Shown here: positions 1-64,000 of the stretch, piece after piece
Layout: every line of letters begins with the position of its first letter
Position numbering within the stretch: position 1 is the first letter of the stretch
IMG/VR virus record: IMGVR_UViG_3300042691_015370
Span: 64,001-128,000 of that record
Length of the DNA: 64,000 nucleotides
Origin: a virus
Reading direction: 5' to 3' (one strand)
Program-made: the position numbers and the translations under genes
The notes under the pieces: model-generated
The model's input: only the letters and a program-made list of their open reading frames with translations
Told to the model about the DNA's origin: nothing
Databases searched by the model: none

Positions 1-939
1 GGCCATCATCGCAAGGGTATGAATTGCCCAACTTGGGTTGTATAAATGAGGAAACCGTTTGGGGTTAACTAGTAAATCTCTAGGCGGAAATGGCCCTTGA
101 TAGCGCTCCCAGTTAAACAAATCCGAGAGACTCCCGCCCGCCCCATATGGAATGTCTCCACTTTCAGTCTCCATACGAACCGCAAAGCCATACCTGCTAG
201 GGTTTTGCTTTACATAAAACTTACTGCGATCATTATACACCTCGACTACTGGGCGAGAGTGAGCCGGAAATAAAAACATATAGGCAATCGCATTCCCATT
301 TTCAAGTATGTTACCTTCTTCCGGTACCCAATCTGGATCAAATTCATAAGCAAAATAACTAACACCAAGAGCTAGCAATGGAGTGTTTGCAGAAATCCAA
401 GAATAAGCACCCGGAACATCGTTAAAAATACCAGCCCAAGCAGGCTGAGTCCAAGCTTCTGTACCACTTGGGATACAAATTTGCTCAACAACCACATATG
501 ACTGAGAGGCCCTGAAGTTCTCTGGAACTGGTTCTTCAAGAGAGAAAACTCTAGCCAAGCGATTAGAGCTAATGTTACTAGCAAAACAAGTTGAATAATC
601 TATCATAAACATCTGCACCTGTGAACCGGTCGGATTAAAACCCGTTTCTACACGAGCATAACTTCCTTGTGGCAACAGAAGATTCCGAATCAAGTCAGCA
701 GCCCAAGGATTACTAGAAGTGTCAGGTATATCCGCTGGAAGAACCTGTGCCCAAGCGCCGCTTTCAATACCTTGAAGGCGGCGGATATAACCATTTGACC
801 GAATCAATCCCTCACCAGACCACTGAAGAGGAACAATGCTCGCTAGTCTACCACCGGTCTGTGGTATGAACTGCCCATTGACGATACCAGTTCCATCAAA
901 AGTGTCTCTACCAGATACATAGTTGCCAGAAACAGTCAT
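1..939 (-). CDS. Partial (3' end outside window) probable minor tail/virion protein
   Basis: Not in ORF track. ATG at 939 overlaps the stop of 936..1361 (ATGA); the frame reads MTVSGNYVSGRDTFDG... and stays open to base 1; lies in the tail gene cluster. Confidence 0.6.
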   Translation of the reverse strand, partial: MTVSGNYVSGRDTFDGTGIVNGQFIPQTGGRLASIVPLQWSGEGLIRSNGYIRRLQGIESGAWAQVLPADIPDTSSNPWAADLIRNLLLPQGSYARVETGFNPTGSQVQMFMIDYSTCFASNISSNRLARVFSLEEPVPENFRASQSYVVVEQICIPSGTEAWTQPAWAGIFNDVPGAYSWISANTPLLALGVSYFAYEFDPDWVPEEGNILENGNAIAYMFLFPAHSRPVVEVYNDRSKFYVKQNPSRYGFAVRMETESGDIPYGAGGSLSDLFNWERYQGPFPPRDLLVNPKRFPHLYNPSWAIHTLAMMA

Positions 940-1361
940 GAAACATACTCTCCAACCAACTGAATAACAACATTCTCATGTCCAGAAGCTACCAAACTTC
1001 TGATAAAAACAGGCTCAAATGGAGAAATGATAGGTGGGTTATTACTTCTTTCACTCATAAAAGTAAAGGTGGTCTGATATTTCCTAGGAGAGAGTGACTT
1101 CACTGCAAGTGACGTTTCCTGTCGTGGATCATCTAGACGAATGACTTGCAACAAACCCCAAAATTCGTCAGTAGGCGGTAAATTGCTAGCGGTAATAGTT
1201 CCACCAGTCAAAAGCAATGATCGTGCCGGGTACCACAGTCCAGAGTCCGAAACATCAAGCGGGCCATATAGGCTAAAGGGCGGAATTGTAGCGTATTCAC
1301 GACGACGACTACGAGGACGTGCAGGAGACTCGTCGCGAGTAAAGTACATTTTCATGATCAA
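936..1361 (-). CDS. Hypothetical minor tail/virion protein
   Basis: Coupled by overlapping stop/start to both neighbours; beta-rich composition; tail cluster. Confidence 0.55.
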   Translation of the reverse strand: MIMKMYFTRDESPARPRSRRREYATIPPFSLYGPLDVSDSGLWYPARSLLLTGGTITASNLPPTDEFWGLLQVIRLDDPRQETSLAVKSLSPRKYQTTFTFMSERSNNPPIISPFEPVFIRSLVASGHENVVIQLVGEYVS

Positions 1362-2362
1362 CCACCATATCCCGGTGGCGTTTCATCTGCTTCATACCAC
1401 TCTCCATCCCAGAATCCAGCACTACCGGGTCGCCACTGAACCTGTGGCCTAACAATTATCTCATATTCCGGTGGAGTTTGGTCCGCACGGTACCAATGAC
1501 CGTTCCAGTAACCAGCATGGCCCGGACGCCACTGAACCTGTGGCCTAATAGCACCATCATCTGGATATCCGGGTGGGGTTTCGTCTGCTCTGTACCACTG
1601 ACCGTTCCACCAACCAGCAGTACCCTTAAATCCAGCCAAGTACTTTGCGTACTCAGCCTGATAATACTTAGTGCTTCGACTAACCATACCACCATTGCCA
1701 TCAGGGACCATATCTTGAGCAAATACCATAGGTGGCTGCAATGCTCTCCAAGCCTCGTAGGACAAAGGGGAACCGTTTTCGGCCGGGGGCTTCCACTTAG
1801 AGGCAGCCTTAACAAAGGCTGTGTCAGCAGCGTTGCCAGCCATAGTGCCGGATGAAGGATTGCTCAGAGCCATACCGGAAGCAGACCAATGTACGATGAA
1901 AGCTGTGTTGGCTGGACCATCACACACACTCACAACCTTAGCACCAATGTATTTCTGATCAGAAGGTATCGCTTCTTCCACATGCCAATCAATAACTAAG
2001 GCGGTAATAATGGGAGCTTCGCCCTCAATCATGCCACTCACAGGTTCACCGATCAAAGCAGGGAAATCTTCGCTAGGATTATTTGTCCACAACAGGTTGT
2101 CAGGACCTTTAATCTCAAAACCGAATGTAACGACTGGCACATTAGTAAAGGGAACGTTAAACCAAATATCTTTCTCCGCTTCACCGGGACCATTAACCAA
2201 GAACTTGCCATGTACTGGCACTCCACCGGCAAAAGACTCTTCCAAATCTTTCGTTCTCTTATTGATAGCATTTTGCTGAGCGTTGTGGAGGGCCGCCATC
2301 TGTGAGGCAATATTTTGCTGCATGATCCTATAGGAATTGGCGGTTTGTTGACTGAAATTCAT
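1358..2362 (-). CDS. Minor tail protein with H-type-lectin-like domain and C-terminal Trp-rich repeats
   Basis: DIWFNVPFTNVPVVTFG...VHWSASG pattern typical of small beta-sandwich tail-fibre domains; three G[WYF]W[ND]GxWYxADxTPPxY repeats. Confidence 0.55.
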   Translation of the reverse strand: MNFSQQTANSYRIMQQNIASQMAALHNAQQNAINKRTKDLEESFAGGVPVHGKFLVNGPGEAEKDIWFNVPFTNVPVVTFGFEIKGPDNLLWTNNPSEDFPALIGEPVSGMIEGEAPIITALVIDWHVEEAIPSDQKYIGAKVVSVCDGPANTAFIVHWSASGMALSNPSSGTMAGNAADTAFVKAASKWKPPAENGSPLSYEAWRALQPPMVFAQDMVPDGNGGMVSRSTKYYQAEYAKYLAGFKGTAGWWNGQWYRADETPPGYPDDGAIRPQVQWRPGHAGYWNGHWYRADQTPPEYEIIVRPQVQWRPGSAGFWDGEWYEADETPPGYGG

Positions 2363-2364
2363 GA

Positions 2365-3213
2365 CTATGCCACCACCGTTATCGTATCTTGCACAGACTT
2401 TGCTACAATATTATCGGCCAAAAACGTGACTTTTAGAACCCCAGCACCCGTAGCCGCTGGCATACCAGAAATACGATAATAATATGTGTGTGTTTCGTCC
2501 GCTACGCCTAGCGAACCTAACATTAAAGTTGTGTTGACGTTTGGTAGCTGCTGACTATAGACAACATCACCGTCTAAAGAATCCTCAAAGATCTGAATAG
2601 TGCGATTAAGTCCACGCAAGGGATTCGTAAGGATATCGGTGCGAATACGAAAGTTAGTTGCTTGATTATTTAGAGTTAACTGACCCTCAAGCTTCCAGTA
2701 GCTACCAACTGATTCATAAGTAAACCCCTCTTGTTGAGAAGCGGGCCAAAACACTACGTCAGTAGAGGCAAGCGCTGAATGAATGGGTGCAGGATCTGAA
2801 GGAGTGCCCTTGAGAGTCACGGCCAGAGCACCGTCCCAGATGTTCTCTTTAACATAAGTGATAAGATCTGCCCAATCAGAAGCTGAAAGATCGGATCTAA
2901 AGGAAAGGCCATCAAATCCATTGGCCTGATCCATAAAATCAAGCAACATCTGTTCATGATCACTATCTAAAGAGTCGGTCCATGTCACATCAATGTTCGG
3001 ACCGTACAGCTTCACGTTTGGATACATGGGACGGAACTGATCATAAAACGCATTGTAAAAGGCAATGTATCGATTAAAATCGCTGTAACCAATACCCTCC
3101 ATATCCTCCCAAACCAAAATACTATCAAATTCATATGCAGCCTGCATGCTAAGAATGTATTCAAGGTAGGTGTCTGATGGTCTAGGTGGCCCAATATCAA
3201 TAATCTCTGGCAT
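2365..3213 (-). CDS. Virion-associated protein with degenerate glycoside-hydrolase (clan GH-A/GH39-like) barrel segment
   Basis: YIAFYNAFYDQFRPMYPNVKLYGP...DFMDQANGFDGLSF resembles GH39/GH5 barrel segments. Confidence 0.4.
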   Translation of the reverse strand: MPEIIDIGPPRPSDTYLEYILSMQAAYEFDSILVWEDMEGIGYSDFNRYIAFYNAFYDQFRPMYPNVKLYGPNIDVTWTDSLDSDHEQMLLDFMDQANGFDGLSFRSDLSASDWADLITYVKENIWDGALAVTLKGTPSDPAPIHSALASTDVVFWPASQQEGFTYESVGSYWKLEGQLTLNNQATNFRIRTDILTNPLRGLNRTIQIFEDSLDGDVVYSQQLPNVNTTLMLGSLGVADETHTYYYRISGMPAATGAGVLKVTFLADNIVAKSVQDTITVVA

Positions 3214-3222
3214 AACTATCTC

Positions 3223-3726
3223 CTAAATCCATGACCAAGTAATCGAATCAAACTGCACGCTACTTGGGATGTCAGTTGTGTCTCCAGCTTCAGCGTTAAT
3301 GCCGACAGAAATAGCGAGCAATTCATTGCCGACAGGATCTGTGGGGATGAGGCGCAGAGTTGTCGGAGTTGTAGATGGACCCAACTTACTGCCCGTATAA
3401 ACCCAAGCATTTGAAGCGCCAACATCTGTCAAGGTCCAACCAGTCGCCGGTGTCGCCGTACCGGCGACTGTAAGCTCAGCCCCCGTTGGGGAAGCAAAAG
3501 CTACCATCACCGTACAATCAAAGGCTCCGGTAATCATAACACCCGCAACCTCAACATACTCGACATATGTGCAGTCTGGCGGTGGCGTGTCAGTAGGCCA
3601 AATAATCATCTGGTAGTTAGCGCCGTTGCCGCCACCCCCATCTCCAACTGAGGTTGAGAACGATCCGGTCCGAACCTGCATAACAGACTGACCGGCGTTT
3701 TGCTGTGAAATTGTATGAATAGTCAT
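3223..3726 (-). CDS. Minor tail protein (Thr-rich beta-sandwich)
   Basis: ORF tightly packed in tail cluster; Thr/Gly/Val-rich. Confidence 0.55.
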   Translation of the reverse strand: MTIHTISQQNAGQSVMQVRTGSFSTSVGDGGGGNGANYQMIIWPTDTPPPDCTYVEYVEVAGVMITGAFDCTVMVAFASPTGAELTVAGTATPATGWTLTDVGASNAWVYTGSKLGPSTTPTTLRLIPTDPVGNELLAISVGINAEAGDTTDIPSSVQFDSITWSWI

Positions 3727-3727
3727 A

Positions 3728-4552
3728 TCAGGTCAACCTTACGGAAATAGGATCTGCCTCACCAATAATATAAGACTGACCATTTAACAGTGTAGTTTCT
3801 GGAACATCAATATATGCAAGCAGTGGGGGGTCCGTCTCACTAGCATAGAATCCAATATGATTAAAAGAAGGCCAATCGCCTGTGGCGGTAAATGTGACTA
3901 TGTTGCTTTGCGTTTTGGTCGCCGGTAAAGTAGCTGTTGCCATAGACCATTCAATAAGTTGACGGACATAGCCATCGCCTGAAACTTCGGTAATATCTTG
4001 ACCATTGATATCAAGAAGTGCAACATAAAGACCAGACTCAGGACTCAAAACACTATCAAGAGCAGAGCCAGCGTATTCTGGAAGGATACGCGAATCAAGA
4101 AGATTCATCTCTGCTGTAGATTGATTATCCATATACCAAATTGGTGAGTTAAGACTAGCGTCACGAGGAACAATAAACTCTGCGAGCACCCTCACAGTAT
4201 CACCCGACACAACAGAAAAAGCAGGGTCAATTGGAATAGTGATCCAAGGTGCCCCACCGCCAGTAGGCGTAGACCACAAGCCTAAACCCACAATTGAACC
4301 CCAATTGGAGCCAGCGACAGGAAAGTCATAGTACGTAGGACTCAGACGTTCACAATAGCGTGAACCAATAGTACCTGACCACTGCATTAAAACCCTAGAG
4401 TAGTTACTGCCACCTGAAGTGGATACCTCTGTACCCGGAACATCTAAACCACTTGAGGGCAATGCTGTTAAAAGCCCAACATAGAATTCATCACCAGCCG
4501 AGCACCATTGTTGCAAAATCTGTTCATCAAAGGTAGATTCATTAGTAAACAT
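3728..4552 (-). CDS. Minor tail protein with two tandem copies of a common phage tail-fibre-base domain
   Basis: Duplicated pattern YV[GA]LL...TEVS..G.Y.R..[IM].W...F..A...W....G. Confidence 0.65.
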   Translation of the reverse strand: MFTNESTFDEQILQQWCSAGDEFYVGLLTALPSSGLDVPGTEVSTSGGSNYSRVLMQWSGTIGSRYCERLSPTYYDFPVAGSNWGSIVGLGLWSTPTGGGAPWITIPIDPAFSVVSGDTVRVLAEFIVPRDASLNSPIWYMDNQSTAEMNLLDSRILPEYAGSALDSVLSPESGLYVALLDINGQDITEVSGDGYVRQLIEWSMATATLPATKTQSNIVTFTATGDWPSFNHIGFYASETDPPLLAYIDVPETTLLNGQSYIIGEADPISVRLT

Positions 4553-4562
4553 ATCAAGACCC

Positions 4563-5378
4563 TTAGGGTAATAGTTCCCAAAAAGTAAAACATCTTTGGA
4601 ACGTCATATTGTCTGGCGGAATAAGAGCAGAACTCCCCTGCCAATCGGCGTAATGCTCAGAAGCTACCTGAAGAATGGGGCAATTAGGTCCTTGCTCTGG
4701 AAAACTTACACTTCCGTTCCAAGCTGGGAAATTAGGATTCTCTTGCTGATAGTTCGGAATAAACTTAAAGGTCGTGGCTGGAATATTTTGTCCCACCATA
4801 TTTCTTTTAACATAAACTTCCAGTCTATTAGTACCAGTAATTGGTGACTGATGTACCTGCCAGTAACTAGCGCCGGGTCCAGTAATCTCAACTGTACCTA
4901 ACAAACCCGTAGTATAACGAGGTCCAAAATATTCAAAGACGCCACCCTTCCTAAGATTCACCTTCACAAGCGAATTCCAACCAGTACCATTAACTGTCAC
5001 ATTCTCTAGCCAGATTCCAGCAAACCTTTGGAGGCCGGGGTGGTCTTCGGGAAGAAAAAGACTATCAGGTGCATAAATCTGTCCGGGGTCGTCCACAAAA
5101 GACTGAACACGTTGCTCAAATTCATTGTACACTTCGGACGCTCGCAAACCGTCAGGAAACCCCTGCACAGCACCAGCCCTTGTAGCAGGCGCAGCAGCGC
5201 CGGGCTTAAATTTCACCAAAGTGCGGTGATACTCTGGGGGTGCAAGCTCGGAAGCTGTGTGAGTAGCACCGAAACTGTTGACCGGATTAAGTCGCCAATA
5301 AACCTGAAAGTATCTTTCAGAATAACTATCTAGAGCGATTTTGGCTAAAATTAAGTTTCCATTATCATCATAAGGCAT
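4563..5378 (-). CDS. Hypothetical minor tail protein
   Basis: 271-aa ORF with RBS (GGAGG) directly after the hub gene. Confidence 0.6.
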   Translation of the reverse strand: MPYDDNGNLILAKIALDSYSERYFQVYWRLNPVNSFGATHTASELAPPEYHRTLVKFKPGAAAPATRAGAVQGFPDGLRASEVYNEFEQRVQSFVDDPGQIYAPDSLFLPEDHPGLQRFAGIWLENVTVNGTGWNSLVKVNLRKGGVFEYFGPRYTTGLLGTVEITGPGASYWQVHQSPITGTNRLEVYVKRNMVGQNIPATTFKFIPNYQQENPNFPAWNGSVSFPEQGPNCPILQVASEHYADWQGSSALIPPDNMTFQRCFTFWELLP

Positions 5379-5393
5379 GTAACCCCTCCTGTC

Positions 5394-8300
5394 TTAATAA
5401 GGGTCGGGCAGGTTGAGAAAGTCGTTCCAAACAGTTGGACCCGGACCAGTACCCTCACTAATCATAGGAGGTGGAGGCGCTGGTCCGAGGTTAAGGTAAC
5501 TATCGTGTGGTGTCGTGCGAGTAGTATTCGTTCTCTGACCGATACCACCAGATCCATCTGAGTAAGTGTTTGTATTCTCACAACCGTCAACCTGATACCA
5601 GATATAGAACTCATCAATAGTAATTGAATCACCGGAACCGTATTCAATCGCCTCAAAATCAGACCAACGCACAGTCGCTGTTGGATCGTTACAACCAGCA
5701 AAGATTTCTGACCATACGGCGACACCGTGGATTCTGTCTCCATAAGCATAGAGGTCACGAATCGTAGTAGTCACATTAGTTGTCAGGTTAGTTATCGTGC
5801 AGCGCCAGCGCGTAGTGTTTGCTGGCTCGCCACCCTGATTTGCTACCTTAAACACACGGAATCTGTATTCTGTTGCTTCATTCCATGCATAGTTGCGAGT
5901 GTTGTCGTTGCTGGCAGCAGAAGGCAGTGATGAAGTAGACCCAACCAATTGCGATGGTAGGCCCGGACCAAATTCGGTCTGACCCTCATCACTAATGTAA
6001 CCACCCCAGTTGACGGCATTGTAATCAGGGTAACCATCAATCCACTGCAAGCCACAGTGACCGCCAGACAGCACCACATTAGAAGCATCGGTAAAGTCAA
6101 GCTGCATCGCCCAGTAATACAGGTCATCAACAGTGGGCTGTTCAACAACCTCAAGAGTAACGGATACCTCTTCGTACCGAATCGGTGGGTCCTTATGCCA
6201 CCAAGCGTGGAAGGAAGAGGCCGTGCCAGTTCCAGTGCCCGGACCAATTACCACCTCTTCAAATGGAGACGGAATAATTGTCACACCACCCGCTGGGTCA
6301 AGGTCTGAAGCGATGTCTACATCTTGTGTAGCAAATTCACTATTGACGCCAAGACGATCCTCAACAACCAGAACACGCGAAGTAAAGCCCTGCAAATGGT
6401 CTGGAGTGTAGCCCAAGGTGAGGAAAAAGTCTTGACCTGAATGGCGCAGAACGGCAGCGTTGTAAGTCTCTCCATCGTCCTCATACTCCAAAGGAGTGGC
6501 TGAGGTAAACGGCCACTTTAAGCCTCGTCCGAATGACTTGTAATTAACGCAAGGGAACGTAGTTTCATCATTACTGACAACAACTTCTGGATCGTCTACC
6601 CACACTCCCCACTTGGCTCCATTGTCAGACATCCCAACAATTCCAGAAGTGAAAGTTCCAGTGACCTGAAGGTCATATGGATTCTTTGCAGCATAACCAG
6701 ACAACTCAAGGCCACGATCAGTCTCACGCTGCCATGAGTCAAGCTGATCGGAGATCACAACGTAAGGATTTTCTACCGAGTTCTGCTCCACCCACTCAGG
6801 GCCAGTGCCGGGAGTAGTGGCGTTGTCTGCAATCGTGGAAATGTAGGTTACACCATTGTAACTTACACGAGCGCCCGTTCCATATCCGCCTTCCTTCTCA
6901 GCGTCCCATGGCTCACCCTCAGCAGTAGTCACCAGCACCCAGTTATCAGCGGACCCAAGCCAGTGAGTCTGAAGATCCATGATATAGGTACCATCATCAA
7001 GGTTCATCCGAGTAGTGATCCCCTGAATTCTATGAATAAAAGTCTCGCTCGTGGAACGCTCAATTAAACGTACCTGATCATCTACGTCCAGACAAGGATT
7101 AGCTGTGGCTGTAACGGTACCAGTACGACCAGCAAAGTAGTTGTGAATACCTATAACCTCAGCCATCAACTTACGTTCATCAGCGTTCTCGAAAACGTGA
7201 GAAGTCCAGATAGATGTGCGTGGAATGTGACGACTGCTCGGCACGCCCGGTCTGACCTCTTCGTTAGCGAATGGAGGGAAGTGTTGCACATGCCCAGTAC
7301 GGCTTATGTCCTGAGGGTCAGGTGTCTCGGTGCCGATCAAAATCTGCCAACGCTTATCAGTGTTATTGATAGTGGCAGAGTATGACATAAGATCCACTTC
7401 TTCATGAATCTCTGGAATAAAGGGCTGAGCACCAGTATCCTCTACCCATTGCTCTGGGATGCGGAAAACTTCCCCATCTTCTTCATAGGTCCAAATACGC
7501 CAGCCATTGTAGTCAAAGTTGCCCGATCTCCACCAGTTAGGTGAACGGAACCTAAGTCCACCCTCCTGATCAACGTACACAACATAACCAACCACTTCAG
7601 CAAGCTCACGAATAACGTCGATAATGTACTTCTTGTCCCACTTATCGCCCTGAATCTCAATGTCTTGCTTAATGGCGGTGGTTTCAATACCACCAAGCAT
7701 ATTGATCTGCTCGTACTGCTCTAGTGTACCTGCGGTATTAGAGGTTGGATCATAGTTTCCGTACTCATCAACGGTATAGCCCTCTGGCGCAGTAACTTGA
7801 ATACTGCTCTGATCCTTGATCTCTTCAAAGAAGGTAAAGCCCGCCCACATAGCAAGCTCTTTCACAATCTGTGCGTAGTCACCATCAAAGTTACCCTCAT
7901 GCCAACGATACCCAGTCAAACCATTCCAACCGGGGTTACCCCAGTCGGTCGCCTCATGGAAGTACACCTCACCATCAGCACGCAAAACCCAGTAACCACG
8001 ACCATCTTGGTCACGAGCCATTGAATAGAACAATCTCTTGTAGTAATCCAACTCTGGATCTAGACGTGAACCACCAACGGCTACGTTGTTCTCAAACTGT
8101 TTGTTAATTGAATCAAGTTCCAGCGGACCCTTCGAAACCGCATCGCCAAAAGCAGCCACTAGACCCGAGTTAAACAGAATCCAATAGCCATCGCCAGTGT
8201 CTGTTGAAGTAATGTCTACCGCGTAATCAAAGAGCTTCAAAGTAAAGCTACTATCCGCACCTTCATTGTAGATACGATTTTTGAGTTCACCATGATGGAC

Positions 8301-10757
8301 GGCATCACCATAGGCAAAGACCTGACCACACTCATCAACTACCCAAAAGCCCTTTTTCTTTGGATGTGATTCAATGGCCGTACCCTTGCCGCCCACATAG
8401 TAATCTTTAGTATAACCATAGGAAACTCGGCCATAATGAAGATACTTAGTTTGGATACCCCTAAAAGCAGTAGCTGTAGGGTCATTGGGTCGTGGAGGAA
8501 TGTGTGACGGTAGTCCCTTAGGGTTATCAATCGCATCACCAAACGCAAAGACTGAGCCATTACTAAAAAGAATCCAGTAGCCATTACCGGTATTAGTAGC
8601 AGCAATACCATTACACGTCACTCTTGGGGCAGTGTCCCAAGCGGTGTTTATATTGCCATTATATTTCCAGTTTGGATCAATAGCATGCAAAACACCCTTA
8701 CCGTCATAGAATTCTTGTGCGCCACCCCGATAGATTTCGAGCCATTTGATACGCCAATCATAGTAACGCTGAGGACTGTTGACTACATAATCTGTTTGCC
8801 CATTGTAGCCTGTGTGAAGCTCAGCGTCACCATAAGCCTTGACATTGCCCATCCAGTCCACAATCCAAAAACCCTTACCAGATGGTGTTACGGCCATATC
8901 GTGAGCACGGTTCTGGGTCAGAGAATACACCTTGCCGCCAGCCAGTACCGTGTGACCCGTCTCACCCGGAGAACCGTCCAATGTGGTACCAGAAATGGTT
9001 GGTGTACCAGCCATGTAGGGATCAGTTCTGTGGTTGTAGAAGTGACCATATGGGGCTGGCAAAGCTCTGTAAGAAGCCTGAATGTACCTGCGCTCTGACT
9101 GAATGTCATCTAACGGGTCATAGCCCGGTGAATCAGAATCGAAGTCGGCAGCGTCACCAAAACCATGAATAGTGCCACCGTTTTCAAGCACCCAGTAACC
9201 ACGAGTTGGGTGAGGCTGAATACTCCATGTCCAAGTTACGTCATTAGCCAGTGCCTCATAGGGAGTCTTGTTCTGACCCAGACAATAAACCTGTACGGTC
9301 TTAAATCCTGCACGATACTGATCACCGGCAGAGTTTGGCATACCGGAGTAGTAGAAACGCTGAATGGAGACGCGAATCTTATCGACGTTGTTGAACTGAA
9401 CAAGTTCGCCCTCTTGTACTTGGATTTCTTTTCCATACAGTCTCTGATGTAAACGACGATCTGCCGGGTCTTCGCTGCCAGCGAGGACACCGGAATAGAA
9501 ACTTTCCTGCTCGCTAACCATTCGACGCAGTTCAATGTTGACGGCCTGTTCACCACGCTGAGAATCACCGCCCGGTGTAGTCTCTGGAATATAGGCTTCA
9601 GACACATAAGGAATGTCCTTACCTTGGCCCAAGGGTGCCAACACACTCTTGTTCTCTGTGATAGTGCCATTCACAAGGGTGCCCTCTGCCCACTCGCCAT
9701 CCACCATCACGGACACAAATATCTTGTAACCACCAGCCCATGCCGTCAGAGCAATAGAGCTAACGTTTTGTTCATGACCAGCAGGTATCTCCAACTCAAA
9801 CCAAGCAGTATCAGTTTCTAGGGGACCATCAATGCGACGTGGGAATGCTTCAGTAAGGTAGAAGTCTTGAATGTCACCATCAATAGCAGCAGCCAAAGCG
9901 TGCTCGCCGCCGATAAAAGGGTCACCAGCGATACCGTCAGCACTGGTGTTGCCGGGATTAACCTGTACGGGACCACGAGAACCGGGCGCTGAGGATGGGA
10001 CACTGCGGGCACGGGGACCCCAAAGAGAGTCGAAACGAGACTTGCCCGGTGGTACATACTCAAGGGGATACAGAGCGCTGGGAATGGTAGGAGGAAAGAC
10101 GATCTGATCAAGCAGCAGACGCCCAACGTCACGGCAGTTCAATGTCATAAGACCTTGACTTGTACCAATCACCGAATCAACTAGCCAAGCACCAGTCATT
10201 ACGACGTTGGATGTGGCTAAGTTATGATCAATCGACAAGAAGTTTCCGGGCTTAGGTCGCCCACCGTAACCCTGATATGTAAATAGTAACGCATCTTCTA
10301 CGAGGACGTTTCTCCACGAAAAATCATTGTCCCAAGTGCCATCTTTACGGTACGCACCCATGCTAGGACTCTGATTCCATGAAGGACCAGAGTCTCCGTC
10401 CCCCCGCTTGGGCCAGAAATATCCGGGCTTACCAAGCTGACCAGCAAGCTCTGGCTGTGCAGTATTGATTTCATGCCAAGCGTTATAGATCGTGATCTGG
10501 CAAGTAGCAATGTCTTGAGAGAGGCTGCGAGTAATCTGAATAGACTGAATGGACGGAATCTCATGCTCCACAGCCTCAGGATCTCTGTAATAGCGGTAGG
10601 AGCCTCGTACAGAGTTGCCATAGACCGGGCTGGTACTACGTAGCGTCCAGTCAGCCTGAACCGTTACACGCCCATTGGGAGCGCCCTCGTCGCCAATCAG
10701 TAAACCGCTCTGGATACGATCAAATATCTTGCGCTGAAGTGCTGCTGTCCATCTCAT
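5394..10757 (-). CDS. Large tail tip/hub protein with beta-propeller, CBM5/12-like and lectin-like C-terminal domains
   Basis: Start at ATG 10757 (ATGA overlap); hub-like segments (DVIRELAEVVGYVVYVDQEGGLRF; NPCLDVDDQVRL); six GYW..GxV.AFGDA repeats; WDAEKEGGYGTGARVSYNGVTY...PGTGPEW carbohydrate-binding motif. Confidence 0.75.
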   Translation of the reverse strand: MRWTAALQRKIFDRIQSGLLIGDEGAPNGRVTVQADWTLRSTSPVYGNSVRGSYRYYRDPEAVEHEIPSIQSIQITRSLSQDIATCQITIYNAWHEINTAQPELAGQLGKPGYFWPKRGDGDSGPSWNQSPSMGAYRKDGTWDNDFSWRNVLVEDALLFTYQGYGGRPKPGNFLSIDHNLATSNVVMTGAWLVDSVIGTSQGLMTLNCRDVGRLLLDQIVFPPTIPSALYPLEYVPPGKSRFDSLWGPRARSVPSSAPGSRGPVQVNPGNTSADGIAGDPFIGGEHALAAAIDGDIQDFYLTEAFPRRIDGPLETDTAWFELEIPAGHEQNVSSIALTAWAGGYKIFVSVMVDGEWAEGTLVNGTITENKSVLAPLGQGKDIPYVSEAYIPETTPGGDSQRGEQAVNIELRRMVSEQESFYSGVLAGSEDPADRRLHQRLYGKEIQVQEGELVQFNNVDKIRVSIQRFYYSGMPNSAGDQYRAGFKTVQVYCLGQNKTPYEALANDVTWTWSIQPHPTRGYWVLENGGTIHGFGDAADFDSDSPGYDPLDDIQSERRYIQASYRALPAPYGHFYNHRTDPYMAGTPTISGTTLDGSPGETGHTVLAGGKVYSLTQNRAHDMAVTPSGKGFWIVDWMGNVKAYGDAELHTGYNGQTDYVVNSPQRYYDWRIKWLEIYRGGAQEFYDGKGVLHAIDPNWKYNGNINTAWDTAPRVTCNGIAATNTGNGYWILFSNGSVFAFGDAIDNPKGLPSHIPPRPNDPTATAFRGIQTKYLHYGRVSYGYTKDYYVGGKGTAIESHPKKKGFWVVDECGQVFAYGDAVHHGELKNRIYNEGADSSFTLKLFDYAVDITSTDTGDGYWILFNSGLVAAFGDAVSKGPLELDSINKQFENNVAVGGSRLDPELDYYKRLFYSMARDQDGRGYWVLRADGEVYFHEATDWGNPGWNGLTGYRWHEGNFDGDYAQIVKELAMWAGFTFFEEIKDQSSIQVTAPEGYTVDEYGNYDPTSNTAGTLEQYEQINMLGGIETTAIKQDIEIQGDKWDKKYIIDVIRELAEVVGYVVYVDQEGGLRFRSPNWWRSGNFDYNGWRIWTYEEDGEVFRIPEQWVEDTGAQPFIPEIHEEVDLMSYSATINNTDKRWQILIGTETPDPQDISRTGHVQHFPPFANEEVRPGVPSSRHIPRTSIWTSHVFENADERKLMAEVIGIHNYFAGRTGTVTATANPCLDVDDQVRLIERSTSETFIHRIQGITTRMNLDDGTYIMDLQTHWLGSADNWVLVTTAEGEPWDAEKEGGYGTGARVSYNGVTYISTIADNATTPGTGPEWVEQNSVENPYVVISDQLDSWQRETDRGLELSGYAAKNPYDLQVTGTFTSGIVGMSDNGAKWGVWVDDPEVVVSNDETTFPCVNYKSFGRGLKWPFTSATPLEYEDDGETYNAAVLRHSGQDFFLTLGYTPDHLQGFTSRVLVVEDRLGVNSEFATQDVDIASDLDPAGGVTIIPSPFEEVVIGPGTGTGTASSFHAWWHKDPPIRYEEVSVTLEVVEQPTVDDLYYWAMQLDFTDASNVVLSGGHCGLQWIDGYPDYNAVNWGGYISDEGQTEFGPGLPSQLVGSTSSLPSAASNDNTRNYAWNEATEYRFRVFKVANQGGEPANTTRWRCTITNLTTNVTTTIRDLYAYGDRIHGVAVWSEIFAGCNDPTATVRWSDFEAIEYGSGDSITIDEFYIWYQVDGCENTNTYSDGSGGIGQRTNTTRTTPHDSYLNLGPAPPPPMISEGTGPGPTVWNDFLNLPDPY

Positions 10758-11155
10758 CCTAGATCCTCGGTATTGCTCCAATCGACCACGATCCCGCTAA
10801 TGCTGAACTCGTGTCGCCATGGATACTCAACGGTTCTAACTCTGCGGGGATCAAATGATGTGAACACAACCCAATACGATCTACCGAGATCGTCAGTCAC
10901 CTTGATCTGCTTATCCGTCTGAGTCCACGCACGTAGCGCATTGTATTGATCTTCGGTCAACAATGTTCCAGAAAGTGTCATGCTCTGCTCACGGTTACGG
11001 CCCTGAAACAGCACGGGACGGCCCCGAGTGATCGGCGTCGGTGTCAAGGTCTTTTCAATAGAGGGCATTGTAGTATCTTTGGGGTTGATCTCTAACTCAT
11101 AAGAGAGAGAGGCGTGAACATCCTCAAACAGCCACGGTGTACGTTCTGATGGCAT
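10754..11155 (-). CDS. Distal-tail (Dit)-like protein, paralog 2
   Basis: Position after TMP; shares NP...TDDLGR.[YW].V...SF..RR..T...HE pattern with 11155..11586. Confidence 0.6.
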   Translation of the reverse strand: MPSERTPWLFEDVHASLSYELEINPKDTTMPSIEKTLTPTPITRGRPVLFQGRNREQSMTLSGTLLTEDQYNALRAWTQTDKQIKVTDDLGRSYWVVFTSFDPRRVRTVEYPWRHEFSISGIVVDWSNTEDLG

Positions 11156-11586
11156 TAGATCGTAGCCTCCTGAGCCTCTTGTAGAACAAAACCAGTCAAC
11201 GTGTACTCATGTTTGAAAGGCTTGTTCTTCATTGTTGGTAACCGACGAATCACAAAGCTCTCAAGCATAACCAACCAGATACGACCCAAGTCATCAGTCA
11301 AATAGATTGGGTAATCCTTATTGACCCAATCCTCAAGTGTACCGTGCTCAAGCTCATTATAGGTCTTGCCAACATAATTAAAGGTTTCAAAGTTTCTCTG
11401 TGAGTACGACAAAATAGTGCTAATGCAGTCTACCCCAGCATCATTGAGATACATACCAGAACGTGCAGCATAATTCACTGTACGATTGATAGCATGTGAA
11501 CCACCATCTTCATATGGGTTCACGGGCATGTAATAGGTTTCATCGGTAATTGGATCGTAAAGCTCCCAAGCAATTCTTCTAGCCAT
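11155..11586 (-). CDS. Distal-tail (Dit)-like protein, paralog 1
   Basis: Immediately downstream of TMP; paralogous to 10754..11155. Confidence 0.6.
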   Translation of the reverse strand: MARRIAWELYDPITDETYYMPVNPYEDGGSHAINRTVNYAARSGMYLNDAGVDCISTILSYSQRNFETFNYVGKTYNELEHGTLEDWVNKDYPIYLTDDLGRIWLVMLESFVIRRLPTMKNKPFKHEYTLTGFVLQEAQEATI

Positions 11587-11596
11587 CGAAGCCCCC

Positions 11597-14500
11597 TCAG
11601 TAGTGAGGCTCGTAAGAGCCTCTAGTGCCCGGAACGCCCATGAACTGGATCATCACGTCCATGAACTGCTGGAAGTCCATGCCGCTATTGATCGTCACGC
11701 CACCCATGTTCAACTGACGCCCATCAGTATAACCCATCGCCTGACCGCCAGCATTATAGGAAGTCTGCTGGTTCATGCGGCGAATCTCGTACACTGTTGG
11801 GAGGCCCAAAGTTGATGGCATGTTGATCGACAGATCAGAACTCATATCATCCTTGAGGCGCTTCAGTTCAAGCTCAAGTTCCTTGAACTTCTTGGAGCCG
11901 GGGATGACGGTAGACTGTAGGTTCTTGATGTGAGCCATGTACGTAGACTTGGAAATCTCGTTCATCTCTAGCATGTACTTGTACTCATCGTAACGGTCAG
12001 TATAGACAGCATCCTGTGCGGCCTTGTCTGCGCTAATAGCAGCGGCACGAAGCCTATTGATCTCAGCCTCACCCATACCCTGATCAATACCGTACTGAAG
12101 CTGAGCCTGAGCCTGCTGGCGAGCTACCTGAGCAGCACCAACCTCGTCTTCAATCGCAAGAAGTTCAGCTTGACGCAACTCCATAGCAGACGTGCGAATG
12201 TTTTGCATAGCATCAGCAGCCGTTCGCTGAGCATCAGCGAGTCTTGTTTCAAGATCGATAATTGCATCAATGTCATTAGCCTTCTTAGCATCTGCTAGAA
12301 GCTGATTGAGCATCTTGATGTTGTTATCAGACTGCTGCATTGGATCGCGAGTCCGAGCATTTAGCAGACCGAACAGTGCCTCTACACGAGCACGGTAAGC
12401 TTGGCGCTCTGCCTTAATGGCATTGTTGTAGGCTTCCTCAGCAGCCATGATCTCATCAATATCGCCACCCTTTCTTGCATCAGCAAGAATCTGAGCAGCA
12501 GCCTGAGTATCCATGTTTGCGTTGGCGAGATTGTCATTAGTTCTGGACTTCTTAAGCCCAAATAGTGCTCTCACCCTAGCCGCATACGCAGCCCTCTGTG
12601 CTTTTTCTGCTTCAAGTAGGGCTGTCCAAGCATCAGCATACTGAGCACTATCTTTGCCAAAGATTCTCTCCATGTCAGCAAGTGAATTTTGAGCAACAGC
12701 AACGTCGATGTTAGCACCTTGCAGCGAATCCTTAGCCAAAGCTTTAAATAGCCTACCAAGAGACTGCATTTGAGCATTGAGAGCAAGCTCAAATGCTCTC
12801 TGTAGTTCTAGTTTCTGTTCAAGAGCAGCGTTCAGTGCCGCTTCATCACCCTTACCTGATGCTACATCAATATCAAATTGATTGTTCAGCAGAGCACCGT
12901 AGGCTCGCTTGACGTCATTACCACCAGCCCAACGAGCAATATTGAGACTATTTCTAGATCTATTGACAGCAATACCTTGTTCAAACTCAGCTTTCTGAGC
13001 TTCACCAACCGCAACGTTAGCCTCATCCCATTCTGCTGTACCCGGAGCGTAACGATCTCTTGCAGCAATGGCCGCTAGAACGTTATTGCGAGCAATCTCC
13101 ATTGGGTTAAATGTACGTGAATTGGCAAGTCTAAATCTTCTAGTTGCCGAAGCTGTAATAGCGTCCATGTACTGACTCTGGGCAGCCCAATAAGCCTGCT
13201 CAGCTTCGTCTACATCGGCCTGAGTGGCTTCGCCCGCCGCAAAAGACTCTTTGGCCTTCTGCCATTCAATTGCAGCGGCCTCCCAGTTCGTTCTCGCCGC
13301 TCCCAGCGTATCGCCAGTAGCGGCCTGCTTCGCTCCCTGAGCACCTGCACGGGCAGCACGGGTACGTCGCTCTTGCTGTCTGCGGGCATTTCTGGTTTCG
13401 ATCTCGCTTTCTTCAACGTCAAAATTAGCATCTTCAAGATCATCAGCGTACTGCTGTTGAGCTTCCTCAGACCAATCTTCGCCGCCCCTTGCTTGAGCAC
13501 GATCTCTATCTCTAATGATTCTGTCACGCTTGTCGCGAGCAGCATTCTCTTCAGCCACAGCGGCCGCAACGGGGTCGTTGCTGCGCATAGCGTTGATTCT
13601 TGAACGCCTATACTCCCTATTATCCTCACGCTCTTCACCAGCCAAGATAAATGCATCTTCTTGACGCTTGAGATTTCTCTCAACCTCTTCTGGGCTAGGC
13701 AGATCCGGTGGTGGAGCTACGCCAGCAGGGAGCTTCACGTCCCCTGCCATGCCAACAAATTCTAACAAAGCATACAGGAACTGTAGATGCTCTTCCAGCT
13801 TCTTAATATCCTCTTCAGAAGCTTCTGGATCAGCCTTTAGTTCAGCTAGTTTATCCTTTGTGACGGCAAAACTGGACTTCAAGTCTCTTGTATTAGATGC
13901 ACTCAAAGTATTGTCGTCTAGATAGTCTCTGACAATAGACTCAGTAAATGCTTCACCACTTAGAGCAGACCTTGGAATCAGACCCTCACCAAATACTGAA
14001 TCTTCACCAGTTGGTGGCGTGTATCCAAAGTCCTTAACTAGCTGTGCAGTTGTTGCATTTCTACCGGGCTGAGCGGTACCCTGATCATCCTCAGCTATCC
14101 ACAATTCCTTATCAGCATCATAAGTGTAATTTACATTCGCCCCAAGAGCATCTTTTCTTGAGAACGTATCTCCGTCAGCGGGTCCAGCTTCATTGGAACC
14201 AGACCGTGCGCGAATAGCATCATAGGCTTCGATACCAGCGGCAAAAGCTTCCGAAGCCTTAAAACTATCTGTAATAACTGCATTGTTTGCAGCACGCAGT
14301 CCCTCATCTTGACGCATTCTTTCAATGACAGATGCATCATCTGTAGTATTGGCAAACAAGCTTGCATAAAAAGCCTTCTTAGCGTCAACTACCTGTGCCG
14401 CTACTTCTAGCCTTTGATCACGATCATCAAAAGACGCATTGTTAAGCAAGTCTACATAAGCGCTCAATTGAGCAGCCTGAATCCCAGCCTCAGAGGCACC

Positions 14501-17500
14501 AAATATCTCCATCATCTGGAGAGATCTATCAACCTCGCCCCTGAGAGCCTGAGAAATCTGTTGCTCAGCCTGACGCTTAGCCTGAGCGTATGCTTGAAGA
14601 TCTTCTTCTGAAGGTGCCGTGTCACCGCCATACATCGACTGGCGCATCGTTCTCAATGCTTCAGTGGACTCTTCGATCAGCCCTTTAGTGCCCGTTCTAC
14701 CAGCGCTAAATCGACTAGAAGCCTCTGTAATATCAAAGTTAAGGCGCTCGGCCCTCGTCATATCCTCTAGCTTGGCTTCACGCATCTTGCGTTGAGTTTC
14801 AGGATCATCAAGCGAAACCTGAGCAGCCTTTTCCAAACCAGCCCGAATGCGTGCAACCTGATCCTCGTTAAGATTGCCTTCGGCCTGCATACGTTCAAGC
14901 TCAGCTTGTGGATCATCGGCGGTAATAACCTCAACAACTTCAGCAGACATATTGTCTGGATTCTGATATCCTAATGCTTCAGCGTAGGCAGCCTTAAGTG
15001 CAGCCTCATTATCAGAAAGACGTTCTGTTCTTAATCTTCCACTTGAACCACCAACAATACCATTATCATCAAAAATTTGATTTAGTAATGATTGCTCATT
15101 TTTAGCCCTACGTCGAAGTGACAAACGAGCTTCGTCAATATTTTCGCGCTGCATTTCTTGAAGTGCAGGGGATTGCCGTCCAAAAGCTTCACGAATCTGT
15201 CTAGGAGTAGCGTCTCTGCCGGGTCGAGTGCCTCGACTTCCACCACCAGCAATCGCTGCACCACCAGCAACCCCACGATCGTTAAAACCGCCACTCAATG
15301 CAGCAGTCATTCCAAACGTCTGGAAATAAACCTCTCTTGCAATTTCTGGATTGGCTCGCAAATCGTCTAGTGCAGTGGCCCGTTCAATCGGGATCTCTGC
15401 AAGCACGGCCTGACCACGCAAAATACTCGCTTCAGACTCACGGTTAAATATGGGTCGCCACCAGCGGTCCCAGCCACCACGATCCGACTCAGCGGTTCTT
15501 GCTTGGGATCTTAATTCGGCCGCACGCTTTGACAGTGCCGACTCTGACCCATCTATACCAAGAGCGGCAAGCTTACGTGCCCCTTCATTACCTTCCTTGG
15601 AAGTTTCATAAAGCTCACGCAATGCGGCAGTATCTTGATCTAGCATGCTGTTTACGGCGCTATAAGCTGCCGTAAGAGCCATAATCGCAATAAATGGATT
15701 AGATACCAGACTACCTACAGCGCCAGCAAGGGCCGCTGCTCCACCGCCACCAATCTTCGTAGCAGCCGTACCTACACCCGCTCTCAAACCAGCCTGAATC
15801 TTGCCAGTACCAGAATCTGGCAAGATAGGACCGGCTAGTCTGACCCCACCACGACCAATCGGTGCCCCGGAACGATAATTTTCGTATCTGGCGGCGAATC
15901 CACCAGCGCGATCGTACATTCCTCTCTGAATATTCGACCTATACTGAGCAAAGGAGTCAGGTGCCCAGACATTGCCAGCCATGCGACGTTGCTCGGATGT
16001 TCCAGAATAAAGTACTTGAGACTTGCCATTTTCGTCTACAGCATATCTTGCCCCAGTTGGAGTAACAGCATAGTAGCCACCCTTACCATCAGGCATAGGT
16101 TTAGCAACTGCGTCTGATCCATCTGGATACTTTGTAGGATCTAATACAGTAGCCTTGCCAACAGGTGAATAGAAGCCACCAACGCCCTGTGTCATGGCTC
16201 CTGTGTAAATAGCGTTAGTTCTGGTCATCACCTCCCCACCGTGCTGGATAGCCATACGCAGAAGCTTCCAAGCGGCTACGGCACCAAGAATCTTAGCTGG
16301 TGTGCCGCCCAGAATCTCATTGATGAAAGTAAACAACTTAGCAACAGGAGAGATAACGGTTGCCAAAAGTTTAAGGCTATCAATTAGAACCTTAAACATA
16401 TCCTCTAGACCAGCGTCCAGAGCATAAACCATAATAGTACGGAATTGCTCACCAAGAATTCTCATCTGCGTGGTAAGCGTTTCCTTCTGTCGTTCAAATC
16501 TCTTTTCTAGCGCTCCCTCACTATCTGAGGCACGGGCCTCAAACCTTTCCGTGTTCTGTGGCTTAGCAAATGCTCCAATAACCACACCAGCTTCACGACG
16601 GCCACCAAGCAGTTGATATAGCTGCTCTTCAGATTCCTTACTGATATTTGGCAGGGCTTGAGGCAGTGCCTTAAAGACATCTGCTGTAGTTCCTTCACGC
16701 AATGCATCAATAAAATCTGGACCAAAGCCCGGATCTTTATACGCAAGCTGGAGAAGAGCGTCCTTATTGCCGGGAACAGATGGCAAAACTCGACCCAACT
16801 GCTCAGCAAGAGCGCCACCGGTACGACCAGATGTCTGAGCAATGGTTGCACCAATGGCAATAATTTCATCTGACGTAAACCCAGACTGCTTAGCGATAGG
16901 AGCAATACTTGACAAGAACTCAACCTGAGAAGCTACGTCAACACCAGACTCTGAAGCTACTGCCGTAAGCTTGTTGCCAATAAGCTCATTGCTCTCTCCG
17001 AAAGAGAGGCCAATCGCAATAGCCTGATCACTCAGAGTCTTGGTCGGCAAGTCTGCGACAACCGCAAGCTTCGCTGCGGCTTCTCGCTGCTCCTTAACCA
17101 ACTCTTCGCCCGAAATCGACCTATCACCAGCACCCTTAATCGTTTCTCCCAAAAATGCGCCTCTAATAGAGATCTCCATTTTTGCGATCTCATCAGCGCC
17201 GACACCAGTTTCCTTCGAAAGATCAACGATAGCCTGTTTAATGCCATCAATCTTGCCCTTAGCGTCTTCACCAAATGTTTGCGCTAGCTGCGAGTCAAGG
17301 CGTGCTAGCGCAAACTTGAGTTCTTCAGCTTCCTTGAGAGCGCCAACAAGACCAGCCCCAACACCAAACAAAAGCATAGAGGGCAAAGCATACTTCATAC
17401 TTTGAATTGCGCCCTCACCAAACCAACCGCCCAAGCTGTCATCGCCTCGCACAGCTTGGCGGAACGCCGTAAACCGACTTGGCTTACCATTATTGCCATA

Positions 17501-20500
17501 AAAACGACCGCCACCGCCGTACCCACCATAGCCGCCATAGCCGCCACCGCCGCCGTATCCACCACCCATTCCGCCACCAGCAGCAGTGACAGGATCTGAC
17601 AAACGACCAGTTCTTCTAAACTCTTCATCAAGAATTTCTTGATCAGAAAGGTTAAAGCTCTTCTTTAATCTTTCGTACTGAGCGGCAGCTTGAGCTTGTT
17701 GTTGAGCAACATCTTCTGGGCTACCAGCACCGGGACTGAACGCCTGACCCAGAGCGCCGTATGCTCTTGTAGCTGCCTTCGCTCTTCTCTCTTGCCACCT
17801 AGCAGCACCCTCGTCTGCACTCAGTTCACCTGAAACGACGTCATCCCAAATGTCGGCACTCTTGCCCTCTGGGAACAGTCCTCTGCGAGCAGCAGCTTTT
17901 TGTCTTGGGGTTAAGGCTTCCCAATTACCATCACTCAAGTTACGCGCAGCCTGACGCTGGTCAGCAGCGAACTTGGCCTTACGGGCAGCAGCGTCAGACT
18001 CGGCTTTACGATCAGCATCTGCCGTTTCATTTTCGGCCCGAGCACGACGACGTTGCTCTGCTTTCTCCTGTCGCCGTTTTTCGTTCGCTTCGGCAGCCGC
18101 AGCAATAGCGGCTAGACGATCAGCTTCAGTGGCAGGACCGACAAAAGGAGTGCCACCACCATCAATAACATTAGTACCTGCACCCAGTGCTCTGCGCTCT
18201 GCGAGTCTAGCTCTTCTTGCTTCAATATATGGGTCTACTGGAGGTAGAGCAAGAGGCTGTCGTGGCCCATAAAGCGGAATTGGCACACCAGTACCCGGAA
18301 TGTCGGTACCAATCATTAACTCTCTAGCAGAGAAGCGGCGCTGTTCAGGGGTAACTCCCGGCCCCAAGGCAAGAGGTGTTGCAGATCTACCGAGTGCCTC
18401 AGCAGCGGTTGCAGCAGCATCAGTGCCCACAGCAACTGCATGCATCTCAAGAGCCGCCGTGTCCGCAAGGAGAGCTAGCCTCAGTTCTGATGCAGTAGCT
18501 GTAAGGGAATCTAATTCACTGACAAGAACGGCTCCAGAGACTCCCGTGGCAGTAGTACGAGATCTTGCTACTTCATTAGCTCTTGTGAAAATAGCGATCT
18601 GTTCTGGTGTGGCTTCTCCCGAAGCAACTAGGGGTCGCAATTCAGCAAAGTACTCACTTGGAGATAGCTTTGACTGACTCGTTGGGAACAGTGCGTCGGG
18701 ACCACTTAGTCTGTCACCTCTACCAACAATAATCCCCTGATCTTCAAGGATCTGGCGATAAGCTGGATCTAGACCCAGCATATTCTCCATACGATGCTGA
18801 GCTTCGTGCAGGGCTGTAGCCGGTCCAGCGCCGAGAGTTGCTGCACCAGCAGCACCAACCTCACGACTCGTGCCTCCACTAGCTACCCAATCGTCAACAC
18901 CAGCAATCATCTCTGAGTTCATTACCCAGCGACCATCACCCGTCATTGCCCCTAGACGGCCACGGAACTCATCGCTTAGTTCTGAAACAACCTCGGTTCT
19001 TAGATCACCCAGCAGGTTAGGTGCCCCTGCTTGCATAGAACGCATGTATGCTTCAATACCAGATGCGCTACCCAAAATGTCAGGACGACGAGGGGTGCTA
19101 TAAGCGTCAGAACCGGGACCAAGCTCTGGCGGGCGCTTGCCTTCTTGACTTCTGCGAAGTTCTTCCTCTACCTGCTGACTAATTACCTCTGCACTTGGCA
19201 TAAGGCTAACTTGTCTTGGGCTTGGCCCATAAATGGTGCGGTAACCATCATTTCCATAGTAATGAGACAACTTACTGGTGCCCGTCAGGCCCCAGTTTTG
19301 AGACACCGCCTCTGTGTCGTAAAGCGATCCGTAGCTTCCAGACTTAGCATCTAGCCATTCATTATAGGCTCTAATCATCCTTTGTCGAGTACGAAGCGAG
19401 TGATCATATATGTTGTCACGGAACCCTTCAATCCACTGTACATCACCCTCGTCCTCAAGCTGCATTTGAACGAAGTTGATAGCATCAGAAGATTGGGTTT
19501 TACGGTATCTATTGGGACGACTGAATGCTGTCTCACCAGAACCAAGCTCGCCCCTGAAAGGTGGTGGGAAGAGTTCGCTATATGAGAAGGCTCCCCTGAA
19601 GGGTGGTGGCTGTGTTCTGTAGCTTGGCAGTGGCGGAGGAATAGGTCCAGTGTAAGGTGGTAGTCCCCAACCGGGGCCTGAGTATTCGGGACGAGTAACT
19701 CCGGGCAGAGAACCAGTATAAGGAGGCGGTGTTAAAGCTTGCTTATTAGCATCCCATTGAGCTTCAAAGATCTTGTACTGAGCCTCGTCGTCGGTCAAAA
19801 TGCCACGACGAATCATGCGCTCAATACTTGCGGCCGCTGTTACACTAGAATCACGAAGCCGCTCCAAAGACTCTCGCAAATTGGCAGGTACCTCAAGCCG
19901 ACCAGCAGCTAGCCTCTGCTTTTCTGTCCATTCGCTACTATCATCAACGTCGGAACCAGCAAACAGCTTGTTCCACATGATGTCTTTGACACGCTTCTGT
20001 TGAGCAATCTGCTCGGCAGTGCCACGACCAACATCGTAACCAATAACCTCTGCACTAGGTACAGGGCTAAAACGAGATACCCGTCTTGGAGAAGGACCAA
20101 TAACGTTACCATATAGATCATAAGAAAGACCTATAGTACTACCGCCTAGCCCTTCACGAGCCAATCTTTCTTGAATTGCTCCTTGTCGCTGACGGCTTCT
20201 AGGGAAAGCTTCTGCAATTTCTGCACCCGGCTTATTCTCTGTTAGCATGAAGGGCAATGCAGCGTCTTCTATAGCCTGCATGGCAAGGAAGTTCATGTAG
20301 TCAGAAGACTGCGGCCTATTCGGAGTGCTGAAGATAGTGCGGCCCGTGCCTAGAGCAAGCTGCTCACGCACGAAGGAGTCAGTATCAAGACCATACAGCC
20401 AGTCTTTAAGCTCCCTGTTACGAGGACTCTTGCTCAAAACTTGTCCGAAGATATCACCCTCATTGCGAGAAACAACATCACGAACATTCCGAGCAGCCAA

Positions 20501-23500
20501 GCTTGGACTACCGCCTCTACCCAATTCTGAGTAAAGATCAATGAGAGTAAATCCAGCCCTAGGATCGTACATAAAGTTACTAGCTGAACCAGTGTCTGGA
20601 CTAAGGCCCCGCATTCCAACCGCAATCAGAGATTGCAGCATGGCTCGTACCTGAACGATCTCAGGCACAATACCCTTACCCTGCCCAAGAGCCATACCGG
20701 GCGCTAGGCGAGTAATCGGGTGACCGAGCTTATCGACAGCAGCAAGTTGCTCAACACCCGGAATGCCGATTACTTGCTGTAACCCTCTAGTACGCTCTAG
20801 TAGTCGAGCATCTGCAACTTCTGGGAACTCTCCAGTACCCTCATACAGCATCTCATAAATTGAGGGGTTCTCTGGCAGCGGCTCACGCCAAACATAAGAA
20901 GATTTGCCTGCTTTGAATCCATAGGCAGCAGCCTGTGACCCAATACCAATGGGTGAACCAAGAATCTTGCCACGATAAGCGAGAGCCAACTCTTTATCAA
21001 GAGCGGCGCGTTCTTTCGATCTGGCTAGCTGCGCAGCAAGACGTGACTGAGAGGGATCACTGTATTGAGTTGAGGCACCGGGCAGTGCAAGACGTTCAGC
21101 AACACTGCGAGAAATAAGGGGAGTCGCAAGAGCTTGAGCTTCAACCAAAAGAGCCTGAGCTTCAGGACCATCAAGTCTACGCAGTCGTTGAGCGAGGTCC
21201 AAAGAGGCTTGCGGCACTCCCCTTATTTCTCTAACAGATTGGGCAGCATTTTCTACATTACCAAGAGCTTTTTCGACCAAACCGCGCTTACTGTATTGAC
21301 GAGGCAACATATCAAGCTGATAGTCAATAGATGTAAATCCTCTATCGCCCGTAGTGTCGTAGAGAACATTCTTCCAATGACCGTCGCCATGGATACCCCG
21401 CAAACCCAAAGCCGCTTGAGTCCTGAAAAGCGCAAGAATCTCATCCTTAGTGGGGATGTTTCCGAAATACGTTCCCTCGTTTTGTCTATCAACTATTTGC
21501 TTAATAGTTTGGCCGGGGGCACGACGAGTAATTGGCCTACCATCACTAACGGCAACCAACTGCTCCGCACCCGGAATTCCAATAGCCGCCTTAAGACTAT
21601 CTAGTCTAGAATAGATGTTTGGATTTAGCCTTCTGATATCTCTTCTTGCAACATACTCTTGCGAACCCGCAGCAAAACCATAGGCGGAACTGTTCATACC
21701 AGTACCCAACGCCTCTTGGGTTAAGTTTCCACCTCTCAATATTTCATTTAGTGCCAAGCGATCAGACGAACGTTGCAGTTGTGTTATGAGACGAGCATTA
21801 GAAGGAGTACTGTAAGCGTCACGCGGCATGCCAATAGCGAGGCGCTCATCTCTGGCCCAACGTTTTTCAAGATTGAGTTCACGAGAACCCATTGCCATAG
21901 CTTGCTTATGAAGCTTATTGAAGTCCAGTGCCATACCACCAAACTGTTGGCGTAGCGGCTCATACGCTTGAGTGAACCAAGCACGGGTAAAATCATTGGA
22001 CATCTGCGGGAAGGCAAGCTCAGTGGCTGCGACTTCGGCCGTCAATTCATATGGAGTTGCTCTAGAGTAGTTGCTTGGTACAAATCCTGTACCACCAACA
22101 AGACTTCTTCTAGACTGATCTTCAAACGGTGCGCCGGTCCATCTACCGCCAATGTCCGCAATTAACTGTTTACGGTTTTGTGGCACGGGCAGGAAATGTC
22201 CAGCCTCATGAGCAAACAAGGTGCCAAACAAACCTCTACCAACAAGTGCGTTTTCATTATTAACACTCTTGGGCTGTAAACCGCCGAAAAGACGACTACG
22301 AACACCCATAAATCTAGGAGCAAACCCAGACTCACCGAGCATCCTGCCATACTGCCTTTCCCAAGGACTATTAGCATCGGAAGCTACCCTAACGCCCAAG
22401 GCACCGAACTTTGCTACACCAGAACCAAAGCGGCTATCATAGTCAGCCATCATGGAAGCCAAAACAGGCATTGGAGCATTGGCAAATGGCCGTCTTAGCT
22501 GCGTAAGGTCAGTGCCCTTCTTGAGGATATCGGTATTAAAAGTACCATTGAATACGCTATTAAGCGCATCAAGACTTGTTTGGTTAATACTTCGAGATAC
22601 ACGCGTTCTACGGGGACCGACATCATCAAACGATGGGAAGGGCTGGATAGGGGCGAACCGGCTCGTTTGAGAAAAGGCTTGAGGGTACAAGAACTTAGCG
22701 GCAGAAACCGCTTCACGCTCACTGCTAAAGTTTGGAATAATCTTCGCAGCTTCACCGAGTGGATTAAAATTACCTGCACTAGAGAGCATTGCATCAACAA
22801 GTGCTGGCGCATTTCTAAGAGACTTAGCCCTAGCACGAGATGCCATAAACTGCGTCGGTCCATGCCATTGCTCAATAGATGGATCAACAAGAGCTTCTAG
22901 TTTGGGTAGAATCTCTCGGTACTCACGAGTCCGCTGTAGCTGTTGCTCAAGACGTTGCGAGATTGTGCCCGATCGTGGCGTCGAATAAGCGGTCTGCCCC
23001 GCACCAAGCGCTGGGATGCCAAGGTCAGCCAAAGGATCATTTGAACGAGCTTGAAGAGCTAGACGAGCACCCTTGCTAATAAGTCCAGCGTCACCAAGCT
23101 TGGTAATGTCAGCTTCCCAGATACGGCCAGAGTAGAACTTATCACCAGAGAGTCTACCGTCTAGCAATCTACCGGGCTGCACCATACGTGCAACACCGGC
23201 GTTTGCAAATCTCTCCCATAGCGCATTAGCCTGCAATGACACAACATTATCAGACCTTGCCGTAGTAACGCCAAGCCCTGACATCAGCCTTAGCATACTA
23301 TCAATGTACATCCCAGAGCCAAGACCACGACCCCGAGCGCTCGCATCAAGTGAACTTAATGCAACACTAGCAGTTGATGGTTGCCGTACATTTGGAACAT
23401 TCCAGTCAATAAAGCCACGGGCAGAATCACCGGGCTGTCCAAAGTTGTAGTTAAAGGATAGTGGAACGGTAGAATTCTGTAGCGGTGAACTATAAGCATT

Positions 23501-24997
23501 TCTGCCGGGAGTCAATTGACGGGACTGTCGTGCAACGTTCTGTAGAGCATTCTCCTGCTGCCAACGATTGAAAGCAATGTCGGCAGGAGTTATAACCTGA
23601 CCAGAGCCAGTTGTTACTACCTGTGGTCCACCGATACGTTCACCAAACGTTCTTTGAGACAGTGAAGTGGAGGGAACATACTGAGGCAAAGCAAATGTCT
23701 GCCGATACGGCAAAGCCCCAGCTTGAGATGCTGGGGCTAGCGAAGCAGAACCGGTTGGTAGACCAGAAACCGCTGCCGCCTTGCGCTCCAGAGCATCGAT
23801 CAGACCCTGCTCTGCTGCGGCGAAACGACCGTAGCTACCAGTCAGAACAGAGGTTTGTCGATCTAGGGCACGGGACTTGCTCTGAAGGGCACGAATCAGT
23901 ACCTGTTCCTCAAGAGCAAGTTGACTGCCAGTATTTCCATAACCCGGCTTTGCTGGCTCAGTGGCGGGGGCTGTCGGAACCGCCCTAAGTACAGGCTGGA
24001 CAGGAATAGCAATAGCAAGCTGAGCAGACTGACGCTCTTCTCTGCGACGATCTACGAGCGCCTGAGGTGCCACTGGAGCGGGGATCGCCACCATGGCGGG
24101 TTGCTGCACAGAGGTCGCAATAGGACGTGGCAGAGCGGGCTGTGAAGCCTGTACTGATGGGGTGGGAAGTTGACGTGGCCCGCCGACAGCAACGGCCAGA
24201 ACCTGATTATAGGCACGAGCAACTCTATCCCTCGTACTCTGGGCAGCAAACCTGTTGGCCGCAACAATCTCTTTCTGAGAACGAATGACCTGATTCTGGA
24301 ATGCATTGGTCTGCTCCAGCAGAGCCGTGTACTGACGTGCCTGTGCAGTCTGTCCACGGAGAATGCTTTCAAGATCCTTGTTGTACCGATCAGTGATAGC
24401 TGAACTGGTCAGTACCGGAGCGGCAGCGGCGACGTTTCTCGTCACCGACGAAGTTGTAGACGCTATGGCAATAAGGCTGGCTTCTCTGTCGAGCCGCTGA
24501 TTGAAGACCTTGGAGATATCCTCAATACGAATGTTGTCCAGTACGGCAAAAAGTTGCTGTGACTTCTGAGTGAAAGCTGAAGAGAAGACTCGTTCAATTT
24601 CTGCCTGTTGCTGTGGGGCAAAGAAGTTGAAGCCACGAATCTGTTGTTTCAGCTTGTCAAAGTAGAGATCACCGAACCTGTTCAGATCCTGAATCTGGCG
24701 ACCGATGACACGAGATGATGCAGCAAGCTGAGCCTGCATAAGCGCAGCAACACGGCCCTGTGCGGCCATGAGTTCACGCATCTCACCTCGTGAGGTGGCA
24801 ATCGCAGATGTCGCAATAGTATTAGGTGATCCTAGTGCTGCAAGAGTTGTGGGGGGAGCGAGTTCCCCGGCAACACCACCAGCACCCCCTAGGGCACCGG
24901 CCTCAAGCGCACGCAACGAGTTGGCAGTCTCACGAACGCCTCTCTGAATGCCAGAGGTATCAAGATCTACACTAATAAGCCAGCGATCTTCTGCCAT
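11597..24997 (-). CDS. Giant tape measure protein (4466 aa) carrying an N-proximal array of enzyme-like effector modules
   Basis: Follows the frameshifted tail chaperones; TMP-type N-terminus (LISVDLDTSGIQRGVRE); TMP core near 17400-16200 (IKQAIVDLSKETGVGADEIAK); helical repeats at the C-terminus; GNAT, HExxH and kinase motifs in 23480-18380. Confidence 0.9.
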   Translation of the reverse strand: MAEDRWLISVDLDTSGIQRGVRETANSLRALEAGALGGAGGVAGELAPPTTLAALGSPNTIATSAIATSRGEMRELMAAQGRVAALMQAQLAASSRVIGRQIQDLNRFGDLYFDKLKQQIRGFNFFAPQQQAEIERVFSSAFTQKSQQLFAVLDNIRIEDISKVFNQRLDREASLIAIASTTSSVTRNVAAAAPVLTSSAITDRYNKDLESILRGQTAQARQYTALLEQTNAFQNQVIRSQKEIVAANRFAAQSTRDRVARAYNQVLAVAVGGPRQLPTPSVQASQPALPRPIATSVQQPAMVAIPAPVAPQALVDRRREERQSAQLAIAIPVQPVLRAVPTAPATEPAKPGYGNTGSQLALEEQVLIRALQSKSRALDRQTSVLTGSYGRFAAAEQGLIDALERKAAAVSGLPTGSASLAPASQAGALPYRQTFALPQYVPSTSLSQRTFGERIGGPQVVTTGSGQVITPADIAFNRWQQENALQNVARQSRQLTPGRNAYSSPLQNSTVPLSFNYNFGQPGDSARGFIDWNVPNVRQPSTASVALSSLDASARGRGLGSGMYIDSMLRLMSGLGVTTARSDNVVSLQANALWERFANAGVARMVQPGRLLDGRLSGDKFYSGRIWEADITKLGDAGLISKGARLALQARSNDPLADLGIPALGAGQTAYSTPRSGTISQRLEQQLQRTREYREILPKLEALVDPSIEQWHGPTQFMASRARAKSLRNAPALVDAMLSSAGNFNPLGEAAKIIPNFSSEREAVSAAKFLYPQAFSQTSRFAPIQPFPSFDDVGPRRTRVSRSINQTSLDALNSVFNGTFNTDILKKGTDLTQLRRPFANAPMPVLASMMADYDSRFGSGVAKFGALGVRVASDANSPWERQYGRMLGESGFAPRFMGVRSRLFGGLQPKSVNNENALVGRGLFGTLFAHEAGHFLPVPQNRKQLIADIGGRWTGAPFEDQSRRSLVGGTGFVPSNYSRATPYELTAEVAATELAFPQMSNDFTRAWFTQAYEPLRQQFGGMALDFNKLHKQAMAMGSRELNLEKRWARDERLAIGMPRDAYSTPSNARLITQLQRSSDRLALNEILRGGNLTQEALGTGMNSSAYGFAAGSQEYVARRDIRRLNPNIYSRLDSLKAAIGIPGAEQLVAVSDGRPITRRAPGQTIKQIVDRQNEGTYFGNIPTKDEILALFRTQAALGLRGIHGDGHWKNVLYDTTGDRGFTSIDYQLDMLPRQYSKRGLVEKALGNVENAAQSVREIRGVPQASLDLAQRLRRLDGPEAQALLVEAQALATPLISRSVAERLALPGASTQYSDPSQSRLAAQLARSKERAALDKELALAYRGKILGSPIGIGSQAAAYGFKAGKSSYVWREPLPENPSIYEMLYEGTGEFPEVADARLLERTRGLQQVIGIPGVEQLAAVDKLGHPITRLAPGMALGQGKGIVPEIVQVRAMLQSLIAVGMRGLSPDTGSASNFMYDPRAGFTLIDLYSELGRGGSPSLAARNVRDVVSRNEGDIFGQVLSKSPRNRELKDWLYGLDTDSFVREQLALGTGRTIFSTPNRPQSSDYMNFLAMQAIEDAALPFMLTENKPGAEIAEAFPRSRQRQGAIQERLAREGLGGSTIGLSYDLYGNVIGPSPRRVSRFSPVPSAEVIGYDVGRGTAEQIAQQKRVKDIMWNKLFAGSDVDDSSEWTEKQRLAAGRLEVPANLRESLERLRDSSVTAAASIERMIRRGILTDDEAQYKIFEAQWDANKQALTPPPYTGSLPGVTRPEYSGPGWGLPPYTGPIPPPLPSYRTQPPPFRGAFSYSELFPPPFRGELGSGETAFSRPNRYRKTQSSDAINFVQMQLEDEGDVQWIEGFRDNIYDHSLRTRQRMIRAYNEWLDAKSGSYGSLYDTEAVSQNWGLTGTSKLSHYYGNDGYRTIYGPSPRQVSLMPSAEVISQQVEEELRRSQEGKRPPELGPGSDAYSTPRRPDILGSASGIEAYMRSMQAGAPNLLGDLRTEVVSELSDEFRGRLGAMTGDGRWVMNSEMIAGVDDWVASGGTSREVGAAGAATLGAGPATALHEAQHRMENMLGLDPAYRQILEDQGIIVGRGDRLSGPDALFPTSQSKLSPSEYFAELRPLVASGEATPEQIAIFTRANEVARSRTTATGVSGAVLVSELDSLTATASELRLALLADTAALEMHAVAVGTDAAATAAEALGRSATPLALGPGVTPEQRRFSARELMIGTDIPGTGVPIPLYGPRQPLALPPVDPYIEARRARLAERRALGAGTNVIDGGGTPFVGPATEADRLAAIAAAAEANEKRRQEKAEQRRRARAENETADADRKAESDAAARKAKFAADQRQAARNLSDGNWEALTPRQKAAARRGLFPEGKSADIWDDVVSGELSADEGAARWQERRAKAATRAYGALGQAFSPGAGSPEDVAQQQAQAAAQYERLKKSFNLSDQEILDEEFRRTGRLSDPVTAAGGGMGGGYGGGGGYGGYGGYGGGGRFYGNNGKPSRFTAFRQAVRGDDSLGGWFGEGAIQSMKYALPSMLLFGVGAGLVGALKEAEELKFALARLDSQLAQTFGEDAKGKIDGIKQAIVDLSKETGVGADEIAKMEISIRGAFLGETIKGAGDRSISGEELVKEQREAAAKLAVVADLPTKTLSDQAIAIGLSFGESNELIGNKLTAVASESGVDVASQVEFLSSIAPIAKQSGFTSDEIIAIGATIAQTSGRTGGALAEQLGRVLPSVPGNKDALLQLAYKDPGFGPDFIDALREGTTADVFKALPQALPNISKESEEQLYQLLGGRREAGVVIGAFAKPQNTERFEARASDSEGALEKRFERQKETLTTQMRILGEQFRTIMVYALDAGLEDMFKVLIDSLKLLATVISPVAKLFTFINEILGGTPAKILGAVAAWKLLRMAIQHGGEVMTRTNAIYTGAMTQGVGGFYSPVGKATVLDPTKYPDGSDAVAKPMPDGKGGYYAVTPTGARYAVDENGKSQVLYSGTSEQRRMAGNVWAPDSFAQYRSNIQRGMYDRAGGFAARYENYRSGAPIGRGGVRLAGPILPDSGTGKIQAGLRAGVGTAATKIGGGGAAALAGAVGSLVSNPFIAIMALTAAYSAVNSMLDQDTAALRELYETSKEGNEGARKLAALGIDGSESALSKRAAELRSQARTAESDRGGWDRWWRPIFNRESEASILRGQAVLAEIPIERATALDDLRANPEIAREVYFQTFGMTAALSGGFNDRGVAGGAAIAGGGSRGTRPGRDATPRQIREAFGRQSPALQEMQRENIDEARLSLRRRAKNEQSLLNQIFDDNGIVGGSSGRLRTERLSDNEAALKAAYAEALGYQNPDNMSAEVVEVITADDPQAELERMQAEGNLNEDQVARIRAGLEKAAQVSLDDPETQRKMREAKLEDMTRAERLNFDITEASSRFSAGRTGTKGLIEESTEALRTMRQSMYGGDTAPSEEDLQAYAQAKRQAEQQISQALRGEVDRSLQMMEIFGASEAGIQAAQLSAYVDLLNNASFDDRDQRLEVAAQVVDAKKAFYASLFANTTDDASVIERMRQDEGLRAANNAVITDSFKASEAFAAGIEAYDAIRARSGSNEAGPADGDTFSRKDALGANVNYTYDADKELWIAEDDQGTAQPGRNATTAQLVKDFGYTPPTGEDSVFGEGLIPRSALSGEAFTESIVRDYLDDNTLSASNTRDLKSSFAVTKDKLAELKADPEASEEDIKKLEEHLQFLYALLEFVGMAGDVKLPAGVAPPPDLPSPEEVERNLKRQEDAFILAGEEREDNREYRRSRINAMRSNDPVAAAVAEENAARDKRDRIIRDRDRAQARGGEDWSEEAQQQYADDLEDANFDVEESEIETRNARRQQERRTRAARAGAQGAKQAATGDTLGAARTNWEAAAIEWQKAKESFAAGEATQADVDEAEQAYWAAQSQYMDAITASATRRFRLANSRTFNPMEIARNNVLAAIAARDRYAPGTAEWDEANVAVGEAQKAEFEQGIAVNRSRNSLNIARWAGGNDVKRAYGALLNNQFDIDVASGKGDEAALNAALEQKLELQRAFELALNAQMQSLGRLFKALAKDSLQGANIDVAVAQNSLADMERIFGKDSAQYADAWTALLEAEKAQRAAYAARVRALFGLKKSRTNDNLANANMDTQAAAQILADARKGGDIDEIMAAEEAYNNAIKAERQAYRARVEALFGLLNARTRDPMQQSDNNIKMLNQLLADAKKANDIDAIIDLETRLADAQRTAADAMQNIRTSAMELRQAELLAIEDEVGAAQVARQQAQAQLQYGIDQGMGEAEINRLRAAAISADKAAQDAVYTDRYDEYKYMLEMNEISKSTYMAHIKNLQSTVIPGSKKFKELELELKRLKDDMSSDLSINMPSTLGLPTVYEIRRMNQQTSYNAGGQAMGYTDGRQLNMGGVTINSGMDFQQFMDVMIQFMGVPGTRGSYEPHY

Positions 24998-25046
24998 ATT
25001 TCCTCGCTCTTAACGCACCTGCACTCTAAACCTTAACGGCTAGAGC

Positions 25047-25391
25047 TTACTTAAATCTAGCAGCATATGCATTTTCTTCCCAGTCGGCAGGATCTGACGA
25101 AGACTGAGAACTGCTGCCACTAGAGTACTTCTCTTCCCTCTTCTGTTTCATGATCTTGAAATGTGTATCAAGCTCATGGTCGAGATGCCACTTCCAATGT
25201 TCCGGCATCTCATCCTCAGCCAAATTCTCTTGCCACGACAAGATTCTCAAAGCATGATCAATAGTCAGCATAAGGTCCGCTGGGACGCTCTCAACATTGA
25301 ATCCCTGTGGAAACAGGGTTTGAACGCCACCAGCGGCCTTAGCTACCGAGACAAGTTTTAGAAACTGAGGATCTCCGCTCAGTCTTTTCCC
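25047..25391 (-). CDS. Tail assembly chaperone, frameshifted (GT-like) C-terminal part
   Basis: -1 frame from slippery GGGAAAA is open (GKRLSGDPQFLKLV...) and continuous with ORF 25047..25271. Confidence 0.8.
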   Translation of the reverse strand, partial: GKRLSGDPQFLKLVSVAKAAGGVQTLFPQGFNVESVPADLMLTIDHALRILSWQENLAEDEMPEHWKWHLDHELDTHFKIMKQKREEKYSSGSSSQSSSDPADWEENAYAARFK

Positions 25392-26167
25392 TCTACTGGA
25401 TCAGCAGTCATCTCGTTGTACTCGGTCAACAGACGATTCAGAACCTTGGCATCAAGTGCGTCAACTTCGCTGCGATCAAGGAAATACTGCTCTTTATGAT
25501 TCTCTGGATCACGTACAGCATAGAAAACCTGCCAGCGAGAGAACTCATTGACCCAAGCAAAGTCAGCCTCAGCGTCAATAGCGCGCTCAAGAGTCTTGGC
25601 GCTCAGTTCGTCATCGGAGAAATGCGTGAACTCAAGACGAATGTTTTCCTTGTCCTCTTCAGTTGCCTCGTTCACCTGATCAGTGAACTTCACAAGCTCG
25701 TTGTAGACCCGAACTGCCTCTTCGTCCTCTGGGTCAGTGGCGTACTTGTCGTTTAGCCCCTCGTTCCAAGCGGTCTGGAGAGACTTGAGATAGTCGTTGT
25801 CAGACCAAGCAGGCTCATCAGCAAGGCGAGCCTCATTGGAGGCATAAGCTTCCTGAACCTTGGGTGCCATCAGGAACTCAATCATAGAGTCACGATCCTT
25901 GACACCAAGATCTTCTAGCTGCTCACGGAACACAGCTACCTGACGAGGGTCCGATTCAGGATTCTGCTTGAGGGCAAGAAGCTTAGCCCTAGCACCGGTA
26001 GCAGAGTCAGCGGCGTCACGCTGCTGAATGGGCGACAGCTTTGAAAGCCAAACAACAATAGGCTCATCAGTGCCGTCATCAAACGTAAGTTCCTTGCCGA
26101 CTACATAGAGATCCGTCAACCGACGACGGGTAGGGGCAATAACTTCCTTAGTGGTGGTCTTAGCCAT
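25379..26167 (-). CDS. Tail assembly chaperone (G-like)
   Basis: Start MAKTTT at 26167 with GGAG RBS; acidic helical protein between major tail and TMP; ends at slippery site. Confidence 0.8.
   Translation of the reverse strand: MAKTTTKEVIAPTRRRLTDLYVVGKELTFDDGTDEPIVVWLSKLSPIQQRDAADSATGARAKLLALKQNPESDPRQVAVFREQLEDLGVKDRDSMIEFLMAPKVQEAYASNEARLADEPAWSDNDYLKSLQTAWNEGLNDKYATDPEDEEAVRVYNELVKFTDQVNEATEEDKENIRLEFTHFSDDELSAKTLERAIDAEADFAWVNEFSRWQVFYAVRDPENHKEQYFLDRSEVDALDAKVLNRLLTEYNEMTADPVEGKD
25385..25391 (-). other. Programmed -1 ribosomal frameshift site G GGA AAA
   Basis: XXXYYYZ heptamer in the correct frame, one codon before the chaperone stop, between major tail and TMP genes. Confidence 0.85.
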
Positions 26168-26253
26168 ATAAACTCCTATATCCAATACCGTATCATCACG
26201 GTAACATACCAAACGACCTGAAAAAGTTAACGGAGCAAGTCCCACACAAATTG

Positions 26254-26278
26254 AAAAGGCGGGGCATGTAGCCCCGCC
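26254..26278 (-). terminator. Intrinsic terminator after major tail gene
   Basis: GGCGGGGC-TACAT-GCCCCGCC stem followed by TTTT on minus strand. Confidence 0.8.
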
Positions 26279-26305
26279 AATCCAACAACAAATTGTCAGT
26301 TACGA

Positions 26306-27649
26306 TCAGACACGCTCACCGTTGTAAACCTTGAGCAGACCCTGATCAGACGAGAAGTTGAGAGTAGTCTCAAGCTTGGTCTGAACCCGACCCTGCATAC
26401 CGGGAACTTGGAAGCGAGCATCCTCGACGTATAGCGTCTTGAGACGGCCACCATCGGGGTTGTTGATCTGGACCTCCATGGGCAGTGGCACTGACGTGTC
26501 CGGGCCGATGATCTCGTCAACGGGCTTGCCGGTCACGTAAGCAATCTTCTGCCACAGGTCAGCGGGATCGATTGGCTTAACACCAATTGAACCAGCAACG
26601 TCAGGGGTATCGTAGTCCATTGCTACGTAGTGAGGGTTACCGAATTCCTCGTCCTGCTCTAGCTGCACTGACCAGTTAACCTCAGCCGACTGTACACCAG
26701 TGAGGCGAACCTCGGTGGGGGTGCCGTCAACGTCAGGCCAGATCACTACGTCGATGTCCTTGGGACGGATAGCGGCGGGCTTGACTGAAACGCCCTGATG
26801 GACGAGGTTGCCACCAGCGGTGCCACCAGTTGGGTTGGTACCATCACCTAGGGTGCCGGGGTTGTAGTTCTCGACGTTGACGTCAGTTGAACCGTAAACG
26901 ATACGGATAACGTTGTACTGACCCTCGCCGGTGCCCTGTGGGTACTCGGAAACATTGTTCACCCAGACGGTGCCGTTTGCAGCATCTGAGTAACCGTCGT
27001 TACCGCCGTTGTTGTGGTATAGACGCTTGTAAGCACCATTGCTGGTGTTCACGAGCACGACACACATGGCGTAAACGCTGTCGCCACCATCGTTGTAAAG
27101 AATGGGGGTGTGCTCTAGCTGAATCTTGTCACCTACTAGACCATTACCACCAGTGTATGCCTCTTCATGGTAGAAGGGCTGACCGGGGATGTAGTAGATG
27201 GAGTCACCACGAAGGGTGAAGCTCTGAGCAGCATTCTGACGTAGACCAAATCGGTACGAAGCCCGCTCTAGGGTCAGGTAAGGAACCGCAAGACCCTTAA
27301 CAATGTCGAACTGGTTACGACGGGACTTGAAGGGGGAGATCACGTCAATCGGAACGTGGTTCGCAAAATCGATCTCATTCGTACCAGCAACGAAGCCGGG
27401 GTCGTCAGAGTGAGCGAAAGTAGTGGGGTCCTCATTGGTGAGGATGCACTCAAACTCGGTGGTCATATCGAACGACTCAAGGTCGAACGAAAGATCAGGA
27501 ATGTCTCGCACGGTTGCGACACTGTTCCAGTTACCAAGCTCGTAAATCTTCTCTTCAGGGATATTAAGGTTACCGGGACCACCGCTCTGAATACGGTCGA
27601 TCACATAACCATTAATATCATGTAGAATAGCACCTGCTTTAATAGCCAC
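26306..27649 (-). CDS. Major tail (tube) protein
   Basis: Position before chaperones/TMP, strong RBS (GGAGG), codon usage like the capsid gene, downstream terminator. Confidence 0.8.
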   Translation of the reverse strand: MAIKAGAILHDINGYVIDRIQSGGPGNLNIPEEKIYELGNWNSVATVRDIPDLSFDLESFDMTTEFECILTNEDPTTFAHSDDPGFVAGTNEIDFANHVPIDVISPFKSRRNQFDIVKGLAVPYLTLERASYRFGLRQNAAQSFTLRGDSIYYIPGQPFYHEEAYTGGNGLVGDKIQLEHTPILYNDGGDSVYAMCVVLVNTSNGAYKRLYHNNGGNDGYSDAANGTVWVNNVSEYPQGTGEGQYNVIRIVYGSTDVNVENYNPGTLGDGTNPTGGTAGGNLVHQGVSVKPAAIRPKDIDVVIWPDVDGTPTEVRLTGVQSAEVNWSVQLEQDEEFGNPHYVAMDYDTPDVAGSIGVKPIDPADLWQKIAYVTGKPVDEIIGPDTSVPLPMEVQINNPDGGRLKTLYVEDARFQVPGMQGRVQTKLETTLNFSSDQGLLKVYNGERV

Positions 27650-27781
27650 AGTAAGCCTCCAAAATATTAGTCATGTTTGTTTGCCCTAACCTACTGTGTC
27701 AGCAGGCCGTATAAAATCTTATACACCACTACCTCTAGGTGTATCCTAAAGTAGTAACGGTGGGCTTAAGGACTAATAAAG

Positions 27782-28924
27782 TTAGAGGCCAAAGTCTGAA
27801 GCAAGGGAACCAAACTGTCGTGAAGTAAGGCCCCATTGGCGAAGAAGTGTGGCGAATTCGCCTCTACTCATAGCGTCTGGATCGCCACCACTCTCAAGGA
27901 AGGCTTGCGGCGATGATGTATCAAGACTACCAGCAGCACCCGTAAACACCTTCGCGGGAGGTGTAGCAGTAGGAGCAATCTCAAACTGACCTCTACGCTC
28001 AGCAACAGCCTTTCCTGCCTTATTGGCTTTTCTGCGCCATTCATCAAGGATCTTGCTAACCTCTTGACCGTAACGGTTATTTAGGTGTCGAGCACCCTCA
28101 TCAATAAAGCGGGTACCGACAATACCCTTAGACTTTCTTCTTTCAAAGCCAAGAGTAGTAAAGGGCGGAATGACATACAAAGCACTACGTCTCGCTAAGG
28201 ATGGCGAGAAAGCGCCAGTATATCCATCACGAATAGACTTAAAGTTACCCCAAGATGTAGCCACATGCGCTTTAGACCAAATGCCTCTAGCACCCGAACC
28301 CGGAGAAAGCTGAGGAACCATGAAGCCCTTGGATGGCTTAAAGCTATTGAAGTTGACATTTGTCTTTGTTGGATAACCCGGACGAGTTCCGAACTTCATA
28401 TTGCCCCAAGTGGGCGTTGGCGTGGTCGCTGGCTTTGCGCCGAAGTTCAGTCGATACCACTGCTTGGCAGACTCATCTAGAATTTTCTTGTTCGGAAAAT
28501 AAATACCATGAGCATCATGTTCTACAAGACTTTCACTCTGCAAAGCCTTGAGCATTGCCTTATTCGAAAAACGACGCAACTTGCCCGGATCATCCCAACG
28601 ATACGACTTTCTATCGGCTCGTTGCGTTCTTTTGTAGGCTCTTACAATTTTGTCCTGAATTTCATCAGCAAGCTTGGCATGCATCTCTTCAAAAGCAGCA
28701 TCAGTAGCCTCTTCTTGACCAATCACCTTAACCCAAGTGTACAAACCCTCATAAAGACGATTGTACACCTGATCAGAAACTTTTAGACCTACCTGAATGC
28801 GAACATCCCTAAGAAGTCGCTCACTAGCTTGGCGAGCATAAAGGTATCCAAGGTACTGAGATTCACCCTGAGAAACGAATCGACCACCTTCGTTTCTGCC
28901 CCTATTACTCCAGCCTGTAGCCAT
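27782..28924 (-). CDS. Basic neck/tail-completion-like protein (HK97 gp10-like, extended)
   Basis: Basic; C-terminal KGIVGTRFIDEGARHL motif like gp10-type proteins; precedes major tail gene. Confidence 0.5.
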   Translation of the reverse strand: MATGWSNRGRNEGGRFVSQGESQYLGYLYARQASERLLRDVRIQVGLKVSDQVYNRLYEGLYTWVKVIGQEEATDAAFEEMHAKLADEIQDKIVRAYKRTQRADRKSYRWDDPGKLRRFSNKAMLKALQSESLVEHDAHGIYFPNKKILDESAKQWYRLNFGAKPATTPTPTWGNMKFGTRPGYPTKTNVNFNSFKPSKGFMVPQLSPGSGARGIWSKAHVATSWGNFKSIRDGYTGAFSPSLARRSALYVIPPFTTLGFERRKSKGIVGTRFIDEGARHLNNRYGQEVSKILDEWRRKANKAGKAVAERRGQFEIAPTATPPAKVFTGAAGSLDTSSPQAFLESGGDPDAMSRGEFATLLRQWGLTSRQFGSLASDFGL

Positions 28925-29181
28925 TACGACCTACTTAAGTTCGCTATCTGCTCAGCAAGTTCATCAAATCTGTCCATGAACTCTTCATTCCAGATAACGT
29001 CTGAATCTGAGATCAGATCAAAAGCTGTATCGCAAAGCTCATTGATTTGGTCGAGAATCTCTTTGCGAAGCTTGTGAGCAGTCTCAGGAGGCAAGTAGTG
29101 ATCACACTCTCGTTCTTTGAAGCTCAACAGTGTCGCAATAGCTCTGTCTCTTCGTTTTCCTAAAAAAGCCTTCTTATCCAT
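28924..29181 (-). CDS. Hypothetical protein
   Basis: 85-aa ORF, TAATG coupling to next gene. Confidence 0.6.
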   Translation of the reverse strand: MDKKAFLGKRRDRAIATLLSFKERECDHYLPPETAHKLRKEILDQINELCDTAFDLISDSDVIWNEEFMDRFDELAEQIANLSRS

Positions 29182-29198
29182 CTTGTTTCCTTTTTCTG

Positions 29199-31742
29199 TT
29201 AAGGTACATATACACTTGTGACATCCCAGTCGCTTCCATTTGATGTCACCTCCAAATTTGTTCCAACAGCAGTAATTTCGTAATCGGCAGCACCATCCAC
29301 CGTCTCTCCCGATTGAGCATCAAGCCTCACAACTCCCCCAGTTGCGGCCACCCTCACTTTGATCGATCGACCGGGGCAAACGGTTGCACTTGGTAATTGA
29401 AGAACTAGTGTTGTCAGAGCAGTGTCTACAGTGATGTAGTCACCGGCAGAAACGTCATAGCCCGCACTCACTGTGACAGCGTTTGATGGACTGCCACTCA
29501 GGATGGAGTAGGAACCAACATAGGCACCCTGACCGTTCGTAGCGACAATGGCGCCACCACCGATAGCATTCCAACCCCCGGCAATCCACACACCGTCAGC
29601 CGTATCAAAATGCTCAGTCATCACAACTGCACCGTTGTGGATGGTGAGTAGACTCAGATCGTCCAGAACGAGCACACAAAACGTTCCGGTCTGAGCGTTG
29701 ATAGCAACATTTGTAGTGGTTCCGTTGGCGTTGAGCACGCTCAGGTTATTGCCCACCACATCTGTGGCGATCCAGTCAGGACGATAGGACCGGGAGACAC
29801 CTTCACCACCCGTGATGCCAGTGCGTCCCGACGGGCCTGCGACGGGTGTCATGCCGCGCTGCGTTGGGTCACCATACAGTCGAAACAAAGCACAGTACGC
29901 CCAGCGGGTGCCGGTGTAGCTAACATGATCGTAGTTGCCAATATCGGTATCGAGCATAGAGCCGAAACCAGTCGCACGAGTTGCCGGGGCGTTCAGATGC
30001 AACGTCCAGACCCCACCATTGCCATCACTGTTATTGAGGATGGTCAAATTTTGACCATCCTCAATAGCTTGACCACCGACATGGGTGGCGGTCCCGTCGA
30101 GCGGGAAGTCGGGGTCAAACGTGACGTACTTAGAGACATGCAGATGAGGCACAACAGGTGTGACCGGATGGTAGCGGTTCAGTCTGTTCTCTAGTGTATC
30201 AATACTACTTTCAATCTCAGACAAATCGATAATGGGAAGTATTTGCTCAAAGCTACTGTACCCCAGCGTAGCACCACCAATCAGATACAGCCAAGCCACC
30301 GAAGAGCCAAGACCGGGTGCAAGCTCGAACTTTGACACCAGCCACAGACCAGCGTCAGAAGTGTTCCATGAGCGGACCTTGACGAAAGCCCCATCACCGA
30401 CATGCTCAAACAGGCCGCTTGACTGACCAGAAATCTCATCGGGATTCGCTCCGAGCACGGCCAGCAAACGCGCATTGCCAACAGTAGGCAGTCCGCTGAA
30501 CATACCAACAGTCCACACACCCTGAAAGAAGGACCCACCAAAATCAGCCTCTGGATTACCAGAGATGAAAGCTACTCGCATAGATCCAGCACGCTCAGCA
30601 ACTTCATCAACCGCCTCAGGCAGCGTATCTGCATTCAGTCCCGAGGCAGTGTTGTCGTAGGGGTAAACCTGAGTCGTAAAGTTGCAGTCCATTCCATCGT
30701 TGGCAGTAAAAATGATGGAGTTGCCGTACTTGTCGCCAGAGCCAACATGGACAGGAGTGCCAGTAAAGAGAGAGTCAGCTTCCCAGCGGCCATTCAACTG
30801 ATGCACCCTATGGAAGTAGATGTCTCCGGGTTCAACTGACGATCCCCCGAAATCATCAACCTCAAGATAGGTGGGGTGATTCGTGCCGTTGGGTTGAACT
30901 TCGAACACTTCCCAGAAGCCATTGTGAGCCTCAGTTGGCTGCCCACCAAGACCAGCGACTCTGGGAGCAGTGAGTTCGATGCCATCAATATCAGATACGG
31001 CAGGAAGTCTCACGTCATCGGGGTCACCAGCAGCATGAGCCAGAAGCGCATCCCCATCAGTTCCATCATGATACCCAGCGGTAATAGAAGGAATGGGTCG
31101 TCGCTTCTCGACGCTGAAAGTAGTTACATCATCTACGACACTGACATCCAGCCCATATCCGGCAACAAGCTGGGAGCCAATAACTGCCTCCCTGACAAAG
31201 AGCGTGGCAGGTGCAGTGGGGTCCAAGGGATTGTTGTTCATACCAAAGAACGTGGCTGTAGCCTCAGCATAAAGGGAAGCCACAACTTGTTCACCGCCAA
31301 GCACCGGGATTCTCTCGCATGGACCAGATGCAGTGATTCTCCACAATCCAGCGCTTGGACCAGACAGTGACAACACAGTCACCCCAACACCCATCGACCT
31401 TGGGACGTTGGCAGCCTCGACCGTAACTCCATCAAGGCTCAGAAGATCAACTTCAGTAAAGTTGCCACCAACCAAATCAACGTCTGCACCAACAATGCCA
31501 TTGGCGACAAGATGACCACCAGAACCAGAGCCACCAGAGCCATCACCCGAAATACTGGGAAGTTCCGACCAAGTAGAAGAACCGTCCCCAATCTTCAGCG
31601 TTGCTGTGTCTTCGTCATAGCCAGCCCTACCACGAGCAAGCACCTTGTCGTTGGCCTCCCATTCGGCGGTCGTGCGGACTATTACCCCCGGTCCCGGTGG
31701 TCCCTGAACTCCATCTGTGACTACAACAACTCTACTCATCAC
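29199..31742 (-). CDS. Fibre protein with Mtd_N-like N-terminus, internal repeats and C-terminal beta domain
   Basis: TTAEWEANDKVLARGRAGYDEDTATLKIGDGSSTWSELP (Mtd_N/hyaluronidase-N type); repeated ..G.W.[IV] fibre units; C-terminal VDT...TLVLQLPSA...GRSIKV...ETVDGA. Confidence 0.7.
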   Translation of the reverse strand: MMSRVVVVTDGVQGPPGPGVIVRTTAEWEANDKVLARGRAGYDEDTATLKIGDGSSTWSELPSISGDGSGGSGSGGHLVANGIVGADVDLVGGNFTEVDLLSLDGVTVEAANVPRSMGVGVTVLSLSGPSAGLWRITASGPCERIPVLGGEQVVASLYAEATATFFGMNNNPLDPTAPATLFVREAVIGSQLVAGYGLDVSVVDDVTTFSVEKRRPIPSITAGYHDGTDGDALLAHAAGDPDDVRLPAVSDIDGIELTAPRVAGLGGQPTEAHNGFWEVFEVQPNGTNHPTYLEVDDFGGSSVEPGDIYFHRVHQLNGRWEADSLFTGTPVHVGSGDKYGNSIIFTANDGMDCNFTTQVYPYDNTASGLNADTLPEAVDEVAERAGSMRVAFISGNPEADFGGSFFQGVWTVGMFSGLPTVGNARLLAVLGANPDEISGQSSGLFEHVGDGAFVKVRSWNTSDAGLWLVSKFELAPGLGSSVAWLYLIGGATLGYSSFEQILPIIDLSEIESSIDTLENRLNRYHPVTPVVPHLHVSKYVTFDPDFPLDGTATHVGGQAIEDGQNLTILNNSDGNGGVWTLHLNAPATRATGFGSMLDTDIGNYDHVSYTGTRWAYCALFRLYGDPTQRGMTPVAGPSGRTGITGGEGVSRSYRPDWIATDVVGNNLSVLNANGTTTNVAINAQTGTFCVLVLDDLSLLTIHNGAVVMTEHFDTADGVWIAGGWNAIGGGAIVATNGQGAYVGSYSILSGSPSNAVTVSAGYDVSAGDYITVDTALTTLVLQLPSATVCPGRSIKVRVAATGGVVRLDAQSGETVDGAADYEITAVGTNLEVTSNGSDWDVTSVYVP

Positions 31743-31942
31743 ACACCTTCTTCTTCAAATACACTTGGATCTACATAATACGTAGGCTCTATAACCTCGT
31801 AAGCGCCTAAAGTTCCTTCTGGAATAAGATCCTTCATCGATGCCGGAATCCCATGTAATATAACGCCACATTGATTCGCAATTGCTGTTTCACGCACCGC
31901 ATTAGATGTTGGTAATGGTTCATTCGTAATCCAGAATTTCAT
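31739..31942 (-). CDS. Small hypothetical (fibre-associated) protein
   Basis: ATGA-coupled between two fibre genes. Confidence 0.55.
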   Translation of the reverse strand: MKFWITNEPLPTSNAVRETAIANQCGVILHGIPASMKDLIPEGTLGAYEVIEPTYYVDPSVFEEEGV

Positions 31943-34323
31943 GATGCCCCCAGAAGAACAAGCGTATTACCAGCAGAACCATTTGTTCCAGCAGTTCCAG
32001 TTCCGCGACCAGATGCTCCAGTTCCACCATTTACCTGAAGTGTGAACGAGTGCGAAGTAGAACCAGTAATTAAAGCAATGAATCCACCACCACCACCAGC
32101 CCCACCACCGGTATTGTTATTGTCAGCCGTCCGCTGCGCGCCATCGCCGCCGTTGGCCCTGATAGTGCCACTCCCAGCTACTTCACGGGCCTTGATGAAC
32201 AAGAAGCCACCCCCGGCGCCGCCACCGCCGCCAAGCGCAGAGCCATTACCACCACCCGACCCGCCGCCGCGACCCGCACAAACAATGAGAGGCGAAGCCG
32301 AGTTACGAGAGAAAACGATACCTTGCTCCAGCATAACGACATGCGACCTCAACGCCGCTTCCGTGGTTGACGACAAGGTTGCAGCAACACCTGAGCCACC
32401 ACCTGAGCCACTAGATCCCGAACCACCAGTTCCTCCTGCACCACCGAAGGCAATAATATTGCCATTCAAAGGATTGGTGGTTGGTGATCCGGCAACACCA
32501 GCAGTGCTTGTTCCTGTGCCACCCGCTGCGCTGTTGGTACCTGTACCGGGGGCAGCTATAAAGCTTCCGCCAGTCACACCGCTGGCACTGCCGCCGTTGG
32601 CGCTAATGGTGCCATTTACAGTCAAAGTTCCTGACACATAGATAATCCCATGGACCGTCAACACGACGCCCGGATCAATGGTCAAGTTACGATAGTGTTT
32701 GATACCATTGCCAGTGTAAAAGTTCGAAGTAATGGTGGTATCAACAGCAATAGTAACATCACCATCAGCACCAGTTCCAAAAGCCACCGATGGACCAACT
32801 GCGCCATCTACGCCATCTACGCCATCAGCGCCATCAGCGCCATCAGCACCGGCTGGGCCGGGATCTCCTTGAATGCCCTGAATGCCCTGTAAACCTTGCG
32901 GGCCAATCAAAGAAACACCACTGGGCCAAACTCCAGCAGCCTTAGGTCCAAACAGATAGTTAGTATCTGTTCTTATGTAGAAATCACCGTCTACTCCTTG
33001 AGTTGTGGGATCAACCGTTCCGTGTAGAACAGTCTTGCCGTCAACTCCGTTCGCACCTGCTGCGCCATCTGCGCCAGCGGGACCGGGGTCGCCCTGTGGC
33101 CCCTGTGCGCCATCTGCGCCAGCGGGTCCCTGAATGCCCTGTATACCCTGAATACCTTGGATGCCCTGAATACCCTGTTCTCCCTGTGGTCCCTCGGGAC
33201 CAATCAGAGGAAGGCCCGCAGGCCAAATTCCAGAAGCTTTAGGGCCAAATAGTGTACTCGTATCAGTCCTAATGTAGAAGTCTCCATCAACTCCTTCGGT
33301 CGTAGGATCAACTGTACCATTCAGAACAGTTTTACCATCTACACCATCTACACCATCTACACCATCGTTGCCGGGTGGGCCTTGTTCGCCAGTAGCACCA
33401 GCAGGGCCGGGATCTCCTTGTATCCCCTGTATTCCCTGTTCGCCCTGAATACCTTGAGTTCCTTGTATACCTTGCTCTCCCTGAGCGCCTTGAGGACCAA
33501 CTAAAGAAGCAAGCCAATCCTGCTCAGTCCCAACAAAACCATTGGCAACAGCAACCTCGTAAGCCGATAGACCATCGTCTCCGTCTATTCCCGGCTCACC
33601 TTGTATGCCCTGTACGCCGGGATCGCCTTGAGGACCGGGATCGCCTTGTGCGCCATCATTACCCGGTGGACCGGGATCACCGGGTAAGCCGGGTTCTCCC
33701 TGTGGTCCCTGCTCTCCCTGTGGACCTATAAGAGATACCCCAGCAGGCCACACGTCAGCAGCTTTGGGACCAAAGATAGTACTAGTATCAGTGCGGATAT
33801 AGAAATCCCCATCTATACCCTCTGTAGTTGGATCTACTGTGCCACTCAGAAAACCGCCGCCACTACCACCAGACGGACTAACGTTTATGACACGCCAAAC
33901 TCCAACATAACGAAGCAAAATAATGGCGGTGCCGTTAGGAACGACCAACTCTGTGACCATCTCGTTGCTGACGTTAAAGATCACCTCGTCATTCTCATGA
34001 GGAATGACAGTCAAGTCGTCCATCCATGCAGAGATCACAAATGCCTGTGGGGTTTCGGGCTGAGTACTGATCTCTGGGAGATTAATCGTGCCTGTGCCAC
34101 CGACAACACCATCTGTAGCAGCAAGCGTAACTGTATCTCCCATAAGAGTTTGTTCTGAAGGCAGGAACAATGCCTCACCGGGTGGACCGGGGTCGCCCTG
34201 TGGGCCGGGATCGCCGGGGTCACCGGGAGCACCAGCAGGACCGGGAGGACCCTGTTCACCGTTGACAAACACCTCAACCGGCGATTCCGTAGGTATGACG
34301 ACGACTACTGTTTCATCAGACAT
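31939..34323 (-). CDS. Collagen-like fibre protein with Gly-rich C-terminal domain
   Basis: Long Gly-X-Y tracts separated by three copies of GTVDPTT.G.DGDFYIRTDT..[IL]FGPKA...WP.G..LIGP. Confidence 0.85.
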   Translation of the reverse strand: MSDETVVVVIPTESPVEVFVNGEQGPPGPAGAPGDPGDPGPQGDPGPPGEALFLPSEQTLMGDTVTLAATDGVVGGTGTINLPEISTQPETPQAFVISAWMDDLTVIPHENDEVIFNVSNEMVTELVVPNGTAIILLRYVGVWRVINVSPSGGSGGGFLSGTVDPTTEGIDGDFYIRTDTSTIFGPKAADVWPAGVSLIGPQGEQGPQGEPGLPGDPGPPGNDGAQGDPGPQGDPGVQGIQGEPGIDGDDGLSAYEVAVANGFVGTEQDWLASLVGPQGAQGEQGIQGTQGIQGEQGIQGIQGDPGPAGATGEQGPPGNDGVDGVDGVDGKTVLNGTVDPTTEGVDGDFYIRTDTSTLFGPKASGIWPAGLPLIGPEGPQGEQGIQGIQGIQGIQGIQGPAGADGAQGPQGDPGPAGADGAAGANGVDGKTVLHGTVDPTTQGVDGDFYIRTDTNYLFGPKAAGVWPSGVSLIGPQGLQGIQGIQGDPGPAGADGADGADGVDGVDGAVGPSVAFGTGADGDVTIAVDTTITSNFYTGNGIKHYRNLTIDPGVVLTVHGIIYVSGTLTVNGTISANGGSASGVTGGSFIAAPGTGTNSAAGGTGTSTAGVAGSPTTNPLNGNIIAFGGAGGTGGSGSSGSGGGSGVAATLSSTTEAALRSHVVMLEQGIVFSRNSASPLIVCAGRGGGSGGGNGSALGGGGGAGGGFLFIKAREVAGSGTIRANGGDGAQRTADNNNTGGGAGGGGGFIALITGSTSHSFTLQVNGGTGASGRGTGTAGTNGSAGNTLVLLGAS

Positions 34324-35224
34324 ACTCGTACTCCATCAAAACACCCAAGGACTGACCGAAGTTCTGAAGCACCAACTGAGTCCAAGGAGAAGCGTCCAAA
34401 GCTTGACCAGAAGAATGATTGTAACGATAACGCTCCACTAAGCCAGCAGTACCCATTGTCGTGTTCACGGCCCTTGTAGCAGCCCTAAAGCTACGCAATG
34501 TAACAGAGCCAGCGTTCTGCCCCTGATGCATCAAAAGGTAACGACCGGGCTGAAGGGTGACAGGGGTAATTGTTTGTCTCTTAGGGCCAGTGCTGCTGAT
34601 AGTCAGATTGGCCTGAGCTAGCACAGCGCCAGTTGGTTGGTTACGGGTATCGGCAGCGATGATCCCAACTCTCAGGGTTGTTTCAGATCCAGTAAATACA
34701 ACCTCAGTATCAAAGGCTTTGACGGAAATGGGGGCATCTACTTCAAAACTGTTGAATGATCTGTAAGTACCAGCCGTCATGGTACTTACTGCATACACAT
34801 TTGTTGTTGGTAAGCCCAACAGGTCAGTAGATCCAGTTCTAGGCATGCCTCTAGCGAACGTGCCACCATCATTACCATCAGCACCCGGAGGACCTTGTAG
34901 GTCATCTAATAGAACTAGATTCTCCCAGTCAGGATCTCCTACTAATCGCCATTTGATGTAAGTAGCATCAGCAGATAGCTCAACCTCTCGCCCATCAGCA
35001 CCATCAGCACCGTTGATGCCAGCTTGCCCATCTGCGCCTCTTGGGCCGGGGGAAACTACGCCGATAACAATGGTTTTCTCATCCTGAGCTACAGGAATCG
35101 GCACCTCTTCATCATCTGGCAATTCTTCTAACGATGTACCAACAGCGCCAGAAGGAAAGAGAAACTCATCCTCGTCTTCTACGATAATAACTGTGTTGTC
35201 TTCATTAGGGTTCACATCAACCAT
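34316..35224 (-). CDS. Short collagen-containing fibre/virion protein
   Basis: GPRGADGQAG.. tract, GREVELSADATYIKWRLVGDPDWENLV spacer, C-terminal beta domain. Confidence 0.7.
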   Translation of the reverse strand: MVDVNPNEDNTVIIVEDEDEFLFPSGAVGTSLEELPDDEEVPIPVAQDEKTIVIGVVSPGPRGADGQAGINGADGADGREVELSADATYIKWRLVGDPDWENLVLLDDLQGPPGADGNDGGTFARGMPRTGSTDLLGLPTTNVYAVSTMTAGTYRSFNSFEVDAPISVKAFDTEVVFTGSETTLRVGIIAADTRNQPTGAVLAQANLTISSTGPKRQTITPVTLQPGRYLLMHQGQNAGSVTLRSFRAATRAVNTTMGTAGLVERYRYNHSSGQALDASPWTQLVLQNFGQSLGVLMEYEYV

Positions 35225-35233
35225 CAGAACCCC

Positions 35234-35614
35234 TTATCTCGTTATTTCGCCAGTAACCTTAAACTTACCCTCTAGCGGACAGTCAACATCTCCACCCGGA
35301 CTAACAATCTCAATATCCCATAAGTAGGAACCAATAGGGAAAGTGGAGGTAAATTCATCAGAAATGAACAAGCTCAAGGTAGCAGTCTCTGTATCAATCG
35401 TAATAGTACCATATGCGCCAGATACTGGAGGATTCTCCACATACTCTGTCTTGAGTTCAACTAACACATCTTCTGCGTCAATGTTTGCACGAACCTGCAT
35501 ACGAGCCGTGAAGCCAGTAAAGTCCCATAGATTATCGTGACGAGTCTTAAACGTAAACTGCTTGCGGAAAGTAGTTCCAGCTTTGCATTTGAGATCATAC
35601 TTTGATGTATCCAT
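35234..35614 (-). CDS. BppU-N-like fibre-attachment protein
   Basis: Start MDTSKY at 35614 (TAATG); GTTF...DFTGFTARMQVR...YLWDIEIVSPGG...LEGKFKVTGEITR pattern. Confidence 0.65.
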   Translation of the reverse strand: MDTSKYDLKCKAGTTFRKQFTFKTRHDNLWDFTGFTARMQVRANIDAEDVLVELKTEYVENPPVSGAYGTITIDTETATLSLFISDEFTSTFPIGSYLWDIEIVSPGGDVDCPLEGKFKVTGEITR

Positions 35615-35976
35615 TACGCCTCCCAAGCTGGTGTGGCTACGATCAGATCTCCAACCCAACGGTCACCGGGAGTAGCATCCTGAGGAACTGAGATGTAGTA
35701 CTCGTTTACAACATTGCTGGTGTTGCGTTCTGTTTCAGTAATCTTGTAGACGCTATCTGCTGGAGATACCAGATCATTCTCAATGACCTCAACTTCCCAC
35801 TTCCCTGTTGAGTCCGTCTCAGTTTGATACGTTCCCTTCAGCATGGCTTCGCCCTCAGTGTGGAGGGCAACGGCTGAAACATCAGTGTCCCAAGAAAGCG
35901 TGACAGCGACGTCAAAATCATCTTGATAGCTGCCACCGGCAGGCTTTTTGATAGTGTTGAAAATCGTCACAGCCAT
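35614..35976 (-). CDS. Hypothetical virion protein
   Basis: Beta-rich ORF in fibre block. Confidence 0.55.
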   Translation of the reverse strand: MAVTIFNTIKKPAGGSYQDDFDVAVTLSWDTDVSAVALHTEGEAMLKGTYQTETDSTGKWEVEVIENDLVSPADSVYKITETERNTSNVVNEYYISVPQDATPGDRWVGDLIVATPAWEA

Positions 35977-35978
35977 AG

Positions 35979-36497
35979 TCAGTCCCTGTCATCCCGGTAA
36001 GTGTCAATAATATCAACGGCAATGGTCCACCAATACTTATTGAAGCTCAGGTCCCAACTGCGATTCTTCATTACTTCAAAATCCTCGAAATCGCAACGGA
36101 AAAGGAATGAGTCATCAACTCCGAGATCCAATACTTCAAAGCTCGTATCATCATAAATATCTGTAAACTTCCCCCGGATTAGATCATAAATGTCTCCAGT
36201 CAGGTGCTGACCAACAGCATTATTTTCAGCAAACACCTCAATGAAGGCATTGATCGTATTCTCTTGCAGGCTCCAGTCTTGGCCCATACCCATCTCTTCA
36301 AAAGAGAAATCTTCAATCATGACGCCAATAAGGTTAGGGGTAACTTCTTCAGAAGGCTCAACTTGATCAGCAATAATTCTGACAGTCTTGTGAGGGCGTC
36401 CAGCATCAAACCAACCAAGAGTGTCAAGCCCTTCTTCGATATGGCGCTTCAGATTGTCTTTAATTAACCGCTGTCGTTTACCACCTACGTAAGCCAT
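35979..36497 (-). CDS. Tail terminator / head-tail joining protein
   Basis: Synteny (third gene after adaptor); acidic alpha/beta pattern. Confidence 0.5.
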   Translation of the reverse strand: MAYVGGKRQRLIKDNLKRHIEEGLDTLGWFDAGRPHKTVRIIADQVEPSEEVTPNLIGVMIEDFSFEEMGMGQDWSLQENTINAFIEVFAENNAVGQHLTGDIYDLIRGKFTDIYDDTSFEVLDLGVDDSFLFRCDFEDFEVMKNRSWDLSFNKYWWTIAVDIIDTYRDDRD

Positions 36498-36512
36498 AAC
36501 TCACCCTTGTCC

Positions 36513-36968
36513 TTATGATTCATCGATCGCCGTAAGCCATACACGATAAATCGTGACAGGTCCCAAACCCAACGGTGGCTCCACGAAATCTATTACGTAA
36601 GTGTTTCCACCAATTTTCGCCTGCGTTGCGCCATCAATCTCTGGAAAGTGTGTGTCCAAAATCGTGACAACTACACGAGGATTCTCAAACTGACCAATGG
36701 CCGTACCATCTGGACGACGGTTCGAAAACTCAACGGCTGCGGGAATCTGCACATCATCGTGCTCTTCTACAGAAGTTGGCACAGCAGTGAAGTCGTAAGG
36801 ATTGCCCTTCTCGTCAGCTTTTGTGAAGGTGCGTTCTACGGGCCACTGAAAGGTGATGCGCTCAGACTCTGCCAATGGCAGAGCCATCTCCATGGTCGAA
36901 GTAATGGCAGAGCGGAAAGCGTCTGCATCAAAGCCCGTCAAGAAGTTCGGATCAGTGGGATTAGCCAT
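36513..36968 (-). CDS. Head-to-tail stopper-like protein
   Basis: Synteny; C-terminal KIGGNTYVIDFVEP...IYRVWL beta pattern. Confidence 0.55.
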   Translation of the reverse strand: MANPTDPNFLTGFDADAFRSAITSTMEMALPLAESERITFQWPVERTFTKADEKGNPYDFTAVPTSVEEHDDVQIPAAVEFSNRRPDGTAIGQFENPRVVVTILDTHFPEIDGATQAKIGGNTYVIDFVEPPLGLGPVTIYRVWLTAIDES

Positions 36969-37468
36969 CAGTTAGTCCAGAAGTCCATAAGCCCGTCACG
37001 CATCGCATAGTCCCGCTGACGGATCGAATCCACATAGATGGTGGAAACCCCATTGAGGGCCGAGAGACGCTCTAGGATGTCGTCACGCTGCTTTAGGAGA
37101 GAATCCAGCAGAGCCTTCAGTACCCCAGCGGACTGCTCAGTCTCGTACTCGACCGGGCCAGCCTTCGCCTTGAAGCGTGTCTTAATCTGCATAAGGTCGT
37201 TTTGCACTTTGTGCAGACCGCAGTAGAAGATCACAATTTGCTGAAGATCACGTCCAAAGGTTGCGGAGCCAGTGAGTGGCGAAACGACACCATCCTCATT
37301 GCACGTAAATCCACTGATCAAACCATCGTTATATGCCATCCAAAATGCTGTCTTCAGACGACTAATCCACTCATCATCACTAACAGCATCATAGAAATCG
37401 GCTTGGCCGGGGGCTGTAAGAGAGATAGCGAGATCTGGGATCAATTCAGAAAGATCTACGTTCGCCAT
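36968..37468 (-). CDS. Head-to-tail adaptor-like protein
   Basis: Synteny; KAKAGPVEYETE beta-hairpin within helical protein. Confidence 0.55.
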   Translation of the reverse strand: MANVDLSELIPDLAISLTAPGQADFYDAVSDDEWISRLKTAFWMAYNDGLISGFTCNEDGVVSPLTGSATFGRDLQQIVIFYCGLHKVQNDLMQIKTRFKAKAGPVEYETEQSAGVLKALLDSLLKQRDDILERLSALNGVSTIYVDSIRQRDYAMRDGLMDFWTN

Positions 37469-37516
37469 GATTGCCTCCTATCGCATTAGAACGACATCCG
37501 GGGCAAAATTTCAAAC

Positions 37517-38059
37517 TCAGAAATCTACGTTACTAAAGCTCGTATTCTTCATCGGAGCGGGCGCAACAGCAGTCTGAGTGACCTCAACTACATCCACGTT
37601 GCCACGAACCTCTGCCAGACGTGCCTCAATAGCCTTGTACTGAGCCATGGTCACATTTAGGCCAGACTCTTCTTCCTTTGCCATCTCGTTCATACGGGAA
37701 AGTGCAATGGCATTAGTGATCGTACCAAGACGGTTCTTGAACGCAGCGCCCTTGAGCTTGAAGATGTCACGCATGTCATCCTCAGAAAGAAGATTGGGAT
37801 TGTTGGCAATCTCCTGATAATCCTCAGCAGTGTCAACAAGACGCACAGGCGTCAGAGTTCCATTCATGAACAGATCCTTGTCAGGCGAGGCAGCACGATC
37901 CTGATTGATCTGGCGTTCCTCGGTAGTAATCAGCACCTTTGCACCGGAACGAACCGGGGTGTGCTTCAGCTTGTTGGTGTGGGGGTCAATGGTTTGAATC
38001 CAGACCTCGCCAGCACCGGCATTAGTCCAAGTTTCCTTGTCAGTCTTGCTATCAGACAT
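37517..38059 (-). CDS. Hypothetical protein following major capsid
   Basis: 180-aa ORF with GGAG RBS. Confidence 0.65.
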   Translation of the reverse strand: MSDSKTDKETWTNAGAGEVWIQTIDPHTNKLKHTPVRSGAKVLITTEERQINQDRAASPDKDLFMNGTLTPVRLVDTAEDYQEIANNPNLLSEDDMRDIFKLKGAAFKNRLGTITNAIALSRMNEMAKEEESGLNVTMAQYKAIEARLAEVRGNVDVVEVTQTAVAPAPMKNTSFSNVDF

Positions 38060-38113
38060 AAAAATCTCCTATCGTCCTTTAATCATCATACACCATCCGC
38101 AGGTGCATTAAAC

Positions 38114-38158
38114 ACAAAAAACACAATGGGGAAGAAGGCCGAAGCCTCCTTCCCCATT
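38114..38158 (-). terminator. Intrinsic terminator after major capsid gene
   Basis: AATGGGGAAG..GGC-TTCG-GCC..CTTCCCCATT hairpin (UUCG loop) followed by T-rich run. Confidence 0.8.
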
Positions 38159-38178
38159 TACGTGCCACCTAACTCTTA

Positions 38179-39123
38179 TCAGAGAGAGGTATCGACAATG
38201 CGGCGAAGCCGGTCGGGACGATGAACAACGCCACCGAACTCCTTCTTGCCTAGGAAGTGCCAGTACCAGTTGTCTTCCTCAACGAATTCCTTCGTCTTCA
38301 TGCCGCCCCAGAAGGCGAACTTAGAAGCGTCGGTTGACATGACGTACATCTCGTTGTCGGGGAAGAACGGTACATCGTTCTCATCGGTGTAGTTCGTGAG
38401 CGAAACGATGTTCGCACCACGGTACGTACCGAGTAGACCACGGCGCACCATTTCCTCGTTGGTAGCAGGCAGGAAGCCTGAACCATTGTAGGAAGAACCG
38501 AGTAGCTCATCCATGATCTGCTCAGTCATCGTGGGGCGACCAAGGATGGTCACGTTACGAGTCTTGGAAGCGTCACGAACGCCAGCGAGAGCGGCGTTTA
38601 GCTGAGCTAGCGACACGCCTGACCCAGAAACGTAGCTGGGGCTGGAGTTGTCGGGGATAGCGGCTTGGAACAGAGATAGAACACGCTGGTTAACCATTGC
38701 GTCCATGCGCTGAATTGCTAGGTCAACTAGAGTAGTCGCAGTCTCTGCGAAGTTAGTCTCTAGCTTCTCTTCGAACTCAGTTACGTGGAAACCAATGATG
38801 TCACGGGGAATCTCCATGACCTCACTGTGTAGCGTGCTAGCCTCAATGTAACCACCACGAGCAAGCCAGAAAGCCTTCAGGCCACGAGTCTCTTTCACGA
38901 ATGAACGACCGGTGAATGGAAGGTTCTCTACCTCAGCCATAAGCGCTAGCAGGTTCTCATGCTGGAAACCCTCATAGATGGTTTCCGTCATCTCCTGAGC
39001 ACGCTCACGACGCCAAGTGGGGTTATCGAAGTTCTGAGCAGCCTCTTCGTTCAGAAGCTGTACCTTCTTGCGGAGGGCTTCAAGCTCAGGATCAGTTTTA
39101 CCGTATAGTTTAATGCTTGACAT
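38179..39123 (-). CDS. Major capsid protein (HK97 fold)
   Basis: 314 aa after scaffold/decoration; GLLGTYRGANIV and KEFGGVVHRPDRLRRI motifs typical of HK97-fold capsids; strong terminator downstream. Confidence 0.8.
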   Translation of the reverse strand: MSSIKLYGKTDPELEALRKKVQLLNEEAAQNFDNPTWRRERAQEMTETIYEGFQHENLLALMAEVENLPFTGRSFVKETRGLKAFWLARGGYIEASTLHSEVMEIPRDIIGFHVTEFEEKLETNFAETATTLVDLAIQRMDAMVNQRVLSLFQAAIPDNSSPSYVSGSGVSLAQLNAALAGVRDASKTRNVTILGRPTMTEQIMDELLGSSYNGSGFLPATNEEMVRRGLLGTYRGANIVSLTNYTDENDVPFFPDNEMYVMSTDASKFAFWGGMKTKEFVEEDNWYWHFLGKKEFGGVVHRPDRLRRIVDTSL

Positions 39124-39139
39124 TTTAGTTAACCCCCTC

Positions 39140-39697
39140 TCAGAAGTTCAGGCGAGCTTCAACTTCGCCAGTAGTAGTGTTAACAGCGGTTACGATGAGC
39201 CATGCGTTAGCGGCAGTCTCAGTCTTGGCCCAGTACCCATCAGTGTCGTTACCAACACCGGGGGTAAGGAAATCGCCAACCTCGACACCAACAGTGGCGC
39301 CAACCTCATCAACCATTGTGCGAGCAGCAGGGTAACCAGTTCTCACTAGGAACCCAGTATCCTCGGTGTTCTTAAAGGCAACCTTGACAGTGGTACCATT
39401 TACGACCTGAACAGCCTTCCCAGCGGGAGCGGTGTCGAAGTCGGAGTAGGTGTTCTCTGCGGGGTCTACGCCAGTGAACTGGATATGCTCAAATACTAGA
39501 ATACCGCCAGTGCCGGGAGCAGGCTTAGCCTGAGCACCGGTAGCAAGCTCAACACCTAGACGACCGAGATCGTCAGTGTCACCACTTAGAACAACAGGGG
39601 CACCAATTGGCTGGGCCGTGTCGTCTAGGTAGTAGCGACCTGCACGTTCACCCTGACGAGGTGTTACACGAAATTCGAAATTACGACCGTATGACAT
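39140..39697 (-). CDS. Capsid decoration/cement-like protein
   Basis: Between scaffold and capsid; Gly/Ala/Thr-rich beta protein. Confidence 0.6.
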   Translation of the reverse strand: MSYGRNFEFRVTPRQGERAGRYYLDDTAQPIGAPVVLSGDTDDLGRLGVELATGAQAKPAPGTGGILVFEHIQFTGVDPAENTYSDFDTAPAGKAVQVVNGTTVKVAFKNTEDTGFLVRTGYPAARTMVDEVGATVGVEVGDFLTPGVGNDTDGYWAKTETAANAWLIVTAVNTTTGEVEARLNF

Positions 39698-39720
39698 TGT
39701 GGAATCCTCCTTTCAGGGGA

Positions 39721-40422
39721 TCAGTTAAGGGTACGAACGTCAACGCCAGCGTTGCGCGCACCAAATACATCGGCAGCAACGGACTTATTGCCGTTGGACT
39801 GCTCACGAACATTGCTCATAGCCGTCTCACGCGGGATCGCTGGATTAGCGTCACCCTCGTGGGAAGCGGCAGTAGAAACCTTGAGATCTTCGATGTAAGA
39901 ATCGAATTCCTCATCGGACATTGCGACAAAGGCATCAAGGCGATCCTCAATACGCTCATCACTCATAGAGGTCTGGTCCTTGACAGCAGCACGCCGAGCC
40001 TCTCTACGAGCCTCTAGCTCAGCAGCTTCGGCCTTGGCAGTTTCCTCGGCCTCAAGGTACGCAACAAGATCGTTGTAGCGCTTCTCGGCATCGGAAACAC
40101 GAATCTCAGCCTTGTCAAGCTCAGCCTGTAGCTTCTCAATCTCTGTCTTGGCCTCGGCCTCATCGGCCTCATCCTTCAGAGCCTGAATCTGCGCTTCTAG
40201 GTCAGCGACCTTGGCTTCGGCATCTGCGCTGGCGGTGGCAACAGCCTCCTGCACCGCAGTGTTGAACTCATCTTCGGTAAAAGTCTTCATGTCACCCCCT
40301 CCAGTGGAGTTATCGTCATCTAAAGATAGATTGGGATTGCAGTGGGGACATCCCTCTGCATCGTGTTCAGCGCCTTCCGGCTTCTCTGCCAACCACTTGT
40401 CATGAAGTTCTTTGAGGTTCAT
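39721..40422 (-). CDS. Scaffolding protein
   Basis: Acidic coiled coil (KTFTEDEFNTAVQEA...) between protease and capsid genes. Confidence 0.75.
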   Translation of the reverse strand: MNLKELHDKWLAEKPEGAEHDAEGCPHCNPNLSLDDDNSTGGGDMKTFTEDEFNTAVQEAVATASADAEAKVADLEAQIQALKDEADEAEAKTEIEKLQAELDKAEIRVSDAEKRYNDLVAYLEAEETAKAEAAELEARREARRAAVKDQTSMSDERIEDRLDAFVAMSDEEFDSYIEDLKVSTAASHEGDANPAIPRETAMSNVREQSNGNKSVAADVFGARNAGVDVRTLN

Positions 40423-40449
40423 AGGGAAATCCTTTAGTCGCTGAACTAA

Positions 40450-40476
40450 GTATCGTCAGTGTGAAATATGAATTAA
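40450..40476 (-). promoter_or_regulatory. Candidate sigma28-type promoter TTAA-N15-GACGATAC upstream of scaffold/capsid genes
   Basis: Resembles sigma28 consensus TAAA-N15-GCCGATAA; ends 28 nt before ATG. Confidence 0.45.
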
Positions 40477-41237
40477 GTAACCGGCTGGTCTTTAAATGTT
40501 CTTTCAATGATTTTGAACATCATCATTTCCCACTCTTGGGGAGAAAGGTCAGGCGATTCACTTGCAATAGATGTCACTAACTTATGCTTTTCTTCATCAG
40601 AAATAAGCTGCGATAGCTCATTTACTGAGGCGTTCTTCCAACCGGGGCGATCAGGCGGATAGATCAGAGCACCGCCCAAAAACAGCGGCTTGTTAAGCTG
40701 ACGGCTTGATTCACGGGAGAGAATGTGGTCGCAATAAGTCTCAGACATCGGACCCGCATAATCGAACTCCTGCCCACAACCATTGGGGCCTGCGCAAGTA
40801 ACTGACTCAGCCACACACTCCATGCTCTGGTACAAAGCGCCAACACCGTGAGCAGCTTCAACCATGGCAAGCTCATCTGGGAAGTAGTACTTCCAGAAGG
40901 CACCAACCGTCTCGACATAAGGATTGGCATCAGCGTAATCTGGGTAGATCAACTCGGAGCTAACAATGGTGCCAACGATGGAGCGTGACTTGTGAGCAAG
41001 ATTCATTGGCGTATGACTGATGGAGTACTGACTCTCTCGCAGATCCTCCAAGGACCACTGCTGACCGTTGCTATTGGCGTTATCTGCCTCTACATAAGAA
41101 CCAACGATCCAGCGAATGGCCGGGTTCTTGACGATATGCTTTGAAGCCCACTCAGATGCAGTGTCACGATCAAGGTCGATCAATCTCACGGGTGCGCTAA
41201 CAAATAATGAATTCTTGCCCTCAGTAAAAACGGTCAT
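40473..41237 (-). CDS. Probable capsid maturation protease
   Basis: Between portal and scaffold; NSNG..W, PMNLAH, QSMEC, FLGGALI..P motifs of prohead-protease-like proteins. Confidence 0.65.
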   Translation of the reverse strand: MTVFTEGKNSLFVSAPVRLIDLDRDTASEWASKHIVKNPAIRWIVGSYVEADNANSNGQQWSLEDLRESQYSISHTPMNLAHKSRSIVGTIVSSELIYPDYADANPYVETVGAFWKYYFPDELAMVEAAHGVGALYQSMECVAESVTCAGPNGCGQEFDYAGPMSETYCDHILSRESSRQLNKPLFLGGALIYPPDRPGWKNASVNELSQLISDEEKHKLVTSIASESPDLSPQEWEMMMFKIIERTFKDQPVT

Positions 41238-41263
41238 GATCGCTCCTTACGCTCTAGCTAACG

Positions 41264-42898
41264 TCAGCCTCTGTTCTTTTTTGAATCTGGTCGGCCCTTG
41301 GTATCAGGGTTCGGCTTGTTTGAATCAGCGTTGCGACCGCCACCATTACTGTTGCCTCCACCAGTGTTACCACCCGTCTTGCCGTCAACCGGCGAATCGA
41401 ATGGCACATGCACTGGAGTGAAGATATCATCATAATACTTAGCTTCACGCTGACGCTTGATAGCCTCGTCCGACTGAATGATGTCAAGCTCAGCGAGCAC
41501 GGTGGTACGAGAAACCTCGCCCATACCACGAAGGTCAAGCAAGAACTGAGCAATATTGGGATCGAAGTCGAGCGCAATACGTCGCGGGTAGAACGCCATC
41601 CGTGGTGGTGACTTCAGCTTGGGATTCATCTTGAAAACTTCCGCAAAGACGTGGTTCATGAACGAATCACGAATTTGGTCACGACGAGCCTCCATCGAAG
41701 AAGCAACAACTCGCATCAACTTGATCGAATCGTCACTCGCAGTGCCAGACGAGTAATTGCCGGTAGAAAGAATCTGGAACATGCGAGAAGTGATGCGAGA
41801 ATCAATGCCGTTGTACTTCTCAGCAGACAGGTAATCCAAGTCTGGAGTGATGATCTCAATCTCAAGCCTGTGATCAGACACGATAATAGGAATGCGAGAG
41901 GTGGTCTTAACCTCGTTAGCTACCTGTTGTAGCTCTGCTGCCTGCGCTGGTCGAGAGTCATCACCCTTCTTGACCAGAATGATCGCATTCGTGCTACCAA
42001 GGATTGTGGCACGATCCATCTCACGTAGAAGGTGCTTCAGGTCTAGAAGCTCAAAGACGGACTCCATACGCACATCAGCAAAACGCCGGTAGCTGGGTCG
42101 AGTGGAGGTAATCCGCCAGACGTTACGGGGATTTAGTAGGTATGTACGACCATCAAGATCTGACTCACCTGTGATGTCAGCAATAAGTTTTCTCTCATTC
42201 TTGTGATCATCGTCTTCAATAGGGTACCTAGCGCTAATAAGCTGACTAACCACAAGATCAGAAGAGTTGTCACCAGCAAGAACATTGTCAAATTCACGCA
42301 CTTCACTACGATCAGCAAGGTATACTAGCTTTTCTTGACCAAACATGAAGTTGCCAACAGGAACAACTTTCAGAGGATCTAGGTACGTCACCCCAATAGG
42401 AACAGTCAAAGCGCCAAACTGCTTGCGGCTGCCAGTCGCCTTGAACTGCTTCTTCTGATACAACACTGCGGGGTATGCCTGAGAGATGGTGAAAACTTCA
42501 CGCCAGCCTTCTCGCAGACGCTCAGAAAGATCAATCTCATCGATAATCTGATTCCAGATATCTTCCTCAAGCTCATCATCGCATTCCATGTTGATGCGCT
42601 TGAATGCTAGTTGCTCAGTGGTTTCAACGACACTAGAAATAACATCGTCAGTACGTACTGCATCGGCAGCTAGCCTGAACTTGTCAAAAATGTTGTCTGG
42701 CGACACCCACTTATCTCTGTTGAAGATAGTACCCTTACGGGTCGCTCCCTGACGAGACTGTGACCACTTACGCAGTGTGGCGATCTCAGGAGCCTGACTT
42801 TCAATTGCCTGCCTGATATCTTCAGTTGAAACTTCGGTATCATTGATGATAGCAATACCATATTCTGGATCGTATTCTATCTCTGAGCCTTCTGCCAT
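41264..42898 (-). CDS. Portal protein
   Basis: ~544 aa after terminase; C-terminal GEVSRTTVLAELD motif and charged tail; synteny. Confidence 0.75.
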   Translation of the reverse strand: MAEGSEIEYDPEYGIAIINDTEVSTEDIRQAIESQAPEIATLRKWSQSRQGATRKGTIFNRDKWVSPDNIFDKFRLAADAVRTDDVISSVVETTEQLAFKRINMECDDELEEDIWNQIIDEIDLSERLREGWREVFTISQAYPAVLYQKKQFKATGSRKQFGALTVPIGVTYLDPLKVVPVGNFMFGQEKLVYLADRSEVREFDNVLAGDNSSDLVVSQLISARYPIEDDDHKNERKLIADITGESDLDGRTYLLNPRNVWRITSTRPSYRRFADVRMESVFELLDLKHLLREMDRATILGSTNAIILVKKGDDSRPAQAAELQQVANEVKTTSRIPIIVSDHRLEIEIITPDLDYLSAEKYNGIDSRITSRMFQILSTGNYSSGTASDDSIKLMRVVASSMEARRDQIRDSFMNHVFAEVFKMNPKLKSPPRMAFYPRRIALDFDPNIAQFLLDLRGMGEVSRTTVLAELDIIQSDEAIKRQREAKYYDDIFTPVHVPFDSPVDGKTGGNTGGGNSNGGGRNADSNKPNPDTKGRPDSKKNRG

Positions 42899-42900
42899 GG

Positions 42901-43206
42901 TCAACCCTTCGCCATATCCCACTCATCTTTAACGAGTGTGCCCATTCTGGACCAAATCTTGTCTTGAAAAACACATTCGTTGAGGAACGGTATAATTTCT
43001 TCGTATCGGAAATCTTTAGCTTTTCGACTTTCTTTAGGAGCCATTGCTGAACTCATAAACCTTGCACGCACCGAGAACGCTGAGATCATGGGGAGAATTT
43101 CTTTGGGATCTTGAATGTCTTGAAAAGTCCACATTTTCTCAAGATAACCCATCAATTCCTCTCTCCAAGCCACAATTGTCTCGTCCAAACTTCTGGTTGT
43201 CATCAA
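42901..43206 (-). CDS. Hypothetical protein
   Basis: 101-aa ORF between TerL and portal. Confidence 0.6.
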   Translation of the reverse strand: MMTTRSLDETIVAWREELMGYLEKMWTFQDIQDPKEILPMISAFSVRARFMSSAMAPKESRKAKDFRYEEIIPFLNECVFQDKIWSRMGTLVKDEWDMAKG

Positions 43207-43502
43207 TTATCTCCAACGGTAACGTCTTTAGGACTGTAAAAATCAATAAGCTCATCGACATCAAGGATGATGTTCCCACCTTCTGTGACAAAACCCTTGA
43301 ATCTCACGACCATCATATCACTATTGGTCTTGACGACGACGTTAACGACGGCTGCATGGGCAAAGTGTTCGTCGCAGAGCACGACACTGAGTTTCTTAAA
43401 GGGGTCGATTCGCAGCAGACCGTCCTCGCCGCAAATGAAGCACTTACAAAAAGACCATTGGTGGGGGCTTCCAGATATCTTCTTTGCTTTTAACAAATTC
43501 AT
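43203..43502 (-). CDS. Hypothetical protein with CxxC...CxxH motif (start uncertain)
   Basis: CFICG...LCDEH; fills the gap after TerL. Confidence 0.45.
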   Translation of the reverse strand: MNLLKAKKISGSPHQWSFCKCFICGEDGLLRIDPFKKLSVVLCDEHFAHAAVVNVVVKTNSDMMVVRFKGFVTEGGNIILDVDELIDFYSPKDVTVGDN

Positions 43503-45132
43503 TAATCGCTTCTTGCTGGTACGCAAGAACAGCCATACGGCACGCATCAAGAGTGTGGAATTGCCCTGCGCTGTATAGCTTTTTGCGACCGTAAGCGTCC
43601 AAAGCCGATTTAGAATAGGTCCAAGTTTGGCCCTGAAACTCTCCAATAATCGATTTGTCATATGGGAGAATAAGTCGATACTGGTCCACCATACCTCTGA
43701 GAACATCGGTACTCCATTCTAGAACGTTGCGCTTAATGGCTGCCTCTTCCCATCCGTTTGGATCGTTTTCATCGATTTTGACACCATCGTCAAACTCAGC
43801 GATTACCTTCTCAGAAAAGTTGTAGCCCTTTATTCTTGGGACAATGTGCTTAATCTCTGGTCGCTTACGGGCCATATTCTGAACCTGCTGGAACAGAGGA
43901 AAGCCTGCCCCGGTCGCATCAATAGCAAAGGCTCGTGGCCTATACAGATCAAGCAAATGAATAATTGCATCTGCCTGATCATCGGTTGCAACCTTCTTCA
44001 AAAGAATTCTTGCCAGCAACTTCAGCTTTGTGGGATTCTTGCCCTGCGGGGCTTCTGCAAATACGACAATGGATGATGGAGCAAGTGTCCAACCAACGTC
44101 CATGCCAATCCAAAAGTTCTCATACTTTAAATGACTACCGGGCATATCCAACAATTGCTCAATACACTCAACGTCACGCACCATAGACTCATCAATAGAT
44201 GGACTAACATACTCATTAAGGTTAAAGTCGCTACTGGTGTCGATATCTACATTTTCCATCAATCGGTAAAGAACAAAGATGGGTGAGTTCTGGTCACCCG
44301 GCAGACCATAGATATTACGGCGATAGTCAACAGCATCTGTTGAGCCACCATACTCACGGATATTGCGCTCTCGTTCAGCATCGTTCCAAGTAGGGCGATA
44401 CATAGCTGGAAGTGCGTGAACTTTCCAGCCAGAGTCAGGCTGACAGCGCTCATCGAACCCACCACCAACACCTCTGGTCACGCCGTGAGCACGCCACCTT
44501 GCACGAGCGTCACCTTCCTTCAGTGTCGGTGCAATTTCAGCCCATGCCTGTTCGGGCCAGTCAGAAGCCTCATCCATCTCCAGCCAAATGGGGTGAGTAC
44601 CTTTGATGCCCTTACCGTCACGCTGTGGAATACGACCCATGATACGTGCGCCATTGGCAAAGTTGATCATGAATGGCCGATGCTTAATGCCACCTCTGCC
44701 CTTGGATACCATCTCACGAGCCAACCGACAGTTCGTATACAGCGTCTCAACGTTATCGGTCACAGCATCCAAGTGGACACCCTCAGGAGCGGTAATAATC
44801 ATCTCACCCCCGGGGTGGAGAAAGGGAAACGCAAAGGTTCGAAGCTTGATCGACAACGACTTACCAACCGAACGACTAGCTCGGTCGATCTGTAGCTTGT
44901 CGTCACAACGCCACCACGCCCACTGAAACGGCCAAGCCCGGAAGCAGCCATCACCGGGCTGGAAAGTCATCTCGCCCTGTTCGTTCAGGACAGGTTCGCC
45001 ATTTTCGTCAAGAATTGGTTCTGTCTTAGTATCATCAATAAAGGCAAACTCAGCCTGATCCAGACCAGACTCATCAGACAAGATTGCCCACAAGTAGCAC
45101 TCTTCTTCCGATAAAGCTTCGTAGACAGCCAT
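43444..45132 (-). CDS. terL: Terminase large subunit
   Basis: Walker A ASRSVGKS, Walker B LEMDEASD, RNase H-like IGMDVG, AIDATGAG, HTLDACRM. Confidence 0.9.
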   Translation of the reverse strand: MAVYEALSEEECYLWAILSDESGLDQAEFAFIDDTKTEPILDENGEPVLNEQGEMTFQPGDGCFRAWPFQWAWWRCDDKLQIDRASRSVGKSLSIKLRTFAFPFLHPGGEMIITAPEGVHLDAVTDNVETLYTNCRLAREMVSKGRGGIKHRPFMINFANGARIMGRIPQRDGKGIKGTHPIWLEMDEASDWPEQAWAEIAPTLKEGDARARWRAHGVTRGVGGGFDERCQPDSGWKVHALPAMYRPTWNDAERERNIREYGGSTDAVDYRRNIYGLPGDQNSPIFVLYRLMENVDIDTSSDFNLNEYVSPSIDESMVRDVECIEQLLDMPGSHLKYENFWIGMDVGWTLAPSSIVVFAEAPQGKNPTKLKLLARILLKKVATDDQADAIIHLLDLYRPRAFAIDATGAGFPLFQQVQNMARKRPEIKHIVPRIKGYNFSEKVIAEFDDGVKIDENDPNGWEEAAIKRNVLEWSTDVLRGMVDQYRLILPYDKSIIGEFQGQTWTYSKSALDAYGRKKLYSAGQFHTLDACRMAVLAYQQEAINEFVKSKEDIWKPPPMVFL

Positions 45133-45133
45133 G

Positions 45134-45652
45134 TCATTGCACCTTTGAAAACTTCAGATACCATGCAGTAGCAGTTTCAGGAGAATCACGTAACAACGAG
45201 TCTATCACAACAATCGTCTTAGCAATCCTATATTCAATAAAGAAGGACGGATGCTTCTTGAATGCATGAGCAATCTTTTCCATCGTCTCAAACGAAGGAT
45301 GGGCATCACCTTGGAGCAAGCGCTGAACATAGGACTTTCCGAGTCCGGTCTTGGCGGCGATTCCTCTGATAGAAAAACCTTGTGTCATGTAACGGAACGT
45401 CTCATGAAAATCGAACTCAGAGAAGTCCTCGTCACTGACACGAGCCAACCGCTGCAAGGCTTCGGCACGATCAAGAGTCGGGCGTTTACCCGGCCTTGAA
45501 CCACGACTGCCAGATTTCAAAACATCGCCCAACAGACGTGCAAAGATGTCCGAGTCTTGGCGCAAAAGATCAGACCAGTTGACATCCACAACCTCTGGAT
45601 ACTGTGACGTGATGCGTCTGTACTTTTCCTCCCAAGGAATCTTCTTAGCCAT
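45134..45652 (-). CDS. XRE-family HTH DNA-binding protein
   Basis: SIRGIAAKTGLGKSYVQRLLQGDAHPSFETMEKIAHAF; start MAKKIPW. Confidence 0.8.
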   Translation of the reverse strand: MAKKIPWEEKYRRITSQYPEVVDVNWSDLLRQDSDIFARLLGDVLKSGSRGSRPGKRPTLDRAEALQRLARVSDEDFSEFDFHETFRYMTQGFSIRGIAAKTGLGKSYVQRLLQGDAHPSFETMEKIAHAFKKHPSFFIEYRIAKTIVVIDSLLRDSPETATAWYLKFSKVQ

Positions 45653-46307
45653 TAATCTCTGTCCTAATCCAATATTGCTGATTTTCACGGAGAGCAGCAT
45701 CGATCTCGTCAAACTCTTTGAACTGGTCTTTCAGCCAACCAACAATGTCTTCCAAGTTCGCATTAAACTCTTTGCGCTCAGCCGCATTGGAGTTCTCATA
45801 TAGAGTGATTAAACCACGCAGTTCCATCAAAATGGTAATAGCACGCACAGCTTGCTTGTTACGAGTAATGCCCCATTCCTTCGCTCTTACTCCAAGATTC
45901 TTGACATAATCAGCTACAGACTCACCCTGATCCTTGTCACGAGTAGCCTTGTCGATACCCAAGTCTTTCTTGATTCCACGAATCTCTCGGGAAAAGATGT
46001 CTAGTGACTTCTGTAATTCATTAGCATTAATCTTACGACCCTTGTAATCCTCACCCATCGTCAGCCATTGACTAGCCCGGTAGGCAGCAATTTCAAAGGT
46101 AAGAATACGATCAAGTTCCAAAAGATCAGAAATGTTCTTGAAACTATTATCCTGACGGTATCGATCAGCGATGCGGTTATAGTGCTCTAATTCATCAATG
46201 GTCATCAATGTGACCTTGGCACCGGATGGAGATGTAACTTCAAAAGACTCTTCATCATCAGCTTCATCTTCATCCATGATGTTACCGATGTTGAAATCCT
46301 GATTCAT
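45645..46307 (-). CDS. Probable terminase small subunit
   Basis: Upstream of TerL; IKKDLGIDKATRDK resembles the P27-type LGLxPxxR motif. Confidence 0.5.
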   Translation of the reverse strand: MNQDFNIGNIMDEDEADDEESFEVTSPSGAKVTLMTIDELEHYNRIADRYRQDNSFKNISDLLELDRILTFEIAAYRASQWLTMGEDYKGRKINANELQKSLDIFSREIRGIKKDLGIDKATRDKDQGESVADYVKNLGVRAKEWGITRNKQAVRAITILMELRGLITLYENSNAAERKEFNANLEDIVGWLKDQFKEFDEIDAALRENQQYWIRTEING

Positions 46308-46332
46308 AGGGTTCCTTTCGTCTCAAAGATCT

Positions 46333-46359
46333 GTATCGGAATGAGGGACATTTAATTGA
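46333..46359 (-). promoter_or_regulatory. Candidate sigma28-type promoter TCAA-N15-TCCGATAC upstream of packaging genes
   Basis: Resembles sigma28 consensus; ends 26 nt before ATG of 46307. Confidence 0.5.
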
Positions 46360-46360
46360 C

Positions 46361-47395
46361 CTAAAGATTGCTCATAACGTCCAGATAAACCGATTTGAGA
46401 CTCTGCCAAGAATGCTCTTGTGCCCATTGATCAGCCCACTGAGAATACTCAATAACCTTGTCAGGATTTCCCCTTAACCAAAGAATCTTTTCGGCAATAT
46501 CTCTAGGATCAGATTCCCAAACATCAATGGTATTGCGGGTTTCAATCGTCTTTATTTTGTGTGCAGGTACTCGCAATTCTTCAGGCACCCAAAAAGTCTG
46601 AGGGGAACAATCAGACACGATAATGGGCATACCACACGACAAAGCTTCTTGAATAGGAAGACACAAGCCACCAAACTTCCTAGGAAAAAGAAACACATCT
46701 CCCGATTCATACAGTTCGGCTGGAGAATCAACTGCACCTACGGTGAACTTAATATTGCGCTTGTTGCGAATGTCTCGGATGGGACGCTGAGATCTAATGT
46801 TGAGAGTTATATTCTCATCGATGTAGTCCATTGCTTTGGCTGACAAGACCGTTCCATTACGGTCCTCCATTGCAACAGTACCAGCCGTATGCAGAAGTGA
46901 ACCGAGACTGGTTCGTGGCTTGTAGGGAAACATCTCTCTATCAACTGGCACAGGCAAAAGCTGAACATTGCGTCCGGGCAGTTGTTCTCTCACGGTGTCG
47001 AGGTACCAAGGAGAGGGAGCGGCAAACAGATCAGGCTCAGGTAATGAGTTCCTGCTGTAGTCAAGGAACTCAAAATTGAATTGCAGAACCGTCTTTACAG
47101 AAAGTTCTCTAGCTCTTTCAAAGAGCCAATAGTTATATGGCGTCTCACAGGTAAAGACAACATCAAGGTCACGCAAGAAATCCTCAATCACCGGATCACT
47201 CTGAACTGTCAGATCTGGATAAAGTCGATCATTCCACATCTGAGCACCGGGATACAAAGACATCACCGGCTTGCGACGAGAGTGTCGTGACAGGTCAACA
47301 ACCAAGGTCTTAGATGGCTGTAGGTGCCGCCAAAGGGCGTGAGTCTGAACCGACAGACCGGTGAAATCTGCCCGAGCTATGAGTCCGATTCTCAT
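46361..47395 (-). CDS. GT-B (GT4-like) glycosyltransferase
   Basis: DVFLFPRKFGGLCLPIQEALSCGMPIIVSD motif; start MRIGLIA (ATGA overlap). Confidence 0.9.
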   Translation of the reverse strand: MRIGLIARADFTGLSVQTHALWRHLQPSKTLVVDLSRHSRRKPVMSLYPGAQMWNDRLYPDLTVQSDPVIEDFLRDLDVVFTCETPYNYWLFERARELSVKTVLQFNFEFLDYSRNSLPEPDLFAAPSPWYLDTVREQLPGRNVQLLPVPVDREMFPYKPRTSLGSLLHTAGTVAMEDRNGTVLSAKAMDYIDENITLNIRSQRPIRDIRNKRNIKFTVGAVDSPAELYESGDVFLFPRKFGGLCLPIQEALSCGMPIIVSDCSPQTFWVPEELRVPAHKIKTIETRNTIDVWESDPRDIAEKILWLRGNPDKVIEYSQWADQWAQEHSWQSLKSVYLDVMSNL

Positions 47396-47913
47396 ACCTT
47401 TACCGCCCAACACAGAATGTTCGGATGAGCGTTAACCTGCATACTCTCTACCTCAAAACCAACTTCTTTCAGATACCACTTAAGAGTACCCTGATCAAAA
47501 AGAGCATAGTGAGAATTGAAACGCCAACTTGCCTTGTCCTGAATGTAGTCTTGGTCATACTGACCACCCATCAAAATCCAAGCCAACGAAACAAGCGGCA
47601 ATGGATCTAGATCGCTTCTAGTTCCGATTCTGCCTCTCATGTATCTCTTGATAGCCTCAGTTGCCTCAGGGACCTGAATGTAAATGCGAGCACCTTTTAC
47701 CATAACTCTGTGCCACTCAGTGAGAGCAGCCTTTGTGTCACGATAAGAAATGTGCTCAAGTACGTCCACAACTTTCATCTCAGTGACAGTGTTTGCCCTC
47801 AGCGGAAGCTCTAGGGCATCAGCCACAAGATCGGGAGACTGTGCGACATCAATGTCGAGATGCAAGTCATAAAGTGGATCTGGATTTTTGCCGGAACCTA
47901 GTTCTACTTTCAA
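47392..47913 (-). CDS. Class I SAM-dependent methyltransferase
   Basis: VELGSG, DLVADALELP, VLEHI, EWHRVMVKGARIYIQVP. Confidence 0.85.
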   Translation of the reverse strand: MKVELGSGKNPDPLYDLHLDIDVAQSPDLVADALELPLRANTVTEMKVVDVLEHISYRDTKAALTEWHRVMVKGARIYIQVPEATEAIKRYMRGRIGTRSDLDPLPLVSLAWILMGGQYDQDYIQDKASWRFNSHYALFDQGTLKWYLKEVGFEVESMQVNAHPNILCWAVKV

Positions 47914-48590
47914 TACCTTATCCCATAAATCATGCCACCTGTAGATGGTCTACCCAAAACTTCCAGATGACCCCATTCAGCAATAGTTGTCAACATATGA
48001 CCGAAACGTGCTTCAAAATTTGGAATATCGCTGACATCTGGGCCGTGAAATTCCATCACAAGGCGACGAACCCCACTAAGCGAAGAAGCGTCAATACTGT
48101 CAAAGCAGTCGTACTCCCCGCCCTCAATGTCCATCTTCAAAACAGCAATCTCACTAAACTGTCTAAGGACGTCAGCAAACGACTCGACAGCAAAGTCATT
48201 GCCCTCTACAACGTATCCAGAACCTGAAGCAACTTCGTTGTTGGTTATACTACCATAACCACTAGCAAAGCCTAAGGCAACATTTCGAGCTTCTACCGGC
48301 ACAAGACGAGTGTTCTCCTGCAATTGCTTGAAATTACTAGCTTCAGGCTCAAATGCCACGACCTTTTTAGCGCCAGCAATACCTGCCCAAAGGGAGAAGG
48401 CTCCGATATTTGCTCCCACGTCCAGAACAATTCCGCCAATGACATGATCTGAATGCATTCTGTACACATTCTCACGCCAGACCTCATCAACAACAATGTC
48501 ATCATCGGTATTGGGTCGAATTAAGATTTTAGCAGAACGACCCTCTTGATCCAGAAGATGAACCAAACCAGACTGACCTCTATAGCTCAT
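47910..48590 (-). CDS. FkbM-family methyltransferase
   Basis: VLDVGANIGAFSL, VVAFEP, LKMDIEGGEY, LVMEFH; start MSYRGQ. Confidence 0.9.
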   Translation of the reverse strand: MSYRGQSGLVHLLDQEGRSAKILIRPNTDDDIVVDEVWRENVYRMHSDHVIGGIVLDVGANIGAFSLWAGIAGAKKVVAFEPEASNFKQLQENTRLVPVEARNVALGFASGYGSITNNEVASGSGYVVEGNDFAVESFADVLRQFSEIAVLKMDIEGGEYDCFDSIDASSLSGVRRLVMEFHGPDVSDIPNFEARFGHMLTTIAEWGHLEVLGRPSTGGMIYGIRY

Positions 48591-49530
48591 AGCCCATAAC
48601 TCCAAAAGCTTGAATGAGACGTTCTGTATACGTGCAGTTAGCACGAACAAAAGCCTGACCAGTAGCAGCGATCCGCTTTCGCTCAGCATCATCTTCAACG
48701 TACTGATCAATGAGCGACTTCAATCCTGTAAAATCGCCATAATCATAAAGCCTCAGGTGTTCGCCATCAACAAACTCTTCTTCCAAGCCAGTAATTCGTG
48801 GATGAATGAGAAATCCTCCACGACCGACCGTTTCATAAACCCGGTCTGACCAGTAGTAGGGCTTCTTGAAACCGGGGCATAGAGTATCACCAACAACAAC
48901 CTTAGCTGAGGCGTAAAGATCATTGAGGTCTTGACCTCGGACCAAGGACTCAGGATGGCCGTGCTTCACGTAGCGATCCTTGTAAGTCTTGCTCAGCCAT
49001 TGGTGTAGCTTGTTTCTATAGGGCCATTCCTTGTGATAGCCGTGAACTGAGCCGACGAAAGCCACATCAGAAGCTAAACTCTCACGATAGTTACCCGGCA
49101 CACACTCAGCCTTCAGTACACCCGGCTTAATGTAGTAATGATTAATGCCAAGTGACTCAAATCTCTTAGCTGACGCAGGATCACCGTCTGGTGTGAACAC
49201 GTAACCAGTTGACCAGAATGGATCACCGTGCAAGGTTGACTCACGCTTAATGCCTAGGTACAAGTCCAGATGATATGAAGCAGTCTTGATACCGTCAGAC
49301 TCAAGGCGTCTAAAGGTGTCGATCAAAAAAGGCTTATCCTTGACACCCCATGTTCTCGTGTACAACAACACGTCAGCACCAAATCTTTTAACGGTGCGGC
49401 CGAGTTTCGGAAGGTCTAATTGGTCTTCCTGAAGTGGTGCAACCTCAACACCAAGACTTTCTAAAGTCTTTTGAATATGAACTTCTGTGCAAAATGATTC
49501 TCGGAAATTACCGATATAGGCAACCTTCAT
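48580..49530 (-). CDS. GT-B glycosyltransferase (CgeB/Glyco_trans_1_2-like)
   Basis: DVAFVGS, DLNDLYASAKVV, SDRVYETVGRGGFLI, ERKRIAATGQ...TYTER. Confidence 0.85.
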   Translation of the reverse strand: MKVAYIGNFRESFCTEVHIQKTLESLGVEVAPLQEDQLDLPKLGRTVKRFGADVLLYTRTWGVKDKPFLIDTFRRLESDGIKTASYHLDLYLGIKRESTLHGDPFWSTGYVFTPDGDPASAKRFESLGINHYYIKPGVLKAECVPGNYRESLASDVAFVGSVHGYHKEWPYRNKLHQWLSKTYKDRYVKHGHPESLVRGQDLNDLYASAKVVVGDTLCPGFKKPYYWSDRVYETVGRGGFLIHPRITGLEEEFVDGEHLRLYDYGDFTGLKSLIDQYVEDDAERKRIAATGQAFVRANCTYTERLIQAFGVMGYEL

Positions 49531-49538
49531 TCTACTTC

Positions 49539-50147
49539 CTATCTCTTCACCAGATTTCGGTACCGTGCATACTTTGTGGCAACATACCGATACGTTTTGC
49601 GATGCAAATCAACTTGCGAATTACGTCCCTCGTTCACGCCTACAATATACACAACACCCTCGCACTCAACTATGCGACTTCCTGCAATATAAAGACGTAG
49701 AAACATATCCCAGTCCTCAAGAACTGGTAATGTGTCATCAAATTGCCCGTCAGTCATGAAGTCAACGAGTCTCATTGATGTTCCGATAACCAAACAATTG
49801 GTTCGAAAAAAATCTTTGGTTTGAATAAAACAAGCGCTCTCGTCAAATGAGCCGTCCGGGTACATGCCGAGTGTCTGTGGCTTGTAGAGAATCTTCTCGT
49901 TGAGATCAACGTAGTTATCAAGATTATCAAAAAAGCTTTTGTCTAAACGGTCGTCAGCATCAAGAAAGGTCACAATGTCGGTATCTAGCTTTGCTGCACC
50001 AGCATTGCGGGCCTGAGCAAGAGATGATCCGTGTTCGGTAACGATCATGTCCGCACCCGCTTCCATGGCTGAGTGTGCAGCAATCTCAGCCCTGTCGGCC
50101 CAAGACTTGTCGCCAAAAGTTCCAATTACGACACCAAAGCTAGCCAT
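49539..50147 (-). CDS. GT-A (GT2) glycosyltransferase
   Basis: ARNAGA, FLDADD, EDWDMFLR. Confidence 0.9.
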   Translation of the reverse strand: MASFGVVIGTFGDKSWADRAEIAAHSAMEAGADMIVTEHGSSLAQARNAGAAKLDTDIVTFLDADDRLDKSFFDNLDNYVDLNEKILYKPQTLGMYPDGSFDESACFIQTKDFFRTNCLVIGTSMRLVDFMTDGQFDDTLPVLEDWDMFLRLYIAGSRIVECEGVVYIVGVNEGRNSQVDLHRKTYRYVATKYARYRNLVKR

Positions 50148-50874
50148 TGATTACCCAATCTGGAACATTACCTTCATATTGTTTGAGAACGGGTCTACGT
50201 ATTATAGACATAATATGATTATTGTTATGACCGTGGTTCTTTAGATTAGCGTAGCGATCATATTTGATTTTCCTATCCTCTTCACGAGCATAGCCAAAAT
50301 GCATCAGATTGATGTTGTTTGTTCTGAAAGGGTCAAGCTTTGCATACGTTGGAGCCGAGCCACAGCCCATCGCCTTCATATTCCAGCGGCCATTAGGCTG
50401 GTACTTGAACAACCGACTCGCTTTGATCTTGTTCCACAGGCCGTCATTTCGATAAAAGCACTTACTGTCGATGATGTCCCAAATCTCATCCACCTTCATC
50501 TTTACTACGATATAGTCAAGATACTCAGCAAGCTCAATGGTCGAGTGAAGAGCCTTGCGTGGATCACCTTCTTGACTGACGAGAAATTCGTCGGCATCAA
50601 TGGCAAAAACCCAATCTTGTTCATTTGGCTTCATGGCCTCTTCAAAGGCTTGCCACGCAGCGAAACGAAATTCGCCCTCATGGTCCATGAAGGTTTCTGA
50701 CCCAGCGTCTCGCACCAATACACCATAGTCCGAGCAGATCTGAACGGTGTTGTCAGTCGAATGGTCATTAAATAGGAAAAGACCATCAAATATATCTTGA
50801 TGGTGCTCAATAAACTCTTTCAAATATCTATGCTCTTCGTTCTTGGCAACAACTAAGCCGTAGACATTAGTCAT
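50140..50874 (-). CDS. GT-A (GT2-like) glycosyltransferase
   Basis: VAKNEEHRYL, NDHSTDNT, WVFAIDADEF, LMHFGY; start MTNVYG. Confidence 0.9.
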   Translation of the reverse strand: MTNVYGLVVAKNEEHRYLKEFIEHHQDIFDGLFLFNDHSTDNTVQICSDYGVLVRDAGSETFMDHEGEFRFAAWQAFEEAMKPNEQDWVFAIDADEFLVSQEGDPRKALHSTIELAEYLDYIVVKMKVDEIWDIIDSKCFYRNDGLWNKIKASRLFKYQPNGRWNMKAMGCGSAPTYAKLDPFRTNNINLMHFGYAREEDRKIKYDRYANLKNHGHNNNHIMSIIRRPVLKQYEGNVPDWVING

Positions 50875-51652
50875 GTTCAATACCCCAGTCATCCATCAGT
50901 TCACGGAAGAGTAGCCGTGACAATTTCAGATGATTATGACCAGTCTGACCAATTGTACGATGCCACTCATGAACCATTTCGGCACCCTGATCGCCAACAT
51001 GAAATACCTTGTAGCCAAACTTAGGCATCGCATAACAAACAGCAGTATCCTCATAATACAGGAAGTGCTCTGGCATAGCACCCTTGGCGTTCGGCCAATG
51101 CTTGCGGAACACTGGATCGTTCATAATCGCATTCCATGCTTCCCGGCGAATTATCATGGCCGACCCAATCACCATGACGACTTCAAGTACATCTCTGTAC
51201 TCACCACGATCAGTTTTGGACCAACCACGATGCTTCGGCTTGGCATGAGTGCCAATAATACCGGCAGCAGTAAACTTACGAGGTGCTTTGGCTCTGGAGT
51301 ACTGAAGTGGTCCAACAACCCCCACATCGGGGTTACTGTCCATAAAGCTGATACACCTATCTATACAGGCGTCATTGACGAAATAGGTATCGGAGTTGAA
51401 CAGACCGATATACCGTGACTCGGTGAGACTGGCGCCCAAATTGCAGGCTTTTGCGTAACCGAGATTGGCTTTTACCGGGAGAACCGTCACGCTGTCAGGG
51501 AGACTGAGGCTATGGACCTGATCGGTTGACTCGTTGTCGATAACCACAACCTCCGAAGATGCGGTTGGCCGGTACTGGTCATAGGAGGACAGGAACCGAT
51601 CGATCATCGGGTACGTATGATAATTGACAACTACCATAGAAATATCAAGCAT
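50867..51652 (-). CDS. GT2 glycosyltransferase (rhamnosyltransferase-like)
   Basis: VVVNY, VIDNESTD, NLGYAKACNLGA, FNSD, FLYYEDT. Confidence 0.9.
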   Translation of the reverse strand: MLDISMVVVNYHTYPMIDRFLSSYDQYRPTASSEVVVIDNESTDQVHSLSLPDSVTVLPVKANLGYAKACNLGASLTESRYIGLFNSDTYFVNDACIDRCISFMDSNPDVGVVGPLQYSRAKAPRKFTAAGIIGTHAKPKHRGWSKTDRGEYRDVLEVVMVIGSAMIIRREAWNAIMNDPVFRKHWPNAKGAMPEHFLYYEDTAVCYAMPKFGYKVFHVGDQGAEMVHEWHRTIGQTGHNHLKLSRLLFRELMDDWGIEHD

Positions 51653-52371
51653 CAGAAACCCACCCTTTTGTCAACGCCGTTCAGCATAGCTGGGTGCATC
51701 ACATGCTTGTTACAAACTCGACCGTCCCAATACAAAGTGCCGCCAGCTTTCTGGATCTCTAGTGACCAACCAAGGTCTTCACCTCTGCGATTGTAAACAT
51801 AGTCAATCGCATAAGCATTTCTTGTCATCAAATATCCACCGATCAAAATATCAACTTTGACAAGCTGATTGAGATTCTCACGCTTGAACATGGTGCCACG
51901 ATGTGGGCCAACCCACTTACCCATATTGGGATGCAAAGTACTATGCCGAGACACAAAGCACTTGGACCCAATGGCCCAAGCATCCGGCTTTTCCTCTACA
52001 GCAGAAAGCAAAGTCTTAATACCGTCTGGATGCAGCAACACATCAGAGTCAAGGCTGAAAAAGTAATCGGGCGATAGATTACGAACTTCGCCAAGCAATT
52101 CATTGCGTAGATTGACCATCTCGTAGTAGCGGTCGTTGCTCCAGCGATGATCGCCGTCACGACCAGTGAAGACTGAGTAAAAGAAGGTGACCTTGAGGTC
52201 AGTAAGCAAAGCGACAGTATCTGCATCGTCCGGGTGAACATTGCAAATGACCTCTGGTACGACACCGGCCTTCTCGCCAGCAGTCATCAGATGCTCGTAC
52301 CACTTGTCAAGAATCCAGTTTCTTCCCGCCTCGGGATTGCCGACAAGAGGGCATCCAACCAGAAGCCTCAT
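51652..52371 (-). CDS. GT-A glycosyltransferase
   Basis: LRNELL, YFFSLDSDVLL, GEDLGWS; start MRLLVGCP (ATGA overlap). Confidence 0.8.
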   Translation of the reverse strand: MRLLVGCPLVGNPEAGRNWILDKWYEHLMTAGEKAGVVPEVICNVHPDDADTVALLTDLKVTFFYSVFTGRDGDHRWSNDRYYEMVNLRNELLGEVRNLSPDYFFSLDSDVLLHPDGIKTLLSAVEEKPDAWAIGSKCFVSRHSTLHPNMGKWVGPHRGTMFKRENLNQLVKVDILIGGYLMTRNAYAIDYVYNRRGEDLGWSLEIQKAGGTLYWDGRVCNKHVMHPAMLNGVDKRVGF

Positions 52372-52730
52372 AGATACCCAGCCTTCTTCATGAGTTCCAT
52401 AAAGAGTTCCATCGGCATCATTGCCCACCAGTCTTCTGGCCTTGGCTTACCCTTGGGACGTACAGCGATGAATCCCATTTCTGAACGTGCATTGACCATC
52501 TCAGATTCAAGCTCACGAACCCAAGCAGGGATATCAAGAGCAGCACCGGATTTAACTTCGACACAGACGTTCCATCTACGGTCAGGAGCAGCCCAACCTG
52601 CAATATCGCCTTGATCAAAGCGACCCTTAAGGTGGCGGCGCTCGGCATTTGCGATCCCTTTGCTGATCAGGTACTGGACGTACTTTTCTTCTGTCTCAGC
52701 GCCCTTACTTTTGGCTGTCGATGGCTTCAT
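52368..52730 (-). CDS. Hjc-like PD-(D/E)xK Holliday junction resolvase
   Basis: KSKGAETE...DQGDI...VEVKS. Confidence 0.75.
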   Translation of the reverse strand: MKPSTAKSKGAETEEKYVQYLISKGIANAERRHLKGRFDQGDIAGWAAPDRRWNVCVEVKSGAALDIPAWVRELESEMVNARSEMGFIAVRPKGKPRPEDWWAMMPMELFMELMKKAGYL

Positions 52731-53109
52731 CCTCTAGCTCCATTTGCGCCATCATTTCACGCAGATCCTCAGAAGCTTCCTTCAGCTTGAAGGAAGTGAC
52801 CTTCTCTGCGTGTTTGACATCGCTCTCAATGTTCGTCTTAGTGATTCTGAAATGGACATCCAAAGTGTCGCCCTCACTAAACGTAAAAGCGGACGGAAGC
52901 CATTCGTCTACATTATCATACATAGCTTCAAGAGCGAACTTAATACGAGAAGCAATGAGTTGACGAACAAGTGGTTCCATGTCTTTGTAAATCTCCTTAG
53001 AGTTCTGAACCTGCATGAACAGAGCTACACGGTCAAGCCAATAGGGGACCGGCTCAAGTTTGCGGTACGAAATTTGGGTCTGGACACCGGCGAATTCGTG
53101 AACTGTCAC
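52705..53109 (-). CDS. Hypothetical protein
   Basis: 134-aa ORF overlapping the resolvase start. Confidence 0.55.
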   Translation of the reverse strand: MTVHEFAGVQTQISYRKLEPVPYWLDRVALFMQVQNSKEIYKDMEPLVRQLIASRIKFALEAMYDNVDEWLPSAFTFSEGDTLDVHFRITKTNIESDVKHAEKVTSFKLKEASEDLREMMAQMELEDEAIDSQK

Positions 53110-53146
53110 CCATACATTGTAAACGGTTCAGTGACACAAAAAACCT

Positions 53147-53183
53147 AAAAGGGGAGGCCCGGAAACCCGGAACCTCCCCTTTT
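53147..53183. terminator. Intrinsic terminator (potentially bidirectional)
   Basis: AAAAGGGGAGG...CCTCCCCTTTT inverted repeat. Confidence 0.75.
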
Positions 53184-53199
53184 GCTGCGCCTCGGTCGC

Positions 53200-53580
53200 T
53201 CAAACTGATTGCAGAAAATCAGAAAGCCTTACTGTTGCTTTAGTTCCCGCACGAGTGTTGATCTTCACTACAAACTTCAGCCCCATCATCAACATATAAG
53301 AAGTGCTTAGCTTGTTAATAAAGTCTGATGGAGCAAAATCAACAACATACAACCACTGAGAATTAAGGCCACGCATTCTGTCAACATCATGAACATATTT
53401 GTCATTGGGTGATGTCATGTAAGGTCTGCATGCGGGAGCGCCGAATTTGGAACAGAAGAGGCGAGTGCTTACCCCATCCCAAATTGCTTCACAAGGGTTC
53501 CACCGCTCATTGTATCTACTATATGAGCGTGGATCAAAAAACGGCTCAGCTAACTGGATATCTGAAGGATCAGAGATCAT
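53200..53580 (-). CDS. Hypothetical protein
   Basis: Start MISDPS overlapping the upstream stop; ends just before terminator. Confidence 0.5.
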   Translation of the reverse strand: MISDPSDIQLAEPFFDPRSYSRYNERWNPCEAIWDGVSTRLFCSKFGAPACRPYMTSPNDKYVHDVDRMRGLNSQWLYVVDFAPSDFINKLSTSYMLMMGLKFVVKINTRAGTKATVRLSDFLQSV

Positions 53581-53920
53581 CCCAACCCTCTTCCCACTCC
53601 TTCTTCGCCCGACGAGCTTCCTCACGGAGCATCTCTAGCTCAGTAGGTACGATCTGTTCGAACTCCTGCTTGGCTTCGAACTCTTCTGGACGCAGGACAC
53701 GATCAGACCAAGCCACGTTACCGACACGAAGCGTCATTACGAGGAAAAAGTCGGCCTTCCCCTCACGGAGAACCTCATCGATATCAACATCTGGAGACAT
53801 AATCTCCATTTCCTGACCCGGTGCCGGTACTGCGCCAACCTGAGCAGACATGGCGTAGAGGCCAATCTTTTCAAACGCAGCCTTGGATTCATCCAGAAGA
53901 TTGTAAAAGTCGAAAGCCAT
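53570..53920 (-). CDS. Hypothetical acidic protein
   Basis: Likely start MAFDFY at 53920. Confidence 0.6.
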   Translation of the reverse strand: MAFDFYNLLDESKAAFEKIGLYAMSAQVGAVPAPGQEMEIMSPDVDIDEVLREGKADFFLVMTLRVGNVAWSDRVLRPEEFEAKQEFEQIVPTELEMLREEARRAKKEWEEGWDDL

Positions 53921-53952
53921 GAGGGGAGTATACCGAAATTTCGCCTTGCGAG

Positions 53953-54216
53953 TCAAGCGTCTCGCTGAGCGGCCATGTACTCCTTGCGGAGCGCCCGGAA
54001 ACGGTCCCACGGAATCTTGTCTGGATCGTAGAGGCAGACCCATTTGTGGCGGATCTTCTCCACCATCCCTAGGTCCACAAACTCCTTCATGATGCCAGAC
54101 AGTCTCTGATACGACATACCCCACTCTTTGGCAATCTCACCCTGTTTGATAGCAATCACATTGTTCTGATCGCACTTGGAGTACAGGTAACGATAGAGGG
54201 ATTCTCTATCATACAT
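53953..54216 (-). CDS. Winged-HTH DNA-binding protein
   Basis: KQGEIAKEWGMSYQRLSGIMKEFVDLGMVEK. Confidence 0.75.
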   Translation of the reverse strand: MYDRESLYRYLYSKCDQNNVIAIKQGEIAKEWGMSYQRLSGIMKEFVDLGMVEKIRHKWVCLYDPDKIPWDRFRALRKEYMAAQRDA

Positions 54217-54224
54217 TTGTCACC

Positions 54225-56252
54225 TCAAATAATTGAACAGACGTCCGAATCGCAGAACTTGTCGCCCTCGGCCTCAATACCAACCTTGTACAGATTGCCA
54301 AGAGACTTGTAGGACTTCATCTTCTTTTCGATTTCCTTCTCGGTTAGATCCAGCTTCTCGTATGGCTGCTGAGGATATGTAGCCTCTTCACCCAATGGAA
54401 GGAACGACACACCCTTGAACTGACCATCCTTGGAAGCAAGTAGTGGCAGAAGCTGATCAGCCTCATCCGGCAAGAATGTGATAGTTGCAGATACCTGATT
54501 ATCAGCCCAGTAGCGCTGCATCATCGCCGCAAGCTCTGCCTTTTCCCAAATGGTTACGTTACGCTCATCACGAACATCTGGACCCTTCGTGATAAAAGTA
54601 GCGACCACAGTGTTTTCTGGATCTCCCTGTGCAGGTTCGATATCATAGCCAGCCTTCTTTAGATGCTCTACAATAGGGTTGTTGACTGAATAGCGGACAC
54701 GCCGAATGTAATGACCTGAAGCTGTGGGCCAGTGAACACCCGGAGTGACACCAGCAACGAGCGACACCGTACCTGAAGGCTTGATGGAAGTCTTCTTGAT
54801 CGACTCACGTACAGCCAGCCACTCAGAGTACTTCTGGTCACGATGCTCAATGAACTTGTAGCCCTCATCGGCCCATGAACGAAGCTCAGCCCAGCCCTTG
54901 GTTTCCACGAACTGTGCAAGACCAGAGATGGAACATCCGATACGACGGTTACGGGCCATGACCTCGTTGGAGTCAGCCCACTTGGTCGGGAGCAGCGTCA
55001 CAGCCTTGCCGTAGAGGTAAGCGTGCTTGAGCGACTCTCTGAAATCCTCATAATCCGAGTGCTTGCTCGGGAAAACCTCAACGAGAGTACATAGCTCCTT
55101 GTCCTCCAGCGACTGCTCAAGGCAAGGGTTACCGCCAGCTACACGCCAATCCTTGTCGTTACGAGGATCAACAAGGCGACCATGGCTGCGAGCAAGATCC
55201 AACCACATGAACCCCGGCTCACCATTTGTCAGAATACCGTCCACCATGGGACCATAGTTATCCCCTTCGCTGACGAAGACAGAGTTGTTGGAGTTCCAAG
55301 CCCACCCGGTGTCAGGGTCGGTGCGCTCAGCGTTCTCGGGAAGGTTCCAGTTCTTGGCATTTACATAGTCGGTATCAGTTGGGTCACCGAAGCAGATTTG
55401 GGCTGAACGTCTGGCTCCACCGGCCACTACCGCTTTACCGATCTTGTTCATGATATCCAGAATGTCTCTGGAGGTGATGAGTTCACCCTCTCTCTTCCCT
55501 AGCTGGGAACAAAGGCTCTCATGTAATGTCATCAGTGGACCGGGACCGGAGGCCCTCCCGCCGAATCTTTTCAGTCTACTCCCAGCAGGACGCACTTCCG
55601 AGTAATCAAACTCTACCGTTGGACGATTCTTGAAAAAGTACGACTCTAGTAGTTTTCCGACCGACTCAGCCCACCCTTCACGGTTATCGGGCACCACAAA
55701 GACCTCTACCTTGTCTGGATTAGGCTCATGTAGCGTTATATTGCCCTCTCCCTTGAGATCGTAGCCTACCCCTACTCCCCACATGGACATCTCCATCATG
55801 CGTGTAAAGGGCAGTGTGGCTTCCTCAGCGGAATGTGAGGAAAGCTTGGCTGTAGAGAGAAAAGCGCAATTCTGAAGAGCCGACGAATGTTGCTCTTCGT
55901 GTACGATTGGGCGTCCCATGTGTTGTAGTCCCCGACCGGGTGGCATCCACTTGAAGTGGTACATGCGATCGTAGGCATCTTTGGCTGAGGCGAGAGCTTT
56001 GAAGTCGTTCCATGGGGTGCGGTTACGTTTGCAGTGATCTTTGAGGATACTGTAGTAACCTTCGATGCATCTACGGACTGTTTCGTGCCAGCGTTCTTTG
56101 GTTCCGTCTTCTTTGAGGGCAGAGTATTTGTCTACATAGATGAGTTCTGACAGAGATTGTCCCCCGCCGATAGGAAATCCCCAATCTGGTGTCTTTTCTG
56201 CGTATCCTTCGATGAATGTATCGGGTAGTCGGAATGAGAGCAGATCAGACAT
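54225..56252 (-). CDS. nrdJ: Class II (adenosylcobalamin-dependent, monomeric-type) ribonucleotide reductase
   Basis: PPGRGL, LQNCAF, GNPCLEQ, ELCTLVE, TSIKPSGTVS, C-terminal FCDSDVC. Confidence 0.92.
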   Translation of the reverse strand: MSDLLSFRLPDTFIEGYAEKTPDWGFPIGGGQSLSELIYVDKYSALKEDGTKERWHETVRRCIEGYYSILKDHCKRNRTPWNDFKALASAKDAYDRMYHFKWMPPGRGLQHMGRPIVHEEQHSSALQNCAFLSTAKLSSHSAEEATLPFTRMMEMSMWGVGVGYDLKGEGNITLHEPNPDKVEVFVVPDNREGWAESVGKLLESYFFKNRPTVEFDYSEVRPAGSRLKRFGGRASGPGPLMTLHESLCSQLGKREGELITSRDILDIMNKIGKAVVAGGARRSAQICFGDPTDTDYVNAKNWNLPENAERTDPDTGWAWNSNNSVFVSEGDNYGPMVDGILTNGEPGFMWLDLARSHGRLVDPRNDKDWRVAGGNPCLEQSLEDKELCTLVEVFPSKHSDYEDFRESLKHAYLYGKAVTLLPTKWADSNEVMARNRRIGCSISGLAQFVETKGWAELRSWADEGYKFIEHRDQKYSEWLAVRESIKKTSIKPSGTVSLVAGVTPGVHWPTASGHYIRRVRYSVNNPIVEHLKKAGYDIEPAQGDPENTVVATFITKGPDVRDERNVTIWEKAELAAMMQRYWADNQVSATITFLPDEADQLLPLLASKDGQFKGVSFLPLGEEATYPQQPYEKLDLTEKEIEKKMKSYKSLGNLYKVGIEAEGDKFCDSDVCSII

Positions 56253-56339
56253 GGTGCCTCCAGAAAGGGCGTGAGCTTTGACTAAATAAGGAACGGCCGA
56301 GAGAGGTTGAATTTTAACAGACCTCTTTTTTGTGAAAAG

Positions 56340-56504
56340 TTAAGGGTGCCGGGGATCTGGCAGAACTTGCGACTCTCGCATCGCTTTCTTGCAACCAGCC
56401 TTCATGCGAGAAGGATGCACCCAATACGGCAAGTCTGGGCGAATCTTGTCATCCAACCAGACACCTTTATGGCAAGCGGAACAAAGCCCATACTTGACCG
56501 TCAT
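56340..56504 (-). CDS. Small Cys/His protein (54 aa), not in ORF track
   Basis: MTVKYGLCSACHKGVWLDD...WVHPSRMKAGC..; ATGA-coupled to 56501..56740. Confidence 0.6.
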   Translation of the reverse strand: MTVKYGLCSACHKGVWLDDKIRPDLPYWVHPSRMKAGCKKAMRESQVLPDPRHP

Positions 56505-56740
56505 CTTCTTGCTAACCGCTCAGATCGTCTCTTTGCCACATTGATAACATCGGCATACTGTGCTTTTAGCATGTCTACATCATCTTTGCTGACATTGTTC
56601 ACTTCTAAAATGCCGCGACCTTTGTCATCACGGATAGAAATGACCCTTAAGTCCTCTTTCAGAGGAATGCGAGGATTGTAATGAGTTATCGAACATACAT
56701 CGTTGGCTTCAATGTATGAATTAGCAATCTTAACGAGCAT
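56501..56740 (-). CDS. Hypothetical protein
   Basis: Coupled small ORF; N-terminus resembles that of the neighbour (VKIANSYI vs IKLDDVLI). Confidence 0.6.
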   Translation of the reverse strand: MLVKIANSYIEANDVCSITHYNPRIPLKEDLRVISIRDDKGRGILEVNNVSKDDVDMLKAQYADVINVAKRRSERLARR

Positions 56741-56975
56741 CGATCGTTACCTTGTAGCCGATTTCATCAAGAATAAGATTCAACAAATCCTGCATCTCCA
56801 CAGGAGTATCGAACTGACGAGTCCACATCAAGGTGTTATCACTTGTCCTGATGTCCAATACACATCTTTCCCCCGGAAGTAGTGTATATCGATCCCGCCC
56901 AATAGTATGAGCGTACATAAAAGCAATAAAATCTGGATTGATCAGAACGTCATCTAACTTAATGAACCTTCTCAT
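56730..56975 (-). CDS. Hypothetical protein
   Basis: Start MRRFIKL, ATGA-coupled to sigma gene. Confidence 0.6.
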   Translation of the reverse strand: MRRFIKLDDVLINPDFIAFMYAHTIGRDRYTLLPGERCVLDIRTSDNTLMWTRQFDTPVEMQDLLNLILDEIGYKVTIDAR

Positions 56976-57703
56976 GCTAAACAATGCTCCCAAATACTAG
57001 AAAGGGCTGAAGTGTGGATCTGGCAGGTACGTGATTCAGTAACACCCATGAGATCGCCAATCTCACGTAAAGAAAGATCTTGTACATAGTACAGGCTGAG
57101 GACGGTGCGGGATTCGTCGTTCATTTCACCGAACGCGGCGATCAGCTTACCTTTAATCTCAGAATAATCCTCAGTGACAACGTTTTGATCTGGAATGATG
57201 TCTGAAAGAGAGAACTTAGTTCCATTGATGTTTACAAGGTCATCTAAGTTGGACATAGTGGCAGAAGAGGTTTCCCCGGCGATCTGATACACCTCTTCAA
57301 CATCCCACCCCAAAAGCTGTGCCACTTCTTCTTTGGTTGGTTCTCTGTTGAGTTCGGAAGAAAGTTTCTGTGTGGCCTTTTCGACCTCTTTGGACTTTGA
57401 CCTCAGTGATCTGGGTGCCCAGTCTGCTCCACGAAGCTTGTCGAGGATTTCGCCCCTGATTCTGAAAGAGGCATAGGTTTCAAACTTGTAGCCGAATGAG
57501 TTATCAAACTTTGTGATCGCATCAATGAGTCCAAACATTCCGTCTGAGATGAGATCATCAAGCTCAATGTGTTTCGGAAGCTGTTTTGCAATAGACTTGG
57601 CATTCGCAACAACGATAGGCTCATATGCTACCATGATCTTACCCATCAACTCTTTGGATGGGTTTTCTCTATACTGGTTCAGTAGATCTGCTCTGTCATT
57701 CAT
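56972..57703 (-). CDS. RNA polymerase sigma factor, FliA/WhiG (sigma28) family
   Basis: DDLISDGMFGLIDAITKFD, KFETYASFRIRGEILDKLRGADWAPRSLR, region 4 LSLREIGDLMGVTESRTCQIH. Confidence 0.93.
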   Translation of the reverse strand: MNDRADLLNQYRENPSKELMGKIMVAYEPIVVANAKSIAKQLPKHIELDDLISDGMFGLIDAITKFDNSFGYKFETYASFRIRGEILDKLRGADWAPRSLRSKSKEVEKATQKLSSELNREPTKEEVAQLLGWDVEEVYQIAGETSSATMSNLDDLVNINGTKFSLSDIIPDQNVVTEDYSEIKGKLIAAFGEMNDESRTVLSLYYVQDLSLREIGDLMGVTESRTCQIHTSALSSIWEHCLA

Positions 57704-57906
57704 TTGACAGTCCATGCCTTGTAAAAGTACCTAGAACTACCATCAAATGGAAAGGCATCACCATTCGGATACATTTCCAAATGGTCTTTAGTGTAGTCAA
57801 GTACACATAGGTCTGCATCATGACGAGAAGCAAAAACGCCTAGGACTGAAAGTCCATCGTCATAGCCACCATCTCGAAAAACTAGATAAACTTCTTCACC
57901 CTTCAT
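57700..57906 (-). CDS. Small hypothetical phage protein
   Basis: Start MKGEEVYLVF; VYLV...GYDD...VLGVFAS...A pattern common in small phage proteins. Confidence 0.6.
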   Translation of the reverse strand: MKGEEVYLVFRDGGYDDGLSVLGVFASRHDADLCVLDYTKDHLEMYPNGDAFPFDGSSRYFYKAWTVK

Positions 57907-58177
57907 TAAATACCTCTTTTTGTACACGTTCCAAAAGTTCACGAGCAGTGTCCATATAAAGACCATGATCCAAGGCTTCGTTGATAGCTTCACGAAGCTC
58001 TTGCTTATGCAACGAATCTATTAATTTTTCAGCTTCATTAGGAAGAATAATATGACCTTCTAACCTTAAAGAAATGCTTTCTTCAGGTATCCATGTATCT
58101 AAATACCAATCCATACTATCTTCGTTGATGATAAGAGCAAGTATTTCTTCAGCAGTAATAGTCATCATTTCCTCCAA
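57896..58177 (-). CDS. Hypothetical protein
   Basis: Coupled ORF. Confidence 0.55.
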   Translation of the reverse strand: MEEMMTITAEEILALIINEDSMDWYLDTWIPEESISLRLEGHIILPNEAEKLIDSLHKQELREAINEALDHGLYMDTARELLERVQKEVFNEG

Positions 58178-58533
58178 GCCTTAATTTTCTTTCGTGCTCT
58201 GATTTTCTTATCGTTGGCTAGTCGATTCAACTGACGCTGAGTGAGAATTTCAGGCTCTTGCTTAGATCTATTCATGGCAAGAAATTCATTTGCAAATTCC
58301 TGTAAACTTAGATCTTCAAAATCCTTGTGCATCTGATGTAACGCAATGTGACAACTATCACACAATGGAACCAAGTCTTCAAACCTCTCATCGCCAAGTC
58401 TATCATATGTTGCATGATGTAAATGCAAAGATTCCTTTGAACCACAAGATCTACACACCTTAGGATGAGCACGCCAAAATGCACTCTTCTTTCTTTTCCA
58501 CTTGTCTGATTTGATATAAGTGGCGTAATCCAT
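58165..58533 (-). CDS. HNH endonuclease
   Basis: YIKSDKW, CRSCG, LHLHHATY, DLVPLCDSCH. Confidence 0.85.
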   Translation of the reverse strand: MDYATYIKSDKWKRKKSAFWRAHPKVCRSCGSKESLHLHHATYDRLGDERFEDLVPLCDSCHIALHQMHKDFEDLSLQEFANEFLAMNRSKQEPEILTQRQLNRLANDKKIRARKKIKAWRK

Positions 58534-58554
58534 GAAAACCCGCTCTTAAGTTTT

Positions 58555-59020
58555 GGCCGAGTTTGGGCTTGGTAAAATCTGGCTCGTTCATCATAACTCA
58601 AGGAGATCGCTGCCAGAAGATAACCGGGCAAGGCCCGATGACATTAACAGCAAGGCTCTGAATGGGTGGGTTCATCCGTTATCGATACCTGAGAAGAAAT
58701 TCCCTAACGAGGACTAGCTGTGTTGCTGCGATCGAAAGACCAGTATACCAGCCTCAACAGGGTGTGAGTAGAAGGCTCACCGAAGGCGCTGTACCGGCAG
58801 TTAAACCGGGGAGGATGATGATCTAAGAGATTAGATCATTGGTGTTCTAGAGTTACTTGTCCTAACCAGATATTGGGAGTTAGGCCCATAGAGATCCACT
58901 GAGATGATCTCAACTCTTTCCCTTCTCAGGCGAAAGGGAAGGAACCTCTATGCCAAAAACAAGATTCTCTCCTTTAACTTAAGAGGCGACCGTTATTTGG
59001 TAAAGTACGACGGTCGCTCG
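58555..59020 (+). ncRNA. Candidate structured non-coding RNA / regulatory region
   Basis: About eight consecutive hairpins, a GAGA tetraloop, G-U pairs favouring the + strand, and a 9-nt long-range complement (58688-58696 / 58922-58930). Confidence 0.4.
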
Positions 59021-59035
59021 ACGGAGAAGCAGCAC

Positions 59036-60388
59036 ATGACAGCACCCAAGGGAGTTTCAGACCACCCAGCCAGAGAACAGATGGAAGCGATTTGGCGTGA
59101 AGGTGGTCGAGCCAAAGAGATTGTTGAATGGCTGGAAGCTGAAGGCTTGCCGGTTTTGAAGCAGACAACAATCGCTCGCTACGGTCAGCGATACTGGACC
59201 GAGAAGTTCAAAATCAACGTCAACCCAGTACATTCCGAAGATCTCTCGTACATGATTGACGAGATTGAACAAGCCGGTCTTGGCAAGGTGACAAAGATTG
59301 GCTTCTCCAAGAAGAGATACCCCGGCTGGGACAAAGAAGACGGTGTATCAATTCCTGTAGAGAAAGAATCTGTCTCTCAGACAATTGAAGTGGTGCCGCA
59401 GAACATTCCGCAGTTCGATCTCGGCACAGTTGGAAGTTTCAAGATCAAGGTTACGAAAGCGGATCGTGAACCCAAAGCGACGGGTTTCAAAACCATGATC
59501 GTGATTCCAGACCAGCAGTTTGGATATCATCTTGATGTAGATGGTGAGCGAACGACGACTCACGACGAAGCTGCCATCGATGTTGTGTATCAAGTCATAG
59601 GATACATGCAACAGAAATATGGGGTTGACACAATAGTGAATCTGGGAGATGCTCTGGACCTCCCCGGATTCTCCAACCACCGCTCGGCTCCCGGCTTCAT
59701 GGGACCGGCTCCTGTGCAGCTAGCTATCGACCGCTACACAACCGAGGTTGCGATCCAGCGGGAACTTGCGCCAGATGCCGATATCATCGCCTTCTTCGGC
59801 AACCACGAGGATCGCCTGAACAACTCGCTCGTTGACAAGCTACCCGGTTTGCACGGGATTTCCCGAGGCAACGAACGACGCCCAGTTTTGTCCATAGCGA
59901 GTTTATGTCGATTTGACGAGTACGACATCACAGCCATCGACACCTATCCAGATGGCGAGTACTGGGCGAATGACTACCTGCGATTTGTGCATGGTAGCGT
60001 TGTCTCATCTGCACTCGGTGGAACCGCTGCGAAGTATCTAGCCAAGTCGCACGTTTCAACCGTGTACGGCCACATTCACCGACAAGAGTTCCTGATGGCT
60101 CAGGTTGAAAATCGTGACAACACAACCATTTTTGCTGGCTCACCGGGATGCCTGTGTCGTCTAGATGGTGTTCTGCCATCATCTCGCACAGGAGTCTCAC
60201 CAAGAGGCGGTCAGGCCGGTATAGCAAGGGAAAAGTGGCAGCACGGTCTGTTCATTATCAACTATGAACCAGAAGGCCAGCAGAGAGCTTTTTGTAGTCC
60301 TCTTTTTATCAATAACGGCGCAACCGTTCTAGATAATAGACTATTCACCGCTACCGTTACACCCAACGGACAAGCTCTCAAGAACTGA
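59036..60388 (+). CDS. Calcineurin-like metallophosphoesterase with N-terminal extension
   Basis: PDQQFG, LGDALD, GNHE, FVHG, GHIH motifs; likely start MTAPKG after GGAG RBS. Confidence 0.85.
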   Translation: MTAPKGVSDHPAREQMEAIWREGGRAKEIVEWLEAEGLPVLKQTTIARYGQRYWTEKFKINVNPVHSEDLSYMIDEIEQAGLGKVTKIGFSKKRYPGWDKEDGVSIPVEKESVSQTIEVVPQNIPQFDLGTVGSFKIKVTKADREPKATGFKTMIVIPDQQFGYHLDVDGERTTTHDEAAIDVVYQVIGYMQQKYGVDTIVNLGDALDLPGFSNHRSAPGFMGPAPVQLAIDRYTTEVAIQRELAPDADIIAFFGNHEDRLNNSLVDKLPGLHGISRGNERRPVLSIASLCRFDEYDITAIDTYPDGEYWANDYLRFVHGSVVSSALGGTAAKYLAKSHVSTVYGHIHRQEFLMAQVENRDNTTIFAGSPGCLCRLDGVLPSSRTGVSPRGGQAGIAREKWQHGLFIINYEPEGQQRAFCSPLFINNGATVLDNRLFTATVTPNGQALKN

Positions 60389-60395
60389 GGTCGTT

Positions 60396-60671
60396 ATGGA
60401 AGATCTAGAACCAGAAGACGATCAATATCCAGAAGATGACATGATCACAGAAATGCCAGATCTTCAGATCATCACACTTGTATTCGACAATAGTACGGGC
60501 GACATCCCAAGTCTTGATCTCGGTAACGTAAGTCCGTTTGTGGCGATCACTCTGCTACAATCGGCAATAAATACCTTGGAGATGTTGATTCCGCCAGTCG
60601 ATGTGAGCTATAAAGGGCGGGTCGTCTGTTCCTCGTCATTTGAGATCATTGATGATGATTGTGACGACTAA
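60396..60671 (+). CDS. Acidic hypothetical protein
   Basis: GAGG RBS, directly after phosphoesterase. Confidence 0.65.
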   Translation: MEDLEPEDDQYPEDDMITEMPDLQIITLVFDNSTGDIPSLDLGNVSPFVAITLLQSAINTLEMLIPPVDVSYKGRVVCSSSFEIIDDDCDD

Positions 60672-60676
60672 ATAAA

Positions 60677-60714
60677 TGAGTTGCATACAACCGATATTGT
60701 AAGTATGCAACTCA
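60677..60714. repeat. Perfect 12-bp inverted repeat TGAGTTGCATAC-N14-GTATGCAACTCA
   Basis: Read directly from sequence. Confidence 0.8.
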
Positions 60715-60855
60715 ACCACGACTATATTATATTGGGCAAAAAGGGAAGCTAACCGGAAATTCTCCTAGAAACCATCAGGCAGATGGGGGACAGGAATTGG
60801 AAGGAACTGAGCAAACTTTTTAGCCGTTGTAACGATATTTTTTAATTGCATGAAC

Positions 60856-60893
60856 CCCGAAGCCCCGGCACCTTTACTAGTCGGGGCTTCGGG
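60856..60893. terminator. Hairpin terminator between convergent gene blocks
   Basis: CCCGAAGCCCCG...CGGGGCTTCGGG 12-bp stem just after the stop of 60897..61067. Confidence 0.65.
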
Positions 60894-60896
60894 CGT

Positions 60897-61067
60897 TTAG
60901 AGCCACTGATTAGCTTGCTCTGCCTCTTCGAAGCGATCCTGATGCGTATAGAGATCGTTCCAGCAGTCAACACACAGACCGGGTGTCTTTGACATGGCGT
61001 AATCAATCTCGCCACACTCCAAGCAACACTCGTCTTCATCTAACCAATCTTCAAAATCTCTAGCCAC
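60897..61067 (-). CDS. Small zinc-ribbon protein (56 aa), not in ORF track
   Basis: GTG start with GAGG; MARDFEDWLDEDECCLECGE...GLCVDCW. Confidence 0.65.
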   Translation of the reverse strand: MARDFEDWLDEDECCLECGEIDYAMSKTPGLCVDCWNDLYTHQDRFEEAEQANQWL

Positions 61068-61079
61068 CTCAGGCCCTTC

Positions 61080-61478
61080 CTATAAACGAATGAGTAAAGC
61101 GGTGTCATCAAGAGCACCTGCTTCAGTCTCCAGAACGTAGGAGTACGCCTCTGGAGAGAAAAGTGGCTGATCGTATCCAGCCTGATAGGTTCCTCGTTTG
61201 ATCAAGGAACCATCGTGGCGGTACCAGCCAATATCAAGATCCATCATCATGTTGTTCATGGTGAATGGAGTGTAAGATGGACGCTCGTAGACAAAGAGCA
61301 TCCCGTCAAGATCAATGTAAGCAATGTCATTCAAACCCATTGCTCGTTCTTGTGCAGAGATGGCAACATAGACCTCTAGTATTCTTCCATCAACCAGAGG
61401 CAAGTCTATGACGTTTTTATTGAGAAGAATGTTCGCCGTCTCTGTGAGGGCATTCATTCTAGATTGCCAATCGCTCAT
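61080..61478 (-). CDS. DUF192-like protein
   Basis: EVYVA.S..ERAMGL...GMLFVY...FTMNN...DLDIGW...YVLETEAG. Confidence 0.8.
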   Translation of the reverse strand: MSDWQSRMNALTETANILLNKNVIDLPLVDGRILEVYVAISAQERAMGLNDIAYIDLDGMLFVYERPSYTPFTMNNMMMDLDIGWYRHDGSLIKRGTYQAGYDQPLFSPEAYSYVLETEAGALDDTALLIRL

Positions 61479-61765
61479 GATATCGTATCGTCACTGCGGA
61501 CAAGCGAATACAATTGATCCTCATCCTGAAAAAGCATGACATTTATACCATCATCAACAATCAACGCATGATTGTCGGCAAAGACAAGCGAGTCCTCTAA
61601 CTCGTCATCACGATTTGGTTTCATCATCATATGATGCAATGATAATATGAAGTCACAATCGCATGATTGAGGGTCCGTTTTGGAGAAACGTACATCCGTT
61701 CCACACTTGAAACAGAAGAAACTGACTCCATCGTCTTCTTCTAACGTTAACTCTTCGCTAACCAT
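61475..61765 (-). CDS. Hypothetical protein with CxxC...CxC motif
   Basis: CFKCG...CDC. Confidence 0.55.
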   Translation of the reverse strand: MVSEELTLEEDDGVSFFCFKCGTDVRFSKTDPQSCDCDFILSLHHMMMKPNRDDELEDSLVFADNHALIVDDGINVMLFQDEDQLYSLVRSDDTIS

Positions 61766-61962
61766 CCCATTATTGTACTAGACCGCCAAACTTGTAGAAG
61801 TTAAGGAATTCTGAACCACGTTTGGACAAATGTCACAAGGGACCACTTGACTTTCGGTAGCTAATTTTGAGAGAATGGAAAAGTTCCACCGATCGGGTCA
61901 TATCCACCCGGCATGGGGGTAGTGGATCAGGAGGGCCAACGTCCACAACCAAAGGAAGAAAA

Positions 61963-62352
61963 GTGAACTCAACGCTCAAGAAACAGCGTTCAACTCAATT
62001 TGAGATGGAGTGTCGAAGGAAGCACGTCTTAGAGCGGCTTCAGGAAGGACCAAAGTCCATCCAAGATTTGTTTGGTGATACTGAATGGTCATACTCACAG
62101 GCCATCATCACCATTCGTAAAATGGTTCAAGATCACGAGATCTACCAAACTGGCAAAAATGGCAGAGAGGTCATTTACGCCATTCGTGAAGGCGACGAAT
62201 TCTCATACCCCGACTTTGAGAAACTGTCCCAGCACATCTCTCAGGGAGATACCGCAAGGATTGTAGGACTCCACTTGCTGGAAAACGACGGTTTCAAGAT
62301 TGACATTCGTTTTCCAAACGGTGATGAAGTCGAAGCTTTGCTAGTATCATAA
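61963..62352 (+). CDS. Winged-HTH protein
   Basis: GTG start after AAGGAAG; VLERLQEGPKSIQDL...YSQAIITIRKMVQDHEI...VIYAI. Confidence 0.65.
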   Translation: MNSTLKKQRSTQFEMECRRKHVLERLQEGPKSIQDLFGDTEWSYSQAIITIRKMVQDHEIYQTGKNGREVIYAIREGDEFSYPDFEKLSQHISQGDTARIVGLHLLENDGFKIDIRFPNGDEVEALLVS

Positions 62353-62372
62353 ACAATCAAGCCTTCCTCCCC

Positions 62373-62405
62373 AAAAGGACCCTGCCATTGCGGTGGGGTC
62401 CTTTT
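62373..62405 (+). terminator. Intrinsic terminator
   Basis: AAAAGGACCC...GGGTCCTTTT hairpin after wHTH gene. Confidence 0.7.
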
Positions 62406-62411
62406 GTGTGT

Positions 62412-62837
62412 ATGGCTGTCCGTAAATCCATAGAGGTATTTGCTATGGACTTTTGGGGTTGTGAGTTTGTTGAAGAGAATGCCGAACGTCTGGTGCCACA
62501 GTTCGCCAGCGGAATTGTGGACCTTGAAATGGATCTGCTAGGGCAAATTGTTGACACTAGGTACATCAGAGAAATAGCAATCAAGGATGCTGAACAGATA
62601 CAGGCACTCACGGCAGACATTGCTCGTCGGGGGATTCTGAATCCGGGCCTGCTGATTTATGACGATAAGAAGGTTCGGCTCAAGGACGGTAACCACAGGT
62701 ACGTCGCAGCCAAAAACCTCCAACTACGAACGTTCCCGGTGACGCTGGTACGAACCTCAAACATTCAGGCTCCCGGTGCCTCGCTGGAATTCGTCCTCCA
62801 CTACCTCCTAACTTGCCGTCACCCGAAGCTTTGCTAA
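62412..62837 (+). CDS. ParB/Srx N-terminal-domain protein (start uncertain)
   Basis: LTADIARRGILNP...LKDGNHRYVAA..L. Confidence 0.75.
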   Translation: MAVRKSIEVFAMDFWGCEFVEENAERLVPQFASGIVDLEMDLLGQIVDTRYIREIAIKDAEQIQALTADIARRGILNPGLLIYDDKKVRLKDGNHRYVAAKNLQLRTFPVTLVRTSNIQAPGASLEFVLHYLLTCRHPKLC

Positions 62838-62870
62838 ACTTGTCGCAACTACGACAAGCGGAGGGCCGGG

Positions 62871-63122
62871 ATGGTCGCCAGAAAAGGGAAAGAGTCTCCT
62901 TACCAGCCAAGCGGTGAGGTAGATCGTATTATCTCTTTAGGGGGAGGAACGTATGCCTACGTGTTTGACGCAAATGGTAAGACACATCACCTGCGACGTG
63001 ACTCCGATGCAATGGTTGCTGTCTGTAGAGAGGCTGATGCTGCAATGGGAGGCCGAATTAGCGCACAGCTTACGAGAATGGGTTGGACAGATGTTGTGGA
63101 GAGAATGAGCGAAGATGGCTGA
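62871..63122 (+). CDS. Hypothetical protein
   Basis: GGAGG RBS; coupled to next ORF. Confidence 0.6.
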   Translation: MVARKGKESPYQPSGEVDRIISLGGGTYAYVFDANGKTHHLRRDSDAMVAVCREADAAMGGRISAQLTRMGWTDVVERMSEDG

Positions 63123-63294
63123 CGAACCAGAGTACGTTGACACAATCTATCTCATTGAGCACGATGGTGATAACTTCCCGGCAACTGGTGATCAGGTATT
63201 AGCGTATATGACAAATGCACAGGATCTGAGTGGCTGCAAGGTTTCACGCTGGGAATATGATGCAGTATCTGAAACTTGGGATTGCCTTTCATGA
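63115..63294 (+). CDS. Small acidic hypothetical protein (59 aa), not in ORF track
   Basis: MADEPEYVDTIYLIEHDG...; overlaps the upstream stop and is ATGA-coupled to dCMP deaminase. Confidence 0.6.
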   Translation: MADEPEYVDTIYLIEHDGDNFPATGDQVLAYMTNAQDLSGCKVSRWEYDAVSETWDCLS

Positions 63295-63770
63295 TCACCA
63301 AGAAGGACAAGCAGTGGCTACAAATGTGTGTAGCTGGTGCTCGCATATTCTCTACATGCGCTAAGGCACAGTTTATGTGCATAATTGTTGACGAGCAGGG
63401 CCGCATTGCTGGCAGTGGCTACAATGGTGTACCGTCAGGTATGCTGCACTGCAAAGATGGTGGGTGTCCACGTTACCTGAATGACGTACCATCCGGCACA
63501 CCATATGATTATGGTGATGGTCTATGCTTTTCGGGCCATGCAGAACAGAATGCACTCGCTCACGCAGACGGGTCCCGTTACAAGGGAGCGACTCTGTATG
63601 TGAATGGTAGACCATGCCTTACGTGCGCAAAGATGATTGCTTGTTCCGGTATCTATCGGATTGTTATCCTTGATGAAAAGGATCGTCTACATACCGACAT
63701 CATGTCCGACTTTTTAACCACAGCCAATGTTGAATTGCTTACCATCTCTCCAGAGGAACTAAATGACTGA
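63291..63770 (+). CDS. dCMP deaminase
   Basis: GSGYNG, HAEQNAL, PCLTCAK motifs. Confidence 0.9.
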   Translation: MITKKDKQWLQMCVAGARIFSTCAKAQFMCIIVDEQGRIAGSGYNGVPSGMLHCKDGGCPRYLNDVPSGTPYDYGDGLCFSGHAEQNALAHADGSRYKGATLYVNGRPCLTCAKMIACSGIYRIVILDEKDRLHTDIMSDFLTTANVELLTISPEELND

Positions 63771-64000
63771 AGTAACCTTCCGTGACGACGTAACTGTTGA
63801 GCTTATCTCAAACGTCGGTGGAGACGCCTCTGTCGTTGCTTCGGCACGAGTCTCGACCGAGGGACTGGAATCCGTTTCCTATCTCTCAGAGGGCGAGAAA
63901 GAGGGCAAGGGACTCATCAACTTTCTGATGCGCAACCGTCATGGCACTCCCTTTGAGCACAATTCCTTTACCTTCCTAGTCTCTGCTCCTATCTTTGTTT
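63763..64000 (+). CDS. thyX: Flavin-dependent thymidylate synthase, 5' part
   Basis: MTEVTFRDDVTVELI...DASVVASARVS...GLINFLMRNRHGTPFEH..FTFLVSAPIFV, runs off the window. Confidence 0.9.
   Translation, partial: MTEVTFRDDVTVELISNVGGDASVVASARVSTEGLESVSYLSEGEKEGKGLINFLMRNRHGTPFEHNSFTFLVSAPIFV

Follow-up and report, generated by a model that had tools for sequence, protein, structure and literature searches.

Tape measure proteins (TMPs) with embedded cell-wall hydrolase motifs, such as those of mycobacteriophage TM4 and pb2 of phage T5, are well known. A different type of cargo has been described in Thermus phage P23-45, whose 5,002-aa TMP, gp96, carries an N-terminal virion RNA polymerase; its delivery was deduced by the authors from its presence in the virion together with pre-early transcription (PMC10770324). 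This fusion makes outdated the statement, in a preliminary description of the locus analysed here, that TMPs usually carry no cargo other than peptidoglycan hydrolases (PMC10770324). In the actinobacterial contractile injection systems, Sle1 and other TMP-related effectors provide an exchangeable scaffold, whose functional domains are packed into a tail-like tube for ejection (PMC13277306, PMC11126660).

Another relevant precedent is that of the polyvalent proteins of phages and conjugative elements, which gather many effector-type domains in one polypeptide (Iyer et al. 2017, PMC5512222). Their protein-modifying classes comprise C-lobe-less kinases, zincin metallopeptidases (MPTases), GNATs and ADP-ribosyltransferases (ARTs), carried by MuF, portal, N4 vRNAP and T4SS substrates packaged in the head, and both zincin-mediated self-processing and a cassette-like turnover of domains have been proposed for them (PMC5512222). 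The term “tape measure” is absent from the text of that study, which describes no conserved linker between modules (PMC5512222). Both the fusion of a TMP to an enzyme and the sets of kinases, zincins, GNATs and ARTs are, therefore, already published, the former for P23-45 and the latter for polyvalent proteins.

The protein considered here comes from a 145-kb uncultured phage, and all nucleotide positions below refer to a 64,000-nucleotide stretch of its genome (the window), with every feature on the minus strand. It is encoded by a single ORF (11597..24997 (-)) of 4466 aa, hereafter P0001, which has no Cys and 16 His (0.36%). Whole-protein Pfam and PHROGs scans gave no match, and the tape measure core was seen only when the protein was scanned in segments. 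TIGR01760 then matched aa 2545-2893 with 56 bits (E 3.3e-15, cut-off 28.8), over profile positions 3-334 of 349, and PF10145 matched about aa 2588-2790 with 45.2 bits (cut-off 33.2). The gene follows the order terminase, candidate capsid protein, fibres, TMP and a 1795-aa ORF, and the neighbours of the TMP are common to the window, the orthologue locus L002 and the TMP of phage GX15bay. On the basis of profile matches above curated cut-offs and the conserved gene order around the L002 orthologue, P0001 is a true TMP of the phage tail. Its array of independent modules is inserted between a conserved N-terminal region and the core.

The layout of the protein starts with this conserved N-terminal TMP region (aa 1-500; 23498..24997 (-)), which aligns with two orthologues, P0002 (54% identical over aa 1-505) and P0003 (36% identical). 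It is followed by a cargo array of seven modules, M1 to M7 (aa 501-2216; 18350..23497 (-)), and by a charged, Ala-rich spacer that ends in a Gly/Tyr low-complexity run (17408..18226 (-)) and separates the cargo from the core domain (16319..17365 (-)). The rest is the C-terminal TMP region (11597..16318 (-)), which in its last 403 aa shares 71% identity with P0002. As the source is a metagenomic contig, such an ORF might be an artefact of assembly or gene calling that fused separate genes. Against this, its 13.4 kb are read through without a stop codon and with an even composition along the whole ORF, and the two orthologues, which come from other samples and assemblers (Logan SRR23086385 and ENA ERZ22665968), likewise combine N-terminus, cargo, core and C-terminus in a single ORF, which leaves an artefact with an almost negligible probability.

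Each of the seven segments in aa 501-2216 opens with the peptide L-G-x-G-x-x-A-Y-S-T-P, followed by a helix, as the entry to the module. The linker motif [AIQ][YF]S[TSRD]P starts at aa 501, 670, 1061, 1311, 1555, 1824 and 1965 (window positions 23497, 22990, 21817, 21067, 20335, 19528 and 19105), that is, seven copies compared with 0.05 expected and a maximum of two in 2000 shuffles of the protein, and it is absent from all other frames of at least 100 aa in the 145-kb genome. The codons of the conserved residues vary from copy to copy, indicating that the peptide itself is conserved rather than recently copied DNA; an origin of the linkers as recent DNA duplications was ruled out for the same reason. 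A linker-like junction, L-A-L-P-P-V-D-P-Y (aa 2249; 18227..18253 (-)), conserved in both orthologues, closes the array. The preliminary description of a 4466-aa TMP with a linker-delimited array of modules is thus borne out: its module coordinates lie between the linkers, and its placement of the TMP core near aa 2530 agrees with the TIGR01760 and PF10145 matches.

The best characterized modules are M3 (aa 1061-1310; 21068..21817 (-)), a minimal protein-kinase-fold domain, and its paralogue M4 (aa 1311-1554; 20336..21067 (-)), which share 34% identity over 221 aa (E 4e-25). AlphaFold models of the kinase modules reach a pLDDT of 65-80 (about 65-72 for M3) and have a bilobal kinase fold in both cases; every top Foldseek match of M3 in the PDB is a kinase (E about 2e-6), as are all the Foldseek and VIA matches of the kinase modules. 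A profile of the kinase family matched NleH1, NleH2, hygromycin kinase, OspG and RIO2 in the PDB, with marginal scores (NleH1 E 0.0066, OspG E 0.28), and the ESM Atlas gave 0.95 to OspG kinases; the Pfam OspG_kinase model had no match in the genome, nor did Kinase-PolyVal (PF18762) in a Pfam scan or a six-frame search of the genome. The Gly-rich loop, the catalytic Asp, the Mg-binding Asn and the DFG-type Asp are invariant in the seven aligned sequences, and correspond to residues 1098-1106, D1205, N1210 and D1225 in M3, and to the loop at 1351, D1468, N1474 and D1487 in M4. The β3 Lys that anchors ATP is missing and replaced by Arg in every copy (Y-V-x-R; R1118 and R1371), which makes kinase activity uncertain. 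This is also a difference from the type III secretion effector kinases NleH1, NleH2 and OspG and from the atypical RIO/Bud32 kinases; moreover, the domains lie here inside a phage structural protein and the sequence match is marginal. An Arg at the β3 Lys position is found in some pseudokinases as well. Judging from the models and these residues, at least two modules, M3 and M4, are predicted to be minimal protein kinases with an intact catalytic Asp/Asn/Asp set.

Two other modules carry motifs of gluzincins. M2 (aa 670-1060; 21818..22990 (-)) has an N-terminal half without assignment and, behind it, a gluzincin-type candidate whose HEAGH motif spans aa 930-934 (window 22196-22210) and whose ELTAE motif spans aa 984-988 (window 22034-22048). 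In the second candidate, M7 (aa 1965-2216; 18350..19105 (-)), HEAQH occupies aa 2064-2068 (window 18794-18808) and is followed by EYFAE, which occupies aa 2115-2119 (window 18641-18655). The ExxAE motif lies 54 aa downstream of HExxH in M2 and 51 aa in M7, and this combination, with a distance of 49-63 aa, is kept in the five HExxH modules of the three orthologous proteins (5/5), which otherwise barely align. M2 shows weak similarities to the zincin modules of P0003 (hhalign E 1e-3) and to M7 (z 4.0), and M7 has an orthologous module in P0002 (E 5e-13). The zincin modules have no Pfam match, nothing relevant came up in PDB searches with the M2 core or an M7 profile, MPTase-PolyVal (PF18818) has no match in the protein or the genome, and the AlphaFold models of M2 and M7 (pLDDT <50) are too poor to judge the fold. 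At the level of motifs, M2 and M7 are probably Glu-zincin metallopeptidases, in which the Glu of ExxAE would act as the third zinc ligand. The presence of two HExxH motifs in a protein so poor in His (0.36%) also speaks for this assignment.

The remaining modules are more difficult to classify. M1 (aa 501-669; 22991..23497 (-)) is a weak GNAT candidate with the sequence R-G-R-G-L-G at aa 555-560, compatible with the motif A (R/Q-x-x-G-x-G/A), a short motif that is weak evidence on its own. ESM Atlas similarities of 0.86 and 0.84 were obtained between M1 and viral clusters with GNAT families in part of their members (27% in the case of the 0.86 cluster), with neither a Pfam nor a PDB match and a pLDDT of about 30. 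The first module of P0002 gives a sub-threshold GNAT match (E 0.0068, 17.1 bits), but M1 has no detectable similarity to this module, so the two cannot back each other as GNATs. M1 may be an acetyltransferase. M5 (aa 1555-1823; 19529..20335 (-)) consists of a domain without assignment, a confidently modelled helical hairpin at about aa 1700-1755 and a Pro-rich tail. M6 (aa 1824-1964; 19106..19528 (-)) is shorter and paralogous to the N-terminal portion of M5 (35% identity, E about 1e-6). A PDB sequence search with the whole cargo gave nothing relevant, and five of the seven modules (M1, M2 and M5-M7) have no Pfam, PHROG, NCBIfam or PDB sequence match, with models of pLDDT <50. As to the enzymes announced in the preliminary description, the two kinase-like modules are confirmed by their protein-kinase fold and invariant D...N...D residues; the two zincins stand as far as HExxH at aa 930 and 2064 and the conserved ExxAE are concerned, but without a Pfam, PDB or fold match; and the GNAT keeps its R-x-x-G-x-G motif and its ESM Atlas similarity of 0.86, but neither a profile match nor a usable model. 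The AlphaFold and Foldseek modelling of each segment, which it had proposed, was productive for the kinases and one helical hairpin and left M1, M2, M5, M6 and M7 without a fold.

The missing profile matches for most modules, together with the change from catalytic Lys to Arg in all the kinase copies and the fact that the TMPs of this lineage are very long anyway, could indicate that the cargo is made of decayed, inactive enzyme domains that serve as filler for tail length or assembly. Several features argue against this reading, which we consider improbable. The G-loop and D/N/D residues are invariant in kinase copies that share a mere 30-45% identity, and HExxH and ExxAE are retained in five barely alignable modules. 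His, scarce as it is in this protein, is nearly confined to the cargo (12 out of 16), where half of the residues (6/12) fall in the two HExxH motifs and the catalytic loop of M3. A coiled coil, as in phage GX15bay, would moreover be a simpler filler.

The two orthologues differ from P0001 in the content of their cargo, which in both the window and P0002 begins straight after the N-terminal region. P0002 has a weak GNAT match, one module without assignment, a kinase and a zincin, whereas P0003 has a weak match to Arr-like ART, two kinases and two zincins; PDB sequence searches with both proteins gave nothing relevant. M5 and M6 are missing from P0002, with the boundaries of the gap at the linkers. 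This comparison of related TMPs, suggested by the preliminary description as a check for modules gained or lost at the linkers, has shown that module turnover between orthologues does occur there. The linker peptide itself is private to each lineage: A-Y-S-T-P here, E-V-Y-N-R-P in P0002 and T-F-Q-G-K in P0003.

With two kinase domains and zincin candidates within a virion structural protein, P0001 shows the domain combination of polyvalent proteins, although, unlike the published ones, it is not matched by the Kinase-PolyVal and MPTase-PolyVal Pfam models. An array with at least two kinases suggests that ready-made enzymes may enter the host with the tail contents. The ATP requirement of kinases favours a cytoplasm as their site of action. 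A different role could be the crossing of the cell envelope, where the modules, above all the zincins, would open the path of the DNA through the periplasm or cell wall, in the manner of the muralytic domains of TM4 and T5 pb2; indeed, enzymatic parts inside a TMP are common to all of them, and HExxH peptidases could cleave peptidoglycan peptides or lipoproteins. The TM4 and T5 domains act on the cell wall, however, whereas the only modules of P0001 with a confirmed fold are ATP-requiring kinases, no lysozyme, M23, NlpC/P60 or transglycosylase profile matches anywhere in the protein, and the cofactors of the weak GNAT-like and ART-like matches in the relatives are cytoplasmic. We consider a role in envelope crossing improbable.

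We give slightly better than even chances to a model where the TMP is packaged with its array, which is delivered to the cytoplasm, and the kinases and putative zincins modify host proteins early in infection. The array would be built into the tail along with the TMP, and would leave it ahead of the DNA to reach the cytoplasm, as happens with gp96 of P23-45 and its N-terminal RNA polymerase; the modules would then modify host proteins before the expression of any phage gene, and their release may come from cleavage of the linkers by the embedded putative zincins. P0001 resembles gp96 in being a giant TMP whose enzyme cargo, with a presumed cytoplasmic action, precedes the ruler on the N-terminal side. 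It differs in its seven modules of other classes, compared with the single enzyme, an RNA polymerase, of gp96, where there are no repeated linkers, and the two share no sequence similarity. With the Sle1-type effectors it shares a tape-measure-like scaffold with exchangeable functional domains; those are bacterial and have one C-terminal domain, unlike this phage TMP and its N-terminal multi-module array.

It is not obvious how folded domains of 25-40 kDa, in at least three copies, would fit in a tail-tube lumen of ~4 nm, and storage in an unfolded or extended state would be needed. This difficulty is among the arguments for an undelivered polyprotein expressed from late genes, whose modules would be released by cleavage at the linkers inside the cell that makes them, either before tail assembly or in its course. 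They would act in that cell, for instance on proteins of the host or the phage at a late stage of infection, with only the ruler entering the virion. In line with this, the linkers resemble conserved recognition peptides and are confined to P0001, every orthologue has at least one zincin candidate, and DdrB of phage P1 is processed before packaging (PMC5512222). On the other hand, fusion to a structural protein of fixed stoichiometry is hard to explain without packaging, the cargo and the delivered RNA polymerase of P23-45 occupy equivalent ends of their TMPs, and the conserved N-terminal 500 aa, upstream of the cargo, would be severed from the ruler. Overall, we regard the undelivered polyprotein as unlikely.

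Returning to the delivery of the packaged array, a more speculative and rather doubtful extension is that of an injected polyprotein that processes itself. The embedded zincin of each lineage would cleave at the linker private to that lineage, the ejected array would be cut into free kinases and other enzymes that disarm the host, and cassettes could be added anywhere if they bring the linker; the association between linker type and zincin type rests on the three members known in the lineage (P0001, P0002 and P0003). If the array is indeed packaged and delivered, the phage tail would double as a multi-enzyme delivery device with exchangeable contents, so that protein-modifying enzymes would join the RNA polymerase of P23-45, the only case published, and TMPs would be linked to the strategy of polyvalent proteins, known hitherto from the capsid. 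For biochemistry, the private linker peptides and the minimal kinases whose catalytic Lys is replaced by Arg offer tangible material, and the linker-plus-helix unit could guide the engineering of cargo into phage tails.

The orthologues were found only by exhaustive HMMER search, word-index protein searches having found none, and the deposited phage collection (DNA and protein), IMG/VR, JGI metagenomes and GTDB genomes yielded no relatives. Four stand-alone homologues of the kinases were also obtained by exhaustive HMMER search, in uninformative genomic surroundings. Nothing points to the actinobacterial host assumed in the preliminary description: the G+C content of the phage is 50%, and the nearest deposited phage, itself uncultured, comes from mangrove soil and has a TMP with a plain coiled-coil N-terminus free of cargo.

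The 4466-aa product of a single open frame (window 11597-24997, minus strand) is, by profile matches and gene position, a tape measure protein (TMP). Scanned as a whole protein, it has no match in Pfam or PHROGs, and in segments it matches PF10145 (PhageMin_Tail) at about aa 2588-2790 (45.2 bits, cut-off 33.2) and TIGR01760 (tape_meas_TP901) at aa 2545-2893 (56 bits vs a cut-off of 28.8), with the latter model covered nearly whole. Between the N-terminus and this core, the peptide [AIQ][YF]S[TSRD]P, usually preceded by L-G-x-G-x-x, begins at aa 501, 670, 1061, 1311, 1555, 1824 and 1965, delimiting seven modules (M1-M7) in agreement with the module coordinates of the preliminary description, and a linker-like L-A-L-P-P-V-D-P-Y at aa 2249, common to two orthologues (see below), ends the array. 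Shuffled versions of the TMP are expected to hold 0.05 copies (maximum 2 in 2000 shuffles) vs the seven observed, and the peptide has no copy in any other frame of at least 100 aa across the genome. The codons vary among copies (TCG, AGT or AGC for Ser; ACG, ACT or ACC for Thr; all four for Pro), so it is the peptide that is conserved, and the idea that the linkers are recently duplicated DNA is ruled out. Two pairs of modules are paralogous, M3/M4 (E 4e-25) and M5/M6 (E ~1e-6).

An exhaustive HMMER search with TMP aa 501-1700 among 1.84 billion representatives found six proteins, two of them giant and from other samples: P0002 (4213 aa; Logan SRR23086385) and P0003 (3639 aa; ENA ERZ22665968). 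N-terminus, core and C-terminus are common to the three TMPs (54% identity to P0002 over aa 1-505, ~40% to the orthologues in the core and 71% to P0002 over 403 aa at the C-terminus), and the intervening segment is different. In P0002 the modules are one with a GNAT match below threshold (E 0.0068), one unassigned, one kinase and one putative M7-type zincin; P0003 has two kinases, two putative zincins and a first module (aa 434-534) with a near full-length but weak match to PF12120, the rifampin (Arr-type) ADP-ribosyltransferase family (E 0.025), an F-Y-H-G-T motif and the linker of its own lineage, A-T-F-Q-G-K, in front. The linker indeed differs by lineage: A-Y-S-T-P in the window TMP, P-E-V-Y-N-R-P in P0002 (four copies) and [AT]-T-F-Q-[GA]-K in P0003 (four copies). 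Relative to P0002, the window TMP has an insertion of two unassigned modules, M5 (aa 1555-1823) and M6 (aa 1824-1964), after a kinase and before a candidate zincin; the gap coincides with linkers, where the preliminary description had proposed to look for module gain or loss. It had also considered that the ORF could be a misassembly of separate genes; the same single-ORF layout in three independent assemblies speaks against such an artefact, and gene order at the P0002 locus is that of the window. The closest of the deposited phages is GX15bay, which came from mangrove soil (44% identity in TerL); its TMP has 2098 aa, the first 700 being plain coiled-coil repeats.

From predicted folds and conserved residues, M3 (aa 1061-1310) and M4 (aa 1311-1554), previously described as kinase-like, are established as protein-kinase-fold domains, the only such identity among the seven modules. 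AlphaFold models built from small alignments of paralogues and homologues reach a pLDDT of ~65-72 for M3 and ~80 for M4, and the first model, the one containing M3, has only protein kinases as its top Foldseek matches in the PDB (E ~2e-6; RIO2, Bud32/PRPK, MSK1). A family-profile search of solved structures retrieved NleH1 (E 0.0066), NleH2, hygromycin kinase, WbdD, OspG and RIO2, and the ESM Atlas score to OspG kinases is 0.95; in Pfam, neither OspG_kinase nor Kinase-PolyVal gives a match. All aligned sequences, without exception, keep the Gly-rich loop together with the catalytic Asp, the Asn and the DFG-type Asp, and the beta-3 ATP-anchoring Lys is replaced by Arg in every copy, so one defining kinase residue is missing. 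Because only ~85 residues follow the DFG-type Asp, the C-lobe is reduced, like that of the best structural matches. A stand-alone homologue (P0007-like, 471 aa) occurs in a Candidatus Saccharibacteria MAG contig (CAYXHD010000040.1, 3001-4416), and the genes around it on related contigs (EamA, lipase, Fic) appear to be chromosomal.

The two zincins proposed earlier, M2 (aa 670-1060) and M7 (aa 1965-2216), stand as candidates: both hold HExxH, despite there being 16 His (and no Cys) in 4466 residues, and ExxAE lies 49-63 residues C-terminal to it in all five HExxH modules of the three orthologues, which barely align elsewhere. This motif pair is a Glu-zincin pattern at the sequence level, in a site that we take to resemble the anthrax-lethal-factor type. 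M2 and M7 gave no profile, PDB or fold match, and their parts of the AlphaFold models have pLDDT <50. The cargo region holds 12 of the 16 His, six of these belonging to the HExxH motifs of M2 and M7 and to the catalytic loop of M3. The GNAT candidate M1 (aa 501-669) shows R-x-x-G-x-G and sub-threshold ESM Atlas scores (0.86 and 0.84) to viral clusters with GNAT families in some members.

We propose that the array would be built into the tail with the TMP, exit before the DNA and work in the host cytoplasm, because kinases depend on ATP, the cargo classes belong to the protein-modifying ones listed for polyvalent proteins (PMC5512222), and the TMP of Thermus phage P23-45 carries, at the same end, a virion RNA polymerase transcribing pre-early genes (PMC10770324). 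Alternatively, the modules could be processed in the producer cell without delivery, help to cross the envelope, or be inactive spacers. Delivery to the cytoplasm faces a real problem, namely how a tube lumen of ~4 nm would house folded domains; the cargo may be stored in an extended form. The embedded candidate zincins could cleave at the linkers, a self-processing role having been proposed by Iyer et al. for MPTase domains of polyvalent proteins (PMC5512222), or each linker and the following helix could form a packing or docking unit. Published precedents exist for the fusion of a TMP to a delivered enzyme and, in contractile injection systems, for TMP-like scaffolds with exchangeable effector domains; the polyvalent-protein paper does not contain the term “tape measure” (PMC5512222), and a full-text literature search found no paper on a TMP with kinases or zincin/GNAT-type effectors.

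The record around the window (144,887 bp, G+C 50%, IMG/VR) repeats its bases 1-50 at 144747-144796, 140 bases short of its end, and therefore probably represents an almost complete assembly, either circular or with terminal redundancy. The TMP gene comes after those for the terminase, a candidate capsid protein and collagen-like fibres, and is followed by two small ORFs and one of 1795 aa. The last of these (5394-10781, minus strand), two genes downstream of the TMP and with no Pfam, PHROG or NCBIfam match, presumably encodes a protein of the tail tip or central fibre. The usual position of tail assembly chaperones, immediately upstream of the TMP, is occupied by two ORFs, one for an acidic protein of 288 aa and one of 74 aa (25047-26245, minus strand). 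Two fibre genes (29199-34323, minus strand), located upstream of the block that holds the tail tube and the TMP, encode 847 aa with a Mtd_N-like N-terminus (sub-threshold Pfam match) and 794 aa with collagen triple-helix repeats. Immediately N-terminal to the tape-measure core there is a Gly/Tyr low-complexity run (aa ~2490-2515; window ~17450-17530, minus strand), and Gly/Arg-rich runs occupy the equivalent place in P0002 and P0003.

Follow-up and report, generated by a model that had tools for sequence, protein, structure and literature searches.

A repeated, lineage-specific motif at the module junctions of a giant phage tape measure protein is a candidate processing site

MARTX toxins contain effector arrays that are released by an internal cysteine protease domain, which is activated by InsP6. 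In the polyproteins processed by picornavirus 3C and potyvirus NIa, the cleavage consensus is specific for the virus and co-evolves with the protease present in the same polyprotein. The internal proteins of phage T4 have capsid-targeting sequences, which are cut by the gp21 prohead protease, and processing of the P1 protein DdrB has been described (PMC5512222). For the polyvalent proteins, Iyer, Burroughs, Anand, de Souza and Aravind predicted in 2017 that zincin-like MPTases process them (PMC5512222, section 8), and the repertoire of these proteins includes MPTase, kinase, GNAT, ART and Pol-beta NTase domains (PMC5512222). The terms 'tape measure' and 'linker' are absent from PMC5512222, and no junction or cleavage motif is defined in it; zincin processing of polyvalent proteins has been predicted since 2017, with the site left undefined. 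In addition, modular CIS effectors related to tape measure proteins (TMPs), such as Sle1, are known (PMC13277306).

The window, i.e., the whole stretch of 64,000 nucleotides that was analyzed, comprises bases 64001-128000 of an IMG/VR virus contig, which is linear, 144,887 bp long and estimated to be 89% complete. Nearly all genes of this contig are located on the minus strand, and terminase, tail fibre and spike genes were recognized by PHROG matches. The protein P0001 is very long, largely helical and encoded among the tail genes, with the tail fibre and spike genes upstream, a gene order that is matched in L002-L004. Based on its matches, P0001 is a phage tail tape measure protein: aa 2588-2790 reach 44.9 bits against the Pfam PhageMin_Tail model (cut-off 33.2), and PHROG tape measure families are also matched (phrog_28, E 1.4e-11).

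11597-24997, minus strand: P0001, a single 4466-aa ORF, tape measure protein with an in-frame multi-module cassette; its N-terminus matches the N-termini of the orthologues
16628-17236, minus strand: tape measure core (aa 2588-2790), Pfam PF10145 PhageMin_Tail, E 1.5e-11

A cargo of ~1,700 aa sits between the conserved N-terminal region and the tape core of P0001, and its delivery into the host together with the DNA would follow from its membership of a tape measure protein. No Pfam, PHROG or NCBIfam model was matched in the first 2200 aa. No match was obtained with tblastn against cultured phages, and no relative was found in IMG/VR scans with three queries or in a first metagenome scan. An exhaustive HMMER search together with a word-based search resulted in four giant relatives: P0002 (4213 aa), P0003 (3639 aa), P0010 (3087 aa) and P0009, which was called as 4696 aa and whose frame extends upstream to ~5,090 aa, including the N-terminus of the family. 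Currently, four motif-bearing proteins are known (P0001, P0002, P0003 and P0009), all of metagenomic origin.

Self-comparison splits aa 490-2200 of P0001 into seven modules, each starting with a copy of the same short motif. From the N-terminus onwards, the modules (M) and junction motifs (J) are as follows.

23519-24997, minus strand: M0, conserved N-terminal region (aa 1-493), coiled and Pro-rich, 54% identical to P0002
23483-23515, minus strand: J1, LTPGRNAYSSP (aa 495-505)
23018-23482, minus strand: M1 (aa 506-660), with the candidate GNAT-like string RGRGLGSG
22976-23011, minus strand: J2, ALGAGQTAYSTP (aa 663-674)
21848-22975, minus strand: M2, zincin-like module 1 (aa 675-1050), carrying HEAGH at aa 930-934 (22196-22210), with E..AE further downstream
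21803-21841, minus strand: J3, LAIGMPRDAYSTP (aa 1053-1065)
21098-21802, minus strand: M3, module with a protein-kinase-like fold (aa 1066-1300), from the AF2 core and Foldseek
21053-21091, minus strand: J4, LALPGASTQYSDP (aa 1303-1315)
20363-21052, minus strand: M4, paralogue of M3 (aa 1316-1545), 34% identity, E 5e-27
20321-20359, minus strand: J5, LALGTGRTIFSTP (aa 1547-1559)
19553-20320, minus strand: M5 (aa 1560-1815), Pro/Tyr-rich at its end
19514-19549, minus strand: J6, ELGSGETAFSRP (aa 1817-1828)
19133-19513, minus strand: M6, paralogue of the N-terminal part of M5 (aa 1829-1955), E 2e-9
19091-19126, minus strand: J7, ELGPGSDAYSTP (aa 1958-1969)
18398-19090, minus strand: M7, zincin-like module 2 (aa 1970-2200), with HEAQH at aa 2064-2068 (18794-18808)
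18356-18376, minus strand: half-motif PLALGPG (aa 2208-2214)
18176-18193, minus strand: half-motif RALGAG (aa 2269-2274)
18176-18256, minus strand: second half-motif element, PLALPPVDPYIEARRARLAERRALGAG

All seven copies listed in the preliminary description were recovered at the positions given there, on the minus strand and in frame within P0001, with the aromatic residue at aa 502, 671, 1062, 1312, 1556, 1825 and 1966. The motif covers ~12 residues and consists of a hydrophobic residue, a G/P-rich spacer and A-[YF]-S-x-P. Conservation extends beyond the short core of the motif, with L/I at -7 and G/P at -6 and -4; Ser at +1 is invariant (7/7 copies), and the aromatic residue is Phe in two of the seven. 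It had been set beforehand that the motif should be more frequent than in shuffled sequence, and [YF]S[STDR]P occurs 7 times in P0001 compared with 0.19 expected, a number reached by none of 2000 composition-preserving shuffles (maximum 4). The copies are confined to aa 495-1969. The motif is absent from aa 2200-4466. Across the entire 144,887-bp contig, none of the remaining stop-to-stop frames of 80 aa or more contains it, head proteins (major capsid, scaffold and portal) included. One further loose match, PEYSGP (aa 1772), falls in low-complexity sequence rich in Pro and Tyr; it does not represent a true copy. The two weaker copies mentioned earlier, LALGPG and ALGAG, were also recovered, as the half-motifs PLALGPG and RALGAG, and the PLALPPVDPYIEARRARLAERRALGAG element is common to P0002, P0003 and P0010, with variations.

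Where the copies share an amino acid, the codon is identical in 29% of the cases, compared with 30% expected from the gene's own codon usage, and the mean nucleotide identity among the copies is 47% over 36 nt. A direct DNA repeat search revealed no repeat family spanning the motif copies. Since the synonymous codons are randomized, the motif is conserved at the protein level, through selection on the peptide, as had been proposed. An origin by DNA repeats or gene conversion is ruled out by these codon statistics.

The paralogous pairs are M3/M4 and M5/M6 only, M2 and M7 both carry HExxH, and the remaining module pairs are unrelated in the self-comparison except for the motif. An AF2 model of M3 plus its flanks, obtained with an eight-sequence alignment, has a core pLDDT of 70-85, and both junction segments (aa 1040-1071 and 1305-1325) have a pLDDT below 50. 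In Foldseek, the M3 model matches protein kinases exclusively, with Rio2 as the best match (E 8e-7) and the bacterial effector kinase NleH2 among the matches. A simple disorder scale is raised at the junctions of P0001, P0002 and P0003, but not in P0009. As judged from the self-comparison and the model, the repeated consensus is located at domain boundaries, in exposed segments. This agrees with the module-punctuating position suggested in the preliminary description: the motif precedes non-homologous modules, and the two modelled junctions lie outside the folded core.

By the criterion of at least two unrelated effector-type domains, P0001 is a polyvalent protein as far as its predicted domains indicate. 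The domains of polyvalent type are the kinase fold and HExxH...E in P0001, and GNAT, PolyA_pol and DUF7178 in the orthologue P0009. M1 has no family match in Pfam, PHROG or NCBIfam. PDB sequence searches with the P0001 modules and a zincin profile gave chance-level matches only, every score in ESM Atlas look-ups with M5 and M7 was below 0.9, and no match came from word-based searches of proteins using the cassette, or using the kinase alignment against longer proteins. Stand-alone homologues of the kinase-like modules also exist, and their contexts are uninformative on the junction question.

P0001 has its N-terminal region, tape core and C-terminus in common with P0002 and P0003, and P0009 (as called) and P0010 match it in the tape core and C-terminus. 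The module array between these conserved ends differs among the relatives; therefore, the cargo is an insertion between conserved ends and represents a variable region. The motif of P0001 is not a junction signal shared with the relatives, as each motif-bearing relative has another one: [PA]xVYN[RQ]P in four copies in P0002 (in its fuller form L-P-x-P-E-V-Y-N-[RQ]-P), TFQ[GA]K in four copies in P0003, and [FLMY][SA]NAAR in six copies in P0009. By chance, ~0.001-0.05 copies of each would be expected. All four versions have in common a bulky hydrophobic residue, in most cases an aromatic one, with a small polar residue after it. The identity of the motif core is 0.56-0.90 within one protein versus 0.00-0.36 between proteins. 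The end of M0 illustrates this, since P0001 and P0002 have the identical upstream flank WQQENALQNVARQ there, but it is followed by GRNAYSSP in P0001 and by GPEVYNRP in P0002. Likewise, the kinase module is preceded by AYSTP/QYSDP, VYNQP or TFQGK, according to the protein, and the motifs of the relatives also precede the terminal zincin. Comparison of these sequences indicates that the motif version follows the resident protein and not the module type, and that the consensus co-varies with the lineage encoding the putative protease (four proteins with four versions, which is a small sample). The dependence on the protein, taken together with the randomized codons, suggests a reader whose evolution is coupled to that of all the sites in one protein.

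The modules themselves are gained and lost between junctions. The M5+M6 block is absent from P0002, and this break in synteny between P0001 and P0002 has a junction at either end. P0001, P0002 and P0003 all contain kinase-fold modules, and no kinase match was found in P0009, in which Pfam identified GNAT, PolyA_pol and DUF7178, each between adjacent junctions. In the other relatives, Pfam gave a weak GNAT match (P0002) and a weak Arr-ms match (P0003). Homogenization of the motif is imperfect, as NAYSDP also occurs in P0003 and PYASPRS precedes the terminal zincin in P0009; a single reader with a single specificity is therefore too simple. P0003 and P0009 each carry two zincins, and the sites may fall into two classes, perhaps one per zincin. 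P0010 has a single ART-like module. Upstream of the tape core, neither it nor any of six more distant relatives (L005-L010) contains HExxH or a module array, and these seven relatives also have no repeated junction motif. This contrast is in agreement with a zincin as the reader, but because the modules are missing there too, it does not provide independent evidence.

An alignment of five zincin-like modules from three proteins shows no variation at the H, E, H and distal E positions. The last modules of P0002, P0003 and P0009 are orthologues of M7. In each of the four motif-bearing proteins, this HExxH...E module closes the array ahead of the tape, and it is the sole module common to all of them. 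In this terminal module, LSGPDALFP is found in P0001 and P0009 and GGPAVFP in P0003, as well as E..AE. The zincin-like modules have no sequence match in Pfam, PHROG, NCBIfam or the PDB, and an AF2 model of M7 from a three-sequence alignment was unusable (pLDDT 38); the zincin label is for these reasons derived from HExxH and the distal Glu. Among the modules, M7 is the best candidate for a putative processing protease.

That the motif is a functional, protein-level signal at the module boundaries is well supported. The reader (a zincin), cutting itself, the bond concerned and its timing are inferred. In the proposed mechanism, the polyvalent-like cargo cassette sits in frame between the N-terminal region and the tape core, and each cargo module bears an exposed leader of ~12 residues at its N-terminal edge. 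This leader would most likely be read as a cleavage site by a zincin-type metallopeptidase in the same polypeptide, for which M7 is the best candidate. By cutting, individual enzymes (GNAT-like, zincin, kinase-like and others) would be released from the giant precursor. In such a mechanism, site and reader would co-evolve, which would explain why each related phage has its own motif at all junctions. Cutting would likely take place after injection, because the folded modules would hardly fit three-fold in the lumen of the tail tube. It also agrees with the 2017 prediction of MPTase processing for polyvalent proteins, whose domain repertoire is matched here (PMC5512222). This reading, in which the junction motifs are cleavage sites for the embedded zincin that release separate enzymes, has about an even chance of being correct.

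Alternatively, the motif may serve in docking or as a linker without being cleaved. As a short linear motif exposed at every module start, it would bind a single partner; a host factor, a chaperone of tail assembly or the lumen of the tail tube could play this part. In this way, the modules might be kept in an unfolded state, at a set spacing or in a given order while they pass through the tail. A conserved stretch of 12 residues is long for a simple protease site, and a docking motif would also fit it. The hydrophobic anchor at -7 and the G/P spacer within this long stretch (~12 residues) are in line with docking, as is the position of the motif within low-confidence or disorder-prone segments, and lineage-specific versions would suit any co-evolving reader, whether it is a protease or not. 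In addition, N4 vRNAP, ArdC and TraC1 are transferred uncleaved despite their MPTase domains (PMC5512222). However, no candidate partner was found, the motif is absent from all other phage proteins, and the element common to every motif-bearing relative is a putative peptidase. We therefore regard docking as possible, though unlikely.

If the motif is cleaved by a reader other than the embedded zincins, proteases of the host or of the phage come into consideration, among them the prohead protease, which the preliminary description had named next to the internal zincins. Prohead proteases such as T4 gp21 and phiKZ gp175 cut several head proteins at one consensus, and the tails of long-tailed phages are assembled apart from the heads. 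An exposed, repeated site at domain boundaries says nothing on which protease reads it, and to this extent the pattern is compatible with any protease. Of the two proposals, the internal zincin is favoured because the orthologous HExxH...E module has been kept in 4/4 motif-bearing proteins, and the prohead protease is disfavoured because the motif, found in a tail protein only, is absent from every other ORF of the contig, the head-gene region included, and the tape measure assembles outside the head. The four versions of the motif among close relatives are also hard to square with conserved host proteases, and the chance that a protease other than the zincin is responsible appears small.

For cleavage by the embedded zincin, a more specific version was considered as well. 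In zincins with a hydrophobic S1' pocket, the bond that is cut lies on the amino side of an aromatic residue, and Tyr, Phe and Leu are primary destabilizing residues of the bacterial N-end rule (ClpS/ClpAP). If the zincin and the junction motifs were a co-evolving pair that is active only after injection and cuts before the aromatic residue, the released effectors would all start with Tyr, Phe or Leu, and the phage would give its injected enzymes a built-in short lifetime through the N-end rule. We consider this elaboration to be decidedly speculative and improbable as a whole. Autoproteolysis by an N-O acyl shift, as at F|S of Nup98, was ruled out, as +1 is Asn in P0002 and Gln in P0003.

Modification of the motif, i.e., phosphorylation by the embedded kinase-like modules or glycosylation, had also been suggested. 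The invariant Ser at +1 in the seven copies and the resemblance of S-T-P to a proline-directed site would fit phosphorylation, and kinase-fold modules exist in P0001, P0002 and P0003. These suggestions are weakened, since no hydroxyl residue is common to the lineage-specific versions YSTP, YNRP, TFQGK and FSNAAR: the aromatic residue is Phe in two of the seven P0001 copies and in all four TFQGK copies of P0003, and +1 is Asn in P0002 and Gln in P0003. In addition, P0009 has no kinase match despite its six motif copies, which makes modification very improbable. A neutral scar of module insertion or duplication, with a linker that is shuffled along with the cassettes and has no reader, would agree with the gain and loss of modules between junctions and with upstream residues such as ERLAL that travel with the kinase module, but it can be practically dismissed, as the residues are kept while the codons are randomized, the version follows the resident protein and not the cassette type, and the motif is common to non-homologous modules.

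With cleavage by the embedded zincin as the leading reading, the lineage-specific junction motif makes the prediction of zincin processing concretely and cheaply testable. What appears to be new on the sequence level is that orthologous giant proteins carry their own repeated motif at matching module starts. As P0001 illustrates, an entire effector array can be part of a tape measure protein, and it has to be asked how a tail tube accommodates ~1,700 aa of enzymes and lets them pass. If cleavage is confirmed, the protease/site pairs of different lineages would be orthogonal processing modules of practical use.

Compared with the known systems, P0001 resembles the internal proteins of T4 and DdrB of P1 in that injected proteins have a short N-terminal leader, which is removed by a phage protease in those phages and putatively here. 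In T4 and P1, however, the proteins are packaged in the head, encoded by separate genes and cut at a site shared with head proteins, whereas the motif of P0001 occurs in one tail protein. With Sle1 and enzymatic TMPs, P0001 shares a tape-measure scaffold that carries an exchangeable functional domain for delivery through a tail-like tube; these have one functional domain and no repeated junction motif, whereas P0001 has seven junctions and a cargo of ~1,700 aa. The logic shared with MARTX toxins is an effector array in a giant protein with an embedded protease, putative in P0001, and cutting of inter-domain linkers after delivery, which is predicted here. The protease is a cysteine protease in MARTX and a putative zincin in P0001, the vehicle is a secreted toxin versus a phage tail, and there is no sequence relation. 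As in viral polyproteins, a short consensus is found at every domain boundary and differs between related viruses, although those polyproteins belong to eukaryotic RNA viruses and are cut by chymotrypsin-like proteases, whereas cleavage of P0001 is so far a prediction. The polyvalent proteins also combine many unrelated effector-type domains in one polypeptide and have the same repertoire, i.e., a putative HExxH...E peptidase, a truncated protein kinase, GNAT, an ART-like domain and a Pol-beta/PolyA_pol NTase. P0001 differs from them in that none of its cassette modules reaches a Pfam model, that the array is inserted inside a tape measure protein, and that a repeated, lineage-specific junction motif is present in it and its orthologues. 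P0001 is therefore of a known kind, the polyvalent protein, and new in being built into a tape measure, with an explicit junction motif.

In the 4466-aa tape measure protein P0001, the element PLALPPVDPYIEARRARLAERRALGAG separates the last zincin-like module from the tape, and a Gly/Tyr-rich run lies directly upstream of the tape core. A Pro/Tyr-rich stretch closes M5, one of the cargo modules that stand behind the junction motif.

18176-18256, minus strand: PLALPPVDPYIEARRARLAERRALGAG element, aa 2248-2274, between the last zincin-like module and the tape
17507-17578, minus strand: Gly/Tyr-rich run GGGYGGGGGYGGYGGYGGGG, aa 2474-2497, directly upstream of the tape core
19547-19729, minus strand: Pro/Tyr-rich low-complexity stretch, aa 1757-1817, end of M5

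By sequence comparison, versions of the PLALPPVDPYIEARRARLAERRALGAG element of the type LALPxGxPY...AR.ARL.E are present twice in the giant metagenomic relative P0002 and also in P0003, and LALP elements are found too in P0010, a relative without the zincin. The element is not lineage-specific, in contrast to the junction motif, and may be the ancestral form of the upstream half of that motif or a separate binding site. Gly-rich runs occupy the position equivalent to GGGYGGGGGYGGYGGYGGGG in P0003, P0009 and P0010. The M5 stretch contains PPYTG and PPPFRG, each twice, as well as PEYSGP, which is the only loose extra match to the junction-motif pattern.

The gene of the relative P0009 has been called too short, as the open frame runs on upstream of the called start, where a Met is followed by AGADTWLIDVNLDTSG, matching the conserved N-terminus of the family. 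The true length of the protein, as predicted from this frame, is about 5,090 aa.

L003:5407-20703, plus strand: P0009 gene, called as 4696 aa

A large ORF is located downstream of the tape measure gene and has no match in Pfam or PHROG; the P0009 contig (L003), contig L004 and the P0003 contig likewise have large ORFs, of 1220-1503 aa, behind their tape measure genes.

5394-10781, minus strand: large ORF, 1795 aa

A related tape measure, with a core identity of 40%, is encoded on a contig binned in an uncultured Coxiellaceae MAG (L010, CAZUVD010000006.1, 149,277 bp), which is similar in size to the window's phage. Either a phage genome placed in the wrong bin or a prophage could account for this contig, whose binning possibly points to the group of the host.

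A YHGTS string marks one module in P0003, at aa 426-515, which weakly matches the Pfam rifampin ADP-ribosyltransferase family Arr-ms (E 0.025), and another in P0010, at aa about 500-640; both are possibly ART-type cargo. Homologues of the kinase-like modules (M3/M4 of P0001) also occur as stand-alone proteins (P0008, 471 aa) at loci L012:2009-3424 and L013. At these loci the neighbours include a Fic-domain gene and EamA transporters, and the contexts look cellular, indicating that this module family is not confined to phage tape measures.

Follow-up and report, generated by a model that had tools for sequence, protein, structure and literature searches.

Tandem protein-kinase-like modules in the cargo array of a giant phage tape measure protein

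We found that an uncultured phage of ~145 kb encodes a giant tail tape measure protein (TMP) in which two tandem protein-kinase-like modules lie N-terminal to the TMP core, as two cassettes of a linker-delimited cargo array. On balance, we hold it somewhat probable that these modules, with their predicted stripped-down fold, are active and are delivered by the tail. Coordinates refer to the window, i.e., the whole 64,000-nucleotide stretch analyzed (positions 64,001 to 128,000 of virus record IMGVR_UViG_3300042691_015370; 144,887 bp).

A giant tape measure protein with a cargo array

Both kinase-like domains are part of a single open reading frame (ORF) of 4,466 aa (P0001; Table 1), and this ORF encodes a phage tail tape measure protein. 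Consistent with the earlier note, which had called the host protein a tape measure, its core matched TIGR01760 (E = 1.3e-15 at aa 2545-2894; 57-59 bits versus a cut-off of 28.8), PF10145 (E = 6e-12; 46 bits versus a cut-off of 33), and phrog_28 (E = 2.4e-14). The core was visible to Pfam and PHROGs only once the protein had been split into pieces; the whole 4,466-aa protein gave no match to either collection. Across the complete record, TIGR01760 had a single match (E = 2e-17), namely this ORF, which is therefore the only TMP of the record. A hydrophobicity scan of the protein revealed two segments, one overlapping the start of the core (aa 2536-2554) and the other ~190 residues downstream (aa 3087-3111). 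Tail-fiber genes lie upstream of the ORF, and no tRNA genes were found in the window. Two giant relatives, P0002 (3,639 aa) and P0003 (4,213 aa), are collinear with P0001 over the N-terminus, the kinase module(s), the TMP core, and the C-terminus, and a search of genome contigs for a prophage relative with the TMP C-terminus found none.

The array occupies the region between the conserved TMP N-terminus and the TMP core, and its linker motif is present in seven copies in the protein. In addition to the kinase modules, it contains another duplicated module and two modules with HExxH motifs (HEAGH at aa 930 and HEAQH at aa 2064). The latter two are candidate metallopeptidases based only on these motifs and on weak Atlas leads (i.e., ATLF and Peptidase_M90), and they yielded no Pfam match and no PDB sequence match. 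Likewise, comparison of a putative GNAT module with the PDB by sequence returned nothing usable.

Table 1. Features of the tape measure ORF in window coordinates
Feature	Position	Strand	Remarks
P0001, 4,466-aa ORF	11597..24997	-	TMP; ~2,500 aa of cargo modules N-terminal to TMP core
TMP core domain, aa 2545-2894	16316..17365	-	TIGR01760, PF10145, phrog_28
Linker motif LAIGMPRDAYSTP, aa 1053-1065	21803..21841	-	Precedes module 1
Linker motif LALPGASTQYSDP, aa 1303-1315	21053..21091	-	Separates modules 1 and 2
Linker motif LALGTGRTIFSTP, aa 1547-1559	20321..20359	-	Follows module 2
Kinase-like module 1, aa 1051-1300	21098..21847	-	Linker, N-lobe, catalytic core, three C-terminal helices; AlphaFold2 pLDDT 79.6; family HMM 167 bits
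Kinase-like module 2, aa 1301-1548	20354..21097	-	Paralogue of module 1; self-BLAST E 6.7e-21; family HMM 182 bits
Module 1 Gly loop GTGMNSSAY through beta3 YVARR (Arg1118 at beta3 Lys position)	21641..21709	-	Sequence, model strands
Module 1 catalytic segment: HGD (Asp1205), Asn1210, IDY (Asp1225)	21320..21391	-	D155, N160, D175 in module numbering
Module 2 Gly loop GIGSQAAAY through beta3 YVWRE (Arg1371)	20882..20950	-	Sequence, alignment
Module 2 catalytic segment: Asp1468, Asn1474, IDL (Asp1487)	20534..20599	-	Sequence, alignment

Two tandem paralogous modules

The earlier note had described two modules aligning along their length at 20360-21802 (aa 1066-1546), and our comparisons bore this out. 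Masked self-BLAST paired aa 1051-1200 with aa 1301-1463 (35% identity, E = 6.7e-21) and aa 1103-1225 with aa 1356-1487 (E = 5.5e-16), and MAFFT alignment of the two modules gave 39% identity across 275 columns. All ten peptides quoted in that note lie in a single minus-strand frame, i.e., at aa 1097, 1115, 1139, 1203, and 1221 for copy 1 and at aa 1350, 1368, 1410, 1467, and 1483 for copy 2. We reset the module limits to aa 1051-1300 and aa 1301-1548. Judged by sequence, the similarity between the two modules is far beyond chance and indicates true tandem paralogues. P0003 has a single module, to which module 2 is 40% identical.

Predicted fold and nearest relatives

Neither module was recognized by Pfam, PHROG, or NCBIfam models, and a phmmer search of the PDB with aa 1050-1546, which span both modules, returned nothing real. 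Structure modeling covered module 1 only. AlphaFold2 gave a useless model from the single sequence (pLDDT 37), and one with a pLDDT of 79.6 and a pTM of 0.77 from an 18-sequence alignment, from which the P0002 modules were left out. The latter model follows the order strand-strand-strand-helix-strand-strand (strands at module residues 45-49, 53-60, 63-70, 97-101, and 104-108; helix at 77-88) and then continues into a helical lobe. It has no activation segment; IDY runs directly into a helix, and three further helices follow the ID motif. In line with the kinase reading of the earlier note, the matches listed for this model were all kinases, both in a Foldseek search of the PDB (top match Rio2, 1tqi; E = 8e-7) and in a Foldseek-independent VIA search (all 50 matches listed). 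In the latter, Z scores reached 13.6 for Wee1 and 13.4 for Rio2, and NleH1 (4lrj_A) was matched with a Z of 11.6 and an rmsd of 3.4 A over 151 of 160 residues. Module 1 is thus predicted to adopt a stripped-down protein-kinase-like fold.

Sequence profiles led to the same group of proteins. A profile of 18 family members, searched against the PDB, ranked NleH1 first (E = 5.4e-5; 144 of 169 residues covered), followed by NleH2 (E = 4.9e-4), a type III effector kinase (E = 6.6e-4), and then kinases only. The alignment of this profile with NleH1 shares GxGxNxxxY, V-x-K/R, D-x4-N-x-LYD, and ID, and the ESM Atlas lists OspG kinase at 0.95. Distant family members gave weak scores, to kinase-clan Pfam families only (i.e., APH, ABC1, Pkinase, Kdo, and RIO1). 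We rejected a chance resemblance to kinase motifs. Membership in the Pfam family OspG_kinase was also rejected, as PF22303 had no match at E <= 1 to either module or to any of the 18 family members, and none at E <= 10 in a six-frame scan of the phage record. The same applies to Kinase-PolyVal, whose model PF18762 matched no family member and nothing in the complete phage record. The modules belong to a rare family outside all Pfam models and, among proteins of solved structure, are closest to the minimal effector kinases NleH1, NleH2, and OspG.

Active-site residues

Residue conservation was counted over 22 aligned domains, five of which are TMP-borne. The catalytic Asn and the metal-binding Asp are present in every domain, and all but one retain the catalytic Asp (21 of 22); at a family identity of 20-25%, retention of Asp, Asn, and Asp would be the pattern of a working active site. 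All five TMP-borne domains retain GxG of the Gly loop, which aligns with NleH1 GKGGNAVVY. The family alignment thereby puts the Gly loop, the catalytic D..N, and the metal-binding Asp where the earlier note had placed them. An invariant Gln of the N-lobe sheet (Q96 of the module) is located where the fourth strand begins.

The same note had read the beta3 Lys as replaced by Arg in both copies, and alignment to NleH1 agrees; Arg1118 and Arg1371 align with the Lys of NleH1 VLK, at a site where the profile consensus is 'Vvr'. Arg occupies this position in 13 domains (including all five TMP-borne copies) and Lys in 9, and Arg is therefore a family trait, which we read as a tolerated family variant rather than as decay. 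The column aligned with the alphaC Glu of NleH1 is Arg in each of the five TMP-borne domains, and the usual alphaC Glu is not evident; the canonical pair of beta3 Lys and alphaC Glu is absent from both modules. The HGD His, present in module 1 and absent from module 2, is not conserved in the family. Copy 2, which had been thought more degenerate, keeps every family-invariant residue, and we thus rejected the view that it is a decayed copy.

Delivery, activity, and alternative readings

We infer both catalysis by the modules and their injection. The TMP in the tail lumen would leave first at infection, with the cargo entering the cell behind it in an extended state and refolding there; a folded 250-aa domain is too large for the tail tube, and delivery would therefore require unfolding and refolding. 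The linkers may be cut by the HExxH modules. Ahead of all phage gene expression, the kinase modules would then consume ATP in modifying host proteins; as for the T7 kinase, the targets could be defense, translation, or transcription factors. A more far-reaching version, which as a whole we consider unlikely, holds that these Arg-for-Lys minimal kinases are active, are carried into the cell by the TMP, and phosphorylate host defense or translation proteins before phage expression, and also that the family, rare and found in phages and bacteria, comprises prokaryote-directed kin ancestral to the OspG/NleH type III effector kinases.

In classical kinases, exchange of the beta3 Lys for Arg is the standard inactivating mutation, which counts against an active kinase. 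We regard it as rather unlikely, though less so than that broad version, that the kinase fold performs no protein phosphotransfer and that the modules are pseudokinases, nucleotide-driven switches, or ATPases (cf. RIO kinases and Bud32/PRPK), binding or docking to a host protein or acting in TMP/tail assembly. Such a role would suit (i) the beta3 Arg of both copies, together with the lack of an evident canonical alphaC Glu; (ii) the presence among the best Foldseek matches of Rio2 and PRPK, both minimal kinases that lack an activation segment; (iii) the direct passage from IDY to a helix in module 1; and (iv) the binding of RPS3 by NleH, which is independent of its kinase activity (PMC12756638). 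However, Asp, Asn, and Asp are retained in a family of 20-25% identity, and the beta3 position alternates between Arg and Lys within that family while all else is unchanged, both of which count against such a role. Phosphotransfer to a small molecule or an envelope component, in the manner of APH, Kdo, or choline kinases acting on lipopolysaccharide, a cell-wall precursor, or a signaling nucleotide at entry, appears very unlikely. Module 1 does weakly match APH(6) (E = 0.099), and some distant relatives weakly match APH and Kdo/WaaP (the latter with 22.4 bits versus a cut-off of 21.3), but the closest relatives of solved structure by sequence, NleH1 and NleH2, are protein kinases, protein kinases and RIO head the structural matches, and the large helical lobe with which APH-type enzymes bind substrate is missing from the modules. 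Envelope-active enzymes are known as TMP cargo, a point in favor of such an activity.

The cargo might also never reach the host, either because the N-terminal 2,500 aa are removed in tail assembly or because they serve only as an assembly scaffold or to lengthen the ruler. Some TMPs undergo processing as the tail is assembled, the seven linker motifs and two HExxH motifs would permit cutting at any stage, and the closest deposited phage, GX15bay, has a TMP without such cargo. We nevertheless deem this highly improbable, as the N-terminal enzyme of P23-45 gp96 stays in the virion and works in the cell, and the conservation of enzyme-like active sites across three giant TMPs is hard to reconcile with a pure spacer. 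If the modules are active and delivered, as we favor, they would be pre-made kinases at time zero of infection, whereas phage kinases that must first be expressed (e.g., T7 gp0.7) come into play later. The P23-45 virion RNA polymerase, so far the only TMP-fused enzyme proven, would then be joined by host-modifying enzymes.

Comparison with known systems

The earlier note had considered virion-delivered kinases fused to a TMP unusual, but the arrangement is less so than supposed, given P23-45 gp96 (PMC10770324) and the C-lobe-less kinases of injected polyvalent proteins (PMC5512222). In Thermus phage P23-45, gp96 is a 5,002-aa TMP whose N-terminal enzyme was found by experiment in virions and, 5 min post infection, at work on phage DNA (PMC10770324). 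This protein (also in P74-26, G20c, and TSP4) resembles P0001 in architecture, combining a giant TMP with an N-terminal enzyme, a metallopeptidase, and membrane segments, and is the best precedent for the delivery step; in contrast to P0001, it carries a two-barrel RNA polymerase, and an array of several linker-delimited cassettes is lacking. [quoted passage not shown] The concept is the same as for the TMP modules, i.e., C-lobe-reduced Ser/Thr/Tyr-type domains in very large multi-domain phage proteins, near metallopeptidase motifs and with predicted entry into the host with DNA. Polyvalent proteins combine several unrelated effector domains with a self-processing zincin, and P0001 combines kinase-like modules with candidate metallopeptidases recognized by HExxH motifs. 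Kinase-PolyVal is described with an insert between the conserved His and Asp; HGD of module 1 is uninterrupted, and most of the family lacks the His. Kinase-PolyVal also has a conserved Gln, in the last N-lobe strand, and the invariant Q96 of the modules is at the start of the fourth.

The type III effector kinases NleH1 and NleH2 of EPEC/EHEC and OspG of Shigella (PDB 4LRJ and 4LRK) share with the modules, as modeled, a minimal kinase fold of ~160-200 aa; the OspG/NleH fold lacks subdomains VIII-XI (PMC12756638). They are pushed into another cell by a nanomachine, as is proposed for the modules; their carrier is type III secretion, whereas that of the modules is the phage tail ruler, and the target would be a bacterium. 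NleH and OspG have the beta3 Lys, in contrast to the Arg of the TMP modules, in which the alphaC Glu is not evident; the modules further differ by their tandem arrangement and by a helical extension of ~70 residues beyond the ID motif. The profile-level link is a lead on the origin of those minimal effector kinases. For the proposed role, the models are T7 gp0.7 and other phage kinases such as JSS1_004, which target many host proteins and thereby disarm defenses, in T7 through pervasive phosphorylation (PMC13645617); these kinases are products of early genes and not virion-carried, unlike the modules as proposed.

Distribution of the family

The family search returned only 18 hits in 1.84 billion representatives, the two best being giant TMPs with 2 and 1 modules, respectively, and these were the only other proteins to combine a TMP with kinase modules. 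A word-indexed homologue search with a 13-sequence alignment added no further sequence, and nothing was found in IMG/VR either by a single-protein scan or with a degenerate DNA pattern for YDPxxGFTxIDY. GenBank phages gave no DNA match, and tblastn of the modules against 50,697 phage records detected no similarity. The sole relative of the phage among GenBank phages is the uncultured GX15bay (terminase, 44% identity; TMP core, 26%), whose 2,098-aa TMP lacks kinase, HExxH, and linker motifs. Distant standalone relatives of the modules sit in ordinary bacterial neighborhoods, indicating that the family is not intrinsically one of injected effectors. Of relevance to kinase biology are the natural interchange of Lys and Arg at beta3 with the catalytic Asp, Asn, and Asp fixed, and the recurrence of tandem pairs, which probably arose three times, independently.

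Tandem modules within a tape measure protein

The window covers positions 64001–128000 of an IMG/VR virus record that is 144,887 bp long (completeness, 89%), and nearly all of its long open reading frames (ORFs) lie on the minus strand, including those for the large terminase, tail-fiber proteins, and ribonucleotide reductase. Both kinase-like modules were located within a single unbroken ORF of 4,466 aa on this strand (P0001; window positions 11597–24997), in whose frame we found all of the peptides quoted in an earlier note made from the sequence alone. That note had described the modules as paralogous, which masked self-BLAST bore out by aligning aa 1051–1200 with aa 1301–1463 (35% identity, E = 6.7e-21); a second match joined aa 1103–1225 and aa 1356–1487 (E = 5.5e-16), and MAFFT alignment of the two modules gave 39% identity.

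The middle of P0001 matched the tape measure model TIGR01760, for which no second match was found anywhere in the 144,887-bp record, and the protein was also matched by PF10145 (E = 6e-12) and phrog_28 (E = 2.4e-14). Together with two hydrophobic segments, these matches identify P0001 as the tape measure protein (TMP) of the phage, with ~2,500 residues of cargo preceding the core. A Gly/Tyr-rich low-complexity stretch (GGGMGGGYGGGGGYGGYGGYGGGG; window positions 17507–17578, aa 2474–2497) is found shortly before the TMP core and the first of the hydrophobic segments, and may be a flexible hinge joining cargo to ruler. Internal repeats of ~50–85 aa occur in the C-terminal ruler part (window positions 12248–12586 and 13079–13336, aa 3888–4250); for example, aa 4138–4187 and aa 4201–4250 are 46% identical by self-BLAST.

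Each module starts with a short linker, namely LAIGMPRDAYSTP in module 1 and LALPGASTQYSDP in module 2. The linker motif, L-x-x-G-x-x-x-x-[YF]-S-x-P, is present in seven copies in P0001, all bordering cargo modules; the copies may serve for recombination, for processing, or for both.

Features of the tape measure protein P0001
Feature	Window (nt)	P0001 (aa)	Strand	Remark
Module 1	21098–21847	1051–1300	minus	limits set in this analysis
Module 2	20354–21097	1301–1548	minus	limits set in this analysis
Active-site residues, module 1		Asp1205, Asn1210, Asp1225		
Active-site residues, module 2		Asp1468, Asn1474, Asp1487		
Linker copies		502, 671, 1062, 1312, 1556, 1825, 1966	minus	
HEAGH motif	22196–22210	930		zinc-peptidase-type HExxH
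HEAQH motif	18794–18808	2064		zinc-peptidase-type HExxH
TMP core		2545–2894	minus	mid-protein; TIGR01760, E = 1.3e-15
Hydrophobic segments (two)		2536–2554, 3087–3111		

Kinase fold of the modules

Neither module was recognized by curated family libraries, including Pfam and PHROGs, the sole hint being a weak APH(6) match across the catalytic loop (E = 0.099). An exhaustive HMMER search with a two-module profile returned only 18 matches among 1.84 billion representatives: two giant TMP relatives, P0002 (3,639 aa; E = 2.5e-47) and P0003 (4,213 aa; E = 5.6e-31), and 16 short proteins in which similarity was confined to the hinge-to-catalytic region. Pfam matches of the short relatives were weak and fell only within the kinase clan (APH, ABC1, Pkinase, Kdo, and RIO1).

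When supplied with the 18-sequence alignment, AlphaFold2 modeled module 1 with a pLDDT of 79.6 and a pTM of 0.77 (pLDDT of 37 without an alignment), as three N-terminal strands followed by a helix, two further strands, and a helical lobe. Among the matches listed, Foldseek against the PDB returned only kinases for this model (best, Rio2 1tqi, E = 8e-7), consistent with the kinase-like fold that the earlier note had proposed. The same held among the matches listed by VIA, a structure search of 48,161 chains that is independent of Foldseek (Wee1, Z = 13.6; Rio2, Z = 13.4), in which NleH1 (4lrj_A) was aligned with a Z of 11.6 and an rmsd of 3.4 Å over 151 of its 160 chain residues. A model-independent search of all PDB sequences with the 18-sequence profile placed NleH1 at the top (E = 5.4e-5), followed by NleH2 (4.9e-4), a type III effector kinase (6.6e-4), and thereafter only kinases; the profile-NleH1 alignment pairs the Gly loop and the V-x-K/R, D-x4-N-x-LYD, and ID motifs. 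An OspG kinase cluster was listed at 0.95 in the ESM Atlas. We regard the kinase fold of module 1 as settled, and we infer the same fold for module 2 from the 35–39% identity and common motifs of the pair.

Active-site residues and likely function

A search with the family HMM detected 22 domains, all of which we aligned: two each in P0001, P0002, and the short non-TMP protein P0004 (592 aa), one in P0003, and 15 single domains. Every domain has the catalytic-loop Asn and the ID-motif Asp, and the catalytic Asp is kept in 21 domains, with Glu in the other. Copy 2 had been thought the more degenerate, which does not hold, as the HGD His that it lacks is not conserved across the family. The predicted replacement of the beta3 Lys by Arg in both copies was confirmed: the column aligned to the Lys of NleH1 VLK holds Arg in 13 of the 22 domains, including all five TMP-borne ones, and Lys in nine. 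The TMP modules also carry Arg in the column aligned to the alphaC Glu of NleH1.

The initial observation is sound, as is the assignment of the fold, and the modules would most likely be two enzymes that ride on the TMP and use ATP to modify the host, a reading in which both catalysis and injection are presumed. The main argument for regarding them instead as pseudokinases or ATPase switches is the beta3 Arg, because Lys-to-Arg replacement at this position inactivates classical kinases. Within this family, the Arg is part of an alternation with Lys that runs throughout the aligned sequences, and not a sign of decay. For the preferred reading as enzymes, we judge catalytic activity of the modules to be about evenly balanced.

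In fold and motifs, the modules resemble NleH and OspG, minimal kinases without subdomains VIII–XI (PMC12756638); the Pfam OspG_kinase model did not match them. Kinases without a C-lobe, GNATs, and self-processing metallopeptidases have been described in polyvalent proteins, for which entry into the host together with the DNA is predicted (Iyer et al. 2017, PMC5512222); that paper nowhere mentions tape measure proteins, and the Pfam model of its kinases, Kinase-PolyVal (PF18762), gave no match here. A direct precedent for the delivery step that we infer for P0001 is gp96 of Thermus phage P23-45, a 5,002-aa TMP whose N-terminal RNA polymerase is a virion component and is at work on the phage DNA 5 min into infection (PMC10770324). 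The T7 kinase illustrates how much a phage kinase can accomplish against the defenses of its host (PMC13645617). The literature searched held no description of a kinase inside a TMP. The carrier principle is already in the literature, as is the notion that stripped-down kinases are injected; what is new is this family of kinases, its occurrence within a TMP, the recurring tandem arrangement, and the Lys/Arg alternation.

Other cargo and history of the modules

Directly after the kinase modules, a second paralogous cargo pair is encoded on the minus strand (window positions 20030–20353 and 19169–19546, aa 1549–1656 and 1818–1943; 37% identity, E = 2.5e-8 by self-BLAST), with common motifs such as SSDxxNF and YGPSPRxVS..PSAEVI and a Pro-rich stretch (aa 1756–1819) between its members. 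HExxH motifs number two in P0001, two in P0002, and one in P0003; the two HExxH modules of P0001 gave weak ESM Atlas leads to zincins (ATLF and Peptidase_M90) and no match by Pfam or PDB sequence search.

The three giant proteins are collinear (N terminus, kinase module or modules, TMP core, C terminus) and have kinase modules and HExxH motifs as common cargo, with P0003 being 54% identical to P0001 over the N terminus and 71% over the C terminus. In P0003, where module borders carry a variant linker (P-x-[PQ]-[EQ]-V-Y-N-x-P), the lone kinase module is followed by a linker and then directly by the HExxH module, whereas the corresponding HExxH module of P0001 sits three linkers further on; cargo modules therefore appear to have been inserted or deleted at the linkers.

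In a maximum-likelihood tree, the two modules of P0002 are sisters (94/94), as are those of P0004, which are each other's closest relatives (99/98), and module 2 of P0001 groups with the P0003 module (99/97), joined next by module 1 of P0001 (93/88). These groupings suggest, with moderate support, that tandem pairs probably arose three times, gene conversion being an alternative to three independent duplications. In P0004, the tandem kinase-like modules occupy aa 83–324 and 330–585. For two standalone relatives, the surrounding genes are those of an ordinary bacterial neighborhood. Nothing similar to the modules was found among 50,697 phage records, and the 2,098-aa TMP of the closest deposited phage, uncultured GX15bay from mangrove soil, showed no kinase, HExxH, or linker motifs.

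Neighboring genes

Downstream of the TMP, beyond two small ORFs, a minus-strand ORF of 1,795 aa (window positions 5394–10781) without a Pfam or PHROG match may encode a tail tip or hub protein. A 274-aa protein (3728–4552, minus strand) matched Pfam Gp80 (podophage GP4 fiber I protein; E = 4.7e-18), which is surprising in a phage whose tape measure is so large. A 794-aa collagen-like tail-fiber protein is encoded at 31939–34323 on the same strand, with many PHROG tail-fiber matches (best, E = 2e-33).
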